A DNA stretch of 64,000 nt from Candidatus Fervidifonticultor secundus (GTDB lineage: Bacteria; Sysuimicrobiota; Sysuimicrobiia; Sysuimicrobiales; Humicultoraceae). Below are positions 1-64,000 of this stretch, one piece after another (within the stretch, counting starts at the first letter, position 1; each line of letters opens with the position of its first letter). The stretch covers positions 256,001 through 320,000 of the forward strand of contig JAVKIP010000001.1 in NCBI GenBank assembly GCA_031459385.1, in the 5' to 3' direction. Below the pieces are notes generated by a model, which saw only the letters and a list, made by a program, of their open reading frames with translations, did no database searches and was not told the DNA's origin. The position numbers were made by a program, and so were the translations under genes.

Positions 1-49
1 CGGAGTAGCGACGGCGCCGGCGCGACGGCGCGCGGGGAGGAAGGCGGCG

Positions 50-1081
50 GTGAGCTGGAAGTACCCGGCCCTGCTCTGGTTGCTCCTGCTGCCCGGCGCG
101 CTGGCAGGGCTCTACGTGCGGTCGGCGCAGCGCATTCCCCGGCGGGGCGCGGTGCGCTATCCTGGGGCGCTGGTGGCGGCCGCCGCGCCCTTCGCCCGCC
201 CCGTGCGGCGACACCTCGCCGCGGCGGCATTCGTCCTGGCCGCCGCCGCGGCCGTGCTGGGGATGGCAGGACCGGTGGTGCCCTGGCCTGTGGCCTCGGG
301 GCGCCCCGTGGTACTCATCATCGACATCAGCCGGAGCATGGAGGAGAGCGACGTCAGGCCGAGCCGTATCGAGGCGGCCAGGACCGCAGCCCTCGAGTTC
401 ATGGACCACCTGCCGCACGCCAGCCGCGCCGCCCTGGTGACCTTCGGCAACTTCGCATCGGTGGTGGTGCCGCTCACCGACGACCGGGAGCGGATGCGGG
501 AAGGGATCCGTAGCCTCACCACGCAGCTGCGGACGCAGCTCGGCAACGGGCTCGTGGAGGGGATCCGGGCGGTGCTCGGCGAGGGCGGCACCTTGCCCGC
601 AACGGGCCCGTCGCCGCCCTCCACCGCGCCGCCGGGCCCGTCGCCACCTTTCGCTGCGCCTTTCGGGGCAGCGCCCGGTGCCCTCCCCCCGCTGGATCGC
701 CCGCGGGCCATTGCGATCCTGCTCTCCGACGGTCGGGCCAGCGACGGCATCCCGCCCCTGGAGGCCGCAGCGGAGGCGCGCCGGCGCGGCGTGCGCGTAT
801 ATACGGTCGGCGTCGGCACCGCGGCCGACCCGAGCACGCTGCGCAGCGGCTACTGGGGGGTGCTGGACGAGCCCACGCTGCGCGCGATCGCCGCCGAGAC
901 CGGCGGTGAATACTTCCACGCCAGCGCCGCGGAGCGGCTGCGGGAGGTCTACCGGGACCTGGCCCGTCGCGTCGGCTGGGAGCGCCGCCCGACGGAGATG
1001 TCGGCCGCCGCCGGGGCGGTGGCCCTGGCGCTGCTGGTGGCCGCGGTCGTGGCGCGCACCTGGCTGGCGCCGCTGGCCTGA
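50..1081 (+). CDS. VWA domain protein with BatA-like N-terminal membrane segment
   Basis: MIDAS motif DISRSM, LLSDG and LDEPTLRAIAAETGGEYF; hydrophobic N- and C-termini; GGAGG upstream of GTG. Confidence 0.85.
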   Translation: MSWKYPALLWLLLLPGALAGLYVRSAQRIPRRGAVRYPGALVAAAAPFARPVRRHLAAAAFVLAAAAAVLGMAGPVVPWPVASGRPVVLIIDISRSMEESDVRPSRIEAARTAALEFMDHLPHASRAALVTFGNFASVVVPLTDDRERMREGIRSLTTQLRTQLGNGLVEGIRAVLGEGGTLPATGPSPPSTAPPGPSPPFAAPFGAAPGALPPLDRPRAIAILLSDGRASDGIPPLEAAAEARRRGVRVYTVGVGTAADPSTLRSGYWGVLDEPTLRAIAAETGGEYFHASAAERLREVYRDLARRVGWERRPTEMSAAAGAVALALLVAAVVARTWLAPLA

Positions 1082-1090
1082 GCGGCGCCG

Positions 1091-2503
1091 CTACACCTCC
1101 AGGGGGACGCCCGGCGCGGGCTCCAGCACCCGCACCCCCGGCACCAGGTCGCGCCACAGCTCGGCCTTCTCGGTGTGCACCGGCACCAGGATCTCCGGCT
1201 GCAGCGTCTGCACCATGCGCACCAGGTCGGCCTGGCCGGCGTGCCCCGAGGCGTGGGTGTTCAACCGCCGGCGCACGCCGAGCAGGTCCAGCCAGTTGTT
1301 CAGGCGCCACAGGTCGCGGGCCTGCTCTTCGTCGTGGGCCTCGCTGGAGGAGAAGATATAGAGCGCCTCGGGTCCGATGCCCAGGTCAATGAGGTTCTGT
1401 ACGTCCCAGAAGGAGAGCGCGAAGATCATGCGGTGCGCCGCCGGCCGCAGCTGGTCGGCGGTGCGCACCGTCGGCCAGGCCAGCACCCGGCGCTCCCAGG
1501 TATCGTAGTCCTTGTCGCTGTAGGTCCCGCTCTGCTTGCGTTCCTTCAGGATGAGCAGGGGAGCCTCGCGGACGTCGGGCACCAGCGGGTGGAGGCCGCG
1601 CAGGCGGTCGAGCATGAAGGCATCCTGGGGCAGCACGACCAGGGACCGTTCCGTCTCGCGCGCGACGCGGAGGAAGGTGGCCAGGCGGTACAGATCCCGC
1701 GGGGCGAAGTCGGCGATGACCGGTCCCGGCACCTCGCGCACGGCGGCCAGCGCCTCGCGGAACACATCGTCCTCGGTGCGGTGGTCTGTGACGTCGAGCC
1801 GCGTCCCTTCCACGATCAACATCCACACGCCCTCGCGGGCGGCCGCGGCCAGCATCTCTTCGCTGAGATCCGCCTCCGGGCCGTGGAACCGCAGGTCCCC
1901 GGTGTAAAGTACCGGGCCCCGCGAGGTGCGCACGTGGAACGCGACGCAGCCCAGCATCGAGTGGTCCACCGGCAGCGCCTGCACGGGCAGACGTCCCAGG
2001 GGCACCTGGCCGGTGATCTCACGGAACGGCCGCACCACCACGCCGCGGTCGCCGGGGAAGGCCGGGCGCGGCCGGAAGTCGATGATCTCGCCCTCGAAGT
2101 CGCGCGCCCGGCTGTGCTGGATCGCCTCCAGCGTGCGGTGGGTCAGCGGCGAGCAGTAGACGGGGATGCGCTCGTCGAGGAACGCGATGTGACCCGCATG
2201 GTCCAGGTGGGCATGCGACAGGAGCACGGCATCGACCGCGGGGTCGGCGTGCACCGGCAGGCCACAGGCGGCGATGCGCAGCAGGTCCCGGCGGTAGATG
2301 CCAGGCACCGGGGGGAGCACCCCCGTGACCAGCAGGTCGGTGAGCCCGGCGGCGGTCCGCGGCTTCAGGTACTCTTCGAAGAAGCGCTTGCGCTGCGCGT
2401 ACGAGATACCGAAGTCCAAAAGGACGCGCGCGCCGCTGTCTTCCAGCAAGATTTTGTTGCCGCCGATCTCGCCGGCGCCGCCGTGAACCGTCAACCGGAC
2501 CAT
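1091..2503 (-). CDS. MBL-fold/beta-CASP metallo-hydrolase, RNase J-like
   Basis: Start re-chosen at MVRLTVHGGAGEIGGNK; motifs LLDFG, SHAHLDH, VDHS, YTGDLRFHG, HASGHA, PVHTE. Confidence 0.8.
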   Translation of the reverse strand: MVRLTVHGGAGEIGGNKILLEDSGARVLLDFGISYAQRKRFFEEYLKPRTAAGLTDLLVTGVLPPVPGIYRRDLLRIAACGLPVHADPAVDAVLLSHAHLDHAGHIAFLDERIPVYCSPLTHRTLEAIQHSRARDFEGEIIDFRPRPAFPGDRGVVVRPFREITGQVPLGRLPVQALPVDHSMLGCVAFHVRTSRGPVLYTGDLRFHGPEADLSEEMLAAAAREGVWMLIVEGTRLDVTDHRTEDDVFREALAAVREVPGPVIADFAPRDLYRLATFLRVARETERSLVVLPQDAFMLDRLRGLHPLVPDVREAPLLILKERKQSGTYSDKDYDTWERRVLAWPTVRTADQLRPAAHRMIFALSFWDVQNLIDLGIGPEALYIFSSSEAHDEEQARDLWRLNNWLDLLGVRRRLNTHASGHAGQADLVRMVQTLQPEILVPVHTEKAELWRDLVPGVRVLEPAPGVPLEV

Positions 2504-2550
2504 CGGAGTCCCACGCCGCGGTCGCCGGTGGCCGCGCCGCGGGGCGCGGA

Positions 2551-3057
2551 CTACCCGCGGGGGCCGCCCTGGGCCCGGGTCTCCGCGTACTGCCGCCGCC
2601 GCGTGGCGATCGTACGGAGATGGTGGTCCACGTGCTCGACGAAGTGGGCCACGATCCCCTCCACGGTCTGCGCGCCCTCCCGCGTGTGCTGGCCGGTGCG
2701 GGTCCAGGCCTCGGGCGGCATGCGGCGCAGGAGGTCGGCGGTCGTCTCGCGCACCGCGCGCAGCAGCGCCAGCGAGGCCTCCAGCGAGCGCCCCGCGTAG
2801 TCCAGCGCCCTGCCCCACTGCTCCTGGTCGAACGCGACCAGCGCGACGCCGGGCTCGGCCAGGACGTGCCGCAGGCGGGCCGCGGCCACGAGGTCGGCGT
2901 CCGCCAGGTGCACCACGTTCTGGTGGATGCTCCAGTGGCCCGGCGCGGGTGTGAAGTGCAGTTCGTCCGTGGAGAGCCCGCGCACCGCCGCGGCCACCAG
3001 CCGCGGTCCCTCCGTATAGGCGTTGATGAGCATGGCGATACGCTCGGCGGACGGCAT
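2551..3057 (-). CDS. DinB family protein
   Basis: WSIHQNVVHLAD and HVDHHL His pattern; 168 aa. Confidence 0.8.
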   Translation of the reverse strand: MPSAERIAMLINAYTEGPRLVAAAVRGLSTDELHFTPAPGHWSIHQNVVHLADADLVAAARLRHVLAEPGVALVAFDQEQWGRALDYAGRSLEASLALLRAVRETTADLLRRMPPEAWTRTGQHTREGAQTVEGIVAHFVEHVDHHLRTIATRRRQYAETRAQGGPRG

Positions 3058-3264
3058 GCGACCCCCTGCACGCAGGAATCGCGTGCGGGTTCGCGGCAGC
3101 CGCCGGCGATCCCTTCTGGCGCGCGCAGGCGGTTACTTCAACGCATCGGCCACGGAGTGCCGCCACCCCCCTGGCCGCCATCTTGTCACCGTACGGCCGC
3201 AGGCGGTCAGCCGATGGACGAAGTGCGGTACACTGGGAGCGGGACACTCGGATGGGAGACCGTC

Positions 3265-3951
3265 GTGCGTGATGCGACAGCCGGTGGGCTCGCAGCGCTG
3301 ATGCTGGCGCTGCTGGCGCCCGGCTTGGTGGCGCCTCCACCTCCGGTCGCGACACCTGCGCCGGCCCTGACGCTCGATGGTGTCGCCCACGGGCTGGAGG
3401 CCCGGGCGCTGGTCGTGACCGGCGCGGTGCGCAACCGCGGACCCGAGCCGGTCCGCGGCGTGGCCGTCGACGTCACCGGACTCTCGCCGTCGGGTGCGCC
3501 GGCGTTCTTCGGGAGCGACGGCATCCCCTGGCCGCTGCCGCCGGGTACCACTGCCCGTTTCACCGTACGGCTGCCGCTGGCCGCAGGGGTCGTCCGCGAG
3601 TATGCGGTGGAGGTCTGGCTGGCCGGGGTGCGCCGGGACGTCCTGGCCCGTACGCGCCGGCAGGTGGAGCCGCTCCTGTACCTTCCCGTGCTGCCGGCGA
3701 TGGTGCGGGTGGACGGCGCGGTGACCGGCGACACGCTGGTGGTGCGCAGCCACGCCACCGACCTCCCCGTCACCCACGTCGTCGTCGACGCCACCGTGAG
3801 CCTGCCGGGGCTGCCCGTGAACAGCCTCGAGCGCTTCGTGCTGCACGTGCCGGCCAATGACCGCGCCGTGCTGCGCCTGGGCACCCGGGGCGCGTTCCTG
3901 GTGGCGCTCCGCGTGGTGGACGTCTGGGTGCAGCGGGCCTGGACGGAGTGA
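3265..3951 (+). CDS. Secreted FxLYD-like domain protein
   Basis: Signal-like hydrophobic N-terminus, then VTGAVRNRG...LPPGTTARF; GGAG before GTG 3265 (ATG 3214 is an alternative start). Confidence 0.55.
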   Translation: MRDATAGGLAALMLALLAPGLVAPPPPVATPAPALTLDGVAHGLEARALVVTGAVRNRGPEPVRGVAVDVTGLSPSGAPAFFGSDGIPWPLPPGTTARFTVRLPLAAGVVREYAVEVWLAGVRRDVLARTRRQVEPLLYLPVLPAMVRVDGAVTGDTLVVRSHATDLPVTHVVVDATVSLPGLPVNSLERFVLHVPANDRAVLRLGTRGAFLVALRVVDVWVQRAWTE

Positions 3952-3979
3952 GCCGCGCAGGCCGACCCTGGAGGGCTGG

Positions 3980-5287
3980 ATGCCCCCACGCGCGGTGGTG
4001 ATCGGTGGCGGTGCGATCGGCGCCGCCTCGGCCTACTACCTCGCCCAGGACGGCTGGGACGTCACCCTCGTCGAGCGCGGCGAGGTCGGCCGGGGCTGCT
4101 CCTACGGCAACGCCTGCCTGATCGTCCCCAGCCACGCGCATCCGCTGCCGCAGCCGGGCGTCGTCGGTGAGGCGCTGCGGTGGCTGCTGCGGGCCGACAG
4201 CCCGGTCTACATCCGCCCGCGGCTCGACCCCAGCCTCGCGGCCTGGCTGTGGCGGTTCTGGCGCGCCTGCCGGCCAGCCGCGGCGGCCCGGGCCCACGGC
4301 GCGCTCGTGGCGCTGGGCCGGCTGAGCCTCGCGCTGTACGAGGACCTGGCGCGGACCGTGGCACAGTCTGTCTTCTTCCAGCGCCGCGGGCTGCTGCACG
4401 TGTATCTCGGCGCGCAGGCGATGGCACACGCGCGGGCCGAGCAGGAGCGCTACGCGCGGGAAGGCTTTCCCGGCCGCGTGCTGGGCGGCGACGACCTGCG
4501 CGCCTTCGAGCCAGCGCTGTCGCCGCGCGCGAGCGCGGGGCTGTACCTCGACGGGGAGGCCCACGGCGACTCGTTCGCGTTCGTGCGGGCCCTGGCCGGT
4601 GCGGCCGCCGCGCGGGGCGCGCGGGTACTGACGGGCGTGACGGCAACGCGCATCGTCGTCCGCGGCGGGCGGGCGACCGGCGTGGCCGCAGACGGCGACG
4701 AGCTGCCGGCCGACGCCGTGGTGCTGGCCGCGGGCGCCTGGTCCCCGGCACTGGCCGCCTCCGTGGGCCTGCGCGTCCCGATGCAGCCGGCGAAGGGCTA
4801 CAGCTGCACGGTCCGGCCGGTGGGTCCGGCGCCCTCGGTGCCGCTGTACGTGGTCGGCCGCCGCGTGGCGATCACGCCGCTGGGCGACCGGCTGCGCTTC
4901 GGCGGCACGCTGGAGCTCGCCGGATACGACGTCCGCATCGACGCGCGGCGCTACGGCGCCGTCGTGGCCGCAGCGCGCGAGGTGTTGCGCGACGACGTCC
5001 GATGGGAACAGGAAGAGGCATGGTGCGGGCTCCGCCCGCTCATGCCCGACGGCCTGCCGCTCATCGGCCCGGTGCCAGGGATCGAGGGCGCGATCGTGGC
5101 GACAGGCCACGCCATGCTGGGCTTCACGCAGGCGCCAGGCACCGGGCGGATTGTCGCCGACCTGGCTGCCGGCCGGCCGCCGGCCGTGCCGCTGGCGGTC
5201 TTCCGGGTGGACCGCTTCGGTCCGATGGGGCGGACGCGGGACCAGCGTCGGGCCGCGCGCGGGGGCGAGGGCTGTGACGGGTGGTGA
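3980..5287 (+). CDS. FAD-dependent D-amino acid dehydrogenase (DadA/DAO family)
   Basis: GGGAIG dinucleotide motif, SYGNAC, PAKGYS, WCGLRP, ATGHAMLG. Confidence 0.85.
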   Translation: MPPRAVVIGGGAIGAASAYYLAQDGWDVTLVERGEVGRGCSYGNACLIVPSHAHPLPQPGVVGEALRWLLRADSPVYIRPRLDPSLAAWLWRFWRACRPAAAARAHGALVALGRLSLALYEDLARTVAQSVFFQRRGLLHVYLGAQAMAHARAEQERYAREGFPGRVLGGDDLRAFEPALSPRASAGLYLDGEAHGDSFAFVRALAGAAAARGARVLTGVTATRIVVRGGRATGVAADGDELPADAVVLAAGAWSPALAASVGLRVPMQPAKGYSCTVRPVGPAPSVPLYVVGRRVAITPLGDRLRFGGTLELAGYDVRIDARRYGAVVAAAREVLRDDVRWEQEEAWCGLRPLMPDGLPLIGPVPGIEGAIVATGHAMLGFTQAPGTGRIVADLAAGRPPAVPLAVFRVDRFGPMGRTRDQRRAARGGEGCDGW

Positions 5288-6089
5288 CGCCTCGGCCGCA
5301 GCTGCGCTCTCGCCGCTCGTGCGCCGGGTCCGCGCGCCGAACGCCTCGTTGATGACCGGTACGGGAACCAACACCTACCTGGTGGCCGGCGACGGGATCG
5401 CCGTGATCGATCCCGGACCGGACGACGCACGCCACGTGGCAGCGGTGCTCGCGGCGACGGGCGGCCGGGCGGTGCGGTGGATCCTGGTCTCCCACCGCCA
5501 CGTCGACCACGCGCCGGCGGCGGCGGCGCTCGCGCGCGCCACCGGCGCACCGGTGGCGGCCCTGGCGGGCAGCGCTGTGCCGCATGACCGCGGCCTGCGC
5601 GACGGTGAGACCGTGGCGGGCCCGGGCTATACGCTGCAGGCGTTGCACACGCCCGGGCACGCGTCCGATCACCTGTGCTTCCTGCTGCGCGAGGAGCGCG
5701 CGCTGTTCGCGGGCGACCTGGTCGCGCAGGGGGGGACCGTGGTGATCGCGCCGCCCGACGGGGACATGGCCGCGTACCTGGCCTCGCTGGAGCGGGTGCG
5801 CGCGCTGGATCTGGCGCGGCTCTATCCCGGCCACGGCGAGCCGGTCGACGATCCTGCCGCGCTGCTCGGCGAGTACATCGAGCACCGGCTGGCGCGCGAG
5901 CGCCAGATCATCGCCGCCCTGCGCGGCGGCCCGCGCCGGATCGAGGGGCTGGTCGCGGCGATCTACACCGAGGTTCCCCAGGCGCTGCACCCGGTGGCGG
6001 CGAAGTCCGTGCTGGCGCACCTCCTCAAGCTCCGGGCGGAAGGCCGCGTCGCAGGCGAGGAGGACGGGGTCTGGCGCCTGCTGGAGTGA
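5274..6089 (+). CDS. MBL-fold metallo-hydrolase (LACTB2-like)
   Basis: PNASLMTGTGTNTY, SHRHVDH, HTPGHASDH, AGD, PGHG, C-terminal winged-helix-like tail. Confidence 0.85.
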   Translation: MTGGDASAAAALSPLVRRVRAPNASLMTGTGTNTYLVAGDGIAVIDPGPDDARHVAAVLAATGGRAVRWILVSHRHVDHAPAAAALARATGAPVAALAGSAVPHDRGLRDGETVAGPGYTLQALHTPGHASDHLCFLLREERALFAGDLVAQGGTVVIAPPDGDMAAYLASLERVRALDLARLYPGHGEPVDDPAALLGEYIEHRLARERQIIAALRGGPRRIEGLVAAIYTEVPQALHPVAAKSVLAHLLKLRAEGRVAGEEDGVWRLLE

Positions 6090-6118
6090 TGGTGCATGAG
6101 CGGTGGTTCGTGACGAGG

Positions 6119-6218
6119 CTGGGCCTGATCGTCTGGGGGGGGCGCGGTGATCGCCGACTCGGCGCAGTTCTCGTTGGCCGTGAGCGAGCTCGTCGAGCGC
6201 CGCCGCGTCGGCAGCGCC
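6119..6218 (+). pseudogene. Fragment of an MFS transporter gene
   Basis: LGLIVWG, frameshift in a G8 run, then AVIADSAQFSLAVSELVERRRVGSA; resembles SLADSPSYPAALMEVVPARSLGGA of the intact MFS at 23330-24655. Confidence 0.55.
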
Positions 6219-6250
6219 AGCGAGGCCGTCCGGCTCGCCGCCGGGCGGCG

Positions 6251-8161
<1,911 letters not shown>

Positions 8162-8170
8162 AGACACTTG

Positions 8171-8200
8171 ACCTTAGGCACGCCGCGGCAGTGCTGTCAA
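8171..8200 (-). promoter_or_regulatory. Putative sigma70 promoter of the ABC-F gene
   Basis: Minus strand TTGACA-N18-TAAGGT ending 9 nt before ATG 8161; no SD sequence. Confidence 0.45.
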
Positions 8201-8313
8201 GGCGCGCACCCGGGCGCGGCGCGCACCCGGCTGCGCACAGGAACTCCCCGCGCGGGTGTCCAAGAGCCCACGCGACGCCCGCAGGGACCATCGTCATCGA
8301 AGGAGGGAGCACC

Positions 8314-9009
8314 GTGCCGCTTGCGCCGGAGACGCTTGCCGCGCTGCGCACGCTGTCCAGCCCCACGGTCGCCAACGCCATCGAGACGTTCCGGGTGCGG
8401 CCCCGCGAAGCGGGCAACCTTGCATCGGGGATCCGGGCGCTGTTCCCCGACCTCGGCCCGATCGTCGGGTACGCCGCCACCGCGGTAATCCGCGCCGAGC
8501 ACCCCGCCGCCGGGGGACGCCGGGCCAGCACCTTCGCGTGGTGGGACTACCTGCAGACGATTCCGGCGCCGCGCATCGTGGTCGTCCACGACCTGGACGA
8601 CCCGCGCGGCCAGGGCGCGTTCTGGGGCGAGGTCCAGGCCAACATCCACATGGCGCTGGGGTGCGTGGGGACCGTGACCGACGGAGCGGTGCGCGACCTG
8701 GACGAGGTGCGCGCCCTGGGGTTCCAGTGCTGCGCCGCGCACGTCTCGGTCTCGCACGCCAACGTGCACCTCGTCGAGTTCGACATCCCCGTCAAGGTCG
8801 GCGGCGTCTGGATCGCGTCCGGCGACCTGCTCCACGCCGACCAGCACGGCGCCGTGGTCATCCCGGCCGAGGTGGCCGACAGGATCCCCGAGGCCGCGGA
8901 ACGAATCGCTGCCGACGAGCAGCGCATCATTCAGGTCTGCCAGGCCGGCGGCTTCTCGCTGGAGCGCCTGAAGGCGGTCTACAGGGCGGTGCGGCCCGAC
9001 GCGTACTGA
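8314..9009 (+). CDS. RraA/HMG aldolase family protein
   Basis: AFWGEV, VTDGAVRDLDE, GDLLHADQHGAVVIP; GGAGG RBS. Confidence 0.85.
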   Translation: MPLAPETLAALRTLSSPTVANAIETFRVRPREAGNLASGIRALFPDLGPIVGYAATAVIRAEHPAAGGRRASTFAWWDYLQTIPAPRIVVVHDLDDPRGQGAFWGEVQANIHMALGCVGTVTDGAVRDLDEVRALGFQCCAAHVSVSHANVHLVEFDIPVKVGGVWIASGDLLHADQHGAVVIPAEVADRIPEAAERIAADEQRIIQVCQAGGFSLERLKAVYRAVRPDAY

Positions 9010-9029
9010 GCGCCGCCGGGGAGGGGACG

Positions 9030-10277
9030 ATGGGGTCGCAGGATCTGCGTGACGAACTGACCTATGCGCGTGCGCGCGCCGACGAGGTGGTGTGGTGGCG
9101 GGCCAGGCGGCTGGGGATCTCCCGGCGCCGGTTCCTGGCGCTGCTCGCCGCTGGCAGCGCGTCGCTGGTCGCGCGGTCGCCGCTGCCAGGGCGGCAGACG
9201 GCCGCGGCCGCGCCGGCGGCCTCCCTGGTGGTGAAGCCCGTGCCCCCGGACCTGTTCTACAACTTCGGCAGCAACCACGAGATGCGCTGGGAGCAGATGC
9301 GCGCCCGTGGCTACGTCGTGCCCAACGAGCTCTTCTTCATCCGCAACCACACCCGCACGCCGCACATCGACCCCGCCACGTGGCGGCTGCGCGTCGAGGG
9401 GTTCGGCGTGGCGCGGCCCCTGGCGTTGACCTACGACGAGATCCTCTCGCTGCCCGACGTCTCGGTGCGGCGCTACATCGAGTGCGCCGGCAACGGCCGC
9501 AGCTTCTTCGAGCTGGCCTACGGCCGCCGCGCGCAGGGCACGCAGTGGCGCCTGGGCGCGGTGGGCGTGGCCGAGTGGACCGGCGTGCCGCTGCGCGAGA
9601 TCCTGGCCCGCGCCGGGATCAAGCGGACCGCCGTGGACGTCATGCCCGAGGGCCTCGACGACCTGAAGGTACGGCGGCCGATGTCCGTGGCCAAAGCGAT
9701 GGAAGAGGACACGCTGCTCGTCTACGCCATGAACGGCCACCCGTTGCCGCCCGACCACGGGTTCCCGGCGCGGCTGCTGGTGCCGGGGTGGATCGGCATC
9801 GCCAACATCAAGTGGGTGGGGCGAATCGAGGTCTCGGAGACGCCGCTGTTCTCGGCCTGGAACACCGAGAGCTACGTGCTCATCGGGCCCGACTACCGGA
9901 AGCCGGAGCACTCGCCGGCCCTGGGGCCGATCCTGTCGATGCAGAACGTGAAGAGCGCGTTCGAGCTGCCCTGGCCCGCGGAGCTGCGCGCGGGCCGGCA
10001 GGTGCTCCGGGGCCGGTCGTGGGGGCCCTACGCGATCGCCGGCGTGGAGGTCAGCTTCGACCGCGGCGTGACCTGGCAGCCGGCGCGCCTGCGGGACGCT
10101 GCCGCCCCGCGGGCGTGGACGCGCTGGGAGGTCGAGTGGGACGCGCGGCCGGGCGAGTACAGCCTGCGGGCGCGCGCCACCGACGCGGCCGGCAACCGCC
10201 AGCCAGCGGGCGTGCCGTGGAACGAGCAGGGCTACCTGTACAACGCGGTCGTTGGGCACCCGGTGACCGTGAGTTGA
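9030..10277 (+). CDS. Tat-exported sulfite oxidase family molybdoenzyme
   Basis: SRRRFL Tat motif, FFIRNH, IECAGNGR Mo-Cys, DHGFPARL, IKW, C-terminal Ig-like dimerisation domain. Confidence 0.88.
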   Translation: MGSQDLRDELTYARARADEVVWWRARRLGISRRRFLALLAAGSASLVARSPLPGRQTAAAAPAASLVVKPVPPDLFYNFGSNHEMRWEQMRARGYVVPNELFFIRNHTRTPHIDPATWRLRVEGFGVARPLALTYDEILSLPDVSVRRYIECAGNGRSFFELAYGRRAQGTQWRLGAVGVAEWTGVPLREILARAGIKRTAVDVMPEGLDDLKVRRPMSVAKAMEEDTLLVYAMNGHPLPPDHGFPARLLVPGWIGIANIKWVGRIEVSETPLFSAWNTESYVLIGPDYRKPEHSPALGPILSMQNVKSAFELPWPAELRAGRQVLRGRSWGPYAIAGVEVSFDRGVTWQPARLRDAAAPRAWTRWEVEWDARPGEYSLRARATDAAGNRQPAGVPWNEQGYLYNAVVGHPVTVS

Positions 10278-10672
10278 CGGCGGTGCTGCGGGCGAGGGCC
10301 CGCTGGCGCGCGCTGCGCGTGGGGCTCGCCACCGCCGGGGTCGGGTTGTGGCTGGCGGCGGGACCGCCGGGCGCCGCGGCCCCGGCTCCGCGCCCGGTCG
10401 AGATCAAAGCCCGCGAGTTCGCCTTCGACCCCAGGGAGGTCACGGTCCGCGCCGGCGAGGTCACGTTTGCCGTCAAGAACGAAGGGTCGATCGAGCACAA
10501 CTTCGTCCTGCAGGACGGCACCCGTCGCACCGTGGCGGAGATCGCGGTCATCCCGGCGGGCGCCATCGAGGACGTGAAGGTCACGCTCCGCGCCGGTACC
10601 TACGCCATGCTCTGCACGCTGCCCGGCCACCGCGACGCGGGCATGCACGGCACGGTGCGGGCCCAGCCCTAG
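10274..10672 (+). CDS. Cupredoxin (type 1 copper) protein
   Basis: EHNF...CTLPGHRDAGM ligand set; signal peptide; TTGA overlap with the upstream stop (start uncertain). Confidence 0.8.
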   Translation: MTAVLRARARWRALRVGLATAGVGLWLAAGPPGAAAPAPRPVEIKAREFAFDPREVTVRAGEVTFAVKNEGSIEHNFVLQDGTRRTVAEIAVIPAGAIEDVKVTLRAGTYAMLCTLPGHRDAGMHGTVRAQP

Positions 10673-10693
10673 GCCGGGGCGGGTCTCGGGCGG

Positions 10694-11050
10694 CTAGCGC
10701 CGCAGGTAGGCGTCCGCGCCCGCGATCCAGTCCTGCCGCGGCGGGCTGAAGATGTCGACGTCCACGACGTCCTCCAGGGCCTCGGCACCGTGCGGCAGGT
10801 TGCCCGGGATCAGCAGCATCTCCCCCGCCCGCAGGATGACCTCGCGGTCGGGGAAGGTGAAGCGCATCGTGCCGGCCACACAGTAGGAGAGCTGCTCGTT
10901 CTCGTGCTGGTGCGTGGGTACCACCGCGCCGGCCTTGAGCTCCAGCAGCGCGCACATGATCCGGTCGCCCCAGAACATCCGCCGGGTGATCTTGGGGTTC
11001 AGCGCCTCGGGCGTCATGGCGGCCAGGACATGGTGTTGCAGCTCGGCCAT
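10694..11050 (-). CDS. Cupin domain protein
   Basis: PTHQHENEQ and IPGNLPHG cupin motifs, DIFSPPR; GAGGAG RBS. Confidence 0.85.
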   Translation of the reverse strand: MAELQHHVLAAMTPEALNPKITRRMFWGDRIMCALLELKAGAVVPTHQHENEQLSYCVAGTMRFTFPDREVILRAGEMLLIPGNLPHGAEALEDVVDVDIFSPPRQDWIAGADAYLRR

Positions 11051-11191
11051 CCGTCTCCTCCTCACAGCAGAATGCCGGTACCGTGAGGGTTGCACGCCAG
11101 GGAGAGGCTTCCTGCCGCAGGAGGCGCCCGCGGGCGGGTATAAGCAAGGAAGCACTCCAGCACGTCGCCAGCACCCGGGAGGAGGACGTCC

Positions 11192-12133
11192 ATGAAGTAC
11201 CGTCGCCTGGGCTCGTCCGGGCTGCAGGTCTCCGTGATCGGCGTGGGGTGCAACAACTTCGGCCGCGCCTGCGATGCGGTCCAGACTGCGCGCGTCGTGC
11301 ACGCAGCCCTGGACCAGGGCATCAACTTCTTCGACACGGCCGAGATCTACGGCCAGACGAAGTCCGAAGAGTTCCTCGGACAGGCGCTGGAGGGCCGGCG
11401 CGACGGGGCAGTGATCGGCACAAAGGTCGGCTGGGAGATCGGCCCCCATCCCAACGAGGGGGGCGCGTCGCGGCGGCGCATCCTCCAGGCGATCGAGGGC
11501 AGCCTGCGGCGCCTGCGGACGGACTACGTGGACCTTTACCAGATCCACCACTGGGATCCGCACACGCCCCTCGAGGAGGTGCTGGCGACGCTGGATACGC
11601 TGGTGCGGCAGGGCAAGGTGCGCTACATCGGCTGCTCCAACTTCGCCGCCTGGCAGCTGGTCTGGTCGCTCTGGGTCAGCGACCGCCGGGGCTTTGCGCC
11701 CTTCGTCTCGGTGCAGCCCCACTACAGCCTGCTGCACCGGGAGCCGGAGCGCGAGCTGCTACCGGCCTGCCAGGCGTTCGGCGTGGGGGTGATCCCCTAC
11801 TTCCCGCTGGCGGGTGGAATGCTCACGGGCAAGTATCGCGAGGACGCCCCACCGCCACCCGGCACGCGGTTCGAGACCCTGGAGCGGATGCGCACGCGCT
11901 TCGCCACGCCGCGGAACTTTGCCGTCGTGCGGGCGCTGGAGGCCTGGGTGCGGCCGCGGGGGCGCGCGCTGGCAGAACTGGCCATCGCCTGGTTGCTGGC
12001 CCGCCCGGCGGTCTGCACCGTCATCACGGGCGCAACGAAACCCGAGCAGATCGAGGCCAATGCGCGGGCGGCCGACTGGGACCTCACGGCCGCGGAGGTC
12101 GAGGAGGTGGCGGCGCTGGCGCCCGCACCGTAG
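11192..12133 (+). CDS. Aldo/keto reductase
   Basis: FDTAEIYG, TK, DLYQIH, GKVRYIGCSN, PLAGGMLTGKY. Confidence 0.93.
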   Translation: MKYRRLGSSGLQVSVIGVGCNNFGRACDAVQTARVVHAALDQGINFFDTAEIYGQTKSEEFLGQALEGRRDGAVIGTKVGWEIGPHPNEGGASRRRILQAIEGSLRRLRTDYVDLYQIHHWDPHTPLEEVLATLDTLVRQGKVRYIGCSNFAAWQLVWSLWVSDRRGFAPFVSVQPHYSLLHREPERELLPACQAFGVGVIPYFPLAGGMLTGKYREDAPPPPGTRFETLERMRTRFATPRNFAVVRALEAWVRPRGRALAELAIAWLLARPAVCTVITGATKPEQIEANARAADWDLTAAEVEEVAALAPAP

Positions 12134-12168
12134 CGGCGGGCGCCAGCCCGGCAGCGGTTCCGGACCGG

Positions 12169-12348
12169 TCAGCGGGCCAGGAGCCCCAGCACGGGCAGGC
12201 CCAGCAGACCGTAGACGAGGATCAGGAAGATCCCCGCCACGAGTTCCTGCTCCTCCGGAACGCGGAGGGTGCGTAGGCTGTACCGGGTGAGGGAGAGGAC
12301 CGTCGCGATCGCGGCGGCGATCAGCAGCGGCAGCTTGAAGATCACCAT
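12169..12348 (-). CDS. Small two-TM membrane protein (59 aa)
   Basis: GGAGG RBS, two hydrophobic helices. Confidence 0.5.
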   Translation of the reverse strand: MVIFKLPLLIAAAIATVLSLTRYSLRTLRVPEEQELVAGIFLILVYGLLGLPVLGLLAR

Positions 12349-12503
12349 GGCGCCCTCCCGTCCAGCGGGGTACAGATGTCGGAAGTATACCACGGTACGG
12401 GAATGTGGCGCCCGCGCCGTGCAGGCCGGCACGCGTGCACATACGCCCGGAGAGGCTCCGTGCGTTCGCGCCGCGCGGACCGGCCTGGCGCAGCCGCAGT
12501 GTT

Positions 12504-12854
12504 CTAGCGGGCAGGCGCTTCCTTCGCCAGCACCCCGAACGCCAGCCAGGCGCTCAGAGCCAGCGCCGCGATGCCGCCGATCAGCGACGTCCACAGGACA
12601 GCCGGCGTGGCCGACAGCGCGAACACGAAGGGGAAGAGCACGAACCAGATGCCGGCCAGCCCGTTGACGTACTGCACCCACCGCTGCCGGCGGGCGTTCT
12701 CGTCGAGCGCGGCCCAGCCGCCCAGCACGAAGAGAATGGCTCCTCCGACGATACTCGTCCACATCGCCCCGGCCTGAGTGCTGTAGCCCACCACGAACGG
12801 GGCGATGACGAACCACAGACCGATGAGCGCGTTGACCGCGTTGGGCCACGTCAT
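12504..12854 (-). CDS. SPW repeat membrane protein
   Basis: Duplicated VNALIGLWFVIAPF / VNGLAGIWFVLFPF units; GGAGG RBS. Confidence 0.75.
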   Translation of the reverse strand: MTWPNAVNALIGLWFVIAPFVVGYSTQAGAMWTSIVGGAILFVLGGWAALDENARRQRWVQYVNGLAGIWFVLFPFVFALSATPAVLWTSLIGGIAALALSAWLAFGVLAKEAPAR

Positions 12855-12923
12855 CCGACCTCACCTCCTGTGCACGCGATTGAGGCTCCGCCGGCCGGTC
12901 CCGCGCGGCGTCCAGCTTGCGCT

Positions 12924-12967
12924 TCTATTGTAATACCAAGGACCATTGTCAAGTCTATACCTTGACA
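12924..12967. promoter_or_regulatory. AT-rich patch with inverted repeat TGTCAAG-N7-CTTGACA upstream of the SPW gene
   Basis: Arms at 12947-12953 and 12961-12967, each containing TTGACA on opposite strands. Confidence 0.45.
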
Positions 12968-13074
12968 GGTTCCACCCCTCCCGCGCCGGCGAGGCCCGCC
13001 CGCAGGGCGCCGGTCCCCGGGCGGCTCCGGGAGGCTGCGCCGCGACCTGCCCCCGCGGCGTGCACTCCTGGGCG

Positions 13075-14559
13075 TCAGGCCGGGCCCACGTACGTGCGGA
13101 TCGACTTCGTCTCCAGGTACGCCGCCAGCCCTTCCGCGCCCAGTTCCCGGCCGAGGCCGCTGTCCTTGACCCCGCCGAAAGGCGTCTCGGGCACCGAGAG
13201 CGGCTTGTAGTTCACCCAGACGATGCCGCTCTCGATGCCAGCCACGAACCGCTCGATGCGTTTCGCGCTCTCGGTCCACACCCCGGCACCCAGGCCGTAC
13301 GGGGTGCCGTTGCACGCCGCGATGGCCTCCTCCAGGGTGCCGACGCGCCGCACGGGCAGGACCGGCCCGAACACCTCCTCGGTCCACGCCCGGGCACCCT
13401 CGGGCACGTCGGCGAGCACCGTGGGTTCGAAGAAATGGCCCCGCTCCAGCCCCGCGCCGCTGGCGCGCCGACCGCCAGTCACCACGCGCGCGCCGGCGCC
13501 GAGGGCGTCGGCGACGACCTGTTCCATCTCGTCGCGGGCCCGGGCGGTGTGCAGCGGGCCCATGTCGGTCTGCGGGTCGAGCCCGTCGCCGAGACGCAGC
13601 CGCCGGGTCTCCTCGGCCAGCAGCGTCAGGAACCGGTCGTAGACCGCCTCGAAGACGAACAGCCGCTTCACCGACGTACAGGACTGGCCGCAGTTGCGGA
13701 ACCGGCCGGACCGCACGATCGTCTGGGCTGCCAGTGGCAGGTCGGCGTCGTCGCAGACCACGGTGGGGTCGCTGCCGCCCAGCTCGAGGGTGACGTGCTT
13801 GAGGTGCTCGGTGGCCATCTTGTAGACGTGCCTGCCCACCTGCGTTGAGCCGGTGAAGGCGATCTTGCGGATCGCCGGGTGCATCACGATCTCGTCACCC
13901 ACAGTGGCCGCGGGACCGGTGACGCACGACGCGATCCCGGCGGGTATGCCGGCCTCCTGCAGGAGCGCCGTCAGGCGCAGGTCGACCAGGGGCGTCGTGG
14001 CCGCGGGCTTGACGATCACGGCGTTCCCGGCCATGAGGGCCGGCGCGACCTTCCAGGCGTAGAGCGAGACCGGGAAGTTGAAGGGCAGGATCGCGGCGCA
14101 GACGCCGATGGGCTCCTTGCGGGTCTCGACCTTGACGATGCTGTCGCCGTCGCGGACGTACTTCACCTCGCCGGCGATCTTGCCGCCGTAGCCGGCATAG
14201 TACTCGAAGGTGTTGATGAGGCTGTCGAGTTCCGCGATAGACTCGCGGTAGATTTTCCCCTGCTCGCGGGTGAGCAGGCGCGCCAGGGCATCCTTGTGCT
14301 GCTCGACCAGTTCGCAGAAGCGCAGCAGCACCCGGCCGCGCCGGCGGGATTCGTGGGCGCGGGACCACCACGACGTCTCCAGGGCCGCGCGCGCGGCCTC
14401 GGCGGCGCGGCGGACGTCCTGGCGGTCGCCCCGCGGTGCCCACCCGACGATCTCGTCGGTGTCCGCAGGGTTGCGCACCTCGAACACCTCGCCGCTGGCG
14501 GCCTGGACCTCGCGGCCGTCGATGATCATGTCGTAGCGCTGCGGCGCGGTCGCGCGCAT
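13075..14559 (-). CDS. NAD(P)-dependent aldehyde dehydrogenase
   Basis: PFNFP, FTGS, LELGG, GQSC, EEVFGP, PFGG. Confidence 0.92.
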   Translation of the reverse strand: MRATAPQRYDMIIDGREVQAASGEVFEVRNPADTDEIVGWAPRGDRQDVRRAAEAARAALETSWWSRAHESRRRGRVLLRFCELVEQHKDALARLLTREQGKIYRESIAELDSLINTFEYYAGYGGKIAGEVKYVRDGDSIVKVETRKEPIGVCAAILPFNFPVSLYAWKVAPALMAGNAVIVKPAATTPLVDLRLTALLQEAGIPAGIASCVTGPAATVGDEIVMHPAIRKIAFTGSTQVGRHVYKMATEHLKHVTLELGGSDPTVVCDDADLPLAAQTIVRSGRFRNCGQSCTSVKRLFVFEAVYDRFLTLLAEETRRLRLGDGLDPQTDMGPLHTARARDEMEQVVADALGAGARVVTGGRRASGAGLERGHFFEPTVLADVPEGARAWTEEVFGPVLPVRRVGTLEEAIAACNGTPYGLGAGVWTESAKRIERFVAGIESGIVWVNYKPLSVPETPFGGVKDSGLGRELGAEGLAAYLETKSIRTYVGPA

Positions 14560-14663
14560 CGATCGTCCCCCCGGAGAGCGAGCGTCTTGGTCTCGATGGT
14601 AGCGGAGCGGCGGTGCCGTGTCGAGCAAGTGCTGCGGCCGCGACCGTCGAACCTCCCCAAGGG

Positions 14664-15923
14664 ATGCAGGTGGCAGTGATCGCCGACGACTTGACCGGGG
14701 CGTGCGCCACCGGTGCCCTCCTGGTGCCACTGGGCCGCGTGCAGGTCATCTGGGACGTCTCCCCGTCCTGGCTGCGGGCCGTGGGCAGGAGCGCGCCGGA
14801 GGCGCTCGTCGTCTGCACCGACTCGCGGCCCGCGCCGCCTGACGTCGCCGCGGGCCGCACGGTGGCCGCCGCGACCGCCCTGCGGGCGCTGGGCGCGGCG
14901 CTGGTGGCCAAACGCATCGACTCGACGCTGCGTGGGTGGATCGGGCAGGAACTGCGGGCGCTCCTCGAAGTGCTGCCAGGCCGCGCGGTCGTGGTGGCGG
15001 CCGCGCCCGCTGCGGGGCGCACGGTCACAGGCGGTGTGGTCCACGTGCACGGCGTGCCGCTCGATCGCGCCGAAGGCGTCCGCGGGCCCGATGGCCCCGC
15101 GCGCGCCCACGTCCCCACGCTGGTGGCGGCCCAGGCCGAGATGGACGTCGCCCACGTGCCGCTCGAGACGGTCCGCCAGGGTGGGCAGGCCGTGCGCGCC
15201 GTGCTCGAGGCGTTCCACGGCCGTATCGTCGTGGCCGACGCCGAGACCGACGCCGACCTGGCGCGCATCGCCCGCGCCTGCGACGGGCTGCCGGTCATCC
15301 CCACCGATCCGGGACCGTTCACCGCAGCCGTGGCGCGCCGCCGCGCTGCGGGCGCGGGCCCGCCAGGCGGTGGAGGCCATGGCCTCGTGCGCCCCACGGC
15401 CGTGCGGGTCCTGGTGCTGGCGGGGAGTCCCACGGCCCTGGTGGCGCGCCAGGTGGATGCGCTGGCGCGAGAGACGGGCACGGACGTCGTCCGGCTGGAT
15501 CCGGCGCGCGCGGCCGACCCCGCGCACCGTGCCGACCTGGCCGACCGGGCCCGCGGCCTGCTGGACCGCGCGGCGGTGGCCGTCGTCCATGCCAGCGCGG
15601 GCGACCACCCTGCTGCGCCCGGGCGTGCTGTGGCCGGTGCGCTCGGCGAGGTCGCCGCCCGCGTGCTGGAGGCCACGGCCCCGGGCCTGGGGCTGGTCGC
15701 CACCGGGGGCGACGTGGCGCTCGCGGTCTGCCGCGCGCTCGGCGCGAGCGCCATCGAGGTGCTGGGCGAGGTGCTCCCGTTGTGCGCGGCCGGGCGCCTC
15801 CTGTATGGTCGCCATGAGGGCACGCCGATCGTCACCAAGGGCGGGATGGTCGGCGCCGACGACGCGCTGGTGCGCGCTTGGCGCGCGCTCCGGGAAGGGT
15901 GGGTCCCTGCGTGGAGCCCGTGA
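14664..15923 (+). CDS. Four-carbon acid sugar kinase (DtnK/DUF1537 family)
   Basis: IADDLTGA, KRIDSTLRG, TGGDVA, VTKGG; adjacent to pdxA-like gene. Confidence 0.88.
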   Translation: MQVAVIADDLTGACATGALLVPLGRVQVIWDVSPSWLRAVGRSAPEALVVCTDSRPAPPDVAAGRTVAAATALRALGAALVAKRIDSTLRGWIGQELRALLEVLPGRAVVVAAAPAAGRTVTGGVVHVHGVPLDRAEGVRGPDGPARAHVPTLVAAQAEMDVAHVPLETVRQGGQAVRAVLEAFHGRIVVADAETDADLARIARACDGLPVIPTDPGPFTAAVARRRAAGAGPPGGGGHGLVRPTAVRVLVLAGSPTALVARQVDALARETGTDVVRLDPARAADPAHRADLADRARGLLDRAAVAVVHASAGDHPAAPGRAVAGALGEVAARVLEATAPGLGLVATGGDVALAVCRALGASAIEVLGEVLPLCAAGRLLYGRHEGTPIVTKGGMVGADDALVRAWRALREGWVPAWSP

Positions 15924-16897
15924 TCGGCGTGACGATGGGCGATCCGGCCGGCATCGGGCCGGAGATCGTGGCGAAAGCCGCCGTGCGGCCGGACGTGTTG
16001 GCGCACGCGCGCCCCCTGATCGTCGGCAGCGCCGCGCACCTGGCGCGGACCGTCGCCGCGCTGGGCCTGCGCGCCGACGTGGCAGTCGCCGGTGCGCCCG
16101 GGCCGGGGCGCATCGTCGTGCACGACGTGGCCATCCCGGCCCTCGACGGGCTGCGCATGGGCGTCGTGCAGGCCACGGCGGGCCGGGCGGCGGCCGCCTA
16201 TGTGGAGGCCGCGGTGCGCCTGGCGCTGGACGGTCGCGTCGCGGCCGTGGCGACGGCTCCCCTGCACAAGGAGGCGCTGTGGGCTGCGGGCTACCCGTAT
16301 CCCGGGCACACCGAGATGCTGGAAGCCCTGACGCAGAGCCCCTACAGCCTGACGATGTTCCAGGTACGGGGACTGCGCATCTTCTTCCTCACCCGCCACC
16401 TGGCGCTGCGCGAGGCGATCGCGCAGATCACGGCCGACCGCACGGTGCAGATGCTGGAGCGGATGCAGAACGCGCTGGCCCGCCTGGGAATGCCGCAGCC
16501 GCGGATCGCCGTGGCCGCGCTGAATCCCCACGCCGGGGAGGGCGGGCACCTGGGCACCGAAGAGCGCGAGCACTTAGGCCCGGCCGTTGCCGAGGCGCGG
16601 CGTCGCGGGCTGGATGTCACCGGGCCCGTGCCGGCCGATACCGTGTTCGCCCAGGCCCTCGAGGGACGCTACGACGCGGTGCTCGCGCTCTACCACGACC
16701 AGGGGCACATCGCCGCCAAGACCCTGGACTTCCACGGCACGGTGAGCGTGACCCTGGGCCTGCCCTTCATTCGCACGTCGGTCGACCACGGCACGGCGTT
16801 CGATATCGCGGGCAAGGGCGTCGCGCGCGAGGACAGCATGGCCGCAGCGATCGTGGCGGCGGCCCGGCTCGCGCGTGCGGGCGTGGTCGCCCGCTAG
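15911..16897 (+). CDS. pdxA: PdxA2-type D-threonate/erythronate-4-phosphate dehydrogenase
   Basis: MGDPAGIGPE, GHTE, LNPHAGE, YHDQG, RTSVDHGTAFDIAG. Confidence 0.9.
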   Translation: MEPVIGVTMGDPAGIGPEIVAKAAVRPDVLAHARPLIVGSAAHLARTVAALGLRADVAVAGAPGPGRIVVHDVAIPALDGLRMGVVQATAGRAAAAYVEAAVRLALDGRVAAVATAPLHKEALWAAGYPYPGHTEMLEALTQSPYSLTMFQVRGLRIFFLTRHLALREAIAQITADRTVQMLERMQNALARLGMPQPRIAVAALNPHAGEGGHLGTEEREHLGPAVAEARRRGLDVTGPVPADTVFAQALEGRYDAVLALYHDQGHIAAKTLDFHGTVSVTLGLPFIRTSVDHGTAFDIAGKGVAREDSMAAAIVAAARLARAGVVAR

Positions 16898-16982
16898 CGC
16901 TAAGGGGAAGGCCAGACGCCGTCGCTTTCACCAGCGGCCGCCGCTTCGACCAGCGGCCATCACGCATACCGGCGATCCCCGC

Positions 16983-17522
16983 TCACACCGGCGGCGCGTC
17001 GGCCCCTAGCCGCCGCATCACGCCTTCCACGAACGCGGCACGCTGCGGGTCGAGGCGCACGAGGTCGCTGCGGGCGTGGTCGACCGGCACCGCGCTGGCT
17101 GTGGCGGTCCACCACGCTTCGAAGTCCTGCGCCCACCCTTCCTCCGGCCGCTCGGCGCTGTACGCGTCCAGCAGCCGGCCGGCGTGCCGGGCGGCCTCCC
17201 ACAGCGGGAAGTACCCCTGCCAGCGCTCCTGCGGCGTCAGCAGCAGGTACCACACGGCGTGGCCGAGCTCGTGCAGGTCGCCGCGGTACGTGCCGTACCC
17301 TGCGTGGCGGCCGGCCGCGATCGCCTCGGTCATGGCCAGCACGCGCCCGGGCGGGAAGTAGAACGCCGGGCCGGACCAGATCGCCGGGTTGGCGCCGTCC
17401 ACGCGGACGTCGTCACCGCGCTGGACGCTCACGGTCATCCCCTGCGCCAGGCACGCGTCCACCAGCGGCCGCAGCGGCTGCCAGCGGTGCCGCAGCGCCT
17501 CGGGCAGGTCGTCCCAGGTCAT
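16983..17522 (-). CDS. Small zinc metallopeptidase-like protein (ATLF/MtfA-like)
   Basis: LHELGH, then YSAERPEEGWAQDF and DP..AAF pattern. Confidence 0.55.
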   Translation of the reverse strand: MTWDDLPEALRHRWQPLRPLVDACLAQGMTVSVQRGDDVRVDGANPAIWSGPAFYFPPGRVLAMTEAIAAGRHAGYGTYRGDLHELGHAVWYLLLTPQERWQGYFPLWEAARHAGRLLDAYSAERPEEGWAQDFEAWWTATASAVPVDHARSDLVRLDPQRAAFVEGVMRRLGADAPPV

Positions 17523-17551
17523 GCGCGGCGCCGGGCCGCGGCGGGGCGCGG

Positions 17552-18037
17552 TCAGATCAGCCAGGGCAGCAGCCGCCTCGTGCGGGCGCGGTAGGCAGCG
17601 TACTCGGGGAAGCGCTCGAGGAGCCAGTGCTCTTCCCTGCGCGCCTTCGCGTCCAGGTAGAGCGCCAGCGCGGCAGCCAGCGTCAGGTGGACGCCGCTGG
17701 CGCGCCACAGCGCCCATCCGGCCGCGGCCACGATGAGGCCTCCGTAGATGGGGTGCCGCGTGCGGGCGTACGTCCCGGTTTGGACCAGCACGGCCCGACG
17801 CCGTGGCCGGGGGAAGGGGCTCAGGCTCGGGCCGAGGTCGTGGACCGCCCGCGCCGCGTAGGCCAGCCCGACGACGACCAGCAGGGCGCCGGCGACGGCC
17901 AGCACATCCCGCACCGGCCCGCTCCACGTCCACCCGGGGCGCGCCAGCACCACGGCCAGCACGAGCGCCCCCTGGCCAGCGACCCACCACTCGCCGCGGG
18001 TGCCTTTCCACCACGGCCGGTGCTCTGACGTGCTCAT
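17552..18037 (-). CDS. Isoprenylcysteine carboxyl methyltransferase/PEMT family membrane protein
   Basis: [25 protein letters not shown]. Confidence 0.85.
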
Positions 18038-18249
18038 GCGGGTGCGCATACGCCGACCGGCCTCCCGGCGTGGGATTCGCCGCGCCGGGAGCAGTTCCCA
18101 CCGGGTACCGCCCGCCATGCCAGCCCCCCGCGTCACAGACCGGGCCCGCGGCCCCGGGGGTGCCGGCGGGGACGGTGCGGCGTGGCCGCGAACTGCCCCA
18201 GGGACCTGCGCGCCCGCAGACCGGCCGCGCGGTCCGCGGGGAGGATGCG

Positions 18250-18669
18250 ATGAGACGGCAGAACATCAGCAGCGACGCGCCCTGGGAAGCCCTGGTCGGC
18301 TACTCGCGCGCGGTGCGCGTCGGAGACGCCGTGTACGTCTCGGGCACCACGGCGACCGGGCCGGGCGGGACCCTCGTGGGGGGCGACGACGCGTACACGC
18401 AGACCATGCAGGCGCTGCACAACATCGACGTAGCCCTGCGCGCGGCCGGCGCGACGCTGCGCGACGTGGTGCGCACGCGGATCTACGTCACCGACATCGC
18501 GCGCTGGCCAGAGGTGGGCCGGGCGCACGCGGAGGTGTTCGGCGACGTGCGCCCGGCCACGAGCATGGTCGAGGTGCGCCGGCTGATCGCCCCCGAGATG
18601 CTGGTCGAGGTCGAGGCGGATGCGGTTCTGGGCGCCGGCGGTGCGCTGCCCGGCGCGCCGGCGCGCTGA
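18250..18669 (+). CDS. RidA/YjgF family protein
   Basis: [30 protein letters not shown]. Confidence 0.9.
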
Positions 18670-18674
18670 GCGCC

Positions 18675-19376
18675 GTGGCACCCGTGCGGCCGCTGCACAC
18701 GACCTTCGATATCAAGGTGCAGTGGCGCGTTGCCGCCGACGGCGCGGCGGTGCAGCGGCGTCTGCCCGCGCCGTGGCGGCCGGCGCCTGCGGCCGGCGGT
18801 CCGCACGCCGGCGCCAACCTGCTCCTGGTCTTCTCCGAGGTCCTGCTCCGCCTGGACCATGACGGCCGGCCGGCACCGGCCGCGCAGGGGTGCCACCTGG
18901 CGGTCCTGGCTCCCGCCGCGCACCCGGGGGGCGAGCGCGCGACGTTCCTGCTGGCGATGTGGACCGCGCACCCGCAGGGTGTCCCGGGGCCCCTGGGGCT
19001 GGCGCAGCCCGCGGCCGTGCGGCACGAGCAGGCGCTGCAGGCCGGAGCGCCCGACGCCACGTGCGAGGAGCGCTACGAGGTGACGCCGCAGGCCGGCGGG
19101 AGCGTGCGCCTGGCGGTGCGCTACCGCCGCGGCCTGCCCCAGCACGTTACCTGGCCGACCGTGCTGCGGTCGGCCGTCGCGCCCGAGGTCGCGCGCCGGT
19201 ACGAGAACGAGGCCCTGCTGGACGTCGTGCGCAGCGAACCCGCAGGCATCGACCGCGTCGAGGCGTTCCACGTCGCCGCGGACGTGGCCGCCCTGGCAGA
19301 CCTGCTGGACGGACGCCAGCGTCTGATCAGCGTTACGGCCGTGCCCTGGTTCGTGCGGCGCGAATACGCGCGCTGA
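18675..19376 (+). CDS. Hypothetical protein, possibly acetoacetate-decarboxylase-like fold
   Basis: Fills the gap after ridA with typical GC3 codons; AVQRRLPAPWRP...ANLLLVF; start uncertain. Confidence 0.45.
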   Translation: MAPVRPLHTTFDIKVQWRVAADGAAVQRRLPAPWRPAPAAGGPHAGANLLLVFSEVLLRLDHDGRPAPAAQGCHLAVLAPAAHPGGERATFLLAMWTAHPQGVPGPLGLAQPAAVRHEQALQAGAPDATCEERYEVTPQAGGSVRLAVRYRRGLPQHVTWPTVLRSAVAPEVARRYENEALLDVVRSEPAGIDRVEAFHVAADVAALADLLDGRQRLISVTAVPWFVRREYAR

Positions 19377-19459
19377 GCGGTCCGTGCTGGTCGGCGCGGG
19401 CCCGGGGTCCGCACCGACCCTGGTGGCGCCGATCCCGCGCGCCCGGCTGCGGCGGCGGG

Positions 19460-20365
19460 CTACCGGTGCGGCGCGGGCCAGCGCGCCAGCGCCACCCCGG
19501 CCAGGATTACCACCGCGCCTGCCAGCTGCTGCAGCCCGAACGACTCGCGCAGCCCCAGCACCGCGGCGACGACGCCGACCACCGGCATCAGGTAGCTGTA
19601 GGCGGTCGCCCGCGTGGGGCCCAGCCGGCGGATGCCCTCGTACCAGCACAGGTAGCCCAGCGTGCCGGCGCCCAGCGCCGCGTAGAGCAGCGCGCTCCAG
19701 GCCGCGGGCGAGAGGGCCCACGACTGGCGGGCGAGCTCTGGCGCGCCGGCGAGCAGCAGCAGCACCGTGCCCGCGCTCATCGAGACCGCCATCACCGTCA
19801 GCGTGCTGTAGCGCCGGTACAGGGGAAAGATCATCACGGGCGTCACGCCGTACGACCACGCCGCCAGCAGGGTGAGCAGGTCGCCCCGCAGGTGGAGCCG
19901 CGAGAGGTGACCGCTGGCGTCCACCAGGACCGCCACCCCGAGCGCGGCCAGGCCGATGCCGGCCACCTGGCGCCCGGTGAGGCGCTCTGCGCCGGTGGCC
20001 CATACCAGCAGCGTCGTGATCACCGGCGAGGTGTTGATGATGAGCACCGAGTTGCTGGCGGTGGTGTCCTTCAGCCCCAGGCCGAAGAAGATCTGGTAGA
20101 GGCCCACGTGGCACAGGCCGACCACCACGGTCCGCGGGACGTCGCCGCGCGCCACGCGCAGCGGCTGGCGCAGCGCCGCCACCACCAGCGCCAGGGCCGC
20201 CGAGGCCAGCACGAACCGCACCGCGGCGAAGGCCAGCGGGGTCAGCTCGTCGTAGGCCGACTTGATGACGGCGAACGACGCGCCCCAGAGGACGACCGTG
20301 GTGAGGGCGAAGACGTCGCCGAGGCCGAACGGCCGGCCGGTGCGCGCTGGTGCGGCTGGCGCCAT
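19460..20365 (-). CDS. DMT/EamA family transporter
   Basis: LWGASF, about 10 TM helices in two EamA repeats. Confidence 0.9.
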   Translation of the reverse strand: MAPAAPARTGRPFGLGDVFALTTVVLWGASFAVIKSAYDELTPLAFAAVRFVLASAALALVVAALRQPLRVARGDVPRTVVVGLCHVGLYQIFFGLGLKDTTASNSVLIINTSPVITTLLVWATGAERLTGRQVAGIGLAALGVAVLVDASGHLSRLHLRGDLLTLLAAWSYGVTPVMIFPLYRRYSTLTVMAVSMSAGTVLLLLAGAPELARQSWALSPAAWSALLYAALGAGTLGYLCWYEGIRRLGPTRATAYSYLMPVVGVVAAVLGLRESFGLQQLAGAVVILAGVALARWPAPHR

Positions 20366-20368
20366 GCG

Positions 20369-20731
20369 TCAGCCCTTGAGCGCCCCGGCCAGCAGGCCCC
20401 GCACGAAGTACCGTCCGAGCACCGGGAGCACCTCGCCGAACGCCTTGAGGCCGTTGTTCACCAGCACGTACACGGGCAGCAGGTACAGTGCCGTGAACCC
20501 CGCCAGCACCAGGTAGAGCACCGCCCGCCCCAGCCGCGCGCTACGCCGCAGGTCTCGATGAGCTCGGGCCGCCGTGGACCTGGAAGCTGTCGGGGGATCG
20601 CCCCCCTGCATGCGCGACTTCAGCACTGCCTTGGCGTTGGTGCCCGCGCCCCCGGCCACGGTGGCGTTGATGATCTCCACCCTGGGGTGCCGCTTCCTGT
20701 AGACCTCGAACATGGCGGCCAGGCCGTCGGT
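20369..20731 (-). pseudogene. Collapsed remnant of a sugar ABC operon (binding-protein piece fused to permease N- and C-termini)
   Basis: [25 protein letters not shown], frameshifted DSFQVHGG and ELIET, then [15 protein letters not shown] joined directly to [15 protein letters not shown]. Confidence 0.75.
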
Positions 20732-20741
20732 CGCAGGGGTG

Positions 20742-22208
20742 CTAGATGGCGATGAAGACGTTCTTCACCTCGGTGTACAGGTCCAGCGCGTGCATGCCCA
20801 GCTCGCGGCCGAACCCGCTCATCTTGAACCCGCCGAACGGCGCCTCCTGGTGCACGCTGTGGTTGGTGTTGATGCTGAGCACGCCGCTGCGGATCGCCTG
20901 TGCCATCCGCAGAGCCCGGCCCACGTCCCGCGTCCACACCGAGCCCGACAGGCCATAGGGCGAGTCGTTCACCATGCGCAGCGCGTCGGCCTCGTCGTCG
21001 AAGGGGATCAGGCAGGCCACCGGCCCGAAGATCTCCTCGCGGGCGACGCGCATCTCGTTGCGAGCCGCTACCAGCACCGTGGGCAGGAGGAACGCGCCCG
21101 CCGCCAGGCGCGGGTCGTCCGGCGGGGTGCCGCCGTAGGCCACGACGGCGCCTTCTTGGCGTCCCAGCTCGACGTAGCGCAGCACGTGGTCGCGCTGGGC
21201 CAGGGAGACCAGCGGCCCCATCTCGGTGGCCGCATCCAGCGGGTCGCCCACCCGCAGACGGCGCGCGCCGTCCACGAACAGCGCGGCGAAGCGGTCGTAG
21301 ACCGTCCGCTGCACGAAGACGCGGCTGCGGGCGCAGCAGTCCTGCCCGGCGTTGCCGTAGACCGCCAGCACCCCGGCCTGGGCGGCCCGCTCCAGGTCAG
21401 CGTCGGCGAAGATCACGTTGGGCGACTTGCCGCCGAGTTCCAGCGACACCCGGGTCATCGTCTCGGCAGCCAGCTTCATGATCTGGATGCCGGTGGTGGT
21501 CTCGCCGGTGAACGCCACCTTGCCCACCAGGGGGTGCGTGACGATGGCCGCGCCAACCGACGCCCCGGGACCCGTGACCACGTTGAGCACGCCCGGCGGC
21601 ACCCCGGCTTCCAGCGCCAGCGTTCCCAGCCGCAGCGCCGTCAGCGGCGTGTACGAGGCCGGCTTCAGGATCACGGCGTTGCCGGTGGCCAGCGCGGGCG
21701 CCACCTTCCACGAGGTGATGAGGAACGGGAAGTTCCAGGGGACGATGAGGCCCACGACACCGATGGGCTGACGCAGCGTGAAGTCCAGGCCGCGGTCGGC
21801 GACCGGGATCGTCTCGCCGAAGTGTTTGTTGGCGGCCCCCGCGTAGTACTCGAAGCAACCGGCCGCCGCCTCGACCTCGCCGCGCGCGTCGGCCAGCGTC
21901 TTGCCGCCCTGGCGCACCTCAAGGGTCGCCAGGTCCTCGGCGTGGCGGCGGATCGCTTCGGCCAGACGCGTCAGCACGCGGCCCCGCTCGGTCGCGCTCA
22001 GGCCGGCCCAGCGGCCGTCCTCGAACGCCTGCCAGGCGGCGCGCGCGGCGCGGTCCACGTCCTCGGGACCGGCCTGGGGCACCTCGGCGACGGCCGTGCC
22101 GGTGGCGGGGTCGGTGACCTCGAACGTCTTGTCGCCCAGCGCGTCCGTGGCCTCGCCCCCGATCAACATGGAGATCCGCATCCGCTGGACGCGCTGCTGT
22201 GTGCTCAT
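20742..22208 (-). CDS. Aldehyde dehydrogenase
   Basis: [31 protein letters not shown]. Confidence 0.92.
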
Positions 22209-22427
22209 CGGCTCGCCTCCCCCGGGGTCTGGCGAGAACTTCCTCCCCCGGCGCGCCGCACCCTGCGTCGCCCGGTGGCGGCAACCGGAGGCCTGGGGGG
22301 GCGCGAGGGGCTACCGGGTGCTGCCCGACCGTCGTGCTGCCGCGCGAAAGACGGTACAATAACACCCACGATCTGCGGCGCCGTACCGGGCACCCACGGC
22401 GGCTCGGTCGGATGCGAGGAGGCTTGG

Positions 22428-23294
22428 ATGCCACTGCGCTTCTGCATCATCAACGGCTATCCCGCGAAGAACCGCGAGGTGCTGCTCCAGGCGGGGCACT
22501 GCAGCGCCGACGAGATGTACGTCCGGGCGTTTCGGACGCTTGCGCCCGAGGCCCGGTGCGAAGTGCTCTACCTCGCCGATCTGGACGTGCCGGTCCCCGA
22601 CGACGATTGGATCGCGGGCTACGACGCCTTCCTGTGGACCGGCTCGAACCTGACGATCTACGACGACGATCCGCGCGTGCAGCGCCAGATCGCGTTCTGC
22701 CGGCGGATCTTCCAGGTCGGCCGGCCCCAGTGGGGCAGTTGCTGGGGCGTGCAGATGGCGGCGGTGGCCGCGGGCGGCGAGGTGTCGAAGAACCCGCGCG
22801 GCCGCGAGATGGCCTTCGCCAGGAAGATCCGCCTGACGCCCGAGGGGCGCGCCCACCCCATGTACCAGGGGAAGCCCGACGTCTTCGATGGGTTCATCTC
22901 GCACCTCGACGAGGTCACGCGCATCCCCGAGGGCGGCACGCTGCTGGCCACCAACGACCATACGCAGGTGCAGGCGCTGGAGGTCCGGTGGGGCCGCGGC
23001 GTCTTCTGGGCCACGCAGTACCACCCCGAGTACGACTTGGTGCAGATGACCCGCCTGCTCGTGGCGCGGGGGGAGCACTTGATCCAGGAGGGCTTCTTCG
23101 CCGACCGCGCAGCCCTCGAGCACCGGGTGGCGCGCATGGAGGCCCTGGCCCGCGATCCGTCGCGCAAGGACCTGCGCTGGGACCTGGCGATCGACGACGA
23201 TCTGCTCGACGAGCGGATTCGCTGGGCGGAGCTGCGGAACTGGCTGCAGGTGCTGGTGTTGCCGGCCGCCGGCCAGCGGGTGGAGCGCGTCTAG
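22428..23294 (+). CDS. Class I glutamine amidotransferase-like protein
   Basis: GSCWGVQ nucleophile Cys and QYHPE His-Glu; GGAGG RBS. Confidence 0.88.
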   Translation: MPLRFCIINGYPAKNREVLLQAGHCSADEMYVRAFRTLAPEARCEVLYLADLDVPVPDDDWIAGYDAFLWTGSNLTIYDDDPRVQRQIAFCRRIFQVGRPQWGSCWGVQMAAVAAGGEVSKNPRGREMAFARKIRLTPEGRAHPMYQGKPDVFDGFISHLDEVTRIPEGGTLLATNDHTQVQALEVRWGRGVFWATQYHPEYDLVQMTRLLVARGEHLIQEGFFADRAALEHRVARMEALARDPSRKDLRWDLAIDDDLLDERIRWAELRNWLQVLVLPAAGQRVERV

Positions 23295-23329
23295 GCCGGC
23301 CCTGGGGCATCGTCACCTCCTGCTGGCCG

Positions 23330-24655
23330 TCAGCCCCCGCCCGTTTCCTCGCCCGTCGCAGGCGCCGCGGCGGGGGAGGTACCGGCGGCACGCCGCGGGC
23401 GTGCAGGCGCCAGGGCCACCAGTCCCACCAGCGGGCCCGCCGCCAGCAGCGCGAACGCCCATCCCCACCGGGCCGCAGCCGGCAGCCCGAGTCGCGTGCC
23501 CGCGTCGAGCGTCAGGCCCACGGCAGCAGGGGAGGCTGCGGTGGCCGCCCATCCCAGCAGCATCTGGACCGCGAACGCGCCACCGAGCGAGCGCGCAGGG
23601 ACGACCTCCATCAGCGCTGCCGGATACGACGGTGAGTCGGCCAGGCTCACCGTACCGTAGAGGAGCGCGACACCCGCGGTGAGCGCCACCGGCGCCGCGA
23701 CGAGCCACCCGAAGCAAAGCGAGCAGACCAGGCTCACCGCCAGCATGACCCTGGCCGCCGGCATGCGTCCCAGCCGGTCGGAGAGCCGGCCTCCTGCGAC
23801 CGCGCCGAGCGCGCCGCCGGCGCCGATCGCCGCTGCGGCCATCAGCCCGCCCCATGCCAGCACGGCGCGGTCGGCCTCGCCGCGGGCCTGGAGCGAGGCG
23901 ACCATGAACGGCGCGAGCCACGTCCACAGGCCGAACAGCTCCCAGTTGTGGCCGGTGTACGCCAGGATCACCCTGCGGGCCGGAGCGTTGCCGAGCACGT
24001 CGCGGGCGTAGCGCGACAGGGCCGCGGGCCCCGGCGGCGCCGGGAGCGGTACGGCCGGTACCTGCCACGCCATGACCAGCGCGCCCAGCACCTCGAGCAC
24101 GCCCACGGCCGCCATGGTGGCCCGCCAGCCGATGCGCGGGACCAGCACGCCGGCGTAGACCAGTGGCAGGGCATAGGCCGCGACGATCGTGGCGATGAAG
24201 ATGCCGGTGGCGCTTCCGCGCGAGGCACGGGGCACGGTGTCGGCGATCTGCTTGAGGGCGGGCAGGTAGAGCCCGCCGACCAGCACCCCGACCAGCATCC
24301 GCAGGGCCAGTCCCGAAGGGAAGTCGCGCGCGGCTGCGGCGAAGGCCAGGTCGCCGATCCCCACGAGCGCGGCCGAGGCTGCCATGATGGGCTTGCTCTG
24401 CACGCGGTCGAGCAGGAAGCCGATGGTCACGTACGCCGCCAGCGTGCCCAGCTGGAAGCCGCCCAGGATCACGCCGGCCTGCGCGGCCGAGAGGCCCCAC
24501 GCCGTGCCCAGCACCGGAATCAGCGCCGAGAACACCAGCCCGGTCTGGTGGCCGAGGAACTGGCCGACGCAGAGGGCGACGAAGCCGCGCACCCACATCC
24601 GGCTCCCGGCACCGGGCGCGGACACCGGCGCGTCACGCATCGGACGCCGGTTCAC
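23330..24655 (-). CDS. MFS transporter
   Basis: About 12 TM helices, GRLSDRLGR motif A; GTGA overlap with the kinase stop. Confidence 0.88.
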   Translation of the reverse strand: MNRRPMRDAPVSAPGAGSRMWVRGFVALCVGQFLGHQTGLVFSALIPVLGTAWGLSAAQAGVILGGFQLGTLAAYVTIGFLLDRVQSKPIMAASAALVGIGDLAFAAAARDFPSGLALRMLVGVLVGGLYLPALKQIADTVPRASRGSATGIFIATIVAAYALPLVYAGVLVPRIGWRATMAAVGVLEVLGALVMAWQVPAVPLPAPPGPAALSRYARDVLGNAPARRVILAYTGHNWELFGLWTWLAPFMVASLQARGEADRAVLAWGGLMAAAAIGAGGALGAVAGGRLSDRLGRMPAARVMLAVSLVCSLCFGWLVAAPVALTAGVALLYGTVSLADSPSYPAALMEVVPARSLGGAFAVQMLLGWAATAASPAAVGLTLDAGTRLGLPAAARWGWAFALLAAGPLVGLVALAPARPRRAAGTSPAAAPATGEETGGG

Positions 24656-25560
24656 GCATCGCGCGCGAGGGCCAGCCAGGCCGGGAGCCGGGGATCGTCC
24701 AGCGCCCGGCGGTATCGGGCGAAGTGCGCATCGGCGCGGGCGGCGAAGTCGGGCGCGCTGGTGGCCAGGGCCTGCGCGGCCAGGTACCAGGTGGCATCCC
24801 GCATCTCTGCCAGGAGCCGCATGAGCTTGAGGCGGGCCATCCTAGCGGGCGTCACCCCGCCGAAGTAGGCGGTCAGCAGCGCGGCGTCGTCGGCGTCGCC
24901 GGGCGCATGGTAGATGGCGAAGGTGGCTAGGTCAAAGTACGGGTCGCCCAGGCCCGCGTACTCCCAGTCCACGATCCAGACCCGCGCGCCATCGTCGACG
25001 AGGTTGGCACCCCACAGGTCGTTGTGGCAGGGGACCAGCCGGGGCTCCGACTCCAGGACGGCTGCCACCTCGGCGAGGCGGGCGGTCAGGACCGGCAGAT
25101 CGCCGGGGGTCGGCACGCCCCGCGCACGCGCAGCGTCCAGGTAGGCCTCGGTCGTGCGCAGCGGAGAGAACCTCCCGGGGACGGGCGGCGGGCTCTCGTG
25201 GTAGCAGCGGACGGCTGCCACGACGCGCCGGACGACTGCCGGCGCCGCGGGCTCGCCGGGCGCCAGCGTCCGGCCGGGCACGAAGCGCGTGACCATGAGG
25301 CCGGCCTCGGGCGCGACGTGCACGACCTCGGGCGCCGCGCCGGCGCGGCTCGCGGCCAGCGCGCAGGCACGTTCCCGCTGGCGGTCGATCCCGAGCACCT
25401 CGGCCGCCGGCGCGAGCAGGCGCACCACGAAGGCCTCGCCGTCCACGTCCACGCGGTAGGTGCGGTTGGTGAGGCCGCCGGCGAGCGGTGCGATGCGCAC
25501 CGCGCGGGCCGTCCGCCACGCGGGAATCCGGGTGATGGCCTGCGCGATCTCGTCGCACAC
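24652..25560 (-). CDS. Choline/ethanolamine kinase family phosphotransferase
   Basis: GGLTN, GIDRQRE, CHNDL..AN Brenner motif, IVDWEYAG. Confidence 0.88.
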   Translation of the reverse strand: MCDEIAQAITRIPAWRTARAVRIAPLAGGLTNRTYRVDVDGEAFVVRLLAPAAEVLGIDRQRERACALAASRAGAAPEVVHVAPEAGLMVTRFVPGRTLAPGEPAAPAVVRRVVAAVRCYHESPPPVPGRFSPLRTTEAYLDAARARGVPTPGDLPVLTARLAEVAAVLESEPRLVPCHNDLWGANLVDDGARVWIVDWEYAGLGDPYFDLATFAIYHAPGDADDAALLTAYFGGVTPARMARLKLMRLLAEMRDATWYLAAQALATSAPDFAARADAHFARYRRALDDPRLPAWLALARDA

Positions 25561-25570
25561 GGCCGCGTTT

Positions 25571-25849
25571 TCACTCCCGCGCGCTCGCCCGGAACGCGTC
25601 GAACTGCGCCTCCAGTTCCGCCGCCACCGCCGCCGCCACGGCCTCGGGCTCCCCCTCCCGCTCCAGCTCCGGACCCACGTGCCAGCCCTGCAGGTAGGCG
25701 TCGGTGCCGGTCAGGCCCTGGCGCATCGCGGCCGCGTCGATGAGTCCCTGGAACCGCGGGTCGAGGGGGCGTCGCACCCGCACCGTCGCGTCGAACGCCT
25801 CGACCTGCGCCGGGATCGTCTGCCAGTAGGTGATGCGGTAGCGGGCCAT
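25571..25849 (-). CDS. Small 'Virulence factor' family protein (PF13769-like)
   Basis: YWQTIPAQV...RFQGLIDAAAM..GL.GTDAYLQGW pattern. Confidence 0.75.
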   Translation of the reverse strand: MARYRITYWQTIPAQVEAFDATVRVRRPLDPRFQGLIDAAAMRQGLTGTDAYLQGWHVGPELEREGEPEAVAAAVAAELEAQFDAFRASARE

Positions 25850-25856
25850 CGCGCCC

Positions 25857-26528
25857 TCAGCCCTGGCCCGCGGCCCGCATCTGCTCCACGAAGCGGATGG
25901 CCAGGGTGACGCCGGCCTGCGCGGTCTCGCCGTAGCCGTCGGCGGCGATCCTGCGCGCGAACGCCTCGGTCACCGGCCCGCCGCCCACCAGGATCGTGTG
26001 CCGCTCGCGGATGCCGCGGGCCTCGAAGAACTCGATGACCTCACGCATCGACGGCATCGTGGTGGTCATCAGCGCCGAGAGCCCCACGATCTGCGCGCCG
26101 GTCTCCTCCGCCTTCTCGACGAACTTCCCCGGGTGCACGTTCACGCCCAGGTTGTGGACCTCGAACCCGGCTACTTTCAGGAGCGTCCCGAACAGGTCCT
26201 TGCCGATCGAGTGCACGTCGCCCTTGACCGTACCGATCACCGCCACGCCGCGCTTCTGGTAGCCGGCGCCCTGGGCCAGGATCGCCGGTTCGAGCACCTT
26301 CATCGCCTCCAGGAAGACCTTGGCGGCCATCATGAGCTCCGGCAGGAAGATCTCCATGGCCTGGAACTTCTCGCCGATGACGGCGATCCCGGGCGAGAGA
26401 CCCTCGTCGATCAGCCGCAGCGGCGGCAGGCCCCGCTCCAGGCCCTGCCGGACCAGCGCGACGCCGCGGTCGGCGTCGTAGTCGAGCACCGCCTGCTTCA
26501 GGCCCTCCAGGAGGGCAGCCTCGTCCAT
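25857..26528 (-). CDS. Methyltransferase corrinoid protein (MtmC/MttC-like)
   Basis: Cap motif IFLPELM, DVHSIGK (DxHxxG), SALMTTT, VGGGP. Confidence 0.93.
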   Translation of the reverse strand: MDEAALLEGLKQAVLDYDADRGVALVRQGLERGLPPLRLIDEGLSPGIAVIGEKFQAMEIFLPELMMAAKVFLEAMKVLEPAILAQGAGYQKRGVAVIGTVKGDVHSIGKDLFGTLLKVAGFEVHNLGVNVHPGKFVEKAEETGAQIVGLSALMTTTMPSMREVIEFFEARGIRERHTILVGGGPVTEAFARRIAADGYGETAQAGVTLAIRFVEQMRAAGQG

Positions 26529-26585
26529 TCATGAACCTCCCCACGCGCCGCCGCCGCACGGCCCGCGCCGTGCGGCTCCGTGCGG

Positions 26586-27959
26586 CTAGCGCAGCGGCAG
26601 CCCCAGCCGGCGCAGGTCCTCCTTGGCCCGGGCGTAGATCTCGTAGTGCCAGGGTGCCGGCTCCAGCGTGTCCACATCGTAGCAGTCCTGGAACCGGTGG
26701 CCCTCCGGCGCGCCTTCCAGGTGCGGTTCGTAGCGGGCGAGTAGCGCCTGCACGATCTCGTTGCCCTGCTCGCGGGTCATGCCCGCGGCCGCGTGGGCCA
26801 CCTCGCACGCGAAGCGCATCTCCAGCGGGCTGTAGTTGTCCATCAGGATGCCCTTGGCCGGATGGACCGTCTCGATGTTGGCGCCCGAGACGACGTCGGC
26901 GATGATGCGGGCCGCGGTCTCGTCGTAGAGTTGTGGCGTGGCGGTCCCGGCCGCGGCGTAGCCCAGGTCGAAGTAGGGGAAGGCCATGTTGCGGCTGACG
27001 GCCTGGCAGCCCAGCGCGACGCTGGTCAGCACCTCGCGGGCCGTGGAGTTGGACTGGGTGATGTGCAGAGAGTAGAGCAGGTGGTAGGTGGCGCCTACCA
27101 GCAGGGGCCCGGCCATGATGTACGCCGCGTTGAGCACCGCCGAGCCAATGACCCCGCCGGCGAACCCACCGTAGATGGCGCCGGCCGCGAACCCCACGTT
27201 GCCCCCGAACGAGAGCACGGCGGCGGTCTTGTTGAGGACGTTGTAGTCTAGCTTCAGCTCCGACAGCGACACGATCAGCCAGCCGTCGCTGGGGCGCAGG
27301 CCGTACTCGCGGTTCGTCACGGCCAGCACGCCCATGGGCGACGCGGAGGTGGACAGCAGGTTGATGATGGGCAACCCCGGCCGCCCCGCACGGCGCATCG
27401 ACTCGCGCCCCAGCCGCACCGACTGGATGGCGGCGAAGATCTCCGAGGGGGCGCCGGCCTGGACCGGCATGCCGCGGATGCGGGTCAGCGCCGGGATGCT
27501 CATGGAGTCGGCCTGCGGGATGCGCGCGTAGCCTTCCACTACGGCCGAGGCGATCTCGTCGGAGGAGACCGGGATTCCGCCACCCACGTGGCACCACGGT
27601 CGCCGCGGGTCCTCGGGCCGGCGCGGCCGCATGGCCCCCCGGTCTTTCCCCTCGCCCAGCACGCACTCCCGCGGCGCGTGGTGGATCGCGTCGTCGAGTT
27701 CCTCCCGGGTGAACGTGATGACCCGGTTCGTGTCGGGGCAGTAGCAGCCTGTGTCCACCAGGAACTCCCTGGCGGCGTGGAAGATGCGGTCGGCCAGGTC
27801 GTCGTCCCACGGCACGACCACGTCCTTCGGCGGGGCCTTCAGCCCGTACCGGGCGACGGCCTTCGCCAGGTTCGGCACGAACCGCTGCATGTCGAACTCC
27901 TCCGGTGCGACGATCGGGCCGGTCGTCGCCCGCCGGCAGATCTCCAGGAAGGGCACCAT
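26586..27959 (-). CDS. mtmB: Monomethylamine:corrinoid methyltransferase (MtmB) family protein without pyrrolysine
   Basis: 457 aa, collinear with Methanosarcina MtmB as recalled (DDDLADRIF, YCPDTNRVI, AGRPG, ELKLD, GGFAGG, AKG, FQDCYDV); no in-frame TAG. Confidence 0.88.
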   Translation of the reverse strand: MVPFLEICRRATTGPIVAPEEFDMQRFVPNLAKAVARYGLKAPPKDVVVPWDDDLADRIFHAAREFLVDTGCYCPDTNRVITFTREELDDAIHHAPRECVLGEGKDRGAMRPRRPEDPRRPWCHVGGGIPVSSDEIASAVVEGYARIPQADSMSIPALTRIRGMPVQAGAPSEIFAAIQSVRLGRESMRRAGRPGLPIINLLSTSASPMGVLAVTNREYGLRPSDGWLIVSLSELKLDYNVLNKTAAVLSFGGNVGFAAGAIYGGFAGGVIGSAVLNAAYIMAGPLLVGATYHLLYSLHITQSNSTAREVLTSVALGCQAVSRNMAFPYFDLGYAAAGTATPQLYDETAARIIADVVSGANIETVHPAKGILMDNYSPLEMRFACEVAHAAAGMTREQGNEIVQALLARYEPHLEGAPEGHRFQDCYDVDTLEPAPWHYEIYARAKEDLRRLGLPLR

Positions 27960-27992
27960 GCGTCTCCTCCTCGGCCCCGTGGGCAGCACCCG

Positions 27993-28907
27993 CTAGCGAC
28001 GGGCGCGCACGACCGCGGCGATGCGCCGGATGTGCTCGGGCGTGCTGCCGCAGCAGGCGCCCACGATGCGCGCGCCGGCCGCGACGATCGCCGGGTAGCC
28101 GGCGGCCATCGCGTCCGGGGCCAGGTCGTAAACCGTGCGGTCGTCGACGATCTTCGGCATGCCGGCGTTGGGATAAGCGACCAGCGGTCGGTCGGTGGCC
28201 GTGCGCATCCCGGCGATGATGACCGCAGCGCGCGCCGGGCCGCCCTCGCCGCAGTTGCAGCCGACGATGTCGGCGCCTGCCTCCGCCAGCACGCGCGCGG
28301 CCTCCGCCGGCGTCGAGCCCCAGAGGGTGCGGTCCATCTGCCGGGCCGCATTGTACTGGAAGAACATGGTGGCCATTACCGGCAGGCCCGTGGTCTCCTT
28401 GGCGGCCCGGATGGCGGCGACCGCCTCGTCGGGTACCATCATCGTCTCTACCGCGAGCAGGTCCACGCCCCCGTCGGCCAGCGCCATGGCCTGCTCGGCG
28501 AAGCTGGCGCGCATCTCGTCGACGGAGACGTCGCCCATCGCCGCCAGGGTGTCGGGCAGGTGCCCGGTGGGCCCCATGGAGCCCGCAACATACCTGCCCG
28601 GCGGACAGGCCGCACGCGCCAGCCTGGCCCCCAGGTAGTTCAGGTCGCGCACCCGCGCCTCGAGGCCGTAGGGCGCCAGTTTGAGCCGCGTGCCGCCGAA
28701 GGTGTTGGTCTCGACGATGTCCGCCCCGGCGGCGAGGTAGGCGCGGTGGATGCCCTCCACGACGTCGGCGCGGGTCTCGTTCCATAGCTCCGGGCAGGCG
28801 CCCTGCGTCAGGCCCGCCTCGAAGAGCATGGTGCCCATGGCGCCGTCGAGGATCAGGACCTCCGACGTCAGGCGTTCCAGCAGTTCCCGTCCGCGCGCGT
28901 CCCCCAT
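27993..28907 (-). CDS. Stand-alone homocysteine S-methyltransferase (MetH Hcy-binding module)
   Basis: ILDGAMGT, ETNTFG, GSMGPTG, GCNC, YPNAG.P, GACCG Zn ligands. Confidence 0.92.
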   Translation of the reverse strand: MGDARGRELLERLTSEVLILDGAMGTMLFEAGLTQGACPELWNETRADVVEGIHRAYLAAGADIVETNTFGGTRLKLAPYGLEARVRDLNYLGARLARAACPPGRYVAGSMGPTGHLPDTLAAMGDVSVDEMRASFAEQAMALADGGVDLLAVETMMVPDEAVAAIRAAKETTGLPVMATMFFQYNAARQMDRTLWGSTPAEAARVLAEAGADIVGCNCGEGGPARAAVIIAGMRTATDRPLVAYPNAGMPKIVDDRTVYDLAPDAMAAGYPAIVAAGARIVGACCGSTPEHIRRIAAVVRARR

Positions 28908-29038
28908 CGCTGTGTCCCTCTGGCTTGCGCGCCCGTGCGTCCACCGAGCCCACGTCTCGTACGTGGTGCCCGCGCATCCGCCCCGCCAAGACGCGCCCGG
29001 CCCGATCCGCTGGGCGTCCGGCGCGGCCCACCCTTTCG

Positions 29039-30907
29039 CTACCGAAACTGCAGCGCCTCCAGGAACACGTCCTGGAACTCCGGGTGCGTGGCGAGCGGCA
29101 CGTGCCGGATCCGGCCCGCCAGCGCCTCCGCCCGACGCCGCTCGGTCTCGGAGACCAGCGCCAGCTGCGCGCCCAGCCCGGCCGCGTTGCCCACGTAGTG
29201 TACGCGCTCCTGGGGCAGGCGCGGGATGAGTCCGATGCGCGCAGCGCTGTCGACGTTCAGGTAGTTCCCGAACCCGCCGGCCAGCAGCAGTTCCGCCAGC
29301 GCGCCGTCCGGCACGTCTGCCAGCCGCTGGAGCATGGCGATGCCGCTGCGGATCGCGCCCTTCGCGAGCTGCACCTGACGGATATCCGCCTGCGTCAGCA
29401 CCACGGCCTGGCCGGTGGCGGTCTCCGCCGCCGGCGCCACGAGGAAGGCGGGCAGGCCGTCGGGCAGGACGATCACCCGACGGCGCAGCGCGTCCGACAC
29501 GCCGGGCGGTGGCGAAGGATGGAGACGCCCGGAGGGGTCCACGATGCCTGCGTCCAGCAGCCCCGCGAGCAGGTCCAGCATACCCGAGCCGCACAGGCCG
29601 GCGGGCGCCACGTCGCCGATGACGTGATAGCGCACGTCGCGCCCGACATGCACCCGGTCCACGGCGCCGCGGGCCGCGCGCATGCCGCACCGCAGCTGCG
29701 CGCCTTCCAGCGCGGGGCCGGCGGGTGCCGAGCAGGCGACGAGCTCGCCGGCGCTGCCCAGTACCATCTCGCCGTTGGTCCCGATGTCCACCGCCAGGCG
29801 GGGCGGGCCGTCCGCGTCCAGCCGCGTGGCCAGGGCCATAGCCGTGGCGTCGGCCCCGACGAAGCCGGCCACGATCGGCAGCAGGAAGACCGGGGTTGCC
29901 GCGGGCAGCCGCAGGCCGACTTCGTGGGCGCTGAGGCGCAGCCCGCGGCGGACCCCCGGTGCGTAGGGTGCCTGCCCGACGTACGTGGGGTCCAGGCCCA
30001 GGAAGAGGTGGTGCATGACCGTGTTGCCGACCACGACGACTTTGTAGATGCGCTCGCGCGCGACCGCGGCCTGCCGGCACGCGTCGTCGATCTGGGCGTT
30101 CAGGTGCTGCAGCAACCGCACGTGCAGGCGCCGCACGTTGGCGGGGTGCTCCTGCGCGAACGCGATGCGCGACATCAGGTCGCCGCCGTAGGCGGCCTGG
30201 GGATTCAGCCCCGAGACCGTCGCCGCCACCGCGCCGCTTTGGAGGTCCACCAGGTAGCCGACGACGGTGGTGGTGCCGATGTCGAACGCCAGCCCGAACG
30301 CCTCTGCGCGCGTGTCACCGGGCTCCACGGCCAGCAGCAGGTTGCCGAAGAGAGCCACCGTAACTCCCGCCGGGCCGGCCCGCAGGAGCGACGGCAGCCG
30401 GCGCAGGGCGTCGAGGGCCACCTCCGTCCCCTCGGGCCGCGCGACGCCCAGCGGCCGCAGGAGCTCCTCCAGGTCAGAGGTGGAGCGCGTCTCGTCGGCC
30501 GGTGGAGCCGGGGCCACGAACGTCTTGACGAGCCCCGAGTCGAGGACGATCTCGTGCGCCGCCGGCAGCGTCGCCGTGGCGGCCAGGATCTGGAACGAAG
30601 CTTCCTCGAAGACCGGCGCCACCAGCGCGGTGAGATCGGTCCACGCCTCGGCCTGACAGGCCAGCCGGTAGCGGTCGCGCACCGCGTCGTCGCCGAGCTG
30701 CACGCGCTCGGCCAGCGAGGCCGGTGGCGGGGTGCCCGCGGTGATCTGCACGCGGCAGCTGCGGCAGCGGCCGCGCGCACCGCAGGTGGCCACGATCTCC
30801 ACCCCTGCCCGCTGCGCGGCGCGCAGCAGCGTCGTGCCCGCCTGGACGGCGACCGTCTGCCGTCCGGGCGCGAAGGTGATCGTCACCGGCTGGGTCACGG
30901 GCGGCAC
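29039..30907 (-). CDS. ATP-dependent reductive activator of corrinoid proteins (RACo/ASKHA) with N-terminal 2Fe-2S domain
   Basis: CGARGRCRSC...RLACQ, DIGTTT, GFVGAD, DIGTNGE, AGPALEG, GLCGSG, LAGGFG, GNAA. Confidence 0.92.
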   Translation of the reverse strand: MPPVTQPVTITFAPGRQTVAVQAGTTLLRAAQRAGVEIVATCGARGRCRSCRVQITAGTPPPASLAERVQLGDDAVRDRYRLACQAEAWTDLTALVAPVFEEASFQILAATATLPAAHEIVLDSGLVKTFVAPAPPADETRSTSDLEELLRPLGVARPEGTEVALDALRRLPSLLRAGPAGVTVALFGNLLLAVEPGDTRAEAFGLAFDIGTTTVVGYLVDLQSGAVAATVSGLNPQAAYGGDLMSRIAFAQEHPANVRRLHVRLLQHLNAQIDDACRQAAVARERIYKVVVVGNTVMHHLFLGLDPTYVGQAPYAPGVRRGLRLSAHEVGLRLPAATPVFLLPIVAGFVGADATAMALATRLDADGPPRLAVDIGTNGEMVLGSAGELVACSAPAGPALEGAQLRCGMRAARGAVDRVHVGRDVRYHVIGDVAPAGLCGSGMLDLLAGLLDAGIVDPSGRLHPSPPPGVSDALRRRVIVLPDGLPAFLVAPAAETATGQAVVLTQADIRQVQLAKGAIRSGIAMLQRLADVPDGALAELLLAGGFGNYLNVDSAARIGLIPRLPQERVHYVGNAAGLGAQLALVSETERRRAEALAGRIRHVPLATHPEFQDVFLEALQFR

Positions 30908-30953
30908 GCGGGAGCAGTGCGCATCAGGTCTGCGACCTGGCCGCAGGGCAGCC

Positions 30954-31589
30954 TCAGGGACGACCGGCGGCGACCAGACCGTACAGCCCCGAGACAGACT
31001 TGCCCGGCCGCATCACGCAATGGTCAGTGAGGCGCACCGCCACCAGGCCCTCGCCGAACGCGTCGAAGAGCGCGCGCTGCTGCTCCAGCGGCCAGCCGGC
31101 GAAGCCGGGCGCCAGGCGGGCCGTGAGCCGGTAGCCCCGCCGGCGGGCGTCAGCAGCCAGCCGCTGGCGCACGTCCCGGAGGAGGGCGTCGATGGCCACC
31201 CAGCCGCCGGTGTCGAGCAGGAGGCCTTCGACCACGTGCTCTTCGCGCATCAGGGCCTGGGCGCGCCGTTCGAGCGCGCTGCCGATGGTGAGCACCAGCA
31301 GCACGACTTCGGCGGCGCCGTCGAGCCGACGCGCCAGCGCCTGACTGTGGAACGCCACGCCGTCGTCGAGCAGCACCGCGCCCTGCGGGTCCACGCCGTG
31401 CACACGCGCGCGCCGCAGCCACCCGCGCGGCTCGAGCAGCGTCTCCGCCTGCGCGGCCATCCGCCGCGCAACCTCGCGGAGTTGGGGCGCCACCCGCTCG
31501 GGCCTGCGGTACTTGTGCAGGCGCAGGATGAGGGTAGCGTCGATGCGCGGCGGCCGCAGGCGCAGTTCCTCGATCATGTCTTGCCCCAT
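30954..31589 (-). CDS. Methionine synthase activation (SAM-binding) domain-like protein
   Basis: LTIGSALE, RLAPGFAGWPLEQQ, MRPGKSVSGLYG; start could be 31577. Confidence 0.8.
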   Translation of the reverse strand: MGQDMIEELRLRPPRIDATLILRLHKYRRPERVAPQLREVARRMAAQAETLLEPRGWLRRARVHGVDPQGAVLLDDGVAFHSQALARRLDGAAEVVLLVLTIGSALERRAQALMREEHVVEGLLLDTGGWVAIDALLRDVRQRLAADARRRGYRLTARLAPGFAGWPLEQQRALFDAFGEGLVAVRLTDHCVMRPGKSVSGLYGLVAAGRP

Positions 31590-31856
31590 GACGTCACCCG
31601 GCGGGCGATCACATCCCTGGCGTTCGCCCTGGCGCGACGCGCTCCTACTCCCTGCCGAGACCTCGGGGAGGCGCGCGGGTGCGGTGCCCGGCAGGCTCGT
31701 GTTCCCTGCGGCAGCGTCGGACGCCGCAGGGAGCGCGTCGGGCGTCACAGCCGCGGTCACGGCGGATGGATGGGTCGGCACCATCGTTGTGAGTGTGCGA
31801 CCGGGACCCGGGCGCGGCAATCACCGGTTCCGGGGACGCCGCCGGCGCCGGTTCCA

Positions 31857-33167
31857 CTACTTCTGCAGGTACCGGATCGCGGCCTCGGTGCGCGTCCGCA
31901 CCTGCAGCTTGGCGAAGATGCTGCGCAAGTGGTGGTGGACCGTCCAGCTGCTGATGCCCAGGCGGGCAGCGATCTCCCTGTCGAGGTAGCCCTTGCTCAG
32001 ATGGTCCAGGATCTCCTGTTCCCGCGGGGTCAGGCGGACCATCGCGGTGGCCTCCGCGGCCGACGGCACCGCGAACAGGCCCTCGAAGTAGCGCCGGATG
32101 CGTGCCGCCGCCTGCCCGGCAGCAAGCGGCCGGTGCCCGGGCGGCGGGCCCAGCGGCTCCAGCAGGCGCGCCGGTGGCCGGCGGCGCAGGATGTAGCCGG
32201 CGGCCACGCCGCCGAAGGACAGGAACAGCTGGTCGCTGTCCTGGTAGACGCCGTACTGGAAGACCGGGAGATCGGGCCGCTGTGTGGCCAGCTCCGCTGC
32301 AACACCGGCAGCGTCGGGCAGCGCCCGGTTCAGCAGGACGGCCGCAGCCTCCAGCTGCGGGGCCAGACGGAGCACCTCGCCCGGGACGGCGAACGGTGCC
32401 ACCGTCCAGCGCTCGGGATGGAGCGCGAGCGCGGCGGCCAGTGCCCGCCGGACGCCCGGGTCGGGCTCGACGACGCCGATCAGGCGCGCGGCCCGCGCCA
32501 GGGCGTCGGATGGCATCCCCGCACCACCCGGCGCGCCGGTCGGTCCCCCGCTCTCAGCGGGCTCGGTGTAGAGCGTCGTGTACGTCGACGCCAGCGGGTT
32601 CGCAGACCAGAAGATGGCGACGGTGATCTCCCGGGGGAAGATGGCGCGAGCGCGGGCCCACCCCACGTCCAGCACCGTGCGGTAGATCGACGCTGCCCGG
32701 CGTGCCGCGAGGGCGGGGTCCGCCGTCCCAAGCGGAAAGTAATGGCTCTCGCCGGCGTGCTCGATGCGCGCCGAGAGTTCGCCCGCCTGCTGGGGCCGGA
32801 GGCCTTCGGTGTACCGGCGGGTGAGCAGCCGCCGGCGCCAGTAGCGCGGCTGCAGGCCGGGGGCTGGCAGCGCCGGGGTGCGCAGGCCCCGCCGGCCGCC
32901 CGGCGTGCTCCGCGCGTCCAGGGCTGCCTGCCAGCCGCGGGTGACGATGGTGGCGTAGAGCGCACGCGCCCGGCGGGCGGCGACCAGGCGCGGGACGGCA
33001 CCCAGCGAGAACGTGCGCCGGCGCCCCTGGTGCTGGATCTTCACGGTCCACGTGCGCAGCCGGATCAACCGTCCGCGGCGCGTGTACGAGGCCCGGGCCA
33101 GCCGTGCGGCCCAGTAGCGCAGGGCCGTGCGTGTCCGGCCCCTGGTACTTGGACGCTGCTTGGACAT
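31857..33167 (-). CDS. LuxR-HTH regulator with pseudo-receiver and tandem N-terminal repeat domain
   Basis: LTPREQEIL...IAARLGIS..TV..HL..IFAKL; REC-like region with LLNRALPD; two ~66-aa repeats; start uncertain. Confidence 0.8.
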   Translation of the reverse strand: MSKQRPSTRGRTRTALRYWAARLARASYTRRGRLIRLRTWTVKIQHQGRRRTFSLGAVPRLVAARRARALYATIVTRGWQAALDARSTPGGRRGLRTPALPAPGLQPRYWRRRLLTRRYTEGLRPQQAGELSARIEHAGESHYFPLGTADPALAARRAASIYRTVLDVGWARARAIFPREITVAIFWSANPLASTYTTLYTEPAESGGPTGAPGGAGMPSDALARAARLIGVVEPDPGVRRALAAALALHPERWTVAPFAVPGEVLRLAPQLEAAAVLLNRALPDAAGVAAELATQRPDLPVFQYGVYQDSDQLFLSFGGVAAGYILRRRPPARLLEPLGPPPGHRPLAAGQAAARIRRYFEGLFAVPSAAEATAMVRLTPREQEILDHLSKGYLDREIAARLGISSWTVHHHLRSIFAKLQVRTRTEAAIRYLQK

Positions 33168-33374
33168 CTCTGGCAACTGTTCCGCGCGACACGGCCGTGC
33201 TCCTGCGGTCAGGGGCCCGGCGCGGGCCTCCCCCAAACGGGGGATTGCGCGCTCCCCGTGCCCCGCCGGGGCGATGTGACGCCAGCCGTGCGCAGCCGCC
33301 AGGGCGTCACGCGCTCAGGGGCGAAGGTGTGGAGCAGGTCACGCCATGGAGAGCTTGGTGTCGGGAGCAGACCG

Positions 33375-35795
33375 GTGAAGACCGACGCGCAGGCTGTGAT
33401 CATCGGCGGCGGTGTCTACGGGTGCAGCGTCGCCTATCATCTGGCGGCGCTGGGCTGGCGCGACGTGGTACTCGTCGAGAAGGGCCGCCTCACCGGTGGT
33501 GCCACCTTCCACGCCGCGGGGCTCGTGGGGCAACTGCGGAGCACCCTGAGCCTGACGCGGATGATCATGTACAGCGTGGCGCTGTACCGGCGCCTGGCGG
33601 CCGAGACCGGACAGGACCCCGACTGGCGCGAGACCGGCAGCCTGCGGCTGGCCGCGACCCCGGACCGGCTGGTGGAGCTGCGGCGCCACGCCGCGACGTC
33701 CAAGACCTACGGTCTGGAGATGCACCTGCTGACGCCCAGGGAGGCCGTAGACCTGTTCCCGGTGATGAGTGACCGGGACCTGCTCGGGGCCGCCTACGTG
33801 CCCACCGACGGCAGCGTCGATCCCAGCGGGCTGACGTTCGCGCTGGCCCGGGGCGCCCGGGCCCGCGGCGCCGAGATCCACGAGGGCGTCGAGGTCAGGG
33901 AGATTCTGACGCGCAACGGGCGGGTCAGCGGCGTCGTCACCTCGCACGGCACCATCAGGAGCGACGTCATCGTCAACACCGCCGGCATCTGGGGGCGGGA
34001 GCTCGCCGCCCGGGTGGGGGTGGTGCTGCCGATCTACCCCATCGAGCACCAGTACCTGCTCACAGGGCCCCTCGACGGGATCCGCCGCGGCCTGCCGGTG
34101 GTGCGCGATCCCGATCTGTTGATCTACTTCCGCGAGGAAGCGCGGGGCCTGTGCCTGGGCGGCTACGAGCGGCACCCGCTGCCCTGGGGCGTGAACGGCA
34201 TCCCCGCCGACTTCCATCACCGGCTGCTGCCGCCCAACTGGGAGCAGTTCGAGCCGCTGGCGCGCAACGCCGCGCGGCGCCTGCCGGCCCTGGAGAGCGC
34301 GGGCGTGCGCGAACTCGTCAACGGGCCCGACGGCATCACCGCCGACGGCGAGCTGATCCTGGGCGAGGCGCCGCAACTGCGCGGGTTCTTCGTGGCGTGC
34401 GGTACGCCGGGCATCGCGTCTGCGGGCGGCGTGGGACGGGTGCTGGCCGGGTGGATCGTCGAGGGCGACCCCGGGCTGGACGTCTGGCGCATGGACATCC
34501 GGCGCTTCCAGCCCCACTACGGCGACCCGGCCTATGCCCGCGCCCGCGCGCTGGAAGCGTACTCGAAAAACTACGTGCTCCGGTACCCCTTCGAGGAGTG
34601 GGAATCGGGCCGGGGCTACCGGCGCAGCCCGCCCTACCCGCGGCTGGTGGCCCTGGGCGCGGTGTTCGGCGAGAAGGCCGGGTGGGAGCGGCCCAACTGG
34701 TTCGTCAGCAACGAGCCGGCCGAGCCGCCGACGTGGGCGCCCCGGGGCTGGTTCCGGCACAACTGGTCGCCGGCCATCGGGGTCGAGCACCGCGCGGTGC
34801 GCGAGGCGGCGGGGCTGTGCGACTTCACGTCGTTCTCGAAGTTCGAGGTGACCGGTCCGGGCGCGCTGCGCCTGTTGCAGTGGTTGTGCGACAACGACGT
34901 GGACCGGCCGCCGGGCACCGTTGTCTACACCCAGATGCTGAACGCGCGGGGAGGGATCGAGTGCGACCTGACGGTGACGCGGCTGGGGCCGGACCGGTTT
35001 TTCATCGTCACCGGCAGCGCGTTTGGCGTCCACGACCTCGACTGGATCACGCGCCACACACCTGACGACGGCTCCGTGGCCGCTCGTGACGTCACCACCG
35101 AGTGGGCGTGCGTGGGGCTGTGGGGGCCGCGGGCCCGGGCGATCCTGGCGCAGGTCACCGACGCCGACGTCTCCACCGCGGCGTTCCCGTACATGACCGC
35201 GCGCGAGCTGCGCGTGGCGGACCGCCCCGTGCGGGCGCAGCGCGTCACCTACGTGGGCGAGCTGGGCTGGGAACTCTACATGCCGCCGTCGGACGCGGTG
35301 GCTGTCTGGGACGCGCTGTGGGCGGTCGGGCAGCCGTTCGGGCTGCGGGCGGTGGGCTACCGGGCGGTGGAGTCGCTGCGGCTGGAGAAGGGCTACCGGT
35401 ACTGGAGCGCGGAGGTTACGCCGGAGTACACGCCCTACGAGGCGGGGCAGGGGTTCTGCGTGAAGCTCGACAAGGGCCCCTTCCAGGGGCGCGAGGCGCT
35501 GCGGGCGCAGCGAGCCGCGGGCGTGCGCCGGCGGCTGTGCTGCCTGGTGGTGGCCGACCCGCAGGCCGTGGCGCTGGGCAACGAGCCGGTCTGCGACGGC
35601 GACCGCGTGATCAGCCGCGTGACCAGCGGCGGCTACGGCTACACGGTGGGCGAGAGCCTGGCCTACGCCTACCTGCCGGTGGCGCTGGCCGCGGTAGGCA
35701 CTCCACTCGCCGTGGAGATCGACGGCGATCGGGTGCCGGCTACGGTCGCCCGCGAGCCCCGCTACGACCCCGGCCACAGCCGCATCCGGGCCTGA
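33375..35795 (+). CDS. GcvT-family FAD oxidoreductase (dimethylglycine/sarcosine dehydrogenase-like)
   Basis: IGGGVYG, TFHAAG, GWERPNWF, YVGELGWELY, SLRLEKGYR; about 806 aa. Confidence 0.92.
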   Translation: MKTDAQAVIIGGGVYGCSVAYHLAALGWRDVVLVEKGRLTGGATFHAAGLVGQLRSTLSLTRMIMYSVALYRRLAAETGQDPDWRETGSLRLAATPDRLVELRRHAATSKTYGLEMHLLTPREAVDLFPVMSDRDLLGAAYVPTDGSVDPSGLTFALARGARARGAEIHEGVEVREILTRNGRVSGVVTSHGTIRSDVIVNTAGIWGRELAARVGVVLPIYPIEHQYLLTGPLDGIRRGLPVVRDPDLLIYFREEARGLCLGGYERHPLPWGVNGIPADFHHRLLPPNWEQFEPLARNAARRLPALESAGVRELVNGPDGITADGELILGEAPQLRGFFVACGTPGIASAGGVGRVLAGWIVEGDPGLDVWRMDIRRFQPHYGDPAYARARALEAYSKNYVLRYPFEEWESGRGYRRSPPYPRLVALGAVFGEKAGWERPNWFVSNEPAEPPTWAPRGWFRHNWSPAIGVEHRAVREAAGLCDFTSFSKFEVTGPGALRLLQWLCDNDVDRPPGTVVYTQMLNARGGIECDLTVTRLGPDRFFIVTGSAFGVHDLDWITRHTPDDGSVAARDVTTEWACVGLWGPRARAILAQVTDADVSTAAFPYMTARELRVADRPVRAQRVTYVGELGWELYMPPSDAVAVWDALWAVGQPFGLRAVGYRAVESLRLEKGYRYWSAEVTPEYTPYEAGQGFCVKLDKGPFQGREALRAQRAAGVRRRLCCLVVADPQAVALGNEPVCDGDRVISRVTSGGYGYTVGESLAYAYLPVALAAVGTPLAVEIDGDRVPATVAREPRYDPGHSRIRA

Positions 35796-35851
35796 TCGGG
35801 CGTCGTCGGCGCGTCGTCTGCACGGGCCGACGGTGTGCACCGTGCTCTACG

Positions 35852-37333
35852 CTATGCGCCCGGCCCGCGGTTCCCGGCGGGTGGGTGGACGGGGAAGCGC
35901 AGCCGTGCTGCTGCCGCCGCATAGGCTGCGGCGTCTTCCAGGTTGGCGTCCGCCAGGATCGTGAGCTTCTGAGTCTCCAGCGAGCCCTCGGCGTGGATGG
36001 CGAGCACTTCCAGATACCCACCGAGGTCGGACGCGCACAGGTCGCGGACGAGGTTCATCAGGCGCAGACGCTGCTCGCCGTCCCATCCGCTCCGCCCCTG
36101 GAGGTAGGGCTCTACCAGGCGGCGGACGGCCGGATTCCGCCAGTCATCTTCTGACGGCCCGGTCACCACAAGACCGCCGGCGATGTCCTGGACGTCGCGC
36201 ACCGCCTCGTGGTAGCCGCGGGCGAAGTGGTACTTCGCCACGTTGGTGAGGACGACGTCGGGGACGGCGACGCCGTCCCGCACCCGGCAGGCCGTGGCGG
36301 CCGCCGTCGTCAACCCCGTGACGGTGTGGAGGTACATGGCCAGACGGGCCAGCTTGTCCCGGACATGCGGCGCGCCAGCGATGCCGTTGGCATCCGCGGC
36401 GAGCGCTGCGGCCCCCAGGAGGAGCTCCAGGAGCGGGGGTTTGTACGCGATGGCCGTGAACCGGTGAAACTCCACAAACGTCCTGGCCAGCTGGCCGGCG
36501 AACTGCCACTGGCCGTCGAGGAAGACCCGGTCGGTGGGCACGAACACGTTGTCGAAGATCGTGAGCGACTCCGTCAGGGAGTACCGGCTGCTCAGCGGAT
36601 TGTCGAACTCGCTGGTCGCGCCAAACCCCCGGGGGCTCGCCACCATAGTCAGGCCGGGGGTGTCGGCCGGGATCGCAAAGGCCACGGCGTAGTCTGCGTC
36701 GGCCTCGCCCAGCGCCCGTGTCGGCAGCACCACGATCTCGTTGCTGAAGACGGCATTGGTCGTATGGGCCTTGGCGCCGCGCACCACGATGCCGTCCCGT
36801 CGGCGTTCCACCACGCGCACGTACAGGTCCGGGTGTGGCTGCTCGCTCGGGCGGCGCGCGCGGTCCCCCTTGACGTCAGTCTGCGCCACCGCCATGGCCA
36901 GGTCGCCGTCGCGGCAGTGCCTGTGAAAGGCCCGCACGCGGGGCAGGAACTGTGTGCCGAGTTCCCGATCCATGGCGGCGGTTACCACCGTCAGGGCGAA
37001 CAGGGCGTCCGTGCCGATCTCCTTGATCAGCGGGACGAACGACCAGGCCGCGCGTGTCACGGTGGTGATCAGCCGGCTGCGCAGTTGCAGATCGTGCGGG
37101 CTGCGCGGGATGCAGAAGTACCGGCTGACCGGTCGACCGTCCTCGGGGTCGTCGGTGACGGCCAGGGGCCGGACCGCGGGGTCTTCCGCCAGGCGGAAGT
37201 CCACCGTCAGGTGCTGCGCGCCGCGCCCCAGATGCGGATGGGTGGTGACGTCCGCCACCGCTTCGCCGCGGTAAAACACCTGTCGGCCGTCTCGCAGGCT
37301 CGCCAGGTACTGCTCGGGTGATCGCAGACCCAT
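35852..37333 (-). CDS. HpaB/4-hydroxybutyryl-CoA dehydratase family flavoprotein
   Basis: YLASLRDGR, AQTDVKGDR, DGIVVRGAKAH, FDNVFVP, DIAGG. Confidence 0.85.
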   Translation of the reverse strand: MGLRSPEQYLASLRDGRQVFYRGEAVADVTTHPHLGRGAQHLTVDFRLAEDPAVRPLAVTDDPEDGRPVSRYFCIPRSPHDLQLRSRLITTVTRAAWSFVPLIKEIGTDALFALTVVTAAMDRELGTQFLPRVRAFHRHCRDGDLAMAVAQTDVKGDRARRPSEQPHPDLYVRVVERRRDGIVVRGAKAHTTNAVFSNEIVVLPTRALGEADADYAVAFAIPADTPGLTMVASPRGFGATSEFDNPLSSRYSLTESLTIFDNVFVPTDRVFLDGQWQFAGQLARTFVEFHRFTAIAYKPPLLELLLGAAALAADANGIAGAPHVRDKLARLAMYLHTVTGLTTAAATACRVRDGVAVPDVVLTNVAKYHFARGYHEAVRDVQDIAGGLVVTGPSEDDWRNPAVRRLVEPYLQGRSGWDGEQRLRLMNLVRDLCASDLGGYLEVLAIHAEGSLETQKLTILADANLEDAAAYAAAAARLRFPVHPPAGNRGPGA

Positions 37334-37393
37334 GGTGTCCACCTCGCTCTCAGGCGACATAGTGGTCGCCCGGTGCTGCGCGCGTGCGTGTGT

Positions 37394-38722
37394 TCAGATC
37401 AGGCGGCGTGGCAGCGGCACCGGCCCCGCAGTGAAGCGGGCCAGCCGAAAGGCGGTAATCTCGTGCCGCGTGTGTCCCTCGAGCGCGAGATCGGCCAGGA
37501 TCGTGCCCAGCGCCGGGCCCAGGGCCAGCCCGTGGCCGCTCAAGCCGGCGGCCAGGGTGACGCCGTCCGGCCTGACCCGGTCGACGACAGGCAGGCCGTC
37601 GGGTGACAGGTCGATGAAGCCGGCCCAGCGCCGCGTGACGGCCGCGTCCGCTAGCGGCGGAATCCGGGCCTGGAGCGCCGCGAACGCCCGGTCCAGCAGC
37701 ATACGGTCCGGAACCGGCTCGAGGCCCACCGGAATCTGAGGCGCGCCACCGCGCAGGGCCCCACGCACCTCGCGCGCCACCTGCCGAACGTCGACGCGCA
37801 GGGCCACCTGCTGCCTGTAGGCCCAGTACCGCGGCAGCCAGAGGCGCAACGTCCGCAAGTCCTCGAGGGAGACGAGGTGGCCGACGCGGGCGTTGAGCCC
37901 TGCACCGAAGACCACTTTACCATCGGGCCGCTGGCGGCAGCTGTAGGATGCCGCCCGCACGGTGGCCCGAAACAGCGGGGGTACTCCAGAGCTTTCCGCG
38001 TTGCTGTAGATTAGGGTCTTGATCGGGATAGAGACTCCCAGCGGGGCGAGCAGCGCTGGCGTCCAGACGCCGGCTGCAACCACCACCGCCCGGGTCCGCA
38101 CGGCACCCCGGTCGGTGACCACCGCCTCAGCCGCCCCGTTGATCGCCTCGATGCCCAGCGCCCGCGTCCGTACGGCAAACACTGCGCCGTGCCGGATCGC
38201 GGCCCGCGCATAGGCCGCGACGGCCTTGCCGGGGTTGCAGTGCGCGTCGCGAGGGCTGTACAGCCCCGCCACGATCCTTCCAGCCCATCCCGGGAGCAGA
38301 TCGCGCACCTGGGCCGGGGTCAGCAGCCGAACGTCCTCGAGACCAGCGTCGCGGGCGTGCTGCAGGTGCGTCCGGAGCAGCTCGACCTCGTCGTCGCGTT
38401 CGGCCACGTAGAGGTTCCCACCTTGCACGAACTCGAAGTCGTCTTCGAGGTCCCGCGCTGCCCGGGCCCACAGATCCAGCGCGCTCATGGCCAGCGGCAG
38501 TTCGGCCGGGTGCCGCCCGTGCACGCGCAGGCTGCCGAAGCTGCGCCCAGATCCCTCCGGTGCAACCGTCCCTTCCTTCTCCACGACGAGAACCGCCGCC
38601 CCGCGCCGCGCCGCTTCGACAGCGCAGGCGCAGCCGCAGATGCCTGCGCCGATGACGACCAGATCCGCGCGGGTGGGAAGCTGCGGGCCCCGGGCGTTCA
38701 CCGCGGCTGGCGTCGGTCCCAC
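37394..38722 (-). CDS. FAD-dependent oxidoreductase (DAO family)
   Basis: GAGICG, AAGVW, WAGFIDLSPDGLP, SGHGLALGP. Confidence 0.85.
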   Translation of the reverse strand: MGPTPAAVNARGPQLPTRADLVVIGAGICGCACAVEAARRGAAVLVVEKEGTVAPEGSGRSFGSLRVHGRHPAELPLAMSALDLWARAARDLEDDFEFVQGGNLYVAERDDEVELLRTHLQHARDAGLEDVRLLTPAQVRDLLPGWAGRIVAGLYSPRDAHCNPGKAVAAYARAAIRHGAVFAVRTRALGIEAINGAAEAVVTDRGAVRTRAVVVAAGVWTPALLAPLGVSIPIKTLIYSNAESSGVPPLFRATVRAASYSCRQRPDGKVVFGAGLNARVGHLVSLEDLRTLRLWLPRYWAYRQQVALRVDVRQVAREVRGALRGGAPQIPVGLEPVPDRMLLDRAFAALQARIPPLADAAVTRRWAGFIDLSPDGLPVVDRVRPDGVTLAAGLSGHGLALGPALGTILADLALEGHTRHEITAFRLARFTAGPVPLPRRLI

Positions 38723-40248
38723 GCGGCCTCCACGCTGCGGTCCAGGCGCTCCTTCTGCACCTTTCCGGTGCCCGGGACGCGTGGGAGGGGCTGGATGCGG
38801 TAGTAGCGAGGGACCATGAAGTCGGCGATCTTCCCGGCGAGGAACCGTACGAGATCGGCCGGATCGAGCACGTGACCGTCGCGGGGTTCGAGGATCGCCA
38901 GGATCTCCTGGTCGGCGATCTCGCCCGCCACGCCCACGACCGCGCAGTCGTGGACGGCGGGGTGCGTACGAATGAGGGTCTCAAGCTCGTCGATGTGGAC
39001 GAACTCTCCGCGCACGCGGATGCTGTCCGCCGCGCGGCCAAGGAAGTGGAGCTCGCCCCGCTCATCGAAGAAGCCCAAGTCCCCGGTGTGGAACCAGAGG
39101 TTCCTGAAGGACTGCAGCGTTCGCTCGGGCATGTTGAAGTAGCCGTCGAAGATCACGTGCGGACGCTTGGGCCTGACCACGATCTCGCCGATCTCGCCCG
39201 CACTGCGCAGTTCGTCGTGCTGGTCCACGATGCCCACCTCTATGTCATCCCGCGGTCGTCCGGTGATGGAGGAGAGCGGTTCGGTGACGCCAAGGCCGAC
39301 TGGTAGCGGCTGACGGAAGACGCGGCCTGTGGTGATCCCTCCTGCTTCCGTGGAGCCGTACACGGTAGCCATGGCGGGGATGTCGAAACGCTCCATGAAC
39401 TCGCGGTCCGCCGGAAACGCCAGCCGAACCCGGTGGGAGGGCACACTCGTGCCCGGGGGCTGCTTCTTGAGCACGCCCAGCGGCCAGAGGTGGAGGATGA
39501 CCACGGTGGCGCCGTAGTGCGCCACCTCGTCCCAGAACCGTGACGCGCTGAACCGCTCGGGGATGACGAGACGGCACCCGGCGGCCAGCGCGCCCATAAC
39601 CGCGTAGTGGGGGTTGATGTGGAAGAGGGGGAGCGGGTTGTAGACGACGTCGGCCGGCGTCAGCTGAAAGACAGCTCTGGCCGCCTGCGCCAGGGCGAGG
39701 TAGTAGCGATGACTCAGCAGGCAGAGCTTGGCAGGGCCCGTGGTGCCCGACGTATGCGGGAGCGACATCCCGTCGCGGCCGGTGAGGTCTACCGGTGGCG
39801 CCGGCTGCCCATCGTAGGCCGCCAGCAGTCGGTGCAGCCCGTGCTCCTGACCCTCAGGGGGCGCAGGGTGCCAGACTACCGTTTCCAGCGCGGTGCCCTG
39901 CGCGGCGTGCTCCAGATGGGTGGCCAGCGCCGCATCGGCCACGGCCAGCCGCGCACCCGAGAGGCGGAGCAGGTGCGAGAGCCCGGCCCCCACGAGTCCG
40001 GTGTTGATCATGACAGCCCTGGCCCCACACTTGACGAGCCCGAACCACGCGTAGAGGTAGGCCGGGTGGTTGGGAAGCAGTAGCACGACGTTGTCACCGG
40101 GACGGATTCCGAGATCGGCGAATGCGCACGCCAGGGCGTTGACCCGGCGATCGAACAGCTCGAACGTAATGATCTCGTTTTGGAAGAGGAGAAAGGGGTC
40201 AGAGGCGTGCCGGTGTACGACACTCTCCAGCCACGTGCGGAAGTTCAC
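38698..40248 (-). CDS. Acyl-CoA ligase (CaiC-like AMP-binding)
   Basis: TSGTTGPAK, PLFHIN, YGSTE, FHTGDLG, GKVQK. Confidence 0.9.
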   Translation of the reverse strand: MNFRTWLESVVHRHASDPFLLFQNEIITFELFDRRVNALACAFADLGIRPGDNVVLLLPNHPAYLYAWFGLVKCGARAVMINTGLVGAGLSHLLRLSGARLAVADAALATHLEHAAQGTALETVVWHPAPPEGQEHGLHRLLAAYDGQPAPPVDLTGRDGMSLPHTSGTTGPAKLCLLSHRYYLALAQAARAVFQLTPADVVYNPLPLFHINPHYAVMGALAAGCRLVIPERFSASRFWDEVAHYGATVVILHLWPLGVLKKQPPGTSVPSHRVRLAFPADREFMERFDIPAMATVYGSTEAGGITTGRVFRQPLPVGLGVTEPLSSITGRPRDDIEVGIVDQHDELRSAGEIGEIVVRPKRPHVIFDGYFNMPERTLQSFRNLWFHTGDLGFFDERGELHFLGRAADSIRVRGEFVHIDELETLIRTHPAVHDCAVVGVAGEIADQEILAILEPRDGHVLDPADLVRFLAGKIADFMVPRYYRIQPLPRVPGTGKVQKERLDRSVEAAWDRRQPR

Positions 40249-41375
40249 GGCGCGAGCTCTTCCTCCTTGCCGAGAATAGCCCGGGCGATCAGGTTCCGCA
40301 TGATCTCAGCGGTACCGCCCCCGATCTGCGCGGCCTTCACGTCCCGCCAGTAGAGTTCGAAAGGCTGTGTGCGGTAGGCGCCATGGCTGCCCGTGATCTG
40401 CAGGGCCTTCGACGTGATCTCCTCCGCAAACTCGGCGGCCAGGAGCTTGCACATCGCCGTTTCCTTCATGTGCTCCTGACCCCGGTCGTGCTGCCAGGCA
40501 ACGTAGTTGCGCATGATGGTCACAGCCTCCAGCTTGGCAGCCAGGTCGGCCACGATCCATCGGATACCCTGGAAGTCCTTGACGAGCCGCCTGCCTACCC
40601 GCCGGTGCGAGATGTACGTGGTGGCGTCTTCGAGCGCCGCCCGAGCCACGCCGATGAAGTGCGACGCGTTCCCGATCCGGCTGAGGTTGAACGTGGTGAA
40701 GAAGACGTCGTAGGCGCGGCCTTCCGGCCCCAGGCGGCTGGAGACAGGCAGCCGGCAGTCTTCGAACCGCACGTCGTAGATCGGGTGGGCGCGGTAACCG
40801 ATGGGGTCCTGCTTGGTGAACGTCACGCCGGGCGTCCCGGCCTCCATGAGGAACGCCGTCAGCCCCTCTGCAGTCTTCGCGAACACCGCCATGAGGTCTG
40901 CGTCGGCCGCCAGGTTGACGTGGCTCTTAGTGCCGTTCACCACGTACCACGGACCATCACGCACGGCCGTGCTCTCCACGGTGCGCAGCGTGGAGCCGGC
41001 TGCCGGCTCGGAGATGGCCTCGGCGGCGACCCAGCGGCCGTCGGACAAGCGAGGAAGGTAGCGCGCCTGTTGCTCGGGCGTGCCGAAGTCGAGAATCATC
41101 TTCTCGACCTGCACGTTGATCTGCGGTGTCGGCGCGCAGGCGGCGGCCAGTTCCTCGATGATCAGGGCGTACTCAACAGCTCCGCCGCCGAGTCCGCCGT
41201 GTTCGCGCGGGACGATGGGCCCCGCCCACCGTCGCTCGCCGATCGCGCGAAAGAGTTCACGGTCGAGGACGTTGGCCCGGTCCAGCTCCAGCGCGCGGGG
41301 CCGCGCGGTGGTCTGCGCGAACGCCCGGACTTCCTGCTGGAGGTGTTCCTGCGCTGGGGTCAGGCTATACGGCAT
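40245..41375 (-). CDS. Acyl-CoA dehydrogenase fold protein lacking the canonical catalytic Glu
   Basis: ISEPAAGS, NGTK, FQGI, QITGSHG; FNLSRIG and IGGGT at the two usual Glu positions. Confidence 0.88.
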   Translation of the reverse strand: MPYSLTPAQEHLQQEVRAFAQTTARPRALELDRANVLDRELFRAIGERRWAGPIVPREHGGLGGGAVEYALIIEELAAACAPTPQINVQVEKMILDFGTPEQQARYLPRLSDGRWVAAEAISEPAAGSTLRTVESTAVRDGPWYVVNGTKSHVNLAADADLMAVFAKTAEGLTAFLMEAGTPGVTFTKQDPIGYRAHPIYDVRFEDCRLPVSSRLGPEGRAYDVFFTTFNLSRIGNASHFIGVARAALEDATTYISHRRVGRRLVKDFQGIRWIVADLAAKLEAVTIMRNYVAWQHDRGQEHMKETAMCKLLAAEFAEEITSKALQITGSHGAYRTQPFELYWRDVKAAQIGGGTAEIMRNLIARAILGKEEELAP

Positions 41376-41386
41376 CGGCGGCGGTC

Positions 41387-42175
41387 CTACCGGCCCTGGA
41401 ACTCCGGCGACCGCCGTGCCCGAACCGCGGCGAGGGCCTCGCGGAGATCGGCGCTGTGGTAACAGGCGACCTGAGCGTCGATCTCGTAGTCGAGCACGGC
41501 GGGCAGGTCCATCCTGGTGGCGTCGTAGATTCCGCGCTTGAGGCGGCGCAGGGGCACGGGCGGTCCTGCCGCGACGACCCGGGCGAGGTGTTGCGCCTCC
41601 TCCAGTACCCTGTCGGCGGATACCACGCGGTTGACCAGACCCAGGCGTTCCGCGGTGACCGCATCCAGCATCTGCCTGGTGATGAGGAGCTCCAGGGCCC
41701 TGGCCGGGCCCACGGCCTGGGTAAGCAGGTAGCTTAGGCCCATCCCCGGGTAGAGCCCCAGGCTGAGGAACGGTGCGCCCAGTCTGGCGTCCTCGCCTGC
41801 GATCCGCAGGTCGCATGCCAGGGCCAGACCGAGTCCCGCCCCCACCGCATACCCGTTGATGGCGGCGATGGTGGGCGCAGCCAGGGTGCGGAGCCGGAGC
41901 ACCCCCTCGTAGAATCTCCGCGACCAGCTGGCAATGCTGACGGCGTCCCACCCGGTCATCTCGCTCAGGTGGTCGAGGTCGCCACCGCTGCTGAAGACCC
42001 CCCCGGCACCCCAGATGACCACTGCCCGGACCTGCTCGTCGCTTGCCAGGGCGTCGATCGCCGCCAGCAGATCGTCGATCAGCGCAGGAGTCAACGCGTT
42101 GCGCTTGGAGGGCTCCCGCAGCACGACGGTCGTGACGGGCCCGTCGGTGTTGACCTGCACGCGCTCGTATCCCAT
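41387..42175 (-). CDS. Enoyl-CoA hydratase/isomerase (crotonase) family protein
   Basis: RNAL, FSSGGDL, AAINGYAVGAG, ACDLRI. Confidence 0.9.
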   Translation of the reverse strand: MGYERVQVNTDGPVTTVVLREPSKRNALTPALIDDLLAAIDALASDEQVRAVVIWGAGGVFSSGGDLDHLSEMTGWDAVSIASWSRRFYEGVLRLRTLAAPTIAAINGYAVGAGLGLALACDLRIAGEDARLGAPFLSLGLYPGMGLSYLLTQAVGPARALELLITRQMLDAVTAERLGLVNRVVSADRVLEEAQHLARVVAAGPPVPLRRLKRGIYDATRMDLPAVLDYEIDAQVACYHSADLREALAAVRARRSPEFQGR

Positions 42176-42183
42176 GGTGGCCC

Positions 42184-43011
42184 TCACGGGGCGCCCAGGA
42201 GCATCCGGGGCGTCACCTTCGTCATCACCTCCAGGTCCCGCTCGCTGATCCCTTCGGCGCGCAGGCCGGCGACGAACGCCCGCAGCCCATCGACCGGGCA
42301 CGGATTGTGGGGTTGTCCGTAGTCTGTGGCCAGGACGGTGGAGCCGGCACCCACCTGGCGGATGTGCTCGGCGATTTGCCCCACGGACACGCTACCCCCG
42401 TCCGGCCGCGTGCTCAGGAGGCACCGCTCGAAGAACACGCCGCGCCGTGCCAGGTCGCGCTGGGCTTCGACGTCCAGCCAGGTCAGGTGCGTCTCCGGAT
42501 GGGTGATGAGTACCTTGCGCACCCCAGCGGCCAGAGCGGCGGTCACCAACACCTCGATCTCTGCCCCGGACAGATGGCCCGTGCCGAGGATGACGTCGGC
42601 GGTCGCAATCAAGCGCAGGATCTCGTGCACCTCCGGTCGTAGCTGGCCTGCGGCGTCCAGGATGCGCATGCCGTTGCCCTCGCCGTAGAACCGGCGGTGG
42701 TTCCAGGCCGCCTGTGTGGGCATCCAGATCTCCCTGGCCCCCAGTCTGAGCGCCGTCTCCACTGCCGCGGGGTTTAGCCCGCCGACGGGGTCGTTAAGCA
42801 CCAGTCCGCCGAACACCCGGGCGCCGGGTACCGCCTGCGTCGCCAGGAGCGCGCGTTCGACCGTCGAACCGTGGTGGCTCTTGAGCAGCACGCCAGCCAG
42901 CCCCGCGTCACGTGCGCGCCGCGCCAGCTCTAGGTCGTCCAGCCGGCGGGGCACGACGTCCGGCGCCGCGTGGACGTGCATGTCGAACGCGCCGGTCAGG
43001 TCTACCATCAC
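42184..43011 (-). CDS. Amidohydrolase-like TIM barrel protein (DUF6282-like)
   Basis: DMHVH, LKSH, WMPT, TGH, ITHP, TDYGQ metal-site pattern. Confidence 0.75.
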   Translation of the reverse strand: MMVDLTGAFDMHVHAAPDVVPRRLDDLELARRARDAGLAGVLLKSHHGSTVERALLATQAVPGARVFGGLVLNDPVGGLNPAAVETALRLGAREIWMPTQAAWNHRRFYGEGNGMRILDAAGQLRPEVHEILRLIATADVILGTGHLSGAEIEVLVTAALAAGVRKVLITHPETHLTWLDVEAQRDLARRGVFFERCLLSTRPDGGSVSVGQIAEHIRQVGAGSTVLATDYGQPHNPCPVDGLRAFVAGLRAEGISERDLEVMTKVTPRMLLGAP

Positions 43012-43014
43012 CGC

Positions 43015-43812
43015 TCACCCCGCACGCGCCGCTGTGCCCTCGATCTGCAGCTGGACGTCCTCCGCCACGTGCTCCCAGACGAGACGCTTGAGGCGGGCGT
43101 ACTCGGGATCGCTCTGGACGTCCAGACCGCGGGGGCGCGGCAGCGTGTTGTCGATGATGGCCCGGACGCGCCCGGGCCGGGCCCGGAGCACGACGATGCG
43201 GTCCGAGAGGACCAGCGCCTCGTCGATATTGTGCGTGACGAACAGCGTGGTCTTACGGCTCTCCTGGTGGATGCGCAGAAACTCCTGCTGCAGCACCTGG
43301 CGGGTCATGGCGTCCAGGGCCGCGAAGGGCTCGTCCATGAGCAGGATCTCCGGGTCGCTGGCGAGGGCGCGGGCCAGTGCGACCCGCTGCTGCATGCCGC
43401 CCGACAGCTCCGACGGATACAGCTGTTCGTAGCCCCGCAGGTTGACCATCGTCAGGTAGTGCGATGCGCGGTCAGCGACGGTGCGCGGGGAGAGCCCCTT
43501 GAGCCGCAGCGCGAACTCTACGTTGCCGCGGACTGTCTTCCAGGGGAACAACGCGTAGTTCTGGAAGACGATGCCACACCGGCGTTCCACGCCCGCGATC
43601 GGCACACCACGCAGCAGGAGCTGCCCGCTGGTTGGTTCAATGAACCCGGCCACCATGTAAAGGAAGGTCGTCTTCCCGCACCCGGAGCTCCCCACGAGGC
43701 ACACGAGCTCGTGTTCGTGGACGGTGAGGCTCAAGTCCTCGAGCGCCACCACCTGGCGCCCGTGGCCGCCGACGAAGATCTTCGTGACGTGATCTGCGAC
43801 GAGAACGCCCAT
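43015..43812 (-). CDS. ABC transporter ATP-binding protein (TauB/SsuB/NitT type)
   Basis: [29 protein letters not shown]. Confidence 0.92.
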
Positions 43813-43814
43813 GG

Positions 43815-44639
43815 CTACCGCCTGAACCGGTGCCGCTCCCAGGGGATGAGCCGCCCCTCCATCGCCCGGAACAGCGTGTCGATGGTGAAGACGGTGGCGC
43901 TGATGAGCGCCATGCCCACCATGATGAGCGCCAGATTGTTCCAGTCCTTGCCGAACCAGATCAGGGCGCCCAGCCCGCGGTTGGCTGCGACCATCTCTGC
44001 CGACAGGACGACCGTCCACGAGATCGCCAGCGAGACCTTGAGCCCGCTGACGATGCCGGGCAGGGCACCCGGCAGGATGACTTCCCGCATGATTTCCAGG
44101 CTGTTGGCGCCAAGGTTCCGCGCCGCAAGGACCAGCAGGGGGTCCACACGCTTGGTCGCCTCGGCCACGTAGAGCAGCGTGGCGGCGAACGTCCCCATGA
44201 AGACGATGGCGTACTTTTGGCTCTCGCCGATGCCGAACCAGAGGATGCTCAGAGGGATCCAGGAGAGGGAGGGCAGCGGGCGGATGAGCGAGAGGAGCGG
44301 GTCGATCGCCGCTTTGGCGACCCGCGATGTACCCATCAGCACGCCCACCGGAATCGCCACCGCAGCCGACAGGAGGTAGCCGACGAACACCCGCCGCGCG
44401 CTGGTCAGCACGTGGTACCACAGCTCGCCACTGGAAACGAGCTTCATCGCTTCCCGCCAGACCATGGTCGGCGACGGGAGGAACAGCGTGGAGATCCACC
44501 CCGTCGCCGTGACCAGGTACCAGGCCACCAGCACTCCCGCGGTTGCCCCGAGGCTGACGACGGCCAGCCGGGAGTCGCTGAGGCCCGGACGCTGCGCATG
44601 GCCTGGCGACGGCGCCCGCAGCGGGAGGAGGCGCGCCAT
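43815..44639 (-). CDS. ABC transporter permease (TauC/SsuC type)
   Basis: [31 protein letters not shown]. Confidence 0.9.
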
Positions 44640-44700
44640 CGTCCTCACCCCGGGACGATCCTCCCGGGCCGCGTGGGCACGTGCCCGATCCGTCGGCGGC

Positions 44701-45699
44701 CTACTGCGTCGGCCACAGCCTGGTATTCATCCATTCCTGCGGGTTGGGCCGTTCGGCGATGCGCCCCGTCGACGCGGCCCAGTCCACCAGCAGCGTCAGC
44801 ACCTGGAGGACGTTGGCGGCCTTGGCCTTCTGCTGCGTTCCCTCGTAGTAGGTGAAGAGCCGGATATTCTCCTGGGCCGTGGCGGGGTCGGTACGGAAGC
44901 AGCCGGCGATCGTGGCCGCCGCGTCCGCCGGGTTCGCCCGAATGTGCGCGATCGCCCGGCTCACCACCTGGAAGATCGCCGTCCCCACGCGAGGGTACCC
45001 GGCCACGATCTCTCGTCGCATGACCAGCAGGTCGCCGGCCGCAATGGCCCCGTGGCGCTTGTAGAGGGAGGTGTCCGCGTTGGTGGCGAGCACGCGCGCG
45101 CCGGTCAGTCCGCGGACCGCCGACGAGAGCGTGGGCTCCCAGATCGAGTAGGCGTCGATGTGACCGCGCGCAAACGCCGTGGGGATGTCGGTCACGGTGA
45201 GGGGCACGATCTCGACATCGCGCATGGTGAGGCCGGCGTCCTGCAGGAGGAAAAACAGCGTGACCTCTGCGCTGGAGTTCAACGGCACGCCGACCTTCTT
45301 GCCGCGGAGGTCCGCGACGGTGCGGATCTCCGGCCGCGCCGCGATGCCCTCGCGGCCGACGGCATCGTCGATCATCCCGACCCAGTAGAATGTGCGGTTC
45401 CCTTTCGCCATCTCGGCGACCACCGACAGCTGGCCGGTGTTGGTCCAGCCGATCGCGCCCTGCGTCAGGGCCAGCATTCGGTCGGCGCTGCTGACGATGG
45501 TCCGGAAGGTGACGTGCAGGCCGGCTTCCCTGAACCATCCCTTCTCGATGGCGAGGATCACCGGGGCGTGCCCGTACCACGTGCAGGACGCCCCGAAGTC
45601 CACGTTGACGTTGGGCATGGGCGCACCGGCCGATGTCGGAACCGCCGTGCCTGCCAGGATCGTGACGAGCACTGCGAGGCGTCGCATGCGGGTCTGCAT
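44701..45699 (-). CDS. ABC substrate-binding protein (TauA/SsuA/NMT1 type)
   Basis: Signal peptide, AIEKGWF, DLRGKKVG, IWEP; GGAGG RBS. Confidence 0.85.
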   Translation of the reverse strand: MQTRMRRLAVLVTILAGTAVPTSAGAPMPNVNVDFGASCTWYGHAPVILAIEKGWFREAGLHVTFRTIVSSADRMLALTQGAIGWTNTGQLSVVAEMAKGNRTFYWVGMIDDAVGREGIAARPEIRTVADLRGKKVGVPLNSSAEVTLFFLLQDAGLTMRDVEIVPLTVTDIPTAFARGHIDAYSIWEPTLSSAVRGLTGARVLATNADTSLYKRHGAIAAGDLLVMRREIVAGYPRVGTAIFQVVSRAIAHIRANPADAAATIAGCFRTDPATAQENIRLFTYYEGTQQKAKAANVLQVLTLLVDWAASTGRIAERPNPQEWMNTRLWPTQ

Positions 45700-45744
45700 C
45701 GTGCTTTCCCCTCCTCCACGCGGCGGCGTCGGAGCAGACGCCGG

Positions 45745-46923
45745 CTAGTCTACGTCGGCCAATACACGGCGGATGCGCTCCAGCGCTCTTTCCAGCCGGT
45801 CACGCCCGTTGGTCAGGGAGATGCGGATGTGGCCCTCCCCGGCTTTACCGAAAGCGCTGCCCGGTGTCACGGCCACATGGGCCCGCTCCAGGAGCAGACT
45901 GGCGAACTCCGTCGAGCTCAGGGGACGCCGGAACCGGAAGCCGGGAAAGAGATAGAAGGTACCCTCGGGCCACGGGCAGCGGATGCCCGGCATCGCGTTC
46001 AGCAACGGCACGGCCAGCGCGCGCCGTTCGCGGTATGCTGCCACCATCTCGTCTGCGGACTGTCGAGGCCCGCGCAGCGCTGCCACACCGGCTCGCATCG
46101 CGAACGAGGAAGCACAGGTGACCACGTGCTGGTGGACCTTGAGGACCTCGCGGACGATCCGCGGGGGACCCGCCAAGTACCCCAGCCGCCAGCCGGTCAT
46201 GGCGTAGGTCTTCGAGAACCCGTTGATGGTCACCGTGCGTTCGAACATCCCGGGCAGGGTACCCAGGCTGCGATGCACCGCGCCGTCGAAGACGATGCGC
46301 TCGTAGATTTCGTCGGAGATCACCAGCAGATTCGCATCCCGGGCGACGTCGGCGATGGCCCGCAGCTCGGGTTCGGCGAGCACGCGCCCGGTGGGGTTGT
46401 TGGGCGAGTTGACGAGGATCAGACGGGTGCGGGCTGTCAGCGCGCGCCGCATGTCCGCCGCGTCCAGCCGGAAGCCGTCGGGCGCCAGCGGGACGTGGAC
46501 CGGTATTCCTCCGGCCAGGCGGATCATGGCGTCGTAGCTCACCCACGCGGGTGTGGGGACGATGACTTCGTCTCCGGGGTTGACGAGGGCCAGAAGCGTC
46601 GCGGCCAGGGCAAACTTGGCGGACGGGGTCACCAGAATCGACTCGCCCGGGGCGTCCAGCGGCAGCCCGTTCTCCGTCTTAAGCTTGTGAGCGATGGCGT
46701 CCAGCAGGTCGGGAATGCCCCGACTGCTCACGTAATGCGTGAAGCCCTCGTCCATCGCATCCCGGGCGGCCGCGACGATGTGCTGGGGCGTCGGAAAATC
46801 GGGATCGCCGCCACTCAGGTCGATGACGTCCACGCCCGCGGCGCGCAGCCGGCGGCTGAGATCGCTGATTGCCACGGTGGCGGACTCCTCGATCTCCCTG
46901 AGCCGCGTGGCAGCCGTCAGCAC
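45745..46923 (-). CDS. Class I/II PLP aminotransferase (AspC-like)
   Basis: GDPDF.TP, NSPNNPTG, SDEIYE, GFSKTYAMTGWRLGY. Confidence 0.92.
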   Translation of the reverse strand: MLTAATRLREIEESATVAISDLSRRLRAAGVDVIDLSGGDPDFPTPQHIVAAARDAMDEGFTHYVSSRGIPDLLDAIAHKLKTENGLPLDAPGESILVTPSAKFALAATLLALVNPGDEVIVPTPAWVSYDAMIRLAGGIPVHVPLAPDGFRLDAADMRRALTARTRLILVNSPNNPTGRVLAEPELRAIADVARDANLLVISDEIYERIVFDGAVHRSLGTLPGMFERTVTINGFSKTYAMTGWRLGYLAGPPRIVREVLKVHQHVVTCASSFAMRAGVAALRGPRQSADEMVAAYRERRALAVPLLNAMPGIRCPWPEGTFYLFPGFRFRRPLSSTEFASLLLERAHVAVTPGSAFGKAGEGHIRISLTNGRDRLERALERIRRVLADVD

Positions 46924-47843
46924 GGGTCACCTCCGGGGCGTGTCTTCGCACGGTCGCGCTGATCGTACAGCGCCAGTACCGCCAGGAAATCTTCGGGCTC
47001 TCGGCCGCTCAAGAGGTCCTTGACGCCGAGTCGGGCGGACCACTGGAGTCGCCTGCGCGTCGCTTCCGCCATCGTGGGCCTGACGCCCAACTGGCGGATG
47101 ACCGCGGTCACGCCCTTCATCTCGTCGGCCCGCCGCCCTGCGTGCACGGGGTCCGATGTCAGGCACATCCGGGCGAAGTCGGAGAATCGGACCGCGTCCA
47201 TGGGCTGGGTGAGCGCTGCGAATGCCTCGGGTGCGAGGCCCGCACGGTACGCGGCAAACATCGCCTCCACGATGAGCGCTTCCATGCCCTTCGTCACCGC
47301 ACTGCGCAGCATCTTGAGGAACGCAGCCGCGCCTGCCGATCCCGGGACGACGGTGATGTTCAGACCCAGCGGAGCCAAGCGCTGCTGAAACGCTGCTGCG
47401 CCGTTCCCGGAAGCGTAGATGGCGACGGTGTGGCCATAGAGCGAGACCGCCCCCATCAGCTCGGCGTCGACGAACGCAGCGCCCCGGGCGGTCACCCGTT
47501 GGGCCATGGCGTCCTTCGCCGCGGGCGGCACGGCGTTCATGTCGGCATAGATGTGGCGTGCGCCGAGGTACAGAGCACTCTCCTCGGCCACGGCGGTCGC
47601 GGCACTGGTGGCCACTGCGGAGATGATGAGGTCGGCTCCCGTCACCAGTGCCTCCAGGCTGTCCACGAGCGTCACGCCCCGTGCCGCTGCCTCCTCTTGA
47701 AACGCGGACGTGTACGGCGGCCGGTGGCGAGGACCGTTGCAGTATGCAGTGAGACGCGCGACGCGCCCGTTGAGGGCCGATGCAAATGTCTTGGCCGCCT
47801 CGCCAAATCCCAGGAAGCCGATGCGGAGACGCGATGTTTCCAT
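46917..47843 (-). CDS. NAD(P)-dependent oxidoreductase (beta-hydroxyacid dehydrogenase-like, DUF1932 type)
   Basis: GFLGFGEAA, LKMLRS..TKG, HAGRRADEM. Confidence 0.8.
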   Translation of the reverse strand: METSRLRIGFLGFGEAAKTFASALNGRVARLTAYCNGPRHRPPYTSAFQEEAAARGVTLVDSLEALVTGADLIISAVATSAATAVAEESALYLGARHIYADMNAVPPAAKDAMAQRVTARGAAFVDAELMGAVSLYGHTVAIYASGNGAAAFQQRLAPLGLNITVVPGSAGAAAFLKMLRSAVTKGMEALIVEAMFAAYRAGLAPEAFAALTQPMDAVRFSDFARMCLTSDPVHAGRRADEMKGVTAVIRQLGVRPTMAEATRRRLQWSARLGVKDLLSGREPEDFLAVLALYDQRDRAKTRPGGDPC

Positions 47844-47862
47844 ATTGTGGAAAGTAATTTCC
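47837..47862. promoter_or_regulatory. Putative IclR operator (overlapping palindromes)
   Basis: TTTCCA-N5-TGGAAA (47837-47853) and GGAAA-N4-TTTCC (47849-47862) between the divergent genes. Confidence 0.6.
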
Positions 47863-47920
47863 TCTTTTGTTATCCTGCTCTTCGACGGAGGCAGGCGATT
47901 CCTCCTGCCGGGGGTGGTCG

Positions 47921-48709
47921 ATGGTCAAGGCTTTGGACAAGGCACTTGCCCTGCTCGCGATCATGGCGCCCACGCCGGAGCGGAGCGAGTGGAAACTCGT
48001 GGAACTCGCGAAACAGACGAGGCTCCCTCTCAGCACCGTCCATCGCCTGCTCAACGCGCTGGCGCAGCGTCGTTTTGTGGAGCGGGGGGAGGGCGGTCGG
48101 TACCGGCTCGGTCTGACGTTGCTGCAACTGGGTCACGCAGTCTGGGAGAACCTCCCGCTTCGGCAGATTGCCTGGCCCGTCATGGCCGATCTGGCCAGGC
48201 GCACGGAGGATACCGTCTATCTGACCATGCGCGACGGCGACGAGGGCGTCTACGTCGAGAAGATTGACAGTCAACTCTACCTGCGGATCGCCGAGCCGGT
48301 CGGCTTCCGTCGCCCGCTGTACGTCGGGGCGTCGCGGAAGGCGATGCTGGCGTTCCTCCCCCCAGGCGAGATCCGGCGCATCGTCCGGGAGGGGGCCTCA
48401 CGGAGCCTGCTCGGGCGGCGGGTGACGATCCAGGCCCTCCTATGCGAACTGCAGCGCATCCGGGAGGCTGGATACGCGATCACGTGGGGTGAGACCACGG
48501 AAGGGACCGCCGGGGTAGCCGCCCCGCTCATCGATGCCCGGGGGTGGCCGATCGGCGCCATCAGCGTCTCCGGACCCGCGCAACGGTTTCCCGCGGACCG
48601 ACTGCCCAAACTGGGCCAGCACGTGCGCGACGCGGCCGAGGTGATTAGCGGGAGACTTGGCTACGTCAAGAGCCCGCGGCACCTGCCCGGGTCCACGGCC
48701 GCGCGCTAG
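47921..48709 (+). CDS. IclR family transcriptional regulator
   Basis: LPLSTVHRLLNAL HTH, YRLG, GASRKAMLAF, AISVSGP. Confidence 0.93.
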   Translation: MVKALDKALALLAIMAPTPERSEWKLVELAKQTRLPLSTVHRLLNALAQRRFVERGEGGRYRLGLTLLQLGHAVWENLPLRQIAWPVMADLARRTEDTVYLTMRDGDEGVYVEKIDSQLYLRIAEPVGFRRPLYVGASRKAMLAFLPPGEIRRIVREGASRSLLGRRVTIQALLCELQRIREAGYAITWGETTEGTAGVAAPLIDARGWPIGAISVSGPAQRFPADRLPKLGQHVRDAAEVISGRLGYVKSPRHLPGSTAAR

Positions 48710-48711
48710 TT

Positions 48712-49083
48712 GTCCGCAGCCTGCAGATCAGCGCGGCGACCGCTGTGGCCGGCGGTCTGCTCGGCGGCCTGATGGTGTATGCTGCCGTCAGCCCCGGCGC
48801 CCCGCGGTGCCCCGCTGCCGCCGCGGTTCCCTGCCATGCTGGCGCAGGCCGACCGGCTGGGGGCCGCGCTGGGCCCACCCCGGATGTCGCGCCCGTGCCA
48901 CAACGACCTGCTGCTGGCTAACTTCATCGACGACGGCGCGCGCCTGTGGATCATCGACTGGGAGTACGCGGCCATGGGCGACGTCTGGTTCGACCTGGGC
49001 AACTTCGCCATGCACCACCAGCGCTCCGACGACGAGGAACGGGTGCTGCTCGAGGCCTACGTCGGCTGCGTCGCGCCCCGGGG
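48712..49083 (+). pseudogene. Mosaic remnant: possible ABC permease fragment plus internal fragment of a choline-kinase-like gene
   Basis: VRSLQISAATAVAGGLLGGLMVYAAV, then CHNDLLLANFIDDGARLWIIDWEYAAMGD..FDLGN with no N-lobe and a truncated C-terminus. Confidence 0.7.
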
Positions 49084-49260
49084 CGATCGCCTCGGCGTTG
49101 GGGGCTTCCAGCAGGGGCTGGATCTGCCGCCGCGTGGACGTGATCAGCTCGCTGACGATGAGAGTTCGGCGGCGCGCGCTCATGGCAGCCCAGGTTGAGG
49201 ATGAACGCTGCGCGGAGGTTGCGCTGACGGGCGTCGTACGCTACCGCGCCGCCTGCGCCG

Positions 49261-50391
49261 TCAGGCGCCGGTCGTCACGGGAACCTGCACGCCCAGCTCC
49301 TCCAGCACCGCGCGGATCGCCGCCAGCGCCCTGCGGATGTGCCCCTCGTCGATTCGCCCGATGCACCCGATGCGGAACGAGTCGACGCGGGTGAGTTTGC
49401 CAGGGTAGATCAGGTAACCGCGCCGTGCCAGGCGGTCGTAGAGCGCCTGGAAGTCGAACCGCGGGTCGGACGGCACGAGAAAGGTGACGATGACCGGCCC
49501 CTGCAGCGCGTCGGGCAGCAGCGTGCGGAAGCCCAGTGCCCGCATGCCTTCCATCAGCACCTGGCAGTTGCGCCGGTAGCGGGCCAGGCGGGCGGGGCTG
49601 CCGCCTTCGGCGGCGTGTTCCTCCAGCGCCCGGTCCAAGGCGGCCAGTACGTGCGTGGGCGGCGTGAACCGCCACTGGCCCGTCTCCTCCATGAAGCGCC
49701 ACTGGTCGGCCAGGTCGAGGACCACCGACGGTGCGTTGCCCGCGGCGGTCTCCAGCGCCGTGCGGCGCGCGATGACGAACGTCGCGCCGGGCACCCCCTC
49801 GAGGCACTTGTTGGGTGACGAGACCAGGGCGTCGTACGGCATGGTGCGGGTGTCGCAGGGCAGGGCGCCGAAGGCGCTCATGGCGTCCACGAGCAGCCGC
49901 CGCCCGGCGGCTGCCACCACGTCGGCCACCTCGGCCAGCGGGTTGACGATGCCGGAGGTCGTCTCGGAGTAGACGACGGCCACGTGGGTGACGGCCGCGT
50001 CGGTGGCCAGGGCCGCGGCCGCCACCTGTGGGTCCACGGCCTGGTCCTCGGCCCATTCCAGGACGGCGTGCGCGCGTCCCAGGACCCGGCAGATCTGCAC
50101 CATGCGGCGCCCGTAAGCGCCGTTGGCGAGGACGAGCACCTTGCCGTCACGGGGCACGAACGTGCCGAGCATCGCCTCCACCCCGAAGGTGCCCGAGCCC
50201 TGCAGGAGCACCGCCTCGTGGGTCCCCTCGCCGCCGGCGAGCTCGACGAGCCGGCGCCGTACGCGGGCCGTCATGGCCACGAACGCCGCATCACGCGATC
50301 CCCAGTCGCGCAACATCGCCTCGCGGACCGTCCGCGAGGTGGTCAGCGGGCCCGGAGTCAGCAGCACGGGCACGTCGTCGGTACGCATCAT
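49261..50391 (-). CDS. phnW: 2-aminoethylphosphonate-pyruvate transaminase
   Basis: LLTPGPLTTS, DWGSRD, QGSGT, VDAMS, SSPNKCLEG, QWRFTPPT, IYPGKLT..SFRIGCIG. Confidence 0.95.
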   Translation of the reverse strand: MMRTDDVPVLLTPGPLTTSRTVREAMLRDWGSRDAAFVAMTARVRRRLVELAGGEGTHEAVLLQGSGTFGVEAMLGTFVPRDGKVLVLANGAYGRRMVQICRVLGRAHAVLEWAEDQAVDPQVAAAALATDAAVTHVAVVYSETTSGIVNPLAEVADVVAAAGRRLLVDAMSAFGALPCDTRTMPYDALVSSPNKCLEGVPGATFVIARRTALETAAGNAPSVVLDLADQWRFMEETGQWRFTPPTHVLAALDRALEEHAAEGGSPARLARYRRNCQVLMEGMRALGFRTLLPDALQGPVIVTFLVPSDPRFDFQALYDRLARRGYLIYPGKLTRVDSFRIGCIGRIDEGHIRRALAAIRAVLEELGVQVPVTTGA

Positions 50392-52094
50392 CGCCTCCGC
50401 CAGGCCTGGGTGCGCCGGTCGAGCCCCCGCGCCACCAGCAGGTGGAGCAGCTTCACCGCCGCCGACGTGTAGAAGATCATCATGGCCATGGCCGCGGCGG
50501 CGCCCTGCTGGCCGGTGTCGTCCATGTAGACCACCGCGATGGACGCCAGGCGGGTGTGCGGCGCCCACAGGAAGATTACTGCCGAGACTGTGGTCATGGC
50601 GTTGACGAACAGGTAGACCGCGATGTCGAGGATGGCTGGCAGGCACACCGGCACCGTGACGGCCCAGAGCGTGCGGTAGAACGGTGCCCGCAGCGACGCC
50701 GAGACGGCTTCGAACTCGGCGTCGAGCTGCTTGAGGGCCGTGGTCGCGGTCAGGTGGCTCACGGTGTAGAAGTGGACGATGGTGTTGATCACCATGATGG
50801 CCAGGGTGTTGTAGAGGAACCCCAGGGGGTTGGCGGGGTGGTTGAAGAAGAAGATGTAGCTGATGCCCAGCACCAGCCCCGGTACGGCTAAGGGCAGCAT
50901 GGCCAGCAGCTGCGTCAGGACCCGCACCGGTCCCCACCCCCGGGTCTTCTCCAGCAGGTAGGCGGTGGTGAAGACGATGGCCGTGCCCACCAGGGCCGCG
51001 GCCCCCGCCATCCTCAGAGAGTTCGTGTACGGCAGCCAGCCCTGGGTCTCGAAGCGGGCAAAGTTGTAGTTTTTCAGCCCCAGCGCCAGGTTGTAGGGCC
51101 AGAACGAGACAAACGAGCCCCACGCGGCCACCGCCAGTAGGCCCACGATGGGCACGGCGATGAGGGTACAGATGCCGAAGAACGTCCAGTCCACCGCCGG
51201 GCGCGGCCGGGGCTGGAGCGGCACCGCCTGGGGCGTGAGGGTGGCCTGCTGGCGGAGGCGCACGTAGCGTTCGGCCAGGAACGAGAGCACCGCGGGGACC
51301 AGCAGGATCATGCTGACCACGGCACCGGTCTCGAAGTTCTGGCGGCCGAAGACCTGCTTGTAGACGTCGGTGGCCAGCACGTTGAACTGTCCGCCGATGA
51401 CCTTGGGAATGCCGAAGTCGGTGATGACCAGGGTGAACACCACGAAGGCGGCGCTCATGAGGCCGTACTTGGCGCCGGGCACTGTGACCGTCAGGAAGAT
51501 CCGCCGGGGTGTGGCGCCCAGCGCGGCCGCCGACTCGTACAGCCGCGCGTCGGCCGTGGCCAGGGCGGTGGTCAAGATCATCAGGGCGTGGGGGAAGCAG
51601 TAGACGGCCTCGGCCGCGACGATCCCCAGCGGCCCGTAGATGGAGTGACCCAGCAGCCAGTCCCGGAGCAGCCCCTGGTTGCCGAACAGGTAGACCAGGG
51701 CCAGGGCCTGCAGCAGCGACGGTGCCAGGATGGGGACCAGCGCCACCGCGCCGAAGACCGCCTTGGCCTTCATGCTCGTGCGGGTCAGCGCATAGGCGTA
51801 GAGGAACGCAGCCGGCAGCACCAGCACCGTGGTGACCACCGCCACCCCCATGCTGTGCCAGATGGACGACGCCAGCGCAGGACTCGCCAGGTACTCGGCG
51901 TAGTTGGCCAAGCCCACGAACCGCCCGTCCCGGTCGAGGAACGACTTGGACAGCAGCGCCCACAGGGGACCCGCCACGGTCACCGCCAGCCACAGCGCCG
52001 CACCGGCCAGGCCCGCGCGGGCGAGGCGCTCGTCGGCAGCCAGCTGCCGGCGCAGGGGCCGGGCCGCCCGGGGGGTCAGCGCCGTCGTGACCAC
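50388..52094 (-). CDS. Putative 2-AEP ABC transporter permease (PhnU2-like)
   Basis: APSLL, YLFGNQG, TDFGIPKVIGG, FVNAMTTVSA; overlaps the phnW start. Confidence 0.88.
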   Translation of the reverse strand: MVTTALTPRAARPLRRQLAADERLARAGLAGAALWLAVTVAGPLWALLSKSFLDRDGRFVGLANYAEYLASPALASSIWHSMGVAVVTTVLVLPAAFLYAYALTRTSMKAKAVFGAVALVPILAPSLLQALALVYLFGNQGLLRDWLLGHSIYGPLGIVAAEAVYCFPHALMILTTALATADARLYESAAALGATPRRIFLTVTVPGAKYGLMSAAFVVFTLVITDFGIPKVIGGQFNVLATDVYKQVFGRQNFETGAVVSMILLVPAVLSFLAERYVRLRQQATLTPQAVPLQPRPRPAVDWTFFGICTLIAVPIVGLLAVAAWGSFVSFWPYNLALGLKNYNFARFETQGWLPYTNSLRMAGAAALVGTAIVFTTAYLLEKTRGWGPVRVLTQLLAMLPLAVPGLVLGISYIFFFNHPANPLGFLYNTLAIMVINTIVHFYTVSHLTATTALKQLDAEFEAVSASLRAPFYRTLWAVTVPVCLPAILDIAVYLFVNAMTTVSAVIFLWAPHTRLASIAVVYMDDTGQQGAAAAMAMMIFYTSAAVKLLHLLVARGLDRRTQAWRRR

Positions 52095-52100
52095 GGCGGC

Positions 52101-53180
52101 TCAGTCGCCGGGGAAGACGCGGACGCGGTCAGCAGGCACGGACACGGTGAGGGTCCGGCCCGGTGCCAGGTTCACCTCGCGGTGCAGGTGCGCGGGAACG
52201 TCGGCACGGAGGGCGGCGGCATCCGCTGCGGCCGGCCGGAGGGTGGCCCGGTAGAAGGATCCCAGGAAGTCGACGGCGACCACCTCGGCTGCGATGGTGT
52301 TGGGGGCACCGGTACGGGCGCCGCGAACGTCCACGTCCTCGGGGCGGAAGCAGACGCGCACCGGGCTCCCCGCCGACAGGCCGTCGGCAGGGGCGCAGGT
52401 CAGTTCTGTGGCACCGACACGCACGCGGTCAGGGCGCAGCAGGGTACCGCGGAGGAAGTTCATCTCGCCTACGAAGTCGGCGACGAAGGAGGTGGCAGGG
52501 TGTTGGTAGACGTCCATGGGCGTGCCGATCTGCTCGATGACGCCATGGTTCATGACCGCGATGCGGTCAGCCATGGTCAGGGCCTCCTCCTGATCGTGGG
52601 TGACCAGGATCGTCGTCACGCCCAGCTGGCGTTGCAGGTGGCGGACCTCGTGCCGCAGCCGTACCCGCAGGCGCGCGTCCAGTGCCGACAGCGGTTCGTC
52701 CAGGAGCAGGAGGCTCGGCGACGGCGCCAGGGCCCGGGCCAGCGCCACCCGCTGCTGCTGGCCGCCCGACAGCTGCGCGGGGTACTTGGTCCGCTCGCCC
52801 TGGAGGCCCACCAGGGCCAGCAACTCCTCCACCCGGGCGCGGATCTGGGCCCGGGTGAGCCCTCGGCCCTGGAGGCCGTAGCCGACGTTGTCGAAGACCG
52901 TCAGGTTGGGGAACAGGGCGTACGACTGGAAGACGATGCCGAAGTCGCGACGTGCTGGCGGCAGGCCGGAGATGTCGCGTCCTTCCCTGAGGACACGGCC
53001 GCGGGTCTGGACCTCCAGGCCCATGATGATCCGCAACAGCGTGGTCTTCCCGCACCCTGAGGGGCCGAGCAGGCAGACGAACTCGCCCCGGCCGACGTCG
53101 AAGCTGACGTCCCGCAGCGCCACGAACGCCCCAAACGTCTTCCAGATCTGCTCGACCTGGAGGTAACGGGCGTCGTGCAT
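52101..53180 (-). CDS. Putative 2-AEP ABC transporter ATP-binding protein (PhnT2-like)
   Basis: [30 protein letters not shown]-like C-terminus. Confidence 0.9.
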
Positions 53181-53281
53181 GGTGGCAGCCAGGACGGCCC
53201 TGCCGGCCGCGGCCTCACCGCTGACCGGCCCGGGGCTGGTGCCGGTGCGACCAGGCCCCGGGCACGGCAGGCGATCTGGGG

Positions 53282-54328
53282 CTACCGGGTGGGTTTGCCC
53301 TCGTAGCGGCGCACCCACTCCTTGAGGATGCGGTCACGGTTCTTCGCCATCCACTCGAAGTCGTTCTTGATCATCTTCGCTTCGCCGTCGGGCGGGTAGA
53401 ACGGCGGGAGGTTGGACATACCCGGCATCCCCACGATGGCGTACCACTGGTTGTACATCTCCATGGCTCTGCGGCTGACCGAGAAGTCGACCAGGCGGCG
53501 GGCAGCAGCCAGGTTGCGCGTCCCGCGGTGGATGGCCGTCGCCTCCATGTCCCACCCCGCGCCTTCCCTGGGGACGATGACGTCGATGGGCGCGCCTTCC
53601 TGCTTCAGCCGCGCGCCCCGCATGTCGAAGCCGATGCCCAGGGTGAACTCCCCCCGCGCCGCCTGGACGCAGGGCGCCGAGCCCGAATGGGTGTAGTGGC
53701 CGATGTTGTCGTGGACCTGGTCCATGAACTTCCAGCCGTCCTGCTCGCCGAACAGCTGGAGCCACGCCGAGACCGTCAGGAACCCGGTGCCCGAGGAGTT
53801 GGGGTTGGGCATGACCAGCAACCCCTTGTAGATGGAGTTGGTCAGGTCCTTCCACGACTGCGGCCGCCGGATGCCGCGCCGGGCCGCCTCCCGGGTGTTG
53901 AAGCACACCACCGAGAGGAAGGCGTCCATGCCGGTCCACGTCATGGGGTTCTTGCTGCTGCGGAACTGGGGCTTGAGCTGCTCGGCGCCTCGCGGGGTGT
54001 AGGGCTCGATCATGCCCAGCTCCTCGAAGAGGATGATGCTGGTCACCGCCAGCCCCCAGATGACGTCGGCCCGGGGGTTGGCGCGCTCAGCCAACAGGCG
54101 CGCGGTGACGACACCCGTCGAGTCCCGCACCCAGTCGATGACGATGCCCGGGTTCTCGCGCTCGAAGGTTTCCTTGTAGGGCCCGAGCTGGTCGTTCTCC
54201 AGCGCCGTGTAGACGGTCAGCCGGGTGACCTGAGCGCGGGCCTCGCCCAGCAGGCCCACGGCCAGGGCAGCGGCAACCACCGAGACCGCCAGGTACTGCG
54301 CTGTACGCGTCCACCGTCGTGCCGGCAT
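53282..54328 (-). CDS. Putative 2-AEP ABC substrate-binding protein (PhnS2-like)
   Basis: Signal peptide, [33 protein letters not shown]. Confidence 0.9.
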
Positions 54329-54407
54329 AGTCACCCCTCCCGGACGGAACGGTCTGTGGCGCTTCCATTCCCTACGCCGTGCGCAATCCCTTGCCGCTCG
54401 CATCGCC

Positions 54408-55874
54408 CTACCCCGGCAGGCGCATGCGGATGCTTTTGACCTGCGTGTAGCTCAACAGCTCCTCCAGGCACTCCTCCCGCCCGATGCCGCTCTGCTTCAC
54501 CCCGCCGTAGGGCACGCCCAGGGCGTGGCCCCCCGGGATGTTGACCCACACATACCCCGCTTCGAGCCGGCGAGCCACCCGCAGCGCCCGGGCAGAGTCG
54601 CGGGTGTAGATTGCCGCGCTCAGCCCGTAGATGACCGCATTCGCCTGGCGGAGCATCTCCTCCTCGTCGTCCCACGTCAGGACGGCGATCACCGGGCCAA
54701 AGATCTCCTCCTGGGCGATGCGCATCTGTGGCCGCACGCCGTCGAACAGCGTGGGCTGCACGAAGAAGCCCCGGCGCAGCGCCGGATCCTCGGGCGGGCC
54801 GCCGCCGTAGAGGAGGCGGGCGCCCTCGCGGCGGCCGGCCTCGATGTATTCCAGGACCTTCTCATACTGTTCCCGCGACACCAGGCACCCGACCTGGCTG
54901 TCGTCGGCCTCGGGCAGGCCCAGACGCAGCACCCGCAGCCGGGCCAGCAGGGCGTCGACGAACGCGTCGTGCAGGTCGCGGTGGACGAACACCCGGGAGG
55001 TGCTGCTGCACGACTGCCCGGCGCGGTTGAGGTTCATGGCTCCCACCGCCGCCTCGGCCGCCTCGTCGGGCGGGACGTCCGGGAACAGGATCAGCGGGTT
55101 CTTGCCGCCCAGCTCCAGCGTGACCACCTTGAGCCCATCGGCGGCGGCCCGCATGACCGCCCGCCCGGCTTCCACCGAGCCGATCAGGGCGACCCGCCGC
55201 ACCAGGGGGTGGCGGACCAGGGCCGCGCCGGTCGTGGGACCGTCGCCGGTCACGATGTTCACGACGCCCGGCGGGAACAGGTCCGCTACCAGGCGGCCCA
55301 GCACCAGGGACGAGAGGGGGGCCTGCTCGGGCGGTTTGATGACCACGGTGTTGCCGGCCGCCAGCGGCGCCGCCAGCTTCTCGGCCGCGAACCGCAGCGG
55401 GTGGTTGTACGGGTTGATCTTGGCCACGACGCCGTAGGGCTCGCGCACCGTGCACGCAAACTCGCCGAGGCCGGTAGGGTACGTTTCCCCTTTGAGTTCG
55501 GGGGTCAGCCCGGCGAAGTAGTCCAGCGCCTCCGCCGCCCAGTCCACGTCGCGGCGCATGCCGGTGATCACGTTGCCCGAGTTGAGGGCGTCCAGCCGCG
55601 CCAACACGTCGCGGTGCTGGCGGAGGGCGGTGGCCAGCTGACGCAGCCGCACCGCGCGCTCGGCCGGCGGGGTGGCGGTCCAGGCGGGAGCTGCCGCGTG
55701 CGCTGCAGTGACGGCGAGATCGACGTCGGCTTCGTCGGCCAGCGGGACGTGGGCCAGCACTTCCCGGGTGGCGGGGTTGTAGGTCGGCAGGGTACGGCCG
55801 GACCGGCTCTCTTCCCAGCGCCCGCCGATGAACAGCCGGCCGACCGGCAGCTCGTCGAGCAGCGTCACGGACAT
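54408..55874 (-). CDS. Aldehyde dehydrogenase (PhdK-like subfamily; candidate phosphonoacetaldehyde dehydrogenase)
   Basis: PYNHP, ALIGS, LELGGKN, GQSCSSTSR, EEIFGP; does not resemble canonical PhnY as recalled. Confidence 0.88.
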   Translation of the reverse strand: MSVTLLDELPVGRLFIGGRWEESRSGRTLPTYNPATREVLAHVPLADEADVDLAVTAAHAAAPAWTATPPAERAVRLRQLATALRQHRDVLARLDALNSGNVITGMRRDVDWAAEALDYFAGLTPELKGETYPTGLGEFACTVREPYGVVAKINPYNHPLRFAAEKLAAPLAAGNTVVIKPPEQAPLSSLVLGRLVADLFPPGVVNIVTGDGPTTGAALVRHPLVRRVALIGSVEAGRAVMRAAADGLKVVTLELGGKNPLILFPDVPPDEAAEAAVGAMNLNRAGQSCSSTSRVFVHRDLHDAFVDALLARLRVLRLGLPEADDSQVGCLVSREQYEKVLEYIEAGRREGARLLYGGGPPEDPALRRGFFVQPTLFDGVRPQMRIAQEEIFGPVIAVLTWDDEEEMLRQANAVIYGLSAAIYTRDSARALRVARRLEAGYVWVNIPGGHALGVPYGGVKQSGIGREECLEELLSYTQVKSIRMRLPG

Positions 55875-56078
55875 GTCCAGCCCCTGGGGCGTCGCCCCTG
55901 GCGGTAGTGTCGTGAGGTCATGCGCGTATCGCCTCGCGTGCTTCCCGCAGGGCCGCCCGCGCGGCTTCCATGGCCCAGGAGCACCGACCCCCAACCCATG
56001 GGGAAGTTCCACGTACCGGCGGCCCGTCGTGTCCCATGCCCGGTACCCATGCCCGCGCCCTCCCCGCCGCGCACAGTG

Positions 56079-56945
56079 CTACCCGGGGTGCGGGACTGCC
56101 AGCCGCTCGGGCGGCAGCGTGCGCTCCGGCGGCCCGTCGTAGAACTCCGGTTTCTGCAGCTCCAGGTCCAGCGGTTGCACGATGGGTGCCTGCGTCGAGG
56201 CCCGCCAGCCGCGCTCGCGGTGCATCTCCTCGTAGGTGTGGGCGATGAGCCCTACCGTCCGCGACAGCAGGTAGACGCCCTTGATCAGGTCCACGTCGAA
56301 CCCCATGTCCATGCAGATGGCGCCCACCGCCCCGGGGCCGTTCAGGTAGAGGCGCCGACCCCAGAACTCCTCGGTGGCCGCCTCGATGGCCCGGGCCATG
56401 GCCACGTGTCGCCCGGCCACCCCGTAGGCGTCGGCCAGCTCCAGCAGGCGCGCGGTGCGCGGGTCGACGATGTGCTGCGCATGGTGGTAGCCAGGCAGCC
56501 GTCGGCCCTCCCGCCGCGCCTCGCCGGCGACGCGGCGCGCGGTCTCCTCGAGGGTGAGACCTTCTTGGTCCATGCGGGCGATCGCCTCCTTGAACAGCGC
56601 CGCGGGCCGGTCGGCCGTGCCGTGGAGCGCGCCGAGGGCGAGCAGCCCGCCCGCCACGCCCACGTGCAGCGGCACACCGCCCGAGGTGACGAAGCGGCAG
56701 GCCGCCGACGACGGCGAGAACGCGTGCTCGCACTGGTTCACCAGAATGGCATCGAGCATGCGGGCGTGGTGCTCGGGGGGCAACTCGCCGCGCCAGACCA
56801 GGTAGGCCATCTCGGCGAACGAGACCCGACCCGTCAGGTCGTTGATGTTGTACCCGCGGACCACCACGCGGTCCCGGGTCTTGTAGGCGATGGCGGTACG
56901 CCAGTGGAATGGCTCCCGGCGCGGTGTCGCTGCGGCTGGTTCCAT
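56079..56945 (-). CDS. Citryl-CoA lyase-like protein (citrate synthase fold)
   Basis: WRTAI, VRGY, EH, LHG, PGYHH, DPR, SRTVGLIAH; NGPG replaces NVDG. Confidence 0.82.
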   Translation of the reverse strand: MEPAAATPRREPFHWRTAIAYKTRDRVVVRGYNINDLTGRVSFAEMAYLVWRGELPPEHHARMLDAILVNQCEHAFSPSSAACRFVTSGGVPLHVGVAGGLLALGALHGTADRPAALFKEAIARMDQEGLTLEETARRVAGEARREGRRLPGYHHAQHIVDPRTARLLELADAYGVAGRHVAMARAIEAATEEFWGRRLYLNGPGAVGAICMDMGFDVDLIKGVYLLSRTVGLIAHTYEEMHRERGWRASTQAPIVQPLDLELQKPEFYDGPPERTLPPERLAVPHPG

Positions 56946-56990
56946 GGACGGGACCTCCTCCGGTGCTCTGCGCGCGTCGGCCGGCGCCGG

Positions 56991-57824
56991 CTATCGCGGC
57001 GCCGGCCGGACGCCGGCGACGGTGGCGTCGTCGGACCTCAGGTAGACACGCTGCGGGTCGAGCTCTTCGCGCAGCACCCGCAGGTCCTCGGCCTCTGGCG
57101 GTGCCACCGTGCCCACGTCCGCCGCCACCTCGGGCCGGAACCCTGTCTGGGCCAGGACGTCGTCCACGCGCACCCCCGGCATCAGGCGCGTCAGGCGCAG
57201 CGTGCACGTCACGGGATCGCTTTCGAGCACCGCCAGGTCGGTGACCACGGTCACGGCGAAGTCGGGAGACAGCCCGGCCCGCTGGCGGGCCCCGGGGCCG
57301 TCGAGGAACCCGGGGCTGGTGATGTAGTCGCACCGCTCGGGGAACCGGCGCCTCTCGTGGTGGGCGATGATGAGCAGCCGTCGGCAGTGGCTGGCCATAT
57401 CGTTGGCACCGCCGCTGCCCGGCAGCCGGCGGCGCAGCGCGCCCGGCGGGCCGATCTGCGTCGAGTTGATGTTGGCGTGGCGGTCGATCTGCGCGCCGCC
57501 CAGGAAGCCCACGTCGATCAGCCCCCGCTGGAGCAGGCCGCCCAGCACCTCCCGCAGCGTGCCCAGGCGCATCGCACGCGCCATGACCTTGGGGTCAGAG
57601 ACCGAGATCGGTGTCGGCCGCACCAGCGGCGCGATGACGCCGCTCTCGATGACCATGACGACACCCGGGGCGTGGCGGCGCTGCGCCAGGGCCGTGGCCA
57701 GCAGGGGCAGACCCGTGCCGACGAAGACCACCTCGCCGTCGCGCAGGCGGCGGGCGGCCTCGATCACCATGAGCTCCTGGTGACTGAAGGCGCGCGCCCG
57801 GTCGGTGCCCGTCGCCTGAGGCAC
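56991..57824 (-). CDS. Family I CoA transferase subunit B (GctB-like)
   Basis: VFVGTGLP, IESG catalytic Glu, FLGGAQID..ANIN, LPGSGGANDMA. Confidence 0.9.
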   Translation of the reverse strand: MPQATGTDRARAFSHQELMVIEAARRLRDGEVVFVGTGLPLLATALAQRRHAPGVVMVIESGVIAPLVRPTPISVSDPKVMARAMRLGTLREVLGGLLQRGLIDVGFLGGAQIDRHANINSTQIGPPGALRRRLPGSGGANDMASHCRRLLIIAHHERRRFPERCDYITSPGFLDGPGARQRAGLSPDFAVTVVTDLAVLESDPVTCTLRLTRLMPGVRVDDVLAQTGFRPEVAADVGTVAPPEAEDLRVLREELDPQRVYLRSDDATVAGVRPAPR

Positions 57825-57867
57825 TACCGCGCCCTCCGCGCCACCGGCGCCGCCGCCACGTCCGGCA

Positions 57868-58863
57868 CTACAGCACCTCCCGCATGGCCGCGCGCAGCGC
57901 CGCCAGGCGCGCCGGGCCCGCGGTCCGCGCCAGGTAGTCGTCGAAGGACGGACAGTCCCACACCGTCGCCTGGAGGTACGCGTCTACCGCGGCCGGTCCG
58001 GCGCGGGCCGCCTCCTGGTAGCGGGCGACTTCGAGCGCGTCGTAGTCGTAGTGGCCGTAGACCGACGTGGGGTAGGCGCCGAACGGCTGGACCACCACGG
58101 CGTCGACGTACATGAAGGGCACCGTCGTCCGCTCGGGGGCGGCCCGGATCTCGTCGGTCGAGATCAACTCCTCGCACGAGACGACCACGGCCCGCGAGGC
58201 GCGCAGCATCTCGGGCTCGTGGGTGGCGAAGCCTTCGATGACGAGGTTGCCGAGCGGGTCGGCGCGCTGGACGTGCACGATGGAGACGTCGGGCTGCAGC
58301 GCCGGCACCAGGACCACGGGCTCGCCCGGCGCCCAGGGGTTGTCGACGACCACGGCCTTGCCGGGCCCGCGCGGCGCGGGCGTGTCGGCGCCCGGCGCCG
58401 CGGCACCCCGCCCCCCGTGGGGCGCCGCACCCGCAGGGGGGACCCCCAGCATGTCGGAGCCCAGCAGGCTGCGCGTCGGCATGAACGGCACGCCCATCTC
58501 ACCGGCCAGGAAGCGGCTGACCATGGCCAGGTGGCTGTAGTCCTCATGCTCCAGGGTGCCGTCCTCGATGCCGCGGCGCCAGCAAAACGTCACCCCGAAC
58601 CGCTCCAGGTTGCCCGAGCCCGACTCGGTGCGCCGGACCAGGCCGGCGCCGACCAGCTGGTCCATGCCGATCGACAGGTTGCAGCCCACCACGGTCAGGC
58701 CGCCGATGCGCTGGCGGATGATCTCGTGGGTCAGCGCCTGGGGACAGCGACCGATGTTCTGGCCGCCCATGCCCAGCACGCTGCCCGGCCGCACGAAGCG
58801 CGCGACCGCCTCGGCTGCTGTCATGACTTTGGGCGCGGTGCGGGCCGCGGCGGGAACTGCCAC
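57868..58863 (-). CDS. Family I CoA transferase subunit A (GctA-like)
   Basis: HEIIRQ, DQLVGAG, PFMPTRSLLGSD, HVQRAD..GN, PFGAYP; GGAGG RBS. Confidence 0.9.
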   Translation of the reverse strand: MAVPAAARTAPKVMTAAEAVARFVRPGSVLGMGGQNIGRCPQALTHEIIRQRIGGLTVVGCNLSIGMDQLVGAGLVRRTESGSGNLERFGVTFCWRRGIEDGTLEHEDYSHLAMVSRFLAGEMGVPFMPTRSLLGSDMLGVPPAGAAPHGGRGAAAPGADTPAPRGPGKAVVVDNPWAPGEPVVLVPALQPDVSIVHVQRADPLGNLVIEGFATHEPEMLRASRAVVVSCEELISTDEIRAAPERTTVPFMYVDAVVVQPFGAYPTSVYGHYDYDALEVARYQEAARAGPAAVDAYLQATVWDCPSFDDYLARTAGPARLAALRAAMREVL

Positions 58864-58896
58864 TGCCGACCTCCAGGGGCACGCTGGCTTGCCTGC

Positions 58897-58925
58897 ATTA
58901 TGGGAGGGGGCCTGGATAATGTCAA
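58897..58925 (-). promoter_or_regulatory. Sigma70 promoter of the CoA transferase operon
   Basis: Minus strand TTGACA (58925-58920) - 17 nt - CATAAT (58902-58897) in an AT-rich gap divergent from lysR. Confidence 0.75.
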
Positions 58926-58963
58926 ATAAGAGATGCGCGACGTTTTCTAAGAAGATATTATAG

Positions 58964-59926
58964 ATGGCGATGGCGCGCGCGCCCCTGCCCCTGGGCCCCC
59001 TGCGCACGTTCCACCAGGTGGTGGTCCACCAGGCTTTCAACCGGGCCGCGCGCGCCCTGGGCGTCACGCAGCCCGCGGTCACCCAGCAGATGCGCCGGCT
59101 CGAGCGGGCCACAGGCGTCACCCTCTTCGAGCGCGACGGCCGCCGGCTGGTGCTCACCGAGGCCGGCCGGGCCCTGGCCGTCTACACGCAGCGCATCTTC
59201 GACCTGGTGGACGCCGCGCAGGACGCCCTGGCCGGCGCCCGCGAGCTGCGCACCGGCATCCTGCGGGTGGGCGCCAGTCGCACGGCCGGCGCCTACTACA
59301 TCGCCGACCTGCTCGACCGCTTCAAGCAGCGCTACCCCGGCGTGAAGGTGAGTTTGACGGTGGGGAACTCCCAGCTCGTCCTCGACCGGATCCGGGAGTT
59401 CTCACTGCACGCCGGACTCGTCGCCGGCCGGCCCGACGACGCGGCGCTGGTGACCCGGCCGCTGGTCCGGGACCGGATGCTCGTGGTGCTGCCCCCGCGC
59501 CACCCGCTGGCGCAGCAGGCCCGCGTCTCCATTCGCGACCTGCAGGGCTGGCCCCTCATCATGCGCGAGCCGGGCTCCACGACGCGCCACCTCATCGAAC
59601 AGGCTGCGGCGGCACGCGGGGTGCTCGTCGACGCCGCGATGGAGCTCGAGAGCAACGAGGCCATCAAGAGCGCGGTGGCCGACGGGATCGGGGTGGCGAT
59701 CATGGCCCACGCCGCCGTGGCCCAGGACCTGGCGAGCGGCCGTCTGGTCGGCCGCCCGTTGCGCGAGGCCCTGGCGCTGGACTTCGCGCTGGTCTACCAC
59801 CGCGACCGGGTGCTGGCGCCCGTGCTGGCGGCGTTCCTGGCGTTGCTGCCGGCGCGCGCACGCCGCGGCGCCGGTGCCCCCGGAGGAAAGCACACGCCGG
59901 GGCAGGAACCAAGGGGCCGGCGTTAG
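58964..59926 (+). CDS. LysR family transcriptional regulator
   Basis: FNRAARALGVTQPAVTQQMRRLE, LTEAG, REPGSTTR, EAIKSAV. Confidence 0.93.
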   Translation: MAMARAPLPLGPLRTFHQVVVHQAFNRAARALGVTQPAVTQQMRRLERATGVTLFERDGRRLVLTEAGRALAVYTQRIFDLVDAAQDALAGARELRTGILRVGASRTAGAYYIADLLDRFKQRYPGVKVSLTVGNSQLVLDRIREFSLHAGLVAGRPDDAALVTRPLVRDRMLVVLPPRHPLAQQARVSIRDLQGWPLIMREPGSTTRHLIEQAAAARGVLVDAAMELESNEAIKSAVADGIGVAIMAHAAVAQDLASGRLVGRPLREALALDFALVYHRDRVLAPVLAAFLALLPARARRGAGAPGGKHTPGQEPRGRR

Positions 59927-59943
59927 AACCCGGAGGCGTCGCG

Positions 59944-61308
59944 ATGGACCGCGTCGTGCCCAAACCGTCCGAAGGCGACCTGAACCTCTCCCCCCGGCGC
60001 ACGGCCTGGCAGGCCGCGATGCTCGACGACGCCACCCGCGCCCTCCTGGACGAGGACGCCCGCTACTTCCTCCACCAGGCACTCTCGACCCCCTGCCTGA
60101 ACGCGCTGCGCCGCTGCGAGGGCATCTACCTCGAGGACCTGCAGGGACGCCGCTACATGGACTTCCACGGGAACAGCGTCCATCAGGTCGGCTTCGGCAA
60201 CCCCGCGGTGGTGGCGGCGGTCAAGGCGCAGCTGGACGCGCTGAGCTTCTGCCCGCGGCGGTTCACCAACGAGCCGGCGGTGGCGCTGGCCAGGACGCTG
60301 GCGCGCCTGGCGCCCGGCGACCTGCACAAGGTGCTGTTCTGCCCCAGCGGCACGGGCGCCATCGGCATCGCGCTGAAGCTGGCCCGCGCGGTCACCGGCC
60401 GTTACAAGACCATCTCCATGTGGGACGCGTTCCACGGTGCCTCCCTCGACGCGATCTCGGTGGGCGGCGAGGAGCTGTTCCGCCGCGACGCCGGCCCGCT
60501 GCTCCCCGGCACCGAGCACGTGCCGCCCCCTGACCCCTACCGCTGCGTGTGGGACTGCCAGACGCGCGGCGGGTGCGACCTGAAGTGCGCTGGCTACATC
60601 GAGTACGTGCTCGAGAAGGAAGGCGACGTGGCGGCCGTGATCGCGGAGACGGTGCGGGCGACGCCGGTGATTCCGCACCGCGCGTTCTGGTCGACCGTGC
60701 GGGCGGCCTGCGACCGCCACGGGGCGCTGTTGATCCTCGACGAGATCCCCACGGCGCTGGGCCGCACCGGCGCCATGTTCGCCTGCGAGCACTACGACGT
60801 CGTTCCCGACATCCTGGTGCTGGGAAAGGGCCTGGGTGGCGGCATCCTCCCCCTGGCCGCGGTCCTTGCCCGCGAGCGTTTCGATGTGGCGGCCGACCGG
60901 GCGCTGGGCCACTACACGCACGAGAAGAGTCCCGTGGCCGCCGCCGCGGCCCTGGCCACGCTGCAGTACATCGAGGACCACGGCCTGGTCGCGCACGCCC
61001 GCACGCTGGGCCGCTATGCCCTGGACCGGCTGCGCGCGATGCAGGCGCGCCACCCGTTGATCGGCGACGTGCGGGGGCTGGGGTTGCTGCTGGGCGTCGA
61101 GCTGGTCACCGACCGCGGCACACGCGCGCGGGCCACCGCTGAGGCCGAGGCGGTCTTGTACGCGGCACTGTCCCGCGGCCTGAGCTTCAAGGTCAGCATG
61201 GGGAACATCCTGACCCTGAGCCCGCCGCTCGTGATCACCCGGGCCGAGATGGACCGCGCCCTGGACATCCTGGACGAGAGCCTGACGGAGGTCGAGCGGA
61301 GCCGATGA
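59944..61308 (+). CDS. pbfA: (R)-1-hydroxy-2-aminoethylphosphonate ammonia-lyase (class III PLP)
   Basis: SEGDLN, FLHQALSTPCL, MDFHGN.VHQ, FHGASLDAISVGGE, GHYTHEKSP; linked to phnW. Confidence 0.85.
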   Translation: MDRVVPKPSEGDLNLSPRRTAWQAAMLDDATRALLDEDARYFLHQALSTPCLNALRRCEGIYLEDLQGRRYMDFHGNSVHQVGFGNPAVVAAVKAQLDALSFCPRRFTNEPAVALARTLARLAPGDLHKVLFCPSGTGAIGIALKLARAVTGRYKTISMWDAFHGASLDAISVGGEELFRRDAGPLLPGTEHVPPPDPYRCVWDCQTRGGCDLKCAGYIEYVLEKEGDVAAVIAETVRATPVIPHRAFWSTVRAACDRHGALLILDEIPTALGRTGAMFACEHYDVVPDILVLGKGLGGGILPLAAVLARERFDVAADRALGHYTHEKSPVAAAAALATLQYIEDHGLVAHARTLGRYALDRLRAMQARHPLIGDVRGLGLLLGVELVTDRGTRARATAEAEAVLYAALSRGLSFKVSMGNILTLSPPLVITRAEMDRALDILDESLTEVERSR

Positions 61309-61964
61309 TCGTCCAGCCCGACCTGGCGCCGGGGCAGACGCTACTCTACACGCTGCGCCACGGCCTCACCGAGCTGAACCGCTCCAAGCGCACCGGCGGC
61401 CGCCTGGACGTGCCGCTGACCGCGGAAGGTCGCCGGCAGGCCGAGGAGGCCCGCGAGCAGTTCGCGGGCACGGCGCTCGACGTCGTGATCGCCTCCAGCC
61501 TGGGCCGCGCGATTGAGACCGCCGAGATCGTCACGGGGTGGGCGCGGGAGCAGATGATCATCGACGATCTGGCGGTCGAGCGCAGCTTCGGCCAGATGGA
61601 AGGCCTCACCCAGGACGAGATCCGCGAGCGGTTCCCGGACGTGATCTACGTGCCGATCGACCACATCCGCTACTCCCTCAACCCGCCGGGTGGGGAGTCG
61701 TTCGAGGCGCTCCGCACCCGGGCCCGGGCGTTCCTGGCCCGCGTGCTCGCGGCCCACCGCGGCAAGCGCGTGCTGGTCTCCTCGCACCAGAACTTCATGC
61801 AGCAGCTCCACGGCGAGCTGCGGGGCCTCGACCCCTATGCGGCGCTTAAGTACGACATCCTGAACCTGGAGCTGAACCAGTTCCACCTGGACGCCGACGG
61901 TCGGCTGCTCGCCCACCGCGTCTACCAGCTCTGCCCCGACGCCTCGAAGTACCCCTCGTTCTGA
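61305..61964 (+). CDS. Histidine phosphatase (phosphoglycerate mutase-like) family protein
   Basis: LRHG, SSLGRA..TA, ERSFG..EG, PGGES, VSSH; ATGA overlap with pbfA. Confidence 0.85.
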   Translation: MIVQPDLAPGQTLLYTLRHGLTELNRSKRTGGRLDVPLTAEGRRQAEEAREQFAGTALDVVIASSLGRAIETAEIVTGWAREQMIIDDLAVERSFGQMEGLTQDEIRERFPDVIYVPIDHIRYSLNPPGGESFEALRTRARAFLARVLAAHRGKRVLVSSHQNFMQQLHGELRGLDPYAALKYDILNLELNQFHLDADGRLLAHRVYQLCPDASKYPSF

Positions 61965-61981
61965 GGGCCGGAGGCGGGCCG

Positions 61982-63280
61982 GTGGCAGCGGGCACCCGGC
62001 GGCTGCAGGCGGTGGTCGAGGCCCTGGCCGCGCGCCTGTGGCAGCGATTCCCCCCGCAGGTCCGCGGGCTGCGGCGGGTGGGCCGCGAGGCCGAGTTCCC
62101 GGTGGTCTGGCCGGACGGCCGGGCCGGCGAGGTTGCGCGCCTGTGGGACGGTCTGCGCGCCGACGCTGGTGCCCGCGTCCGGTACGATGACCCCGACCGG
62201 CGGACGATCATCGAGCGCGTGGACATCGGTGATGTCGGCTACGAGGTCGAGGTCGGCCGGGCCACCGTCGAGGTGGTGCTGCCGCCCGCCGACGATCTGC
62301 ATGGGCTGGCCGCGGCCTCCGCGGTGGCTGTGGGCCGGCTGGCGCGCGTAGCGGCCGCGGAGCGCCTGCGTATCCTCGGGTACGGCATTCAGCCCCGGGC
62401 GCGGGCCCGACCCGGCCTGATCACTCCCAAGCGCCGCTACGCCGCGTTCCACCGCAGTGTCGGCCGGCCCTGGCTGCCGTTCACGACCACGGCCAGCGAC
62501 CAGGTGCACGTGGACGTCGGGCGCGACGAGCTCATCGAGGTGACCAACGTCATGAACCTGCTGTCAGGCGCCATCATCGCGCTGACGGCCAACTCGTCCG
62601 TCTACGCAGGACAGGTCGGGCGCTTCTGCTCCGGCCGGGAAGGGCTGCTGCGCGTGCTGGGCGACCGCCACGGCATGCCGCCCCGGCCCTTCGCAGACCT
62701 GGAGGATTACGTGTGGTTCGTCTGCCAGCAGCCGTGTGCCGTGCTGCGGCGGGGCCACGACTACGTGGCGTACGGCCGGCCGCTGGCGGCATACGTCGGG
62801 GCGCGCGGGCCAGACCTCGACGCGTTCCTCTGGCACGAGCACTACCTCTGGTACAGCGCGCGGCCGCGGGCGCAGCACGCCACCGTCGAGGTCCGGCCGG
62901 CCTGCCAGCAGCCGCCCGACGACCCCCTGGCGGCTGCCGCCCTGGCCCTCGCGCTGGTGGAGGGCTGGCGCGAGGCGCGGGCGCTGGTGGCCGACGCGCT
63001 CGGCACCGACGCGCGGGGACCCGATGCCTGGCAGGCGATGGCGGCCTACCGGCAGGCGGCGATCCGCGACGGCATCCGCGCGGCTGAGCCTGCCCCGCGG
63101 TTCCTGGCCCGGCTGCTGGACGTGGCGGAGGCGGCTCTGCGCCGGCGCGGGCGCGGCGAAGAACGCCTCCTCGCCGGCCTCCGGCGCCGGGTGGAGCGGC
63201 GCCGGCTGCCGGCTGACGACGCCGCGGCGGCGTTCCGGCGCGGCGGCGCGGCGGCGCTGGTGGCGACCCGGGCGCTGTAG
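61982..63280 (+). CDS. Glutamate-cysteine ligase family 2 (GCS2)-like ligase
   Basis: VGREAEF, EVG...VE, TASDQVHVD, IALTANS, ARPR, VEVRPACQQP. Confidence 0.78.
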   Translation: MAAGTRRLQAVVEALAARLWQRFPPQVRGLRRVGREAEFPVVWPDGRAGEVARLWDGLRADAGARVRYDDPDRRTIIERVDIGDVGYEVEVGRATVEVVLPPADDLHGLAAASAVAVGRLARVAAAERLRILGYGIQPRARARPGLITPKRRYAAFHRSVGRPWLPFTTTASDQVHVDVGRDELIEVTNVMNLLSGAIIALTANSSVYAGQVGRFCSGREGLLRVLGDRHGMPPRPFADLEDYVWFVCQQPCAVLRRGHDYVAYGRPLAAYVGARGPDLDAFLWHEHYLWYSARPRAQHATVEVRPACQQPPDDPLAAAALALALVEGWREARALVADALGTDARGPDAWQAMAAYRQAAIRDGIRAAEPAPRFLARLLDVAEAALRRRGRGEERLLAGLRRRVERRRLPADDAAAAFRRGGAAALVATRAL

Positions 63281-63360
63281 GGGCCTGCCGGCGCGGGCGC
63301 CGGCGTGCCGCAGACGCGGACGCTGGGGGCGAGATGCACGACACGTGACGGAGGGAGACG

Positions 63361-64000
63361 ATGGGGCGGCTCGACGGCAAGGTCGTGTTGATCACGGGCG
63401 CGGGCAGCGGCATGGGCCGTGTCGCGTCCGTGCGCTTCGCGCGCGAGGGCGCGCGGATCGTGGTGGCAGAGGTGGCCGAGGCCGCCGGGCGCGAGACGGC
63501 CGGTGAGGTCCGCGCCGCCGGCGGCGAGGCGCTCTTCGTGCGCACCGATGTCGCGCGGGAGGCCGACGTGGCCGCGGCGGTCCGCGCGGGCGAGGAGGCG
63601 TTCGGCCGCATCGACGTCCTCTACAACAACGCCGGGATCTTCCCCCCGGACGACGGGTCGGTCGTCGACCTGGACGAGGCGGTCTGGGACCGGGTGATGG
63701 CCATCAACCTCAAGGGCATCTACCTGGTCTGCAAGCACGGCATTCCGGCGCTGCTGCGCGCCGGCGGTGGGTCGGTGATCAACATCGCCAGCTTCGTGGC
63801 CCTGGTGGGGTGCACCGTGCCGCAGGACGCCTACACCGCCAGCAAGGGCGGGGTGATCGCCCTCACGAAATCGCTGGCGGTGCAGTTCGGGCCCCGGGGC
63901 ATCCGTACCAACGCCATCTGCCCCGGGCCCATCGAGACCCCGCTGCTGACGCAGTGGCTGCTCACCAACCCCGAGGCGAAGGCGGTGCGCCTGGCGCGCA
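63361..64000 (+). CDS. SDR family oxidoreductase (runs off the window end)
   Basis: Read from sequence: MGRLDGKVVLITGAGSGMG, NNAG, YTASKGG, NAICPGP. Confidence 0.9.
   Translation, partial: MGRLDGKVVLITGAGSGMGRVASVRFAREGARIVVAEVAEAAGRETAGEVRAAGGEALFVRTDVAREADVAAAVRAGEEAFGRIDVLYNNAGIFPPDDGSVVDLDEAVWDRVMAINLKGIYLVCKHGIPALLRAGGGSVINIASFVALVGCTVPQDAYTASKGGVIALTKSLAVQFGPRGIRTNAICPGPIETPLLTQWLLTNPEAKAVRLAR

Follow-up and report, generated by a model that had tools for sequence, protein, structure and literature searches.

In Desulfitobacterium hafniense, the proteins MtgB, MtgC, and MtgA constitute a glycine betaine:tetrahydrofolate (THF) system, and MttB-family relatives are found in Eubacterium limosum. 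MtgB is a pyrrolysine-free (non-Pyl) member of a Pyl-enzyme family that moves a methyl group from a quaternary amine to a corrinoid protein, with RamA-type reactivation; its hosts are anaerobes in which THF is the only acceptor and a homocysteine module is absent. In T. maritima, the stand-alone protein TM0269 is needed for reactivation of MetH, which in that organism is a fused enzyme with homocysteine, pterin, and B12 modules (TM0268). Betaine-homocysteine methyltransferase (BHMT), on the other hand, is a single corrinoid-free enzyme with a Zn domain of the PF02574 family. The MtgBCDE system of Ruegeria pomeroyi DSS-3, reported in 2025, consists of a donor methyltransferase, a shared corrinoid protein, and a homocysteine module, and neither methionine synthesis nor betaine use proceeds without MtgC and MtgD (PMC12478193). 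A split MetH with a RamA-like activase has been described in Phaeobacter inhibens (PMC5764234). Within the MtmB family, the non-Pyl enzyme MtqB of the methanogenic archaeon Methanococcoides methylutens Q3c adjoins its own corrinoid protein MtqC, accepts tetramethylammonium and choline as methyl donors, and has a CoM methyltransferase (MtqA/MtbA) on the acceptor side, as reported in 2026 (PMC13044021). The remark in an earlier sequence-only reading of this DNA that it was aware of no characterized non-Pyl MtmB is therefore outdated. Non-Pyl MtmB homologues number in the hundreds among bacteria and archaea, with a known substrate for MtqB alone.

The operon described here is located in the window, i.e., the whole stretch of 64,000 nucleotides that was analyzed. 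The host, Candidatus Fervidifonticultor secundus, is an uncultured hot-spring bacterium, and the operon clade is also found in groundwater and soil lineages. Like MtgBCDE and the split MetH, the operon encodes a donor:corrinoid methyltransferase and a MetH-type homocysteine module as separate proteins, together with a corrinoid protein of its own and a RamA/RACo-type activase, and it is linked to a dimethylglycine-dehydrogenase-type gene in aerobic-type bacteria; relatives of this genome also share with MtgBCDE a pterin-binding methyltransferase and an MTHFR paralogue. The relay logic itself (donor methyltransferase, shared corrinoid protein, homocysteine module) is already published for MtgBCDE (PMC12478193) and the split MetH (PMC5764234). 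Unlike MtgBCDE, whose parts are scattered, the system here is a single operon in which the donor module belongs to the MtmB family (PF05369) rather than the MttB family (PF06253), and DUF1638 appears to be replaced by two proteins, one for activation and TM0269-like, the other with PF13769 (no DUF1638 match among the operon ORFs in Pfam scans). Its hosts are Sysuimicrobiota, Methylomirabilota, and Armatimonadota instead of marine Rhodobacterales, and this genome is without the MtgD-like pterin module and MTHFR, which were lost by deletion. By protein family assignment, the new element is the replacement of the MttB family by the MtmB family as the donor module of a known relay type. The coupling of N-osmolyte demethylation to methionine formation, recently found in marine Proteobacteria, would thereby have a second version with a different donor-enzyme family.

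Genes of the operon

Five co-directional genes occupy 25857-31589 on the minus strand, coding for an activation-domain protein, RACo, a Zn homocysteine methyltransferase, an MtmB homologue, and a corrinoid protein; the sequence-only reading had listed the same five, and all are present at the positions it gave. A LuxR-family (GerE HTH) regulator gene (31857..33236, minus strand; GerE 52.5 bits) heads the operon and has an equivalent position in six relatives, and downstream of the five genes the operon runs on with genes for the PF13769 protein, a choline/ethanolamine-family kinase, and an MFS transporter. Calculated from the gene coordinates, the spacing from the activation-domain gene to the MFS gene is 46, 131, 33, 57, 7, and 10 nt, followed by a 4-nt overlap. 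Three of the four MetH modules are present as separate proteins, and the pterin module is missing.

The putative donor:corrinoid methyltransferase is a Pyl-free MtmB-family protein of 457 aa counted from Met11 (26586..27959, minus strand); the ORF reaches 27989, and 27959 is the probable start. It belongs to the MtmB family by a full-length profile match (PF05369, 300.1 bits, profile positions 5-450 of 450) and by a match to the solved structure of M. barkeri MtmB (PDB 1L2Q, E 1.4e-58, residues 17-464 against 12-456), and it is the product of the sole PF05369 gene of the genome. The ORF is without an in-frame stop, and Ile occupies the site equivalent to Pyl in all 17 rows of its clade (motif AGRPGLPIINLLS). 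In the whole genome, the best pylS match reaches 21.5 bits (cut-off 178), tRNA-Pyl is absent among the 56 tRNAs, and MttB-family (PF06253) matches number zero; no URO-D/MtbA-family CoM methyltransferase was found in Pfam scans of the operon ORFs. Assignment as a Pyl-type MtmB proper was rejected on the Ile at the aligned site, the stop-free ORF, and the missing Pyl machinery, and the description of the protein as a Pyl-free MtmB homologue, for which a Pfam and phylogeny check had been suggested, is borne out by both. In the tree, the clade is nested among the non-Pyl MtmBs, where it is monophyletic (SH-aLRT 100) and has a long stem. MtqB is placed near the Pyl-MtmBs in the tree of its report, whereas the window protein is in a different non-Pyl group in ours, the two being set apart by way of separate trees (PMC13044021). 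Linkage to a homocysteine methyltransferase gene is specific to the clade of the window protein: of 57 loci from the sister non-Pyl clade, none shows it, 31 have a corrinoid gene, and 4 have a pterin gene.

The corrinoid (B12-binding) carrier protein of 223 aa (25857..26528, minus strand) contains B12-binding_2 (67.6 bits) and B12-binding (92.2 bits) domains, matches MttC (PDB 7XCN, E 2.3e-43), and carries the motifs GDVHSIG (DxHxxG) at 103, SAL at 151, and GGG at 182. The stand-alone MetH-type Zn homocysteine S-methyltransferase of 304 aa (27993..28907, minus strand; PF02574, 249.3 bits) has Thermus MetH as its best solved relative (PDB 8SSC, E 3.2e-49) and is far nearer to MetH than to BHMT (PDB 1UMY, E 9.3e-18); it scored 171 bits against MetH homocysteine domains, 64 against MmuM (PDB 5DML), and 68 against BHMT, with no NCBIfam match above a curated cut-off. 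Its Cys219 (GCNCG), Cys285, and Cys286 (GACCG) align with those of MetH, and the Zn Cys triad is kept.

Two activation proteins are encoded upstream. The ATP-dependent reductive activator of RACo type (29039..30907, minus strand; 622 aa) begins with a 2Fe-2S ferredoxin domain and has its Fer2 (48.1 bits), RACo_linker (38.4), Raco_middle (186), and ASKHA RACo_C_ter (257.9) domains in that order, all above cut-off; against NCBIfam AcsV it scored 383.6 bits, under the cut-off of 800. The second (30954..31589, minus strand; 211 aa) is TM0269-like, a MetH activation (reactivation) domain encoded as a protein by itself. Its ORF extends over 30954-31820 (288 aa), and we placed the start at the conserved Met78 (31589), at which an alignment of 11 orthologues opens. 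The PF02965 score is 22.5 bits, under the cut-off of 25; the profile of the 11 orthologues, however, matches TM0269 (PDB 1J6R, E 2.1e-5) with RxxPG[FY] and KSxSG aligned, and the AF2 model (pLDDT 85.8) superimposes on 1J6R with TM 0.73/0.78. In a Foldseek search with this model, 1J6R was found at E 1.5e-9, and 19 of 19 matches with E<=0.001 were MetH activation domains. TM0269 and its counterpart in the window are both stand-alone proteins of approximately 210 aa and share the MetH activation-domain fold and RxxPG[FY]; TM0269 serves a fused MetH, while the protein here is found with split modules and RACo.

The small PF13769 ("Virulence_fact") protein (25571..25849, minus strand; 92 aa, 56.3 bits) gave no match to a solved fold. 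Its gene comes after the corrinoid gene in six relatives, and in an Atlas cluster of 87 members the PF13769 domain is fused to B12-binding_2 and B12-binding; the protein is likely an accessory of the corrinoid protein. The next gene (24652..25560, minus strand) encodes a choline/ethanolamine-kinase-family (APH-fold) kinase of 302 aa (APH 91.6 bits, Choline_kinase 45.6 bits; PDB 3DXQ, E 1.2e-35), found within the operon in four relatives, and the last (23330..24655, minus strand; MFS_1 105 bits) encodes the MFS transporter, whose gene shares its first 4 nt with the end of the kinase gene and has an equivalent position in five relatives. On the other side of the regulator gene lies a divergently oriented gene for a dimethylglycine dehydrogenase/oxidase-family flavoenzyme (DMGDH-like; 33372..35795, plus strand; 807 aa) with a folate-binding GcvT domain. 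It contains DAO, FAO_M, GCV_T, and GCV_T_C domains and matches rat DMGDH (PDB 4P9S, E 1.7e-165) and DMGO (PDB 1PJ5, E 6.7e-152) over the full length, with no NCBIfam equivalog above cut-off. Nine of 13 related loci show linkage of this gene to the operon, and in the loci from Methylomirabilota it forms part of the operon.

Among these 13 related loci, the MtmB homologue is present in all, the corrinoid gene in 12 (the thirteenth locus is incomplete), and the MtmB homologue together with the homocysteine methyltransferase in 10; the latter was not found in the retrieved stretch of the other three. The arrangement is not due to chance, as this 10/13 co-occurrence attests. Linkage is kept across MAGs of Sysuimicrobiota, Methylomirabilota, and Armatimonadota, and the operon is at least 81% identical across the three phyla. 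In pairwise comparison with G001, a genome of the same genus, the eight operon genes tested all have dN/dS in the range 0.11-0.31; these values cover the two lineages together and cannot be used to date selection subsequent to the deletion described below. None of the RNA runs searched for the stretch contains it.

Deletion of the folate branch

Between DNA homologous to the activation-domain gene and DNA homologous to the LuxR gene, blastn boundaries define a deletion scar of ~207 bp (31651..31856): window positions 30947-31650 and 31857-33123 match L164 at 7320-8011 and 12348-13620. At the scar site, same-genus genomes carry ~4.3 kb encoding MTHFR, a methyl-THF:corrinoid methyltransferase, and FTHFS (formate-THF ligase). 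The deletion is ~4.1 kb in size and explains why this genome is without the folate-branch genes; its junction is bridged with 0 differences by run-level contigs in 4 of 4 runs. Four related genomes were compared, two of the same genus (G001 and G002) and two of the same family (G006 and G007). All four have the methyl-THF:corrinoid methyltransferase gene in the operon, as do two related loci (L014 and L016); MTHFR is encoded in G001, G002, and G007, and FTHFS in G001 and G002. The pterin protein of G006 (locus L013) scored 314 bits on PRK07535 (cut-off 259).

A tblastn search with this protein detected a remnant of 27 codons, from the N-terminal part of the methyl-THF:corrinoid methyltransferase gene, at 49085..49165 on the minus strand (residues 6-32 at 74% identity; E 2e-6 within the window); this is the only match in the genome. 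The remnant is abutted by a fragment of a second kinase gene (48803..49078, plus strand; residues 147-238, 49% identity, E 3e-23 by tblastn), where a 139-aa ORF at 48779-49198 covers only APH positions 143-223 of 239. An aminophosphonate-catabolism-like cluster at 49261-56012 lies beside the gene remnants.

The sequence-only reading had noted that the window contains no pterin-binding module and had called for a genome search for a MetH pterin domain. Its observation stands, and the genome-wide PF00809 search adds one hit, a FolP-like gene, with no MetH-type module found by this search or by tblastn in the genome (a 59-contig MAG, 97.6% complete with 5.5% contamination). Read from the aligned junction and the relatives, the absence of the pterin module represents a recent loss and not the design of the system. 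Canonical MetH was not found; the only PF02965 hit of the genome is that of the window (22.7 bits). Since pylS, tRNA-Pyl, MetH, and a MetH-type pterin module are all missing from the genome, homocysteine is the only encoded acceptor. Three short MetE-like genes, all under NCBIfam cut-offs, and a YitJ-like HcyMT-MTHFR fusion are present elsewhere in the genome, and the cell may therefore be able to make methionine without the operon. Neither CbiC nor CobS was found in the genome, which would make the cell reliant on imported corrinoid.

Proposed methyl relay and candidate donors

We favor, with some confidence, the reading that the operon encodes a corrinoid-dependent methyl relay with MtgBCDE-like logic, an MtmB-family donor module, and homocysteine as the only acceptor encoded here, its steps being deduced from homology and gene linkage. 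The MtmB homologue would demethylate a quaternary ammonium compound and methylate Co(I) of the dedicated corrinoid protein, from which the Zn homocysteine methyltransferase would pass the methyl group to homocysteine to form methionine. RACo would re-reduce oxidized Co(II) at the expense of ATP, helped by the TM0269-like protein, probably via SAM-dependent re-methylation, and the linked DMGDH-family enzyme may further oxidize the demethylated tertiary amine. In the relatives, the same corrinoid protein could also methylate THF via the pterin-binding methyltransferase and MTHFR, sometimes with FTHFS; in this genome, removal of the folate branch would leave a methionine synthase that needs B12 but not folate and takes its methyl groups from the donor. 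The gene content is consistent with the folate-independent route from donor through MtmB homologue and corrinoid protein to homocysteine that had been envisaged, whereas the retention of the methyl-THF:corrinoid methyltransferase in the operons of all four related genomes speaks against it as an original feature. The idea of a dedicated methionine route fares less well, given a DMGDH-like neighbor that is a folate enzyme and MetE-like genes that may leave the operon as not the only methionine synthase. It is only tentatively that we suggest conversion by the deletion of a methylamine-catabolic relay into a dedicated folate-independent, B12-dependent methionine synthase, with an enzyme of MtmB fold taking the methyl group from an osmolyte-type quaternary amine. 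If true, this would be a three-protein, corrinoid-dependent counterpart of BHMT and the first assigned physiological role for the bacterial non-Pyl MtmB family. To our knowledge, no such counterpart of BHMT has been described so far. With glycine betaine as donor, the net reaction would be the same as that of BHMT (betaine + homocysteine to dimethylglycine + methionine). As a natural deletion variant, the locus contrasts folate plus homocysteine outlets with a homocysteine outlet only.

An unlikely alternative is that the operon is mainly catabolic, feeding methyl groups of methylated amines into energy metabolism via THF, and is here a handicapped remnant for which methionine is a side reaction. 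The pterin methyltransferase kept in four of four relatives (with MTHFR in three and FTHFS in two) agrees with this, as do the pterin- and kinase-gene remnants, which indicate rearrangement; the conserved DMGDH-like neighbor, a catabolic folate enzyme, points to methylated-amine catabolism rather than dedicated biosynthesis. In Ruegeria, MtgD and MetF2 carry the catabolic flux, and growth on betaine does not induce MtgE (PMC12478193). With homocysteine as the only acceptor, flux would be limited by homocysteine supply, and the deleted form may be a crippled catabolic system. Against a remnant, the remaining operon genes are all intact with low dN/dS (again spanning both lineages), and the homocysteine methyltransferase is encoded in the operon of 10/13 related loci, so that methionine formation appears to be a conserved output.

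It is highly improbable that the homocysteine methyltransferase is an independent MmuM/YagD-type enzyme using S-methylmethionine or SAM, placed merely beside an unrelated corrinoid demethylase. PF02574 does include corrinoid-independent enzymes, and curated NCBIfam models leave the protein unassigned, but it scores far higher against MetH homocysteine domains than against MmuM or BHMT, its gene lies between those of RACo and the MtmB homologue, and it heads the same operon with a different gene order in two Methylomirabilota loci (L011 and L012). Scarcely credible is an ordinary split MetH in which a pterin-binding partner encoded elsewhere supplies methyl-THF and the MtmB homologue is an add-on: relatives possess such a partner and a gene could be missing from an incomplete MAG, but the FolP-like gene and the 27-codon remnant are all that the PF00809 and tblastn searches returned, and the site of the gene in relatives is here a sequenced, bridged deletion.

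Returning to the relay that we favor, the DMGDH-like gene linked in 9 of 13 loci points to a quaternary amine donor, with glycine betaine first and choline second. Glycine betaine is the leading single candidate, at somewhat under even chances; choline is a lesser possibility, as is, to a similar degree, another trimethylammonium compound. A donor other than a quaternary amine, such as a nucleobase or amino acid carrying a methyl group, or a methyl-sulfur or methyl-phosphonate compound, is quite unlikely. It would accord with the PotD/PhnS-type importers, with the aminophosphonate-catabolism-like cluster adjoining the remnants, and with a substrate being known for only one non-Pyl MtmB. Countering it, the MtqB and MtgB papers argue that Pyl-less enzymes need substrates already positively charged (PMC13044021), and the DMGDH/DMGO family acts on tertiary or secondary N-methyl amines, the expected products of quaternary amines. 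The linked importers comprise one MFS transporter and PotD/PhnS-type ABC systems, which are not usual betaine or choline importers, with no OpuAC/BCCT-type betaine transporter among the linked genes, and a betaine pathway has no place for the kinase; these observations count against the favored relay. The location of the whole relay in one operon with an adjoining DMGDH-type enzyme is an informative context, and the donor is therefore directly testable with a few candidate amines.

Gene content of a predicted corrinoid methyl-transfer operon

Real genes in the window, whose G+C content is 67-77%, were picked by codon-position G+C together with family searches. A single tightly packed row of co-directional genes runs on the minus strand from 33236 down to 23330, beginning with a gene for a LuxR-type regulator (31857-33236) and followed by those for a 211-aa activation-domain protein (30954-31589), the reductive activase RACo (29039-30907), a homocysteine S-methyltransferase (HcyMT, 27993-28907), an MtmB homologue (26586-27959, ORF extending up to 27989), a corrinoid protein (25857-26528), a 92-aa PF13769 protein (25571-25849), a choline/ethanolamine-family kinase (24652-25560), and an MFS transporter (23330-24655). 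By the gene coordinates, the intergenic gaps from the activation-domain gene to the MFS gene are 46, 131, 33, 57, 7, and 10 nt, and then there is a 4-nt overlap. A dimethylglycine-dehydrogenase-family (DMGDH-like) gene at 33372-35795 is divergent from the LuxR gene. Rfam searches of the whole window at gathering thresholds detected no riboswitch or other RNA family. Pairwise dN/dS values against the same-genus genome G001 are 0.11-0.31 for the eight operon genes tested.

The sequence-only reading had marked 25857-31589, whose ends coincide exactly with the corrinoid-gene stop and the conserved activation-domain start, and the five co-directional genes that it listed there are real by domain or structure matches. 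The HcyMT is nearest to the MetH homocysteine domain (8SSC, E 3e-49; 1Q7M, E 6e-44), compared with E-values of 9e-18 for BHMT and 2e-16 for MmuM, and it retains three Cys residues aligned with those of MetH. MttC, MtmC, and the Moorella protein 1Y80 are similar to the corrinoid protein, which carries the DxHxxG, SxL, and GG motifs; in RACo all four Pfam domains exceed their cut-offs. By Pfam alone the activation-domain match is weak (22.5 bits, cut-off 25). A profile built from 11 orthologues matched TM0269 (1J6R) at E 2.1e-5, an AF2 model (pLDDT 85.8, pTM 0.83) aligned to 1J6R with TM-scores of 0.73/0.78, and 19/19 Foldseek matches of this model at E<=0.001 were MetH activation domains.

The PF13769 "Virulence_fact" protein (25571-25849, minus strand) is conserved immediately 3' of the corrinoid gene, and at E<=0.001 its model (pLDDT 78.2) matched no solved structure. 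The domain is fused to B12-binding_2 and B12-binding domains in an 87-member Atlas cluster, most often from Verrucomicrobiota; the name given by Pfam thus misleads, and a role as an accessory of the corrinoid protein is probable.

The pyrrolysine-free MtmB homologue and its relatives

Over the whole profile, PF05369 scores 300 bits with the MtmB homologue, which aligns with the solved structure of M. barkeri MtmB at E 1.4e-58. In the alignment, the pyrrolysine position of 1L2Q is occupied by Ile in the motif GRPGLPIINLL, and AGRPGLPIINLLS is present in 17/17 rows of the MtmB-homologue clade. No PylS above cut-off was found in the genome (G000; 3.30 Mb, 59 contigs, 97.6% complete, 5.5% contamination), nor is there a tRNA-Pyl among its 56 tRNAs, in agreement with the earlier description of the enzyme as pyrrolysine-free. 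tRNA-SeC is present. The gene is the sole PF05369 member of the genome, which has no PF06253 (MttB family) gene.

Searches of species-representative genomes recovered 13 relatives with 81-92% identity, labeled as Ca. Fervidifonticultor (Sysuimicrobiota), Methylomirabilota/NC10, Armatimonadota, or "uncultured bacterium". In a large protein collection, 19 clusters are 80-94% identical to the MtmB homologue and the next matches are at 49% or below. Within the window's phylum the gene occurs in 12 of 94 genomes, all of one family. The best 80 matches of a family-wide locus search fell in 77 loci, nearly all from Methanomassiliicoccales. A quick IQ-TREE phylogeny was built from 83 rows, i.e., 17 from the clade itself, random picks of 40/73 sister-clade and 25/109 pyrrolysine-set sequences, and one row from the same-family genome G031. 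SH-aLRT support for monophyly of the clade is 100; its long stem (0.87) falls within the non-pyrrolysine group, from which the pyrrolysine-type enzymes are separate (99). The branches within the clade are very short although they span three phyla, which suggests recent transfer, strong constraint, or both. The sequence-only reading knew of no characterised non-pyrrolysine MtmB, a statement overtaken by MtqB (locus tag ACT9XH_RS04775), the only characterised non-pyrrolysine member of the MtmB family, which demethylates tetramethylammonium and choline (PMC13044021) and whose pocket is proposed to be lined by Met, Cys, and aromatic residues.

The MtmB homologue and HcyMT occur together in 10 of the 13 related loci (in L008-L010 the HcyMT is absent from the fetched stretch), the DMGDH-like gene occurs in 9 of the 13, and the relay genes co-travel across these loci. 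L011 and L012, from Methylomirabilota, have their genes arranged as HcyMT, DMGDH-like, MtmB homologue, corrinoid protein, and activation protein, all co-directional, with RACo next in L012; L011 ends before the RACo position. A sister group, 38-54% identical, is represented by 57 loci in Anaerolineae, Syntrophales, Planctomycetota, Spirochaetota, and Dehalococcoidia. Near these MtmB homologues an HcyMT gene was found in 0/57 loci, a corrinoid gene in 31/57, and a pterin gene in 4/57; tandem paralogues are common.

G031 carries a third stop-free kind of MtmB homologue (locus L168, G031:C1:1303-2637), 33% identical to the window's protein, with Leu at the pyrrolysine-equivalent site and without the one-residue insertion of the other non-pyrrolysine clade; in the tree it forms a long branch beside the pyrrolysine-type enzymes. 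Neither the protein search from the G031 non-pyrrolysine clade nor the cluster look-up named a Methanococcoides protein.

Loss of the folate branch and the proposed methyl relay

The window contains no pterin-binding methyl-tetrahydrofolate (methyl-THF) module, as had been noticed from its sequence, and a PF00809 search extended to all of G000 returned a single match, a gene on contig C11 that encodes about 280 aa and, from its length and sequence, is a putative dihydropteroate synthase. G000 has no canonical MetH, and its sole MTHFR, on contig C58, is YitJ-like and fused to a second homocysteine methyltransferase domain. The phylum scan of 94 genomes gave 11 matching genomes besides G000, and in four of these, which were fetched, we compared the operons. 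In the same-genus G001 and G002, the order is LuxR, MTHFR, methyl-THF:corrinoid methyltransferase (pterin MT), formate-THF ligase (FTHFS), activation protein, and onward; in the same-family G007 it is LuxR, MTHFR, pterin MT, activation protein, and onward, and in the same-family G006 it is LuxR, pterin MT, activation protein, and onward. The pterin gene is likewise found in loci L014 and L016. The pterin protein of G006 (locus L013) scores 314 bits against a cut-off of 259 with the NCBIfam model for methyl-THF:corrinoid/iron-sulfur protein methyltransferase, and the FTHFS scores 690.7 bits with PF01268. A 516-aa ORF in the G001 gap (L163:15307-16857) was rejected as a wrong frame with no Pfam match; the correct frame encodes the FTHFS.

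DNA homology between the window and G002 covers 30947-31650 and 31857-33123, and the two stretches are separated by about 207 bp in the window versus about 4.3 kb in G002. Run-level contigs of 4/4 metagenome runs containing the stretch bridge the junction with no difference, which shows that the deleted form exists as DNA and did not arise from binning; all these runs belong to a single hot-spring study, and three may be the source of the DNA. From these sequence comparisons, the absence of the pterin module in G000 is derived and not original. A remnant of the pterin gene, covering about its first 27 codons with 74% identity, lies at 49085-49165 (minus strand), abutting the C-terminal third of a second choline/ethanolamine-family kinase (48803-49078, plus strand, in the ORF 48779-49198); the two fragments look like what is left of a rearranged second copy or of a former operon layout.

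By homology, the MtmB homologue would methylate the corrinoid protein from a methyl donor, the HcyMT would unload the methyl group onto homocysteine, and RACo and the TM0269-like activation protein would regenerate Co(I) after oxidation. Such a relay from MtmB homologue to corrinoid protein to homocysteine is the most likely reading of the gene set. In the relatives, the pterin MT would provide a second outlet to tetrahydrofolate, or an inlet from it, and MTHFR and FTHFS would continue the path toward formate. The folate-independent methionine route proposed earlier thus stands in part: its relay genes are present and homocysteine is the sole encoded acceptor, but the four related genomes compared keep the pterin MT, and the missing folate branch is the product of a deletion.

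The relay logic is that of the Ruegeria pomeroyi MtgBCDE system, for which it rests on genetics, as mtgC and mtgD mutants are methionine auxotrophs unable to use glycine betaine (PMC12478193), and that of the three-part MetH with a RamA-like activase in Phaeobacter (PMC5764234). Unlike MtgBCDE, the predicted donor module here is of the MtmB family and not the MttB family. The mlp clusters of Kountz and Balskus (PMC10418091) involve CoM-methyltransferase homologues. Literature searches turned up no account of linkage between an MtmB homologue and a homocysteine methyltransferase, and the main text of two Sysuimicrobiota/CSP1-3 papers (PMC11604079, PMC11962464) makes no mention of methylamine, mtmB, betaine, corrinoid, or dimethylglycine. 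The system would belong to a known relay type and differ in its donor module; it is notable for that MtmB-family module, for being complete in one operon, and for a natural deletion that leaves homocysteine as the sole encoded methyl acceptor.

G000 also contains three short MetE-related genes of 318-373 aa (C8:53962-56036 and C34:8066-9160, two of them adjacent), all under the NCBIfam methionine-synthase cut-offs; these core-MetE-like genes may allow methionine to be made independently of B12. Neither CbiC nor CobS was found in G000 at 97.6% completeness, so corrinoid would have to be imported, and the organism may depend on such a supply.

Candidate methyl donors and neighboring genes

Glycine betaine is a credible donor, at somewhat less than an even chance: the conserved DMGDH-like neighbor matches rat DMGDH (E 1.7e-165) and Arthrobacter DMGO (E 6.7e-152) at full length, and G006 has a second DMGDH-like paralogue, as expected for dimethylglycine and then sarcosine. 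Choline, for which MtqB is a precedent and which would suit the kinase encoded in the operons of G000, G001, G002, G007, and L014, is a possible but rather unlikely donor; the kinase is absent from the fetched stretches of the Methylomirabilota operons. Against both compounds, the linked importers are of the MFS and PotD/PhnS types (the latter ABC) and not of the OpuAC or BCCT type. Some other trimethylammonium compound is about as doubtful as choline, the aminophosphonate-catabolism-like cluster at 49261-56012 leaving room for one of choline or phosphonate type, and a donor of other chemistry is improbable.

A kinase role by way of choline, ethanolamine, and a phosphoethanolamine lyase was considered and is unsupported: the class-III aminotransferase that adjoins the DMGDH-like gene in G006 is nearest to glutamate-1-semialdehyde aminomutases.

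In the cluster at 49261-56012 (minus strand), genes for a class-V aminotransferase and an aldehyde dehydrogenase accompany those for a fused double ABC permease, a TOBE_2 ATPase, and an SBP_bac_6 binding protein, an arrangement characteristic of 2-aminoethylphosphonate-type uptake and catabolism. Comparable ABC importers adjoin the MtmB operon in L006, L008, L010, L011, L013, and G007. In the G007 locus L166, a complete PotD-type importer (3177-7200; a TAT-signal SBP_bac_8 protein, a TOBE_2 ATPase, and two permeases) lies within the operon between the corrinoid and kinase genes and probably imports the methyl donor.

Immediately beyond the DMGDH-like gene, 35852-38722 (minus strand) encodes an HpaB-family flavin monooxygenase and a DAO-family oxidase; the closest solved structure to the latter is the sarcosine oxidase-like chain 1Y56_B (E 8e-35), and this oxidase could be responsible for the sarcosine reaction in a betaine pathway. 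Next, at 38698-42187 (minus strand), are genes for an acyl-CoA ligase, an acyl-CoA dehydrogenase, and a crotonase-family hydratase, and then one for a DUF6282 protein, after which comes a TauABC/SsuABC-like ABC importer (42184-45699). The genes at 38698-42187 have weaker NCBIfam matches to the carnitine/crotonobetaine proteins CaiC and CaiA, and generic families score higher.

Follow-up and report, generated by a model that had tools for sequence, protein, structure and literature searches.

A candidate CoA-dependent module for phosphonoacetate cleavage in an aminoethylphosphonate gene cluster

The genes at positions 49261-61964 of the window (the whole 64,000-nucleotide stretch of Candidatus Fervidifonticultor secundus DNA that was analysed) can, with moderate confidence, be read as a catabolic operon for 2-aminoethylphosphonate (AEP), a widespread phosphonate in nature, and hydroxy-AEP whose final step would be carried out by a new CoA-dependent module. 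Two components, a CoA-transferase and a modified relative of citrate synthase, probably cleave the C-P bond by a route so far undescribed. In the five steps proposed, the phosphonate would be imported by PhnS2T2U2, and phosphonoacetaldehyde would be formed from AEP by PhnW and from R-1-hydroxy-AEP by PbfA. A non-acylating aldehyde dehydrogenase (ALDH) would then oxidise the aldehyde to free phosphonoacetate, which a GctAB-like transferase would exchange with acetyl-CoA, giving phosphonoacetyl-CoA and acetate. Finally, an Asp-less citryl-CoA-lyase-like (CCL-like) protein would bind phosphonoacetyl-CoA at the citryl-CoA site, where the His and Arg that it has kept would bind the phosphonate in the position derived from oxaloacetate; C-P cleavage, with the acetyl-CoA enolate leaving, would yield Pi and acetyl-CoA, the latter returning to the transferase. 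The net reaction would be phosphonoacetate + H2O to acetate + Pi, with CoA acting catalytically. If this is true, the module functionally replaces the phosphonoacetate hydrolase PhnA. We infer all the chemical steps past phosphonoacetaldehyde from comparative evidence.

Gene content and the search for known C-P enzymes

The cluster consists of a minus-strand run, from the transferase genes to phnW, and of a plus-strand group (LysR-PbfA-His-phosphatase) that diverges from it. The sequence-only reading that preceded this analysis had described this layout, and each gene that it named was recovered in place. The cluster runs past 61964, into a GCS2-type ligase gene and then a short-chain dehydrogenase (SDR) gene, both conserved beside the cluster in relatives. 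The features are as follows.

49261..50391, minus: phnW, 2-aminoethylphosphonate:pyruvate transaminase (NF010006 532.5 bits, cut-off 296; TIGR02326 480.8, cut-off 400.8); its start and the phnU2 stop share 4 nt
50388..52094, minus: phnU2, AEP ABC transporter permease, fused double permease (TIGR03262 774.7 bits, cut-off 593.25)
52101..53180, minus: phnT2, AEP ABC transporter ATPase (TIGR03265 513.2 bits, cut-off 457.7); start uncertain, open frame extending to 53318
53282..54328, minus: phnS2, AEP ABC transporter substrate-binding protein (TIGR03261 453.6 bits, cut-off 392.75); ATG at 54328 preceded by GGGAGGGG
54408..55874, minus: predicted non-acylating NAD(P)-aldehyde dehydrogenase, ALDH (PF00171 511.9 bits)
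56079..56945, minus: CCL-like protein, Asp-less clade (PF00285 114.1 bits; NF004869 216.5, cut-off 212)
56991..57824, minus: CoA-transferase subunit B, GctB-like (PF01144 96.6 bits)
57868..58863, minus: CoA-transferase subunit A, GctA-like (PF01144 88.2 bits); start set at GTG 58863, downstream of GGAGG, with an alternative ATG at 58824
58864..58963, no strand: divergent intergenic region, richer in A+T than the sequence around it, with a candidate LysR site
58964..59926, plus: LysR-family regulator (PF03466, PF00126)
59944..61308, plus: PbfA (NF049939 723.4 bits, cut-off 525)
61305..61964, plus: His-phosphatase-superfamily protein, His_Phos_1 (PF00300 154.1 bits)
61982..63280, plus: GCS2/YbdK-type carboxylate-amine ligase (PF04107 60.3 bits)
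63361..63999, plus: SDR, cut by the window end (PF00106 179 bits)

The functions predicted for PhnW and PbfA are assigned through curated family membership, and PhnW, PbfA and PhnS2/T2/U2 all score above their curated cut-offs.

The sequence-only reading had noted that the window carries no known C-P cleaving enzyme. The same is true of the entire genome (59 contigs totalling 3.30 Mb, 97.6% complete, 5.5% contaminated), where a profile search gave best matches far under the cut-offs for PhnX (54.2 bits against 220), PhnA (28.6 against 407.55) and PalA (119.7 against 374.4), and no match for PhnJ or Phn-HD/PhnZ. The best PhnY match in the genome reaches 397.2 bits against a cut-off of 635.65. 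A four-contig genome of the same genus (G009) carries this cluster too and likewise lacks PhnX and PhnA. In excerpts of a 2023 review, C-P cleavage falls into hydrolytic (PhnX, PhnA, PalA), oxidative and radical classes only; according to the same excerpts, PhnA has to stabilise an aci-carboxylate leaving group. We suggest that a thioester would relieve this problem. The sequence-only reading knew of no described pathway of this kind, and literature searches similarly turned up no description of a CoA-dependent phosphonoacetate cleavage pathway.

Exchange with PhnA and linkage to phosphonate genes

Among 94 genomes sampled from the phylum, none has PhnX over cut-off, 23 carry the CCL-like gene and 12 carry PhnA over cut-off, with no overlap between the last two. 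When two CCL-like-positive genomes flagged as unpublished (G024 and G032) are left out, the figures become 21 and 12 among 92 genomes, and the overlap is still 0. Because the genomes are relatives of one another, with PhnA known from 2 of their genera and the CCL-like gene from 12, this exclusivity reflects few independent events.

Synteny adds a second line of evidence. In family f4, syntenic clusters hold at one position either PhnA or the genes for LysR, both transferase subunits and the CCL-like protein, with or without the ALDH gene. In all six genomes of genus g21 the order is GNAT-SDR-GS-like / CysK-like-PhnA-class-III aminotransferase-binding protein; in the sister genera g24 and g26, where four full loci were read (L137, L138, L139 and L141), it is GNAT-SDR-GS-like-LysR / CoAT-A-CoAT-B-CCL-like-(ALDH)-class-III aminotransferase-binding protein. 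In both cluster types, one set of query proteins finds the flanking genes, at 66-88% identity.

The transferase and CCL-like genes are linked to phosphonate genes in several phyla and in various gene orders. Five further genomes bearing the triad (both transferase subunits and the CCL-like protein) have neither PhnX nor PhnA over cut-off (0/5 for each). Of the 80 related loci in which 1 kb or more of upstream sequence is available, 67 have transferase genes alongside the CCL-like gene. Transferase genes are absent from the other 13, so CCL-like proteins at these loci must obtain their substrate otherwise or act on something else. In three Spirochaete genomes, no CoAT-B homologue was found with the query used.

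These data bear on whether the triad acts on phosphonates at all. It could serve another X-CH2-COO- compound, its place in phosphonate clusters being secondary: malonate, for instance, arising from beta-alanine or malonate semialdehyde, with malonyl-CoA going to acetyl-CoA and CO2, or sulfoacetate from taurine. Exchange and cleavage would suit malonate equally well. In actinomycete loci, where an ALDH and an ABC transporter accompany the triad, no phosphonate marker exceeds its cut-off (PhnT2-like, 403 bits against 457.7; PhnW-like, 197 against 360.8), and at many loci an omega-aminotransferase of class III and a binding protein of the amino-acid type stand in place of PhnW and PhnS2. We nevertheless consider this explanation unlikely. 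The PhnA whose position the block occupies is a phosphonoacetate-specific hydrolase, scoring 568-634 bits, above its equivalog cut-off. Of the 56 longer loci, 29 carry some phosphonate marker; 22 of these, class-III-aminotransferase loci among them (L044, L060, L063), have PbfA within the locus or next to it. A sister clade of CCL-like proteins, devoid of CoA-transferase, adjoins PEP mutase and phosphonopyruvate decarboxylase genes. In the window itself, PhnS2T2U2 and the two enzymes that form the aldehyde score above the cut-offs of AEP-specific equivalog models.

The aldehyde oxidisers provide a third line. The best PDB matches of the ALDH are betaine-aldehyde and ALDH1/2 enzymes; it was rejected as a PhnY orthologue, with 233.9 bits against the TIGR03250 cut-off of 635.65. 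We suggest that it turns phosphonoacetaldehyde into phosphonoacetate. Close orthologues occur in 15 of the 94 related genomes; the CCL-like gene is present in 14 of these and PhnA in the remaining one. Across lineages, the same triad is accompanied by non-orthologous aldehyde oxidisers: a BADH-like ALDH in Armatimonadota loci, a different ALDH (36% identity) in actinomycete loci and, in eight Methylomirabilota-type loci, a ThiS-like protein with an aldehyde:ferredoxin oxidoreductase. One of the latter loci (L028) has PbfA, PhnW and PhnS2 over cut-off. This replacement of the ALDH by an aldehyde:ferredoxin oxidoreductase indicates that oxidation of the aldehyde to the free acid is a required step. 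No ALDH gene adjoins the PhnA-type g21 clusters, nor 8 of the 14 class-III-aminotransferase (context-B) loci, roughly half. Distribution, synteny and the non-orthologous aldehyde oxidisers are three independent comparative lines, and they support the chain proposed by the sequence-only reading, from ALDH through transferase to CCL-like protein with acetyl-CoA recharging the transferase; no result contradicts it.

The PhnW-PhnY-PhnA pathway of Sinorhizobium meliloti, as described in excerpts of two articles (PMC12366243, PMC10574752), converts AEP to phosphonoacetaldehyde, phosphonoacetate and then acetate and Pi. The present cluster has the same entry through PhnW, with PbfA as a feeder, and would share the aldehyde dehydrogenase step and an ending at the level of phosphonoacetate. 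It differs in that the genome lacks PhnA, in whose place the module sits in syntenic clusters, and in that its ALDH is no PhnY orthologue. Whereas PhnA is a single hydrolase of the alkaline phosphatase fold, the proposed module would depend on CoA, a transferase of two subunits and a protein with the citrate-synthase fold.

The transferase and the CCL-like protein

Both transferase subunits match Acidaminococcus fermentans GctA/GctB (1POI) over nearly their full length: subunit A aligns with chain A over residues 12-324 (E 3.7e-46) and subunit B with chain B (E 3.8e-47; ESG aligned), the catalytic Glu being retained in an IESG motif. Scores with 3-oxoacid transferase models are far under their cut-offs. 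For glutaconate CoA-transferase the donor is acetyl-CoA and the acceptors are dicarboxylates, and this likeness fits the idea of acetyl-CoA recharging the transferase; here the acceptor would be phosphonoacetate. Transferase activity is likely rather than certain, because some members of this structural family act as lyases or hydrolases, among them the matches 5MZW and 6CO6.

The citrate-synthase fold of the CCL-like protein is confirmed by its match to Hydrogenobacter thermophilus citryl-CoA lyase (6HXP; E 5.7e-46; fold match with 36% identity and TM 0.60-0.66), its closest solved relative, which is grouped here with the CCL module of ATP-citrate lyase. The two are alike in size (about 260-290 aa, the short citrate-synthase form), and equivalents of citrate synthase His238, His274, His320, Arg329 and Arg401, from the oxaloacetate and thioester sites, are kept. 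The equivalent of Asp375 is lost in 12 of 12 aligned homologues, the NVD that 6HXP retains being replaced by NGP (NAP or NAV in some members). The clade, small (among 2621 family matches, it supplies about a dozen of the top 150), has instead gained an invariant HHxQH motif (GYGH to GYHH, with a further invariant Q and H), thus H154, Q157 and H158, together with D112, a new invariant Asp after the LHG motif, and a conserved C-terminal extension, REKGWRAS...QPLDLxLQxPEFYDGP.

The absence of the catalytic Asp and the presence of HHxQH argue that this is not a normal citryl-CoA lyase. Neither the loss of the Asp nor the transferase-less sister clade had figured in the sequence-only reading. An ordinary pair of citrate CoA-transferase and citryl-CoA lyase, turning citrate into acetyl-CoA and oxaloacetate and lying beside phn genes by chance, would account for the best models being NCBIfam 'citryl-CoA lyase' subfamilies (NF004869, as listed, and NF004868, 202.3 bits against 193) and for the best solved structure. 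We hold this to be very improbable, as the Asp is replaced in all aligned members and phosphonate genes are linked to the pair repeatedly, across several phyla and gene orders. Its partners in the genome are phosphonate genes rather than citryl-CoA synthetase. The residue mutated in the Asp-to-Ala variants of ATP-citrate lyase is presumably the equivalent of the Asp lost here. Those variants were crystallised with uncleaved citryl-CoA, as the titles of the PDB entries state.

With the usual Asp absent, the enolate chemistry cannot copy citryl-CoA cleavage: another group must protonate or deprotonate the alpha-carbon of acetyl-CoA. D112 or a His could, at a guess, take its place. The CCL-like protein is thus put forward as a candidate phosphonoacetyl-CoA C-P cleaving enzyme; we infer both the identity of the C-P-breaking protein and its intermediate.

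Citrate lyase (CitF with CitE) and malonate decarboxylase (MdcA with a decarboxylase) run acetyl-thioester exchange cycles, and the logic proposed here is the same: an acetyl-thioester is swapped for the acid, and cutting the bond beta to the thioester carbonyl restores the acetyl-thioester. In both of those systems the thiol is a prosthetic group on an ACP, the lyase folds are unrelated and the bond broken is C-C; here a C-P bond would be broken with the help of free CoA, a CoA-transferase of family I and a protein with the citrate-synthase fold. The likeness is one of mechanism only, not of membership.

Neighbouring genes and the regulator

The His-phosphatase gene is translationally coupled to pbfA, whose stop it overlaps, and it follows PbfA in Armatimonadota loci. 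Next to it, the GCS2 ligase (57-82% identity in relatives) keeps its position. The His-phosphatase-GCS2-SDR trio also adjoins phnS2T2U2-phnW at two module-less loci, L127 in G014 and L129 in G027. In G014 (96% complete), no transferase/CCL module, PbfA, PhnX or PhnA was found; hence PhnW can occur without a recognised ending, or another unrecognised ending exists. The trio and the overlap lend some weight to the possibility that the module processes carbon, with the ALDH oxidising acetaldehyde, the transferase activating acetate and the CCL-like protein having another role with CoA esters, while an as yet unrecognised enzyme, such as the His-phosphatase-family protein, cleaves phosphonoacetaldehyde. 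We give this little probability. The His-phosphatase gene is missing from context-B clusters, from the family f4 clusters in which the exchange with PhnA is seen, and from the Methylomirabilota-type clusters that have PbfA, PhnW and the triad. The pairing of CCL-like protein and transferase in the loci counted above holds irrespective of the aldehyde oxidiser. In G027, a PhnX-like gene scoring close to the cut-off lies at another place in the genome. We also know of no C-P-cleaving member of the His-phosphatase superfamily.

SDR matches following GCS2 at three loci (L142, L143, L145) are 65-68% identical to the context-B SDR (L056), closer homologues of which adjoin the GS-like ligase in context-B clusters.

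The LysR protein appears closest to the subfamily associated with AEP catabolism (best model TIGR03339, 245.2 bits, under the cut-off of 341.1). Because its gene travels with the transferase/CCL block in relatives, it is likely to regulate the module. An inverted repeat, ATTAT-N14-ATAAT, at 58897-58920 within the divergent intergenic region is a candidate LysR site; of 31 related intergenic regions between LysR and CoAT-A, 7 show this strict pattern.

Gene order and the search for a C-P-cleaving enzyme

The window has a G+C content of about 72%, and true frames were told from spurious ones by family matches, by ribosome-binding sites and by G+C at the third codon position. The sequence-only reading had described a run of genes for CoA-transferase A and B (CoAT-A, CoAT-B), a citryl-CoA-lyase-like (CCL-like) protein, an aldehyde dehydrogenase (ALDH), a transporter and PhnW, divergent from lysR, pbfA and a His-phosphatase gene. 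Family matches confirm this arrangement:

49261-50391, minus: PhnW (NF010006, 532.5 bits, cut-off 296)
50388-52094, minus: PhnU2 (equivalog model, 774.7 bits, cut-off 593.25)
52101-53180, minus: PhnT2 (equivalog model, 513.2 bits, cut-off 457.7)
53282-54328, minus: PhnS2 (equivalog model, 453.6 bits, cut-off 392.75)
54408-55874, minus: ALDH
56079-56945, minus: CCL-like protein, 288 aa (PF00285, 114.1 bits, cut-off 27)
56991-57824, minus: CoA-transferase B (PF01144, 96.6 bits, cut-off 23)
57868-58863, minus: CoA-transferase A (PF01144, 88.2 bits, cut-off 23)
58964-59926, plus, divergent from the minus-strand run: LysR
59944-61308, plus: PbfA, ammonia-lyase (NF049939, 723.4 bits, cut-off 525)
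61305-61964, plus: His-phosphatase-superfamily protein
61982-63280, plus: GCS2-type carboxylate-amine ligase
63361 to the window end (63999), plus: SDR

PhnW, PbfA and PhnS2/T2/U2 all exceed the NCBI curated equivalog cut-offs, and membership of these families shows, as a prediction from sequence, that the phosphonate is imported and that PhnW and PbfA produce phosphonoacetaldehyde. The left boundary of the cluster is placed at phnW, because beyond it stand unrelated genes, together with an IclR regulator and a kinase fragment of 139 aa. The fragment (48779-49198, between the IclR regulator and phnW) matches APH/choline-kinase phosphotransferase families in their C-terminal part only and is probably what remains of a gene. 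Between CoAT-A and LysR, the divergent promoter region is A+T-richer and contains the inverted repeat ATTAT-N14-ATAAT (58897-58920), a weak candidate for a LysR box; of 31 related intergenic regions, 7 have it under a strict pattern.

The sequence-only reading had also found no phnX, phnA, phnZ or C-P lyase gene, and the profile search that it proposed extends this absence to the whole genome (3.30 Mb in 59 contigs, 97.6% complete, 5.5% contaminated). Genome-wide, nothing scored above cut-off for PhnX (TIGR01422; best 54.2 bits, cut-off 220), for PalA (best 119.7 bits, cut-off 374.4) or for PhnA (TIGR02335; best 28.6 bits, cut-off 407.55), the last being a model that recovers PhnA in 12 of 94 relatives, and both PhnJ (PF06007) and the PhnZ-type HD oxygenase (TIGR03276) gave zero matches. 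The model for PhnY, the phosphonoacetaldehyde dehydrogenase (TIGR03250, cut-off 635.65), had no match above cut-off either, the cluster ALDH reaching 233.9 bits and the best protein of the genome 397.2 bits. The absence of PhnX and PhnA is not an assembly gap, since a genome of the same genus in only 4 contigs (G009) carries the same cluster and likewise lacks both. The organism therefore has the PhnW of the hydrolytic PhnWYA pathway but, at model cut-offs, neither its PhnY nor its PhnA; it differs from the PhnWX pathway in lacking PhnX, and from the oxidative (PhnY*/PhnZ) and radical (C-P lyase) pathways in having no match to the oxygenase or to PhnJ. Published cluster surveys, in the available part of PMC12366243, recognise a 2-aminoethylphosphonate (AEP) degradation cluster as PhnW with PhnX or PhnY/PhnA; because they require these enzymes beside PhnW, clusters like the present one are invisible to them.

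Predicted activities of the transferase, the dehydrogenase and the CCL-like protein

CoAT-A and CoAT-B match, over nearly their full length, chains A and B of the Acidaminococcus glutaconate CoA-transferase 1POI (E 3.7e-46 and 3.8e-47, respectively), and 'mviESGvi' of CoAT-B aligns with 'iivESGlm' of chain B. We take the Glu of this ESG motif to be the catalytic residue, Glu54 of GctB. Acetyl-CoA is the donor for glutaconate CoA-transferase. The presence of both PF01144 subunits and of the aligned Glu predicts a family I CoA-transferase of the glutaconate CoA-transferase type. The ALDH resembles hydrolytic betaine-aldehyde and ALDH1/2 enzymes, and its product should be a free acid rather than a CoA ester. 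Close orthologues occur in 15 of the 94 genomes sampled from the phylum, 14 of them with a CCL-like gene and one with PhnA, a distribution that fits an enzyme making phosphonoacetate for either ending of the pathway. In the PhnA-positive genome G075, the orthologue has no neighbour matching the query proteins (locus L146).

The CCL-like protein is predicted to have a citrate-synthase fold: the top Foldseek match of its structure model (pLDDT 74.7) is the Hydrogenobacter citryl-CoA lyase 6HXP (probability 1.00, TM 0.60/0.66), which it also matches by sequence (E 5.7e-46). It keeps residues aligned with His238, His274, His320, Arg329 and Arg401 of citrate synthase. In pig citrate synthase, His274 and His320 form the catalytic His pair, and the NVD motif supplies the catalytic Asp, Asp375. 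In 6HXP and citrate synthases, LHGGA and GYGH are the motifs that align with LHG (H108) and GYHH (H155) of this protein, and both of these His residues are invariant in 12 of 12 homologues. By its modelled fold, Pfam match and His pair, the protein is assigned to the citrate synthase/citryl-CoA lyase family (PF00285). At the catalytic-Asp site, it reads LNGPG versus LNVDG in 6HXP, and an Asp at the NVD position is found in none of the 12 aligned homologues, nor in any of the first 31 loci covering the site. Because this Asp is replaced, the protein lacks a defining feature of a citryl-CoA lyase. Among the NCBIfam citryl-CoA lyase subfamily models, it passes NF004869 (216.5 bits, cut-off 212) and NF004868 (202.3, cut-off 193) and stays under NF004866 (237.8, cut-off 245); with the equivalog model NF004864 it reaches 177 bits, far under the cut-off of 261.

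The loss of the Asp belongs to a wider signature, in which GYGH becomes GYHH with a Q and an H, both invariant, after it, LHG is followed by an invariant Asp, and a C-terminal extension is conserved. When 1.84 billion representatives were searched exhaustively, 2621 matched the CCL-like family; among the best 150 of these, only about a dozen carry the Asp-less signature, most others keeping N-V/I-D. In a FastTree phylogeny, the signature clade appears to stand apart from canonical CCL-like representatives. A divergent group of short CCL-like proteins (family representatives P0032, P0033, P0046, P0060, P0073 and others), with neither the LHG His nor the NVD Asp and with motifs such as SVFVG... 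and N-[AV]-T-G, forms, on sequence motifs, an uncharacterised subfamily of its own within this fold.

Neighbourhoods and the alternation with PhnA

The sequence-only reading had proposed a neighbourhood survey, and CoA-transferase and CCL-like genes do recur beside phn genes. A total of 111 loci were collected around homologues, 31 from species genomes and 80 from metagenomes; they include near-duplicates, so that locus counts are not independent. Transferase genes accompany the CCL-like gene in 67 of the 80 loci whose upstream sequence extends 1 kb or more, and a phosphonate marker, called by identity to verified proteins, is present in 29 of the 56 loci with flanks of 6 kb or more. Armatimonadota loci repeat the full cluster of the window. 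The Methylomirabilota-type order is LysR | CoAT-A, CoAT-B, CCL-like, ThiS-like, aldehyde:ferredoxin oxidoreductase, PbfA, PhnW and PhnS2T2U2, the ThiS-like and oxidoreductase genes standing where ALDH would be; in one such locus (L028), PbfA, PhnW and PhnS2 are above cut-off. Another cluster type combines the triad of CoAT-A, CoAT-B and CCL-like genes with a class-III aminotransferase, an amino-acid-type binding protein, a glutamine-synthetase-like (GS-like) ligase, an SDR and a GNAT, with PbfA nearby in some loci. Actinomycete loci, including those of cultured Catenulispora (L024-L027), hold the triad with a different ALDH and show no phosphonate marker above cut-off.

Across the 94 genomes, PhnW is above cut-off in 13, PhnA in 12 and PhnX in none; the CCL-like gene, called at E <= 1e-60, is present in 23. 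PhnA and the CCL-like gene occur together in none of the 94. Two CCL-like-positive genomes (G024 and G032) are flagged as unpublished, and without them the counts are 21 of 92 for CCL-like and 12 of 92 for PhnA, with an overlap still of zero. The family f4 contains both kinds of cluster. All six genomes of its genus g21 have GNAT-SDR-GS-like | CysK-like-PhnA-class-III aminotransferase-binding protein, except that the SDR match is missing in L134 and the CysK-like match in L136. In genera g24 and g26, four full loci (L137, L138, L139 and L141) have GNAT-SDR-GS-like-LysR | CoAT-A-CoAT-B-CCL-like-(ALDH)-class-III aminotransferase-binding protein, L138 having no SDR match. The flanks of the two types show 66-88% identity to the same query proteins. 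Since these clusters share their flanks and differ at this one position, PhnA and the module (the triad, with or without an ALDH) are alternatives there. In five g21 clusters out of six (L124, 10623-11882; L132-L135), the gene immediately upstream of PhnA encodes a CysK-like PLP enzyme, which has no counterpart in the CoAT/CCL-type clusters.

These data support, at the level of comparative genomics, the CoA-dependent pathway put forward by the sequence-only reading, and the module probably replaces PhnA through a phosphonoacetyl-CoA intermediate. Phosphonoacetaldehyde would be oxidised to phosphonoacetate, CoA would be moved to it from acetyl-CoA, and the CCL-like protein would cut the C-P bond of phosphonoacetyl-CoA, expelling the acetyl-CoA enolate, with the acetyl-CoA then reused. 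PhnA must stabilise an aci-carboxylate leaving group, according to the accessible part of a 2023 review (PMC10574752). A thioester would greatly improve such a leaving group. One may speculate that the lost active-site Asp leaves space for the phosphonate dianion, and that D112 or the added His residues act as acid/base or water activator. The enzyme cutting the bond would be of a new type, in a variant of the hydrolytic AEP pathway. No CoA-dependent phosphonoacetate or AEP pathway was found in the full-text literature, including the available parts of PMC12366243, PMC10590968, PMC8942020 and PMC10574752, subscription journals being largely outside this scope; in the accessible part of a preprint on Burkholderia flavophos biosynthesis, phosphonoacetyl-CoA is a predicted product only.

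Phosphonates are a major organic phosphorus pool, and the microbes using them are counted through PhnX, PhnA, PalA, PhnZ or PhnJ. If the proposal is true, CoA-dependent cleavage is added to the known ways of breaking the C-P bond, the citrate-synthase fold gains a reaction, and a conserved subfamily now mis-named 'citryl-CoA lyase' gains a function. AEP mineralisation would also extend to Armatimonadota, Methylomirabilota-type and possibly actinomycete bacteria of soil and groundwater.

Relatives without the module or without the transferase

Some relatives do not fit this scheme. In G014 (96% complete), phnS2T2U2-phnW adjoins His-phosphatase-GCS2-SDR genes, and a genome search found the module, PbfA, PhnX and PhnA all absent. 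G027 carries PbfA and PhnW but no module, and elsewhere a PhnX-like gene at 173-175 bits against the cut-off of 220. The contig of G011 stops inside phnU2 and is uninformative on the module. HAD proteins just below the PhnX cut-off of 220 (L130, 8537-9358, in G027, 174.9 bits; L131, 4146-4961, in G013, 182.2 bits) adjoin an ABC transporter and a glutamate-1-semialdehyde-aminomutase-like aminotransferase, and may be divergent phosphonatases in genomes lacking the CCL-like gene.

The transferase is missing in 13 of the 80 loci, which form one clade in the FastTree phylogeny. Four of the 13, and L095, adjoin PEP mutase, phosphonopyruvate decarboxylase or AEP transaminase, these neighbours being above cut-off in L030. 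This linkage to phosphonate biosynthesis genes supports a phosphonate-related substrate for the clade and shows that this substrate does not always come from the transferase. In five loci (L030, 9980-15059; L033, 9974-18269; L093, L094 and L095), the Asp-less protein without CoA-transferase lies in Spirochaete-type surface-glycan clusters, directly beside a cytidylyltransferase-PEP mutase fusion, phosphonopyruvate decarboxylase, and either AEP transaminase or Fe-ADH. The CoAT-B query found no homologue in three Spirochaete genomes. PhnX was rejected for the transferase-less L078 and L089, whose HAD hydrolases beside the CCL-like gene reach only 42-44 bits with phosphonatase models and give no phosphonate evidence.

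We give even chances to a reading that joins the two groups. In it, the Asp-less clade would join the C-P-cleaving enzymes as a sixth kind, unrelated to the others: a phosphonoacetyl-CoA phosphonohydrolase that expels a thioester enolate. A CoA-transferase dedicated to acetyl-CoA and phosphonoacetate would supply its substrate, and the cycle would recharge itself. The transferase-less sister clade beside PEP mutase could be a repair enzyme, destroying phosphonoacetyl-CoA made accidentally from phosphonopyruvate by 2-oxoacid oxidoreductases.

The His-phosphatase-GCS2 ligase-SDR trio (61305-63999 in the window; also noted in L142, L143 and L145) stays beside the AEP transporter and phnW even in relatives without the CoAT/CCL/ALDH module (L127, in G014, where PbfA is also missing; L129, in G027), and its analogue in the class-III-aminotransferase clusters is the GS-like ligase with a homologous SDR and GNAT. 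The trio looks like a second conserved phosphonate-linked unit. The recurrent SDR (15 loci) was considered as the HAEP racemase PbfF and rejected, the SDR being PF00106/PF13561 and PbfF, in the available part of PMC12366243, of pfam02826. Finally, genes for FAD-oxidase/GCV_T fusions (dimethylglycine-dehydrogenase-like), absent from the window, adjoin phnW in relatives (L012, 14007-16511; L127-L129 and L145; L108, 4804-8100). Two copies flank a class-III aminotransferase-like gene, and L108 and L023 additionally hold a formyl-THF deformylase; the fusions may demethylate N-methylated AEP.

Follow-up and report, generated by a model that had tools for sequence, protein, structure and literature searches.

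The short citrate-synthase-fold protein CCLL (citryl-CoA-lyase-like; 56079..56945, minus strand, 288 aa, ATG start) is the best candidate that we have for a new CoA-dependent cleavage of the C-P bond. It is encoded in a 64,000-nucleotide stretch of DNA, referred to here as the window, as the third gene of an eight-gene operon in the order CoAT_A, CoAT_B, CCLL, ALDH, PhnS2, PhnT2, PhnU2 and PhnW. CCLL is probably the terminal C-P-cleaving enzyme, converting phosphonoacetyl-CoA to acetyl-CoA and phosphate, a candidate assignment in which the chemistry is inferred from genomic context. Phosphonates are a major organic phosphorus pool, and genome surveys score the degradation of 2-aminoethylphosphonate (AEP) by the presence of known C-P-cleaving genes. 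To our knowledge the C-P bond is cleaved in a handful of ways, namely by C-P lyase, by the hydrolases PhnX, PhnA and PalA, and by the oxidative PhnY*/PhnZ route. If CCLL acts as proposed, AEP or hydroxy-AEP would in fact be mineralised in whole lineages to which such surveys now deny this capacity. Among these are the uncultured phylum from which the window comes (12 of the 31 genera that were surveyed), Catenulispora together with other Actinomycetota, and MAGs of the Methylomirabilota type.

The initial annotation had described a protein which retains the LHG, GYHH and DPR motifs of the fold while lacking the catalytic Asp, and this description was borne out. The open reading frame was confirmed (GC3 of 0.92) and the motifs were located at L107-H108-G109 (LHGTAD), G152-Y-H154-H155 (GYHHAQH, where His154 is an extra residue giving rise to GYHH) and D161-P-R163. 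At the Asp site CCLL reads L199-Y-L-N202-G203-P204-G205, and in the phmmer alignment with 6HXP, a solved citryl-CoA lyase (E 5.7e-46), 'LYLNGPGA' is found opposite 'LVLNVDGA' with Pro204 at the position of the Asp. In citrate synthase Asp375 is the base. Residues H74, H108, H155, R163 and R229 of CCLL, which we take to be the equivalents of citrate synthase His238, His274, His320, Arg329 and Arg401, were invariant in both clade alignments and are among approximately 30 invariant residues in the CCLL clade. In ATP-citrate lyase the Asp of the N-V-D motif is presumably D541 or D1026. The role of D1026 in the citrate-synthase-homology domain of that enzyme is disputed, being either general base or allosteric (PMC10115795).

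The AF2 model of CCLL (pLDDT 94.6) gave 6HXP as the top fold match, with TM of 0.81/0.91, rmsd of 2.0 Å and 35% identity in the fold alignment. The Pfam Citrate_synt profile (PF00285) was matched with 114 bits, covering only positions 163-355 of 357. CCLL is not a full-length citrate synthase, being 288 aa in length as compared to about 370-430 aa for the two-domain enzymes and having the His-His-Asp triad without its Asp, and it scored far under every cut-off of the NCBIfam models for full-length citrate synthase. Two NCBIfam subfamily models were exceeded (NF004869, 216.5 vs cut-off 212; NF004868, 202.3 vs 193), NF004866 scored 237.8, under its cut-off of 245, and three equivalog models were not reached (177 vs 261, 111.8 vs 409 and 96.3 vs 323). 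Public records label the protein as citryl-CoA lyase. When compared with the known C-P hydrolase superfamilies (PhnX in HAD, PhnA in alkaline-phosphatase, PalA in PEP-mutase/ICL) CCLL was placed outside all of them, as it matched solely citrate-synthase-family models and structures in Pfam, NCBIfam, PDB and the fold search; its likeness to these hydrolases would be one of function only.

CCLL shares with Ccl of Hydrogenobacter thermophilus (6HXP; the Ccl/PRK06224 family) and with the CCL module of ATP-citrate lyase the short citrate-synthase fold, of about 260-290 aa, and the H-G, G-x-x-H, D-P-R and S/G-R motifs. Unlike Ccl, it carries N-G-P for N-V-D, G-x-H-H-x-Q-H for G-x-G-H and HGTAD for HGGAxE, and towards the C-terminus it has an insertion specific to the clade (W-R-A-S...Q-P-L-D-L-x-L-Q-x-P-E-Y-Y-D-G-P). 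It is partnered by a CoA-transferase where Ccl has a citryl-CoA synthetase, and it is set among genes of phosphonate catabolism where Ccl belongs to the reductive TCA cycle.

The loss of the Asp extends across the clade. The query together with 120 database homologues (at least 62% identity) contained NGPG in 114 cases, NAVG in 6 and NAPG in 1, while among 109 related loci of genomic and metagenomic origin the motif was NGPG (70), NAVG (22), NAPG (9) or NVVG (1), and was uncovered in 7; none of the 102 loci covering the N-V-D site had an Asp there. The HH doublet was kept in 108 of the 109 loci. Canonical short CCL-like representatives mostly had N-[VIAL]-D-G with G-x-G-H, and the tree split the Asp-less clade from these canonical forms with a support of 99. 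Clade-wide conservation and this tree support rule out a decaying pseudogene or a sequencing accident.

The two genes preceding CCLL encode a glutaconate CoA-transferase type enzyme. CoAT_A (subunit A; 57868..58863, minus strand) was assigned by Pfam and by its match to 1POI_A (E 8.5e-46); it probably starts with the GTG codon at 58863, with GGAGG before it, while the longest ORF reaches 59157 and the 1POI_A alignment begins at residue 110 of that long ORF. CoAT_B (subunit B; 56991..57824, minus strand) matched Pfam CoA_trans and 1POI_B (E 3.8e-47). The Glu of the E-S-G motif is catalytic in class I CoA-transferases, and it is conserved in CoAT_B, where 'viESGv' is found opposite 'ivESGl' of 1POI_B. 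Glutaconate CoA-transferase has acetyl-CoA as donor. GctAB of Acidaminococcus fermentans (1POI) is the nearest solved relative of both subunits, with the ESG glutamate kept, and differs in that the predicted acceptor of CoAT is phosphonoacetate and not glutaconate. NCBIfam 3-oxoacid transferase models placed the subunits far under cut-off. Among the annotated neighbours in the window there was no succinyl-CoA-synthetase-like or citryl-CoA synthetase partner adjoining CCLL.

Following CCLL is ALDH (54408..55874, minus strand; Pfam Aldedh, 512 bits), a non-acylating dehydrogenase of the betaine-aldehyde-dehydrogenase type which probably starts with the ATG codon at 55874, the longest ORF reaching 56012, and whose closest solved structures are BADH. 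It is not a PhnY orthologue (TIGR03250, 233 bits vs cut-off 636) and is a proposed phosphonoacetaldehyde dehydrogenase. The next three genes, all on the minus strand, encode a putative AEP ABC importer, consisting of the substrate-binding protein PhnS2 (53282..54403; TIGR03261, 453 bits vs 393), the ATPase PhnT2 (52101..53318; TIGR03265, 512 bits vs 458), for which these coordinates are those of the longest ORF and the true start is probably later, and the fused permease PhnU2 (50388..52094; TIGR03262, 775 bits vs 593). The last gene of the operon, with a start overlapping the PhnU2 stop, encodes the 2-aminoethylphosphonate aminotransferase PhnW (49261..50391, minus strand; Pfam Aminotran_5), which matched TIGR03301 with 477.5 bits vs 360.8 at window positions 49306-50367 (contig 305306-306367).

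Divergent from this operon are a phn-type LysR regulator and PbfA. The LysR protein (58964..59926, plus strand) had as its best match the AEP-catabolism-associated LysR subfamily, with a score under the cut-off of that model (TIGR03339, 245 bits vs 341), and its divergent arrangement is conserved among related loci. PbfA (59944..61308, plus strand; NF049939, 723 bits vs cut-off 525) corresponds to the enzyme described in PMC8154272. It is followed on the same strand by a histidine-phosphatase-superfamily protein (61305..61964; Pfam His_Phos_1) and a GCS2-family carboxylate-amine ligase (61982..63280; Pfam GCS2, no NCBIfam match at 1e-15), both in the PbfA operon, and by a short-chain dehydrogenase (63361..63999; Pfam adh_short) which runs past the end of the window and is conserved beside the cluster.

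The window cluster has the PhnW and AEP-type importer by which an AEP cluster is recognized, yet no C-P hydrolase of known type, be it PhnX or PhnY with PhnA, is encoded in it. The same was found for the genome as a whole, which is 97.6% complete: best scores were 54 bits for PhnX (cut-off 220), 28.6 bits for PhnA (cut-off 407.6) and 119.7 bits for PalA (cut-off 374.4), and neither PhnJ nor PhnZ was detected. In five further module-bearing genomes (two relatives, one Streptosporangiaceae MAG and two Catenulispora isolates) neither PhnX nor PhnA scored over cut-off in any, and PhnJ was absent from the four which were searched for it. Counted against our preferred explanation is that no PhnW scored over cut-off in the Catenulispora and Streptosporangiaceae genomes.

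The initial annotation had named as its test whether NGPG-type homologues track phn neighbourhoods, and the surveyed loci clearly show that they do. From the 109 related loci, 90 had at least 500 nt of upstream sequence and 52 had at least 8 kb of flank. In 71 of the 90 the gene immediately preceding CCLL encoded a CoAT_B homologue, and a stringent phosphonate marker was present in 32 of the 52 (PbfA in 25, PhnW/AEPT in 14, PhnS2 in 14, PhnS in 3 and PepM in 3). The Asp-less clade occurs in AEP or hydroxy-AEP catabolic clusters of at least four lineages and with three importer types, PhnS2T2U2, a LIV type and true PhnSTUV, the last in Catenulispora (NF011620, 493 vs 310). Conversely, none of 20 loci with canonical N-x-D-G paralogues from the same phylum had PbfA, PhnW, PhnS, PhnS2, PhnA or a CoA-transferase. 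An aldehyde dehydrogenase has been recruited at least twice, as a BADH-like and a KGSADH-like type; it was found within 6 kb in only 27 of 43 CoAT-CCLL clusters, and several full-flank clusters (L071 and L016, for example) had none within 10 kb, which weighs against our preferred explanation. Class-III aminotransferases were found beside many CCLL clusters.

A survey of 94 genomes of the phylum, in which CCLL was counted at >70% identity, revealed CCLL in 23 genomes (12 genera) and PhnA over cut-off in 12 genomes (2 genera) with no genome having both, a contrast to be read in light of the kinship among these genomes, which leaves few effective independent contrasts, about 12 genera vs 2. PhnX over cut-off was found in none of the 94. 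Within the 28 genomes that encode PbfA, 18 had CCLL, 6 had PhnA, 2 had a distant CCLL homologue by PbfA, 1 had a sub-cut-off PhnX-like protein and 1 had none of these. The two enzymes also share a chromosomal position. Genus g21 has PhnA, a class-III aminotransferase and a LIV importer in this order, then PbfA, divergent from a GS-like gene, SDR and GNAT, and in genus g26 the PhnA slot within this same frame is occupied by CoAT_A, CoAT_B and CCLL. The earlier proposal of a candidate C-P hydrolase that does not perform citrate chemistry is therefore strengthened, as carriers are without PhnX, PhnA and C-P lyase and PhnA, exclusive of CCLL in the phylum, is found in the same slot.

From these observations we infer the substrates of the dehydrogenase and transferase, a phosphonoacetyl-CoA intermediate and C-P cleavage by CCLL. 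AEP or (R)-hydroxy-AEP would be imported via PhnS2T2U2 and converted by PhnW or PbfA to phosphonoacetaldehyde, which the aldehyde dehydrogenase would oxidize to phosphonoacetate. The glutaconate-type CoA-transferase would then form phosphonoacetyl-CoA and acetate from acetyl-CoA and phosphonoacetate, and the phosphonoacetyl-CoA thioester would be accommodated in the citrate-synthase active site of CCLL. There the thioester carbonyl would be polarised by His108 (the His274 equivalent), making the acetyl-CoA enolate a good leaving group, while the phosphonate group, in the oxaloacetate position and held by the His74, His155, Arg163 and Arg229 equivalents together with the new His154, would be transferred to water. 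The products would be phosphate and acetyl-CoA, with the latter priming the next round, so that the net reaction would be phosphonoacetate + H2O to acetate + Pi, as for PhnA, with CoA being catalytic. The catalytic Asp would be dispensable because no C-H deprotonation is needed when the enolate arises through phosphoryl loss. A variant may operate in two genomes of the phylum (G008 and G011), where an HD gene, a distant CCLL homologue without the Asp and an acylating aldehyde dehydrogenase of SauS-like type (NF047625, 503 bits vs cut-off 600) are convergent on PbfA in a cluster which adjoins the orthologous LysR; in these the acylating enzyme would convert phosphonoacetaldehyde directly to phosphonoacetyl-CoA. 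Two features of the scheme argue against it: the loss of the Asp leaves CCLL without an evident proton donor for the enolate, and three genes would be doing the job of one, since the net reaction is that of the single enzyme PhnA.

It is conceivable, if unlikely, that the substrate is another phosphonate-derived acid, such as 2-hydroxyphosphonoacetate from transaminated hydroxy-AEP, with C-P cleavage yielding a different acyl-CoA such as glycolyl-CoA. The hydroxy-AEP enzyme PbfA is the commonest partner of CCLL, at 25 of 52 loci, and the extra class-III aminotransferases that accompany many clusters would have a place in such a scheme. A further point comes from the metagenome contig L114, in which a bona fide PhnA (480.8 bits vs 407.55) is located directly upstream of ALDH, CoAT_A, CoAT_B and CCLL, an arrangement which would be sensible if the substrates differ. 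This was the only one of 109 loci where PhnA was found beside the module by tblastn, and it counts against our preferred explanation, in that PhnA and the module are not always alternatives. Otherwise the two are mutually exclusive (no overlap among the 23 and 12 genomes) and PhnA takes the module's syntenic slot, and PhnW and PbfA are both described in the literature as yielding phosphonoacetaldehyde.

We regard as improbable a scheme where the bond is cleaved by another enzyme, be it the histidine phosphatase, a PF01676 metalloenzyme or an HD protein, and where the transferase and CCLL handle the C2 product (acetate/acetyl-CoA assimilation) or CCLL is a non-catalytic partner. CCLL does lack a key catalytic Asp, phosphatase-like genes are found nearby (His_Phos_1 in the window, PF01676 in L013 and L062, HD in L134) and a sister clade dispenses with the transferase. 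For CCLL to act as a condensing enzyme on acetyl-CoA, however, the Asp would be needed, the approximately 30 invariant residues including the His/Arg set argue for a catalytic CCLL, and CoAT and CCLL are conserved across four lineages where the other candidates are not. The genome G024 is informative here, as it has retained the PbfA-HisPhos-GCS2 genes and PhnS2T2U2-PhnW while LysR, CoAT, CCLL and ALDH are missing as a block, and a PhnX-like protein is encoded elsewhere in the genome. It is thus the CoAT-CCLL-ALDH block, and not His_Phos_1, that behaves as the substitute for PhnX or PhnA, and with His_Phos_1 persisting beside PbfA in this genome we rejected the histidine phosphatase as a hidden C-P hydrolase in the main reading.

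The retention of every residue that binds oxaloacetate counts against our preferred explanation too, in that a second carbonyl substrate is possible. A dephosphonylative Claisen-type reaction might then take place, in which the enolate from phosphonoacetyl-CoA attacks a bound 2-oxo-acid (oxaloacetate or glyoxylate) and C-P cleavage is coupled to C-C formation. The equivalents of His238, His320, Arg329 and Arg401 are all kept and only the base is lost, and a base would be needless if the enolate comes from loss of the leaving group. We nevertheless consider this quite unlikely, as the phosphonate would need to fit into the same space as the oxo-acid, the clusters are without genes which supply oxo-acids or handle citrate or malate, and the equivalence with PhnA needs hydrolysis only. 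That CCLL is an ordinary lyase acting on citryl-, malyl- or citramalyl-CoA in central carbon metabolism, with phosphonate genes as mere neighbours, as the public names and the passing of the NF004869 and NF004868 'citryl-CoA lyase' subfamily models would have it, is very improbable given the absence of the Asp from all 102 motif-covering loci, the failure of equivalog models (177 vs 261, for example), the phosphonate context recurring in four lineages as opposed to 0 of 20 canonical paralogue loci, and the lack of a citryl-CoA synthetase partner.

The route that we propose, ending in C-P cleavage by CCLL, has parallels in several known systems. PhnA is a metal-dependent hydrolase of the alkaline-phosphatase superfamily. 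The PhnW-PhnY-PhnA pathway, with a phosphonoacetaldehyde dehydrogenase and a phosphonoacetate hydrolase, is known from Sinorhizobium meliloti (named in PMC4046663). The CCLL clusters resemble it in having an importer, PhnW and/or PbfA and an aldehyde dehydrogenase, and in the predicted net reaction; they differ in that the dehydrogenase is not a PhnY orthologue and that a thioester, bound by a protein of citrate-synthase fold, would serve as the electron sink in C-P cleavage. In the malonate decarboxylase and citrate lyase cycles an acetyl-thioester is swapped with X-CH2-COO-, and loss of X from the thioester so activated gives back the acetyl-thioester. The proposed CCLL cycle has the same acyl-exchange logic, although it would employ free CoA esters and not an acyl-carrier protein, the phosphoryl group would go to water instead of CO2 or oxaloacetate being released, and the proteins are unrelated. 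Activation of an X-CH2-COO- acid as its CoA thioester has a precedent in SauS/SauT of Cupriavidus necator, where sulfoacetate is activated as sulfoacetyl-CoA, which is reduced to the aldehyde and desulfonation is left to another enzyme; in the CCLL route the thioester itself would be the species cleaved.

We found no CoA-dependent phosphonate route, and no citrate-synthase-fold protein in phn or PepM clusters, in the literature searched. The only paper found with phosphonoacetyl-CoA in print treats it as a product that was expected of a biosynthetic BKACE enzyme but was not observed. Term searches in the text of the PbfA, PbfF, FAD-enzyme, PntC and PepM-inventory papers returned no CoA-transferase or citrate-synthase-fold protein, with 'citrate synthase' used solely for the homocitrate-synthase homologue FrbC in one of them, and PF00285 was absent from one supplement of PMC8942020.

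The CCLL clade also includes a sister subclade which is monophyletic (SH-aLRT 95) and is without the CoA-transferase: 15 of its loci with at least 900 nt of upstream sequence had none adjoining, and in three spirochaete genomes a CoA-transferase B query, for which there was no positive-control genome, gave no match. At four of these loci (L024, L027, L101 and L102) CCLL is directly upstream of PEP mutase, beyond which a phosphonopyruvate decarboxylase is encoded in three of the contigs (L024, L027 and L102), while L101 is a 4.7-kb contig ending in PepM. A PEP mutase neighbourhood is a biosynthetic context where a C-P hydrolase is hard to rationalise, which counts against our preferred explanation, and the interpretation given in the initial annotation leaves this sister clade unexplained.

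We lean slightly towards a fourth mechanistic class of hydrolytic C-P cleavage, in which a phosphono-acid would be converted to its CoA thioester, either with a transferase that recycles acetyl-CoA or directly with an acylating aldehyde dehydrogenase, and an Asp-less citrate-synthase-fold enzyme would expel the acetyl-CoA enolate from phosphorus. As part of the same reading, the thioester would take the role played by the Schiff base in phosphonatase or, in PhnA and PalA, by an enolate bound to metal; the clade, also recruited without the transferase to PEP-mutase clusters, may define within the citrate synthase superfamily a branch for 'phosphonate-handling' in general. If correct, a thioester would here for the first time be the electron sink in C-P cleavage, and a non-citrate function would for the first time be assigned to the short 'citryl-CoA lyase' homologues, a large family most of which is uncharacterised.

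As a separate observation, altered active sites were present in many subfamilies of short 'citryl-CoA lyase' homologues.

The CCLL gene (window 56079-56945, minus strand) starts with ATG and encodes a 288-aa citryl-CoA-lyase-like (CCLL) protein with the codon bias of a real gene (GC3 0.92; the genome is 72% G+C). Its Pfam Citrate_synt match was confined to the C-terminal half of the profile and its top NCBIfam matches were the 'citryl-CoA lyase' PRK06224 models, with scores narrowly over the cut-off in two subfamily models and under it in all three equivalog models. The closest solved relative was the Hydrogenobacter thermophilus citryl-CoA lyase 6HXP (E 5.7e-46), on which a confident AlphaFold2 model of CCLL (100 input sequences, pLDDT 94.6) superposed with TM 0.81/0.91 and an rmsd of 2.0 Å. 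The initial annotation had described a protein that keeps the His/Arg motifs of the fold and has lost the catalytic Asp, and the pairwise alignment with 6HXP bore this out: L-V-L-N-V-D-G-A aligned over L-Y-L-N-G-P-G-A with Pro204 of CCLL at the Asp position, while LHG (His108), GYHH (His155 and an extra His154), DPR (Arg163) and SR (Arg229) were retained. In PMC10115795, the function of the equivalent Asp of ATP-citrate lyase is itself described as under debate, a reservation on the reading given below.

Judged from its homologues, the Asp replacement is a character of the clade and not an accident. Among 109 CCLL loci drawn from species-representative genomes and metagenomes none had Asp at the motif site, which read NGPG in 70, NAVG in 22, NAPG in nine and NVVG in one, the remaining seven not covering the motif; the HH doublet was kept in 108. 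When CCLL and its 120 database relatives with an identity of ≥62% were compared, 114 read NGPG, six NAVG and one NAPG. In a maximum-likelihood tree the Asp-less clade stood apart from ten representatives of the canonical forms (SH-aLRT 99). Four groups were resolved within it: that of the window's phylum, a NAVG group, one from actinobacteria and one with no CoA-transferase next to CCLL (support 95). In the wider short-CCL family, most representatives carried N-x-D-G with G-x-G-H. Active-site residues were also missing in other short-CCL subfamilies, where P0152, P0153, P0166, P0185, P0203 and other representatives lacked the first His, the Asp or both (VFVGSE with N-A-T-G, or NTVSPQ, for instance), and the name 'citryl-CoA lyase' probably hides several functions beyond those assigned.

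In the window, CCLL takes third place in a compact operon on the minus strand. It is preceded by the glutaconate-type CoA-transferase subunits A (57868-58863, GTG start behind GGAGG) and B (56991-57824), and followed by an aldehyde dehydrogenase (54408-55874), PhnS2, PhnT2 and PhnU2 (50388-54403) and finally PhnW (49261-50391), whose start overlaps the PhnU2 stop. Divergent from the operon is a LysR regulator, best matched by a 2-aminoethylphosphonate (AEP)-associated subfamily at a score under the cut-off, and after it PbfA (723 bits against a cut-off of 525). Phosphonoacetaldehyde is the product of both PhnW and PbfA according to PMC8154272 and PMC12366243. The aldehyde dehydrogenase was not a PhnY orthologue (233 bits against 636) and had betaine-aldehyde dehydrogenases as closest solved relatives, and both transferase subunits were closest to glutaconate CoA-transferase 1POI (E about 1e-46), whose ESG glutamate is conserved. 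PbfA is followed, in this order, by a histidine-phosphatase-family protein, a ligase of the GCS2 type and an SDR (61305-63999). One set of clusters has this accessory module, which runs divergently from the phosphonate operon; other clusters (L016, L065, L071, L131) have an alternative divergent module of glutamine-synthetase-like ligase, SDR and GNAT. The ATP-dependent carboxylate-amine ligase in both modules hints at gamma-glutamylation or acylation of an amino-phosphonate.

The window's genome (3.3 Mb, 97.6% complete) had no match over cut-off for PhnX (best 54 bits against 220), PhnA (28.6 against 407.6) or phosphonopyruvate hydrolase (119.7 against 374.4), and PhnJ and PhnZ were not found in it. 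Because these enzymes are absent, it combines AEP import and phosphonoacetaldehyde formation without any known means of breaking the C-P bond. Neither PhnX nor PhnA exceeded the cut-off in any of five further carriers (two relatives, a Streptosporangiaceae MAG, Catenulispora pinisilvae and C. rubra), and PhnJ was found in none of the four that remain when the relative G002 is left out.

Across 94 genomes of the phylum, CCLL (>70% identity) occurred in 23 genomes of 12 genera and PhnA over cut-off in 12 genomes of two genera of one family (g21, 6/6; g23, 6/7), and no genome had both; as the surveyed genomes are related to each other, the contrast is one of about 12 genera against two. PhnX exceeded its cut-off in none of the 94, with lower matches of 173-178 bits in two. 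The 28 genomes with PbfA at E ≤ 1e-120 (27 over cut-off) comprised 18 with CCLL, six with PhnA, two with a 38%-identical CCLL homologue beside PbfA, one (G024) with a PhnX-like protein and one (G059) with none detected. Without the unpublished genomes G021 and G029 the counts become 21 for CCLL, 26 for PbfA and 16 for both, and no claim depends on these two alone.

Genus g21 (L131, L133) has the order PALP enzyme, PhnA, class-III aminotransferase, LIV importer and PbfA, with a divergent glutamine-synthetase-like ligase, SDR and GNAT, and in genus g26 (L071) LysR, CoA-transferase A and B and CCLL stand at PhnA's place in the same frame. G024 (L135) retains GCS2-HisPhos-PbfA and PhnS2T2U2-PhnW as in the window, but a single block comprising LysR, the two transferase genes, CCLL and the dehydrogenase is missing; its PhnX-like gene, at 174.9 bits (cut-off 220), is located in a second transporter cluster. 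There is therefore one conserved cluster with three interchangeable endings: a PhnX-like enzyme, for which the dehydrogenase is not needed, PhnA, or dehydrogenase, transferase and CCLL.

The neighbourhoods were surveyed by tblastn, the queries being the window's proteins together with reference proteins taken from further loci. CoA-transferase B lay directly upstream of CCLL in 71 of 90 loci with ≥500 nt of upstream sequence (76 loci under a looser spacing limit); it was absent upstream in 15 loci with ≥900 nt, and 18 were too short to judge. The initial annotation had named CCLL the best candidate for a new C-P hydrolase, a claim at stake if NGPG homologues lay mostly in non-phosphonate contexts, and it came through this test: 32 of 52 loci with ≥8 kb of flank carried a stringent phosphonate marker, namely PbfA at ≥60% identity (25), PhnW/AEPT at ≥37% (14), PhnS2 at ≥45% (14), PhnS at ≥60% (3) or PepM (3, identities 54-100%). 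The 20 marker-less loci were mostly one-sided contigs, or clusters with PbfA further out in siblings; others had divergent markers (PhnV in L110; a PhnW-like gene in L116, 341 bits against 360.8; a PhnS2-like gene in L097 and L086, 349 against 392.75). As a control, canonical short-CCL paralogues with N-[VIL]-D-G were examined at 20 loci of the window's phylum, with flanks of at most about 10 kb per side and one locus from an unpublished genome excluded, and none of the 20 contained PbfA, PhnW/AEPT, PhnS, PhnS2, PhnA or the transferase. The PepM query matched three of them at 25-30% identity, none reaching 50%; these would score as markers under the loose 'any PepM hit' rule of the 52-locus survey and are read as other PEP-mutase/isocitrate-lyase superfamily members.

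The most direct pointer to a thioester as substrate of the citrate-synthase-fold protein came from G011 (L134:8071-11007) and its close relative G008 (L137:556-3489), which belong to one genus and count as a single case. Here an HD-domain protein, a distant CCLL homologue, Asp-less and His-poor (AHGPGH, GLGQPQH, DPR, TNVIGG), and an acylating aldehyde dehydrogenase are convergent on PbfA and adjoin a LysR 68-70% identical to the window's; an ABC importer is also beside the trio. The dehydrogenase was best matched by SauS, a sulfoacetaldehyde dehydrogenase of the acylating type, at 503 bits (cut-off 600). Sulfoacetaldehyde corresponds to phosphonoacetaldehyde with a sulfonate in place of the phosphonate group. 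With an enzyme of this kind, phosphonoacetyl-CoA would be formed in a single step, with no transferase. A SauS-like dehydrogenase (40-41% identity) also adjoins the canonical CCL in six of the 20 control loci, so pairing of a short CCL with an acyl-CoA-forming enzyme is a general habit of the family. These six (L149, L150, L152, L153, L155, L157), with Asp-bearing paralogues and no phosphonate genes, look like an uncharacterised aldehyde, acyl-CoA, lyase pathway.

From the observed fold, kept His/Arg set, lost Asp, partners and distribution we infer a cycle in which phosphonoacetate would be loaded onto CoA, CCLL would hydrolyse the C-P bond and the acetyl-CoA released would prime the next turn. 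Glutaconate CoA-transferase uses acetyl-CoA as donor, and malonate decarboxylase and citrate lyase run the same exchange-then-cleave cycle. An alpha-carbanion is a far better leaving group with a thioester than with a carboxylate, and citrate synthase stabilises the acetyl-CoA enolate via the His274 equivalent. The Asp would be dispensable because the enolate would arise via loss of the phosphoryl group and not by deprotonation; His154, the clade-specific Thr110/Asp112 and the C-terminal Trp247-Arg248-x-Ser250 segment are candidates for enolate proton donor or water activator. The finding itself is real, and the function is a prediction from comparative genomics: the thioester-forming enzyme and CCLL together probably make up the C-P-cleaving ending of the pathway, and we lean, with less assurance, towards CCLL itself cleaving the C-P bond of phosphonoacetyl-CoA. 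Neither a phosphonate route that depends on CoA nor a phosphonate cluster with a protein of the citrate-synthase fold was described in the literature searched, which comprised openly accessible papers and a small part of the supplements.

Some loci count against this reading or are left unexplained by it. The single PhnA match among the 109 loci is in metagenome contig L114 (5320-10816), where a true PhnA (480.8 bits against 407.55) lies directly upstream of dehydrogenase, CoA-transferase A and B and CCLL, with a PHO4 phosphate transporter and a metallophosphoesterase nearby. The monophyletic transferase-less subclade reads NAPG or MNGPG and has unchanged active-site residues, and in L024 (9980-15059), L027 (9974-17136), L101 and L102 (10001-15119) its CCLL is directly upstream of PEP mutase within cell-surface glycan clusters of spirochaete-type genomes. 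In both loci that were examined with Pfam, L024 and L027, the mutase carries a fused cytidylyltransferase. Further along L024, L027 and L102 come genes for phosphonopyruvate decarboxylase and for either an AEP transaminase or an iron alcohol dehydrogenase; L101 ends within PepM, and in L103 CCLL adjoins an AEPT-like gene. No transferase homologue was found in three genomes of this subclade, a weak result as the query had no positive control. In a biosynthetic PEP-mutase cluster the presence of a C-P hydrolase is difficult to account for, and the hydrolase model leaves that context unexplained.

Elsewhere in the window (25857-30907, minus strand) lies a corrinoid methyltransferase system in a non-methanogen, made up of an MtmB-family gene (467 aa, uninterrupted, resembling monomethylamine methyltransferase), a corrinoid protein that binds B12 and a reductive activator of the RACo type.

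The CCLL clusters varied in their other components. Three importer types occurred: PhnS2T2U2, a LIV-type system and, in Catenulispora, true PhnSTUV (NF011620, 493 bits against 310; NF011624, 378 against 247). The aldehyde dehydrogenase was recruited at least twice, as a BADH-like enzyme in the window's lineage and a KGSADH-like one in Actinomycetota, and in some clusters none was found within 10 kb, a further point that counts against the hydrolase model or is left unexplained by it. In L013 and L062, clusters that lack the dehydrogenase, a PF01676 'Metalloenzyme' (alkaline-phosphatase-clan) protein lacking an NCBIfam match comes after a class-III aminotransferase (L013:4714-5655; L062:12506-13654). 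Another such point against the model is that actinobacterial carriers had no PhnW over cut-off; their PhnSTUV operon instead ends in a gene with an acyl-CoA-dehydrogenase fold (Catenulispora L020:1-1523, also L018 and L110; >500 aa, no close characterised relative), a flavoprotein that may make the aldehyde in Catenulispora. Beside actinobacterial transferase-CCLL clusters we also saw a fused DAO/GCV_T (dimethylglycine-oxidase-like) enzyme with formyl-THF deformylase PurU (L116:4804-8100; L017:15887-18084, the latter with an additional M20 peptidase), which suggests that N-methylated aminophosphonates are demethylated and feed the pathway.
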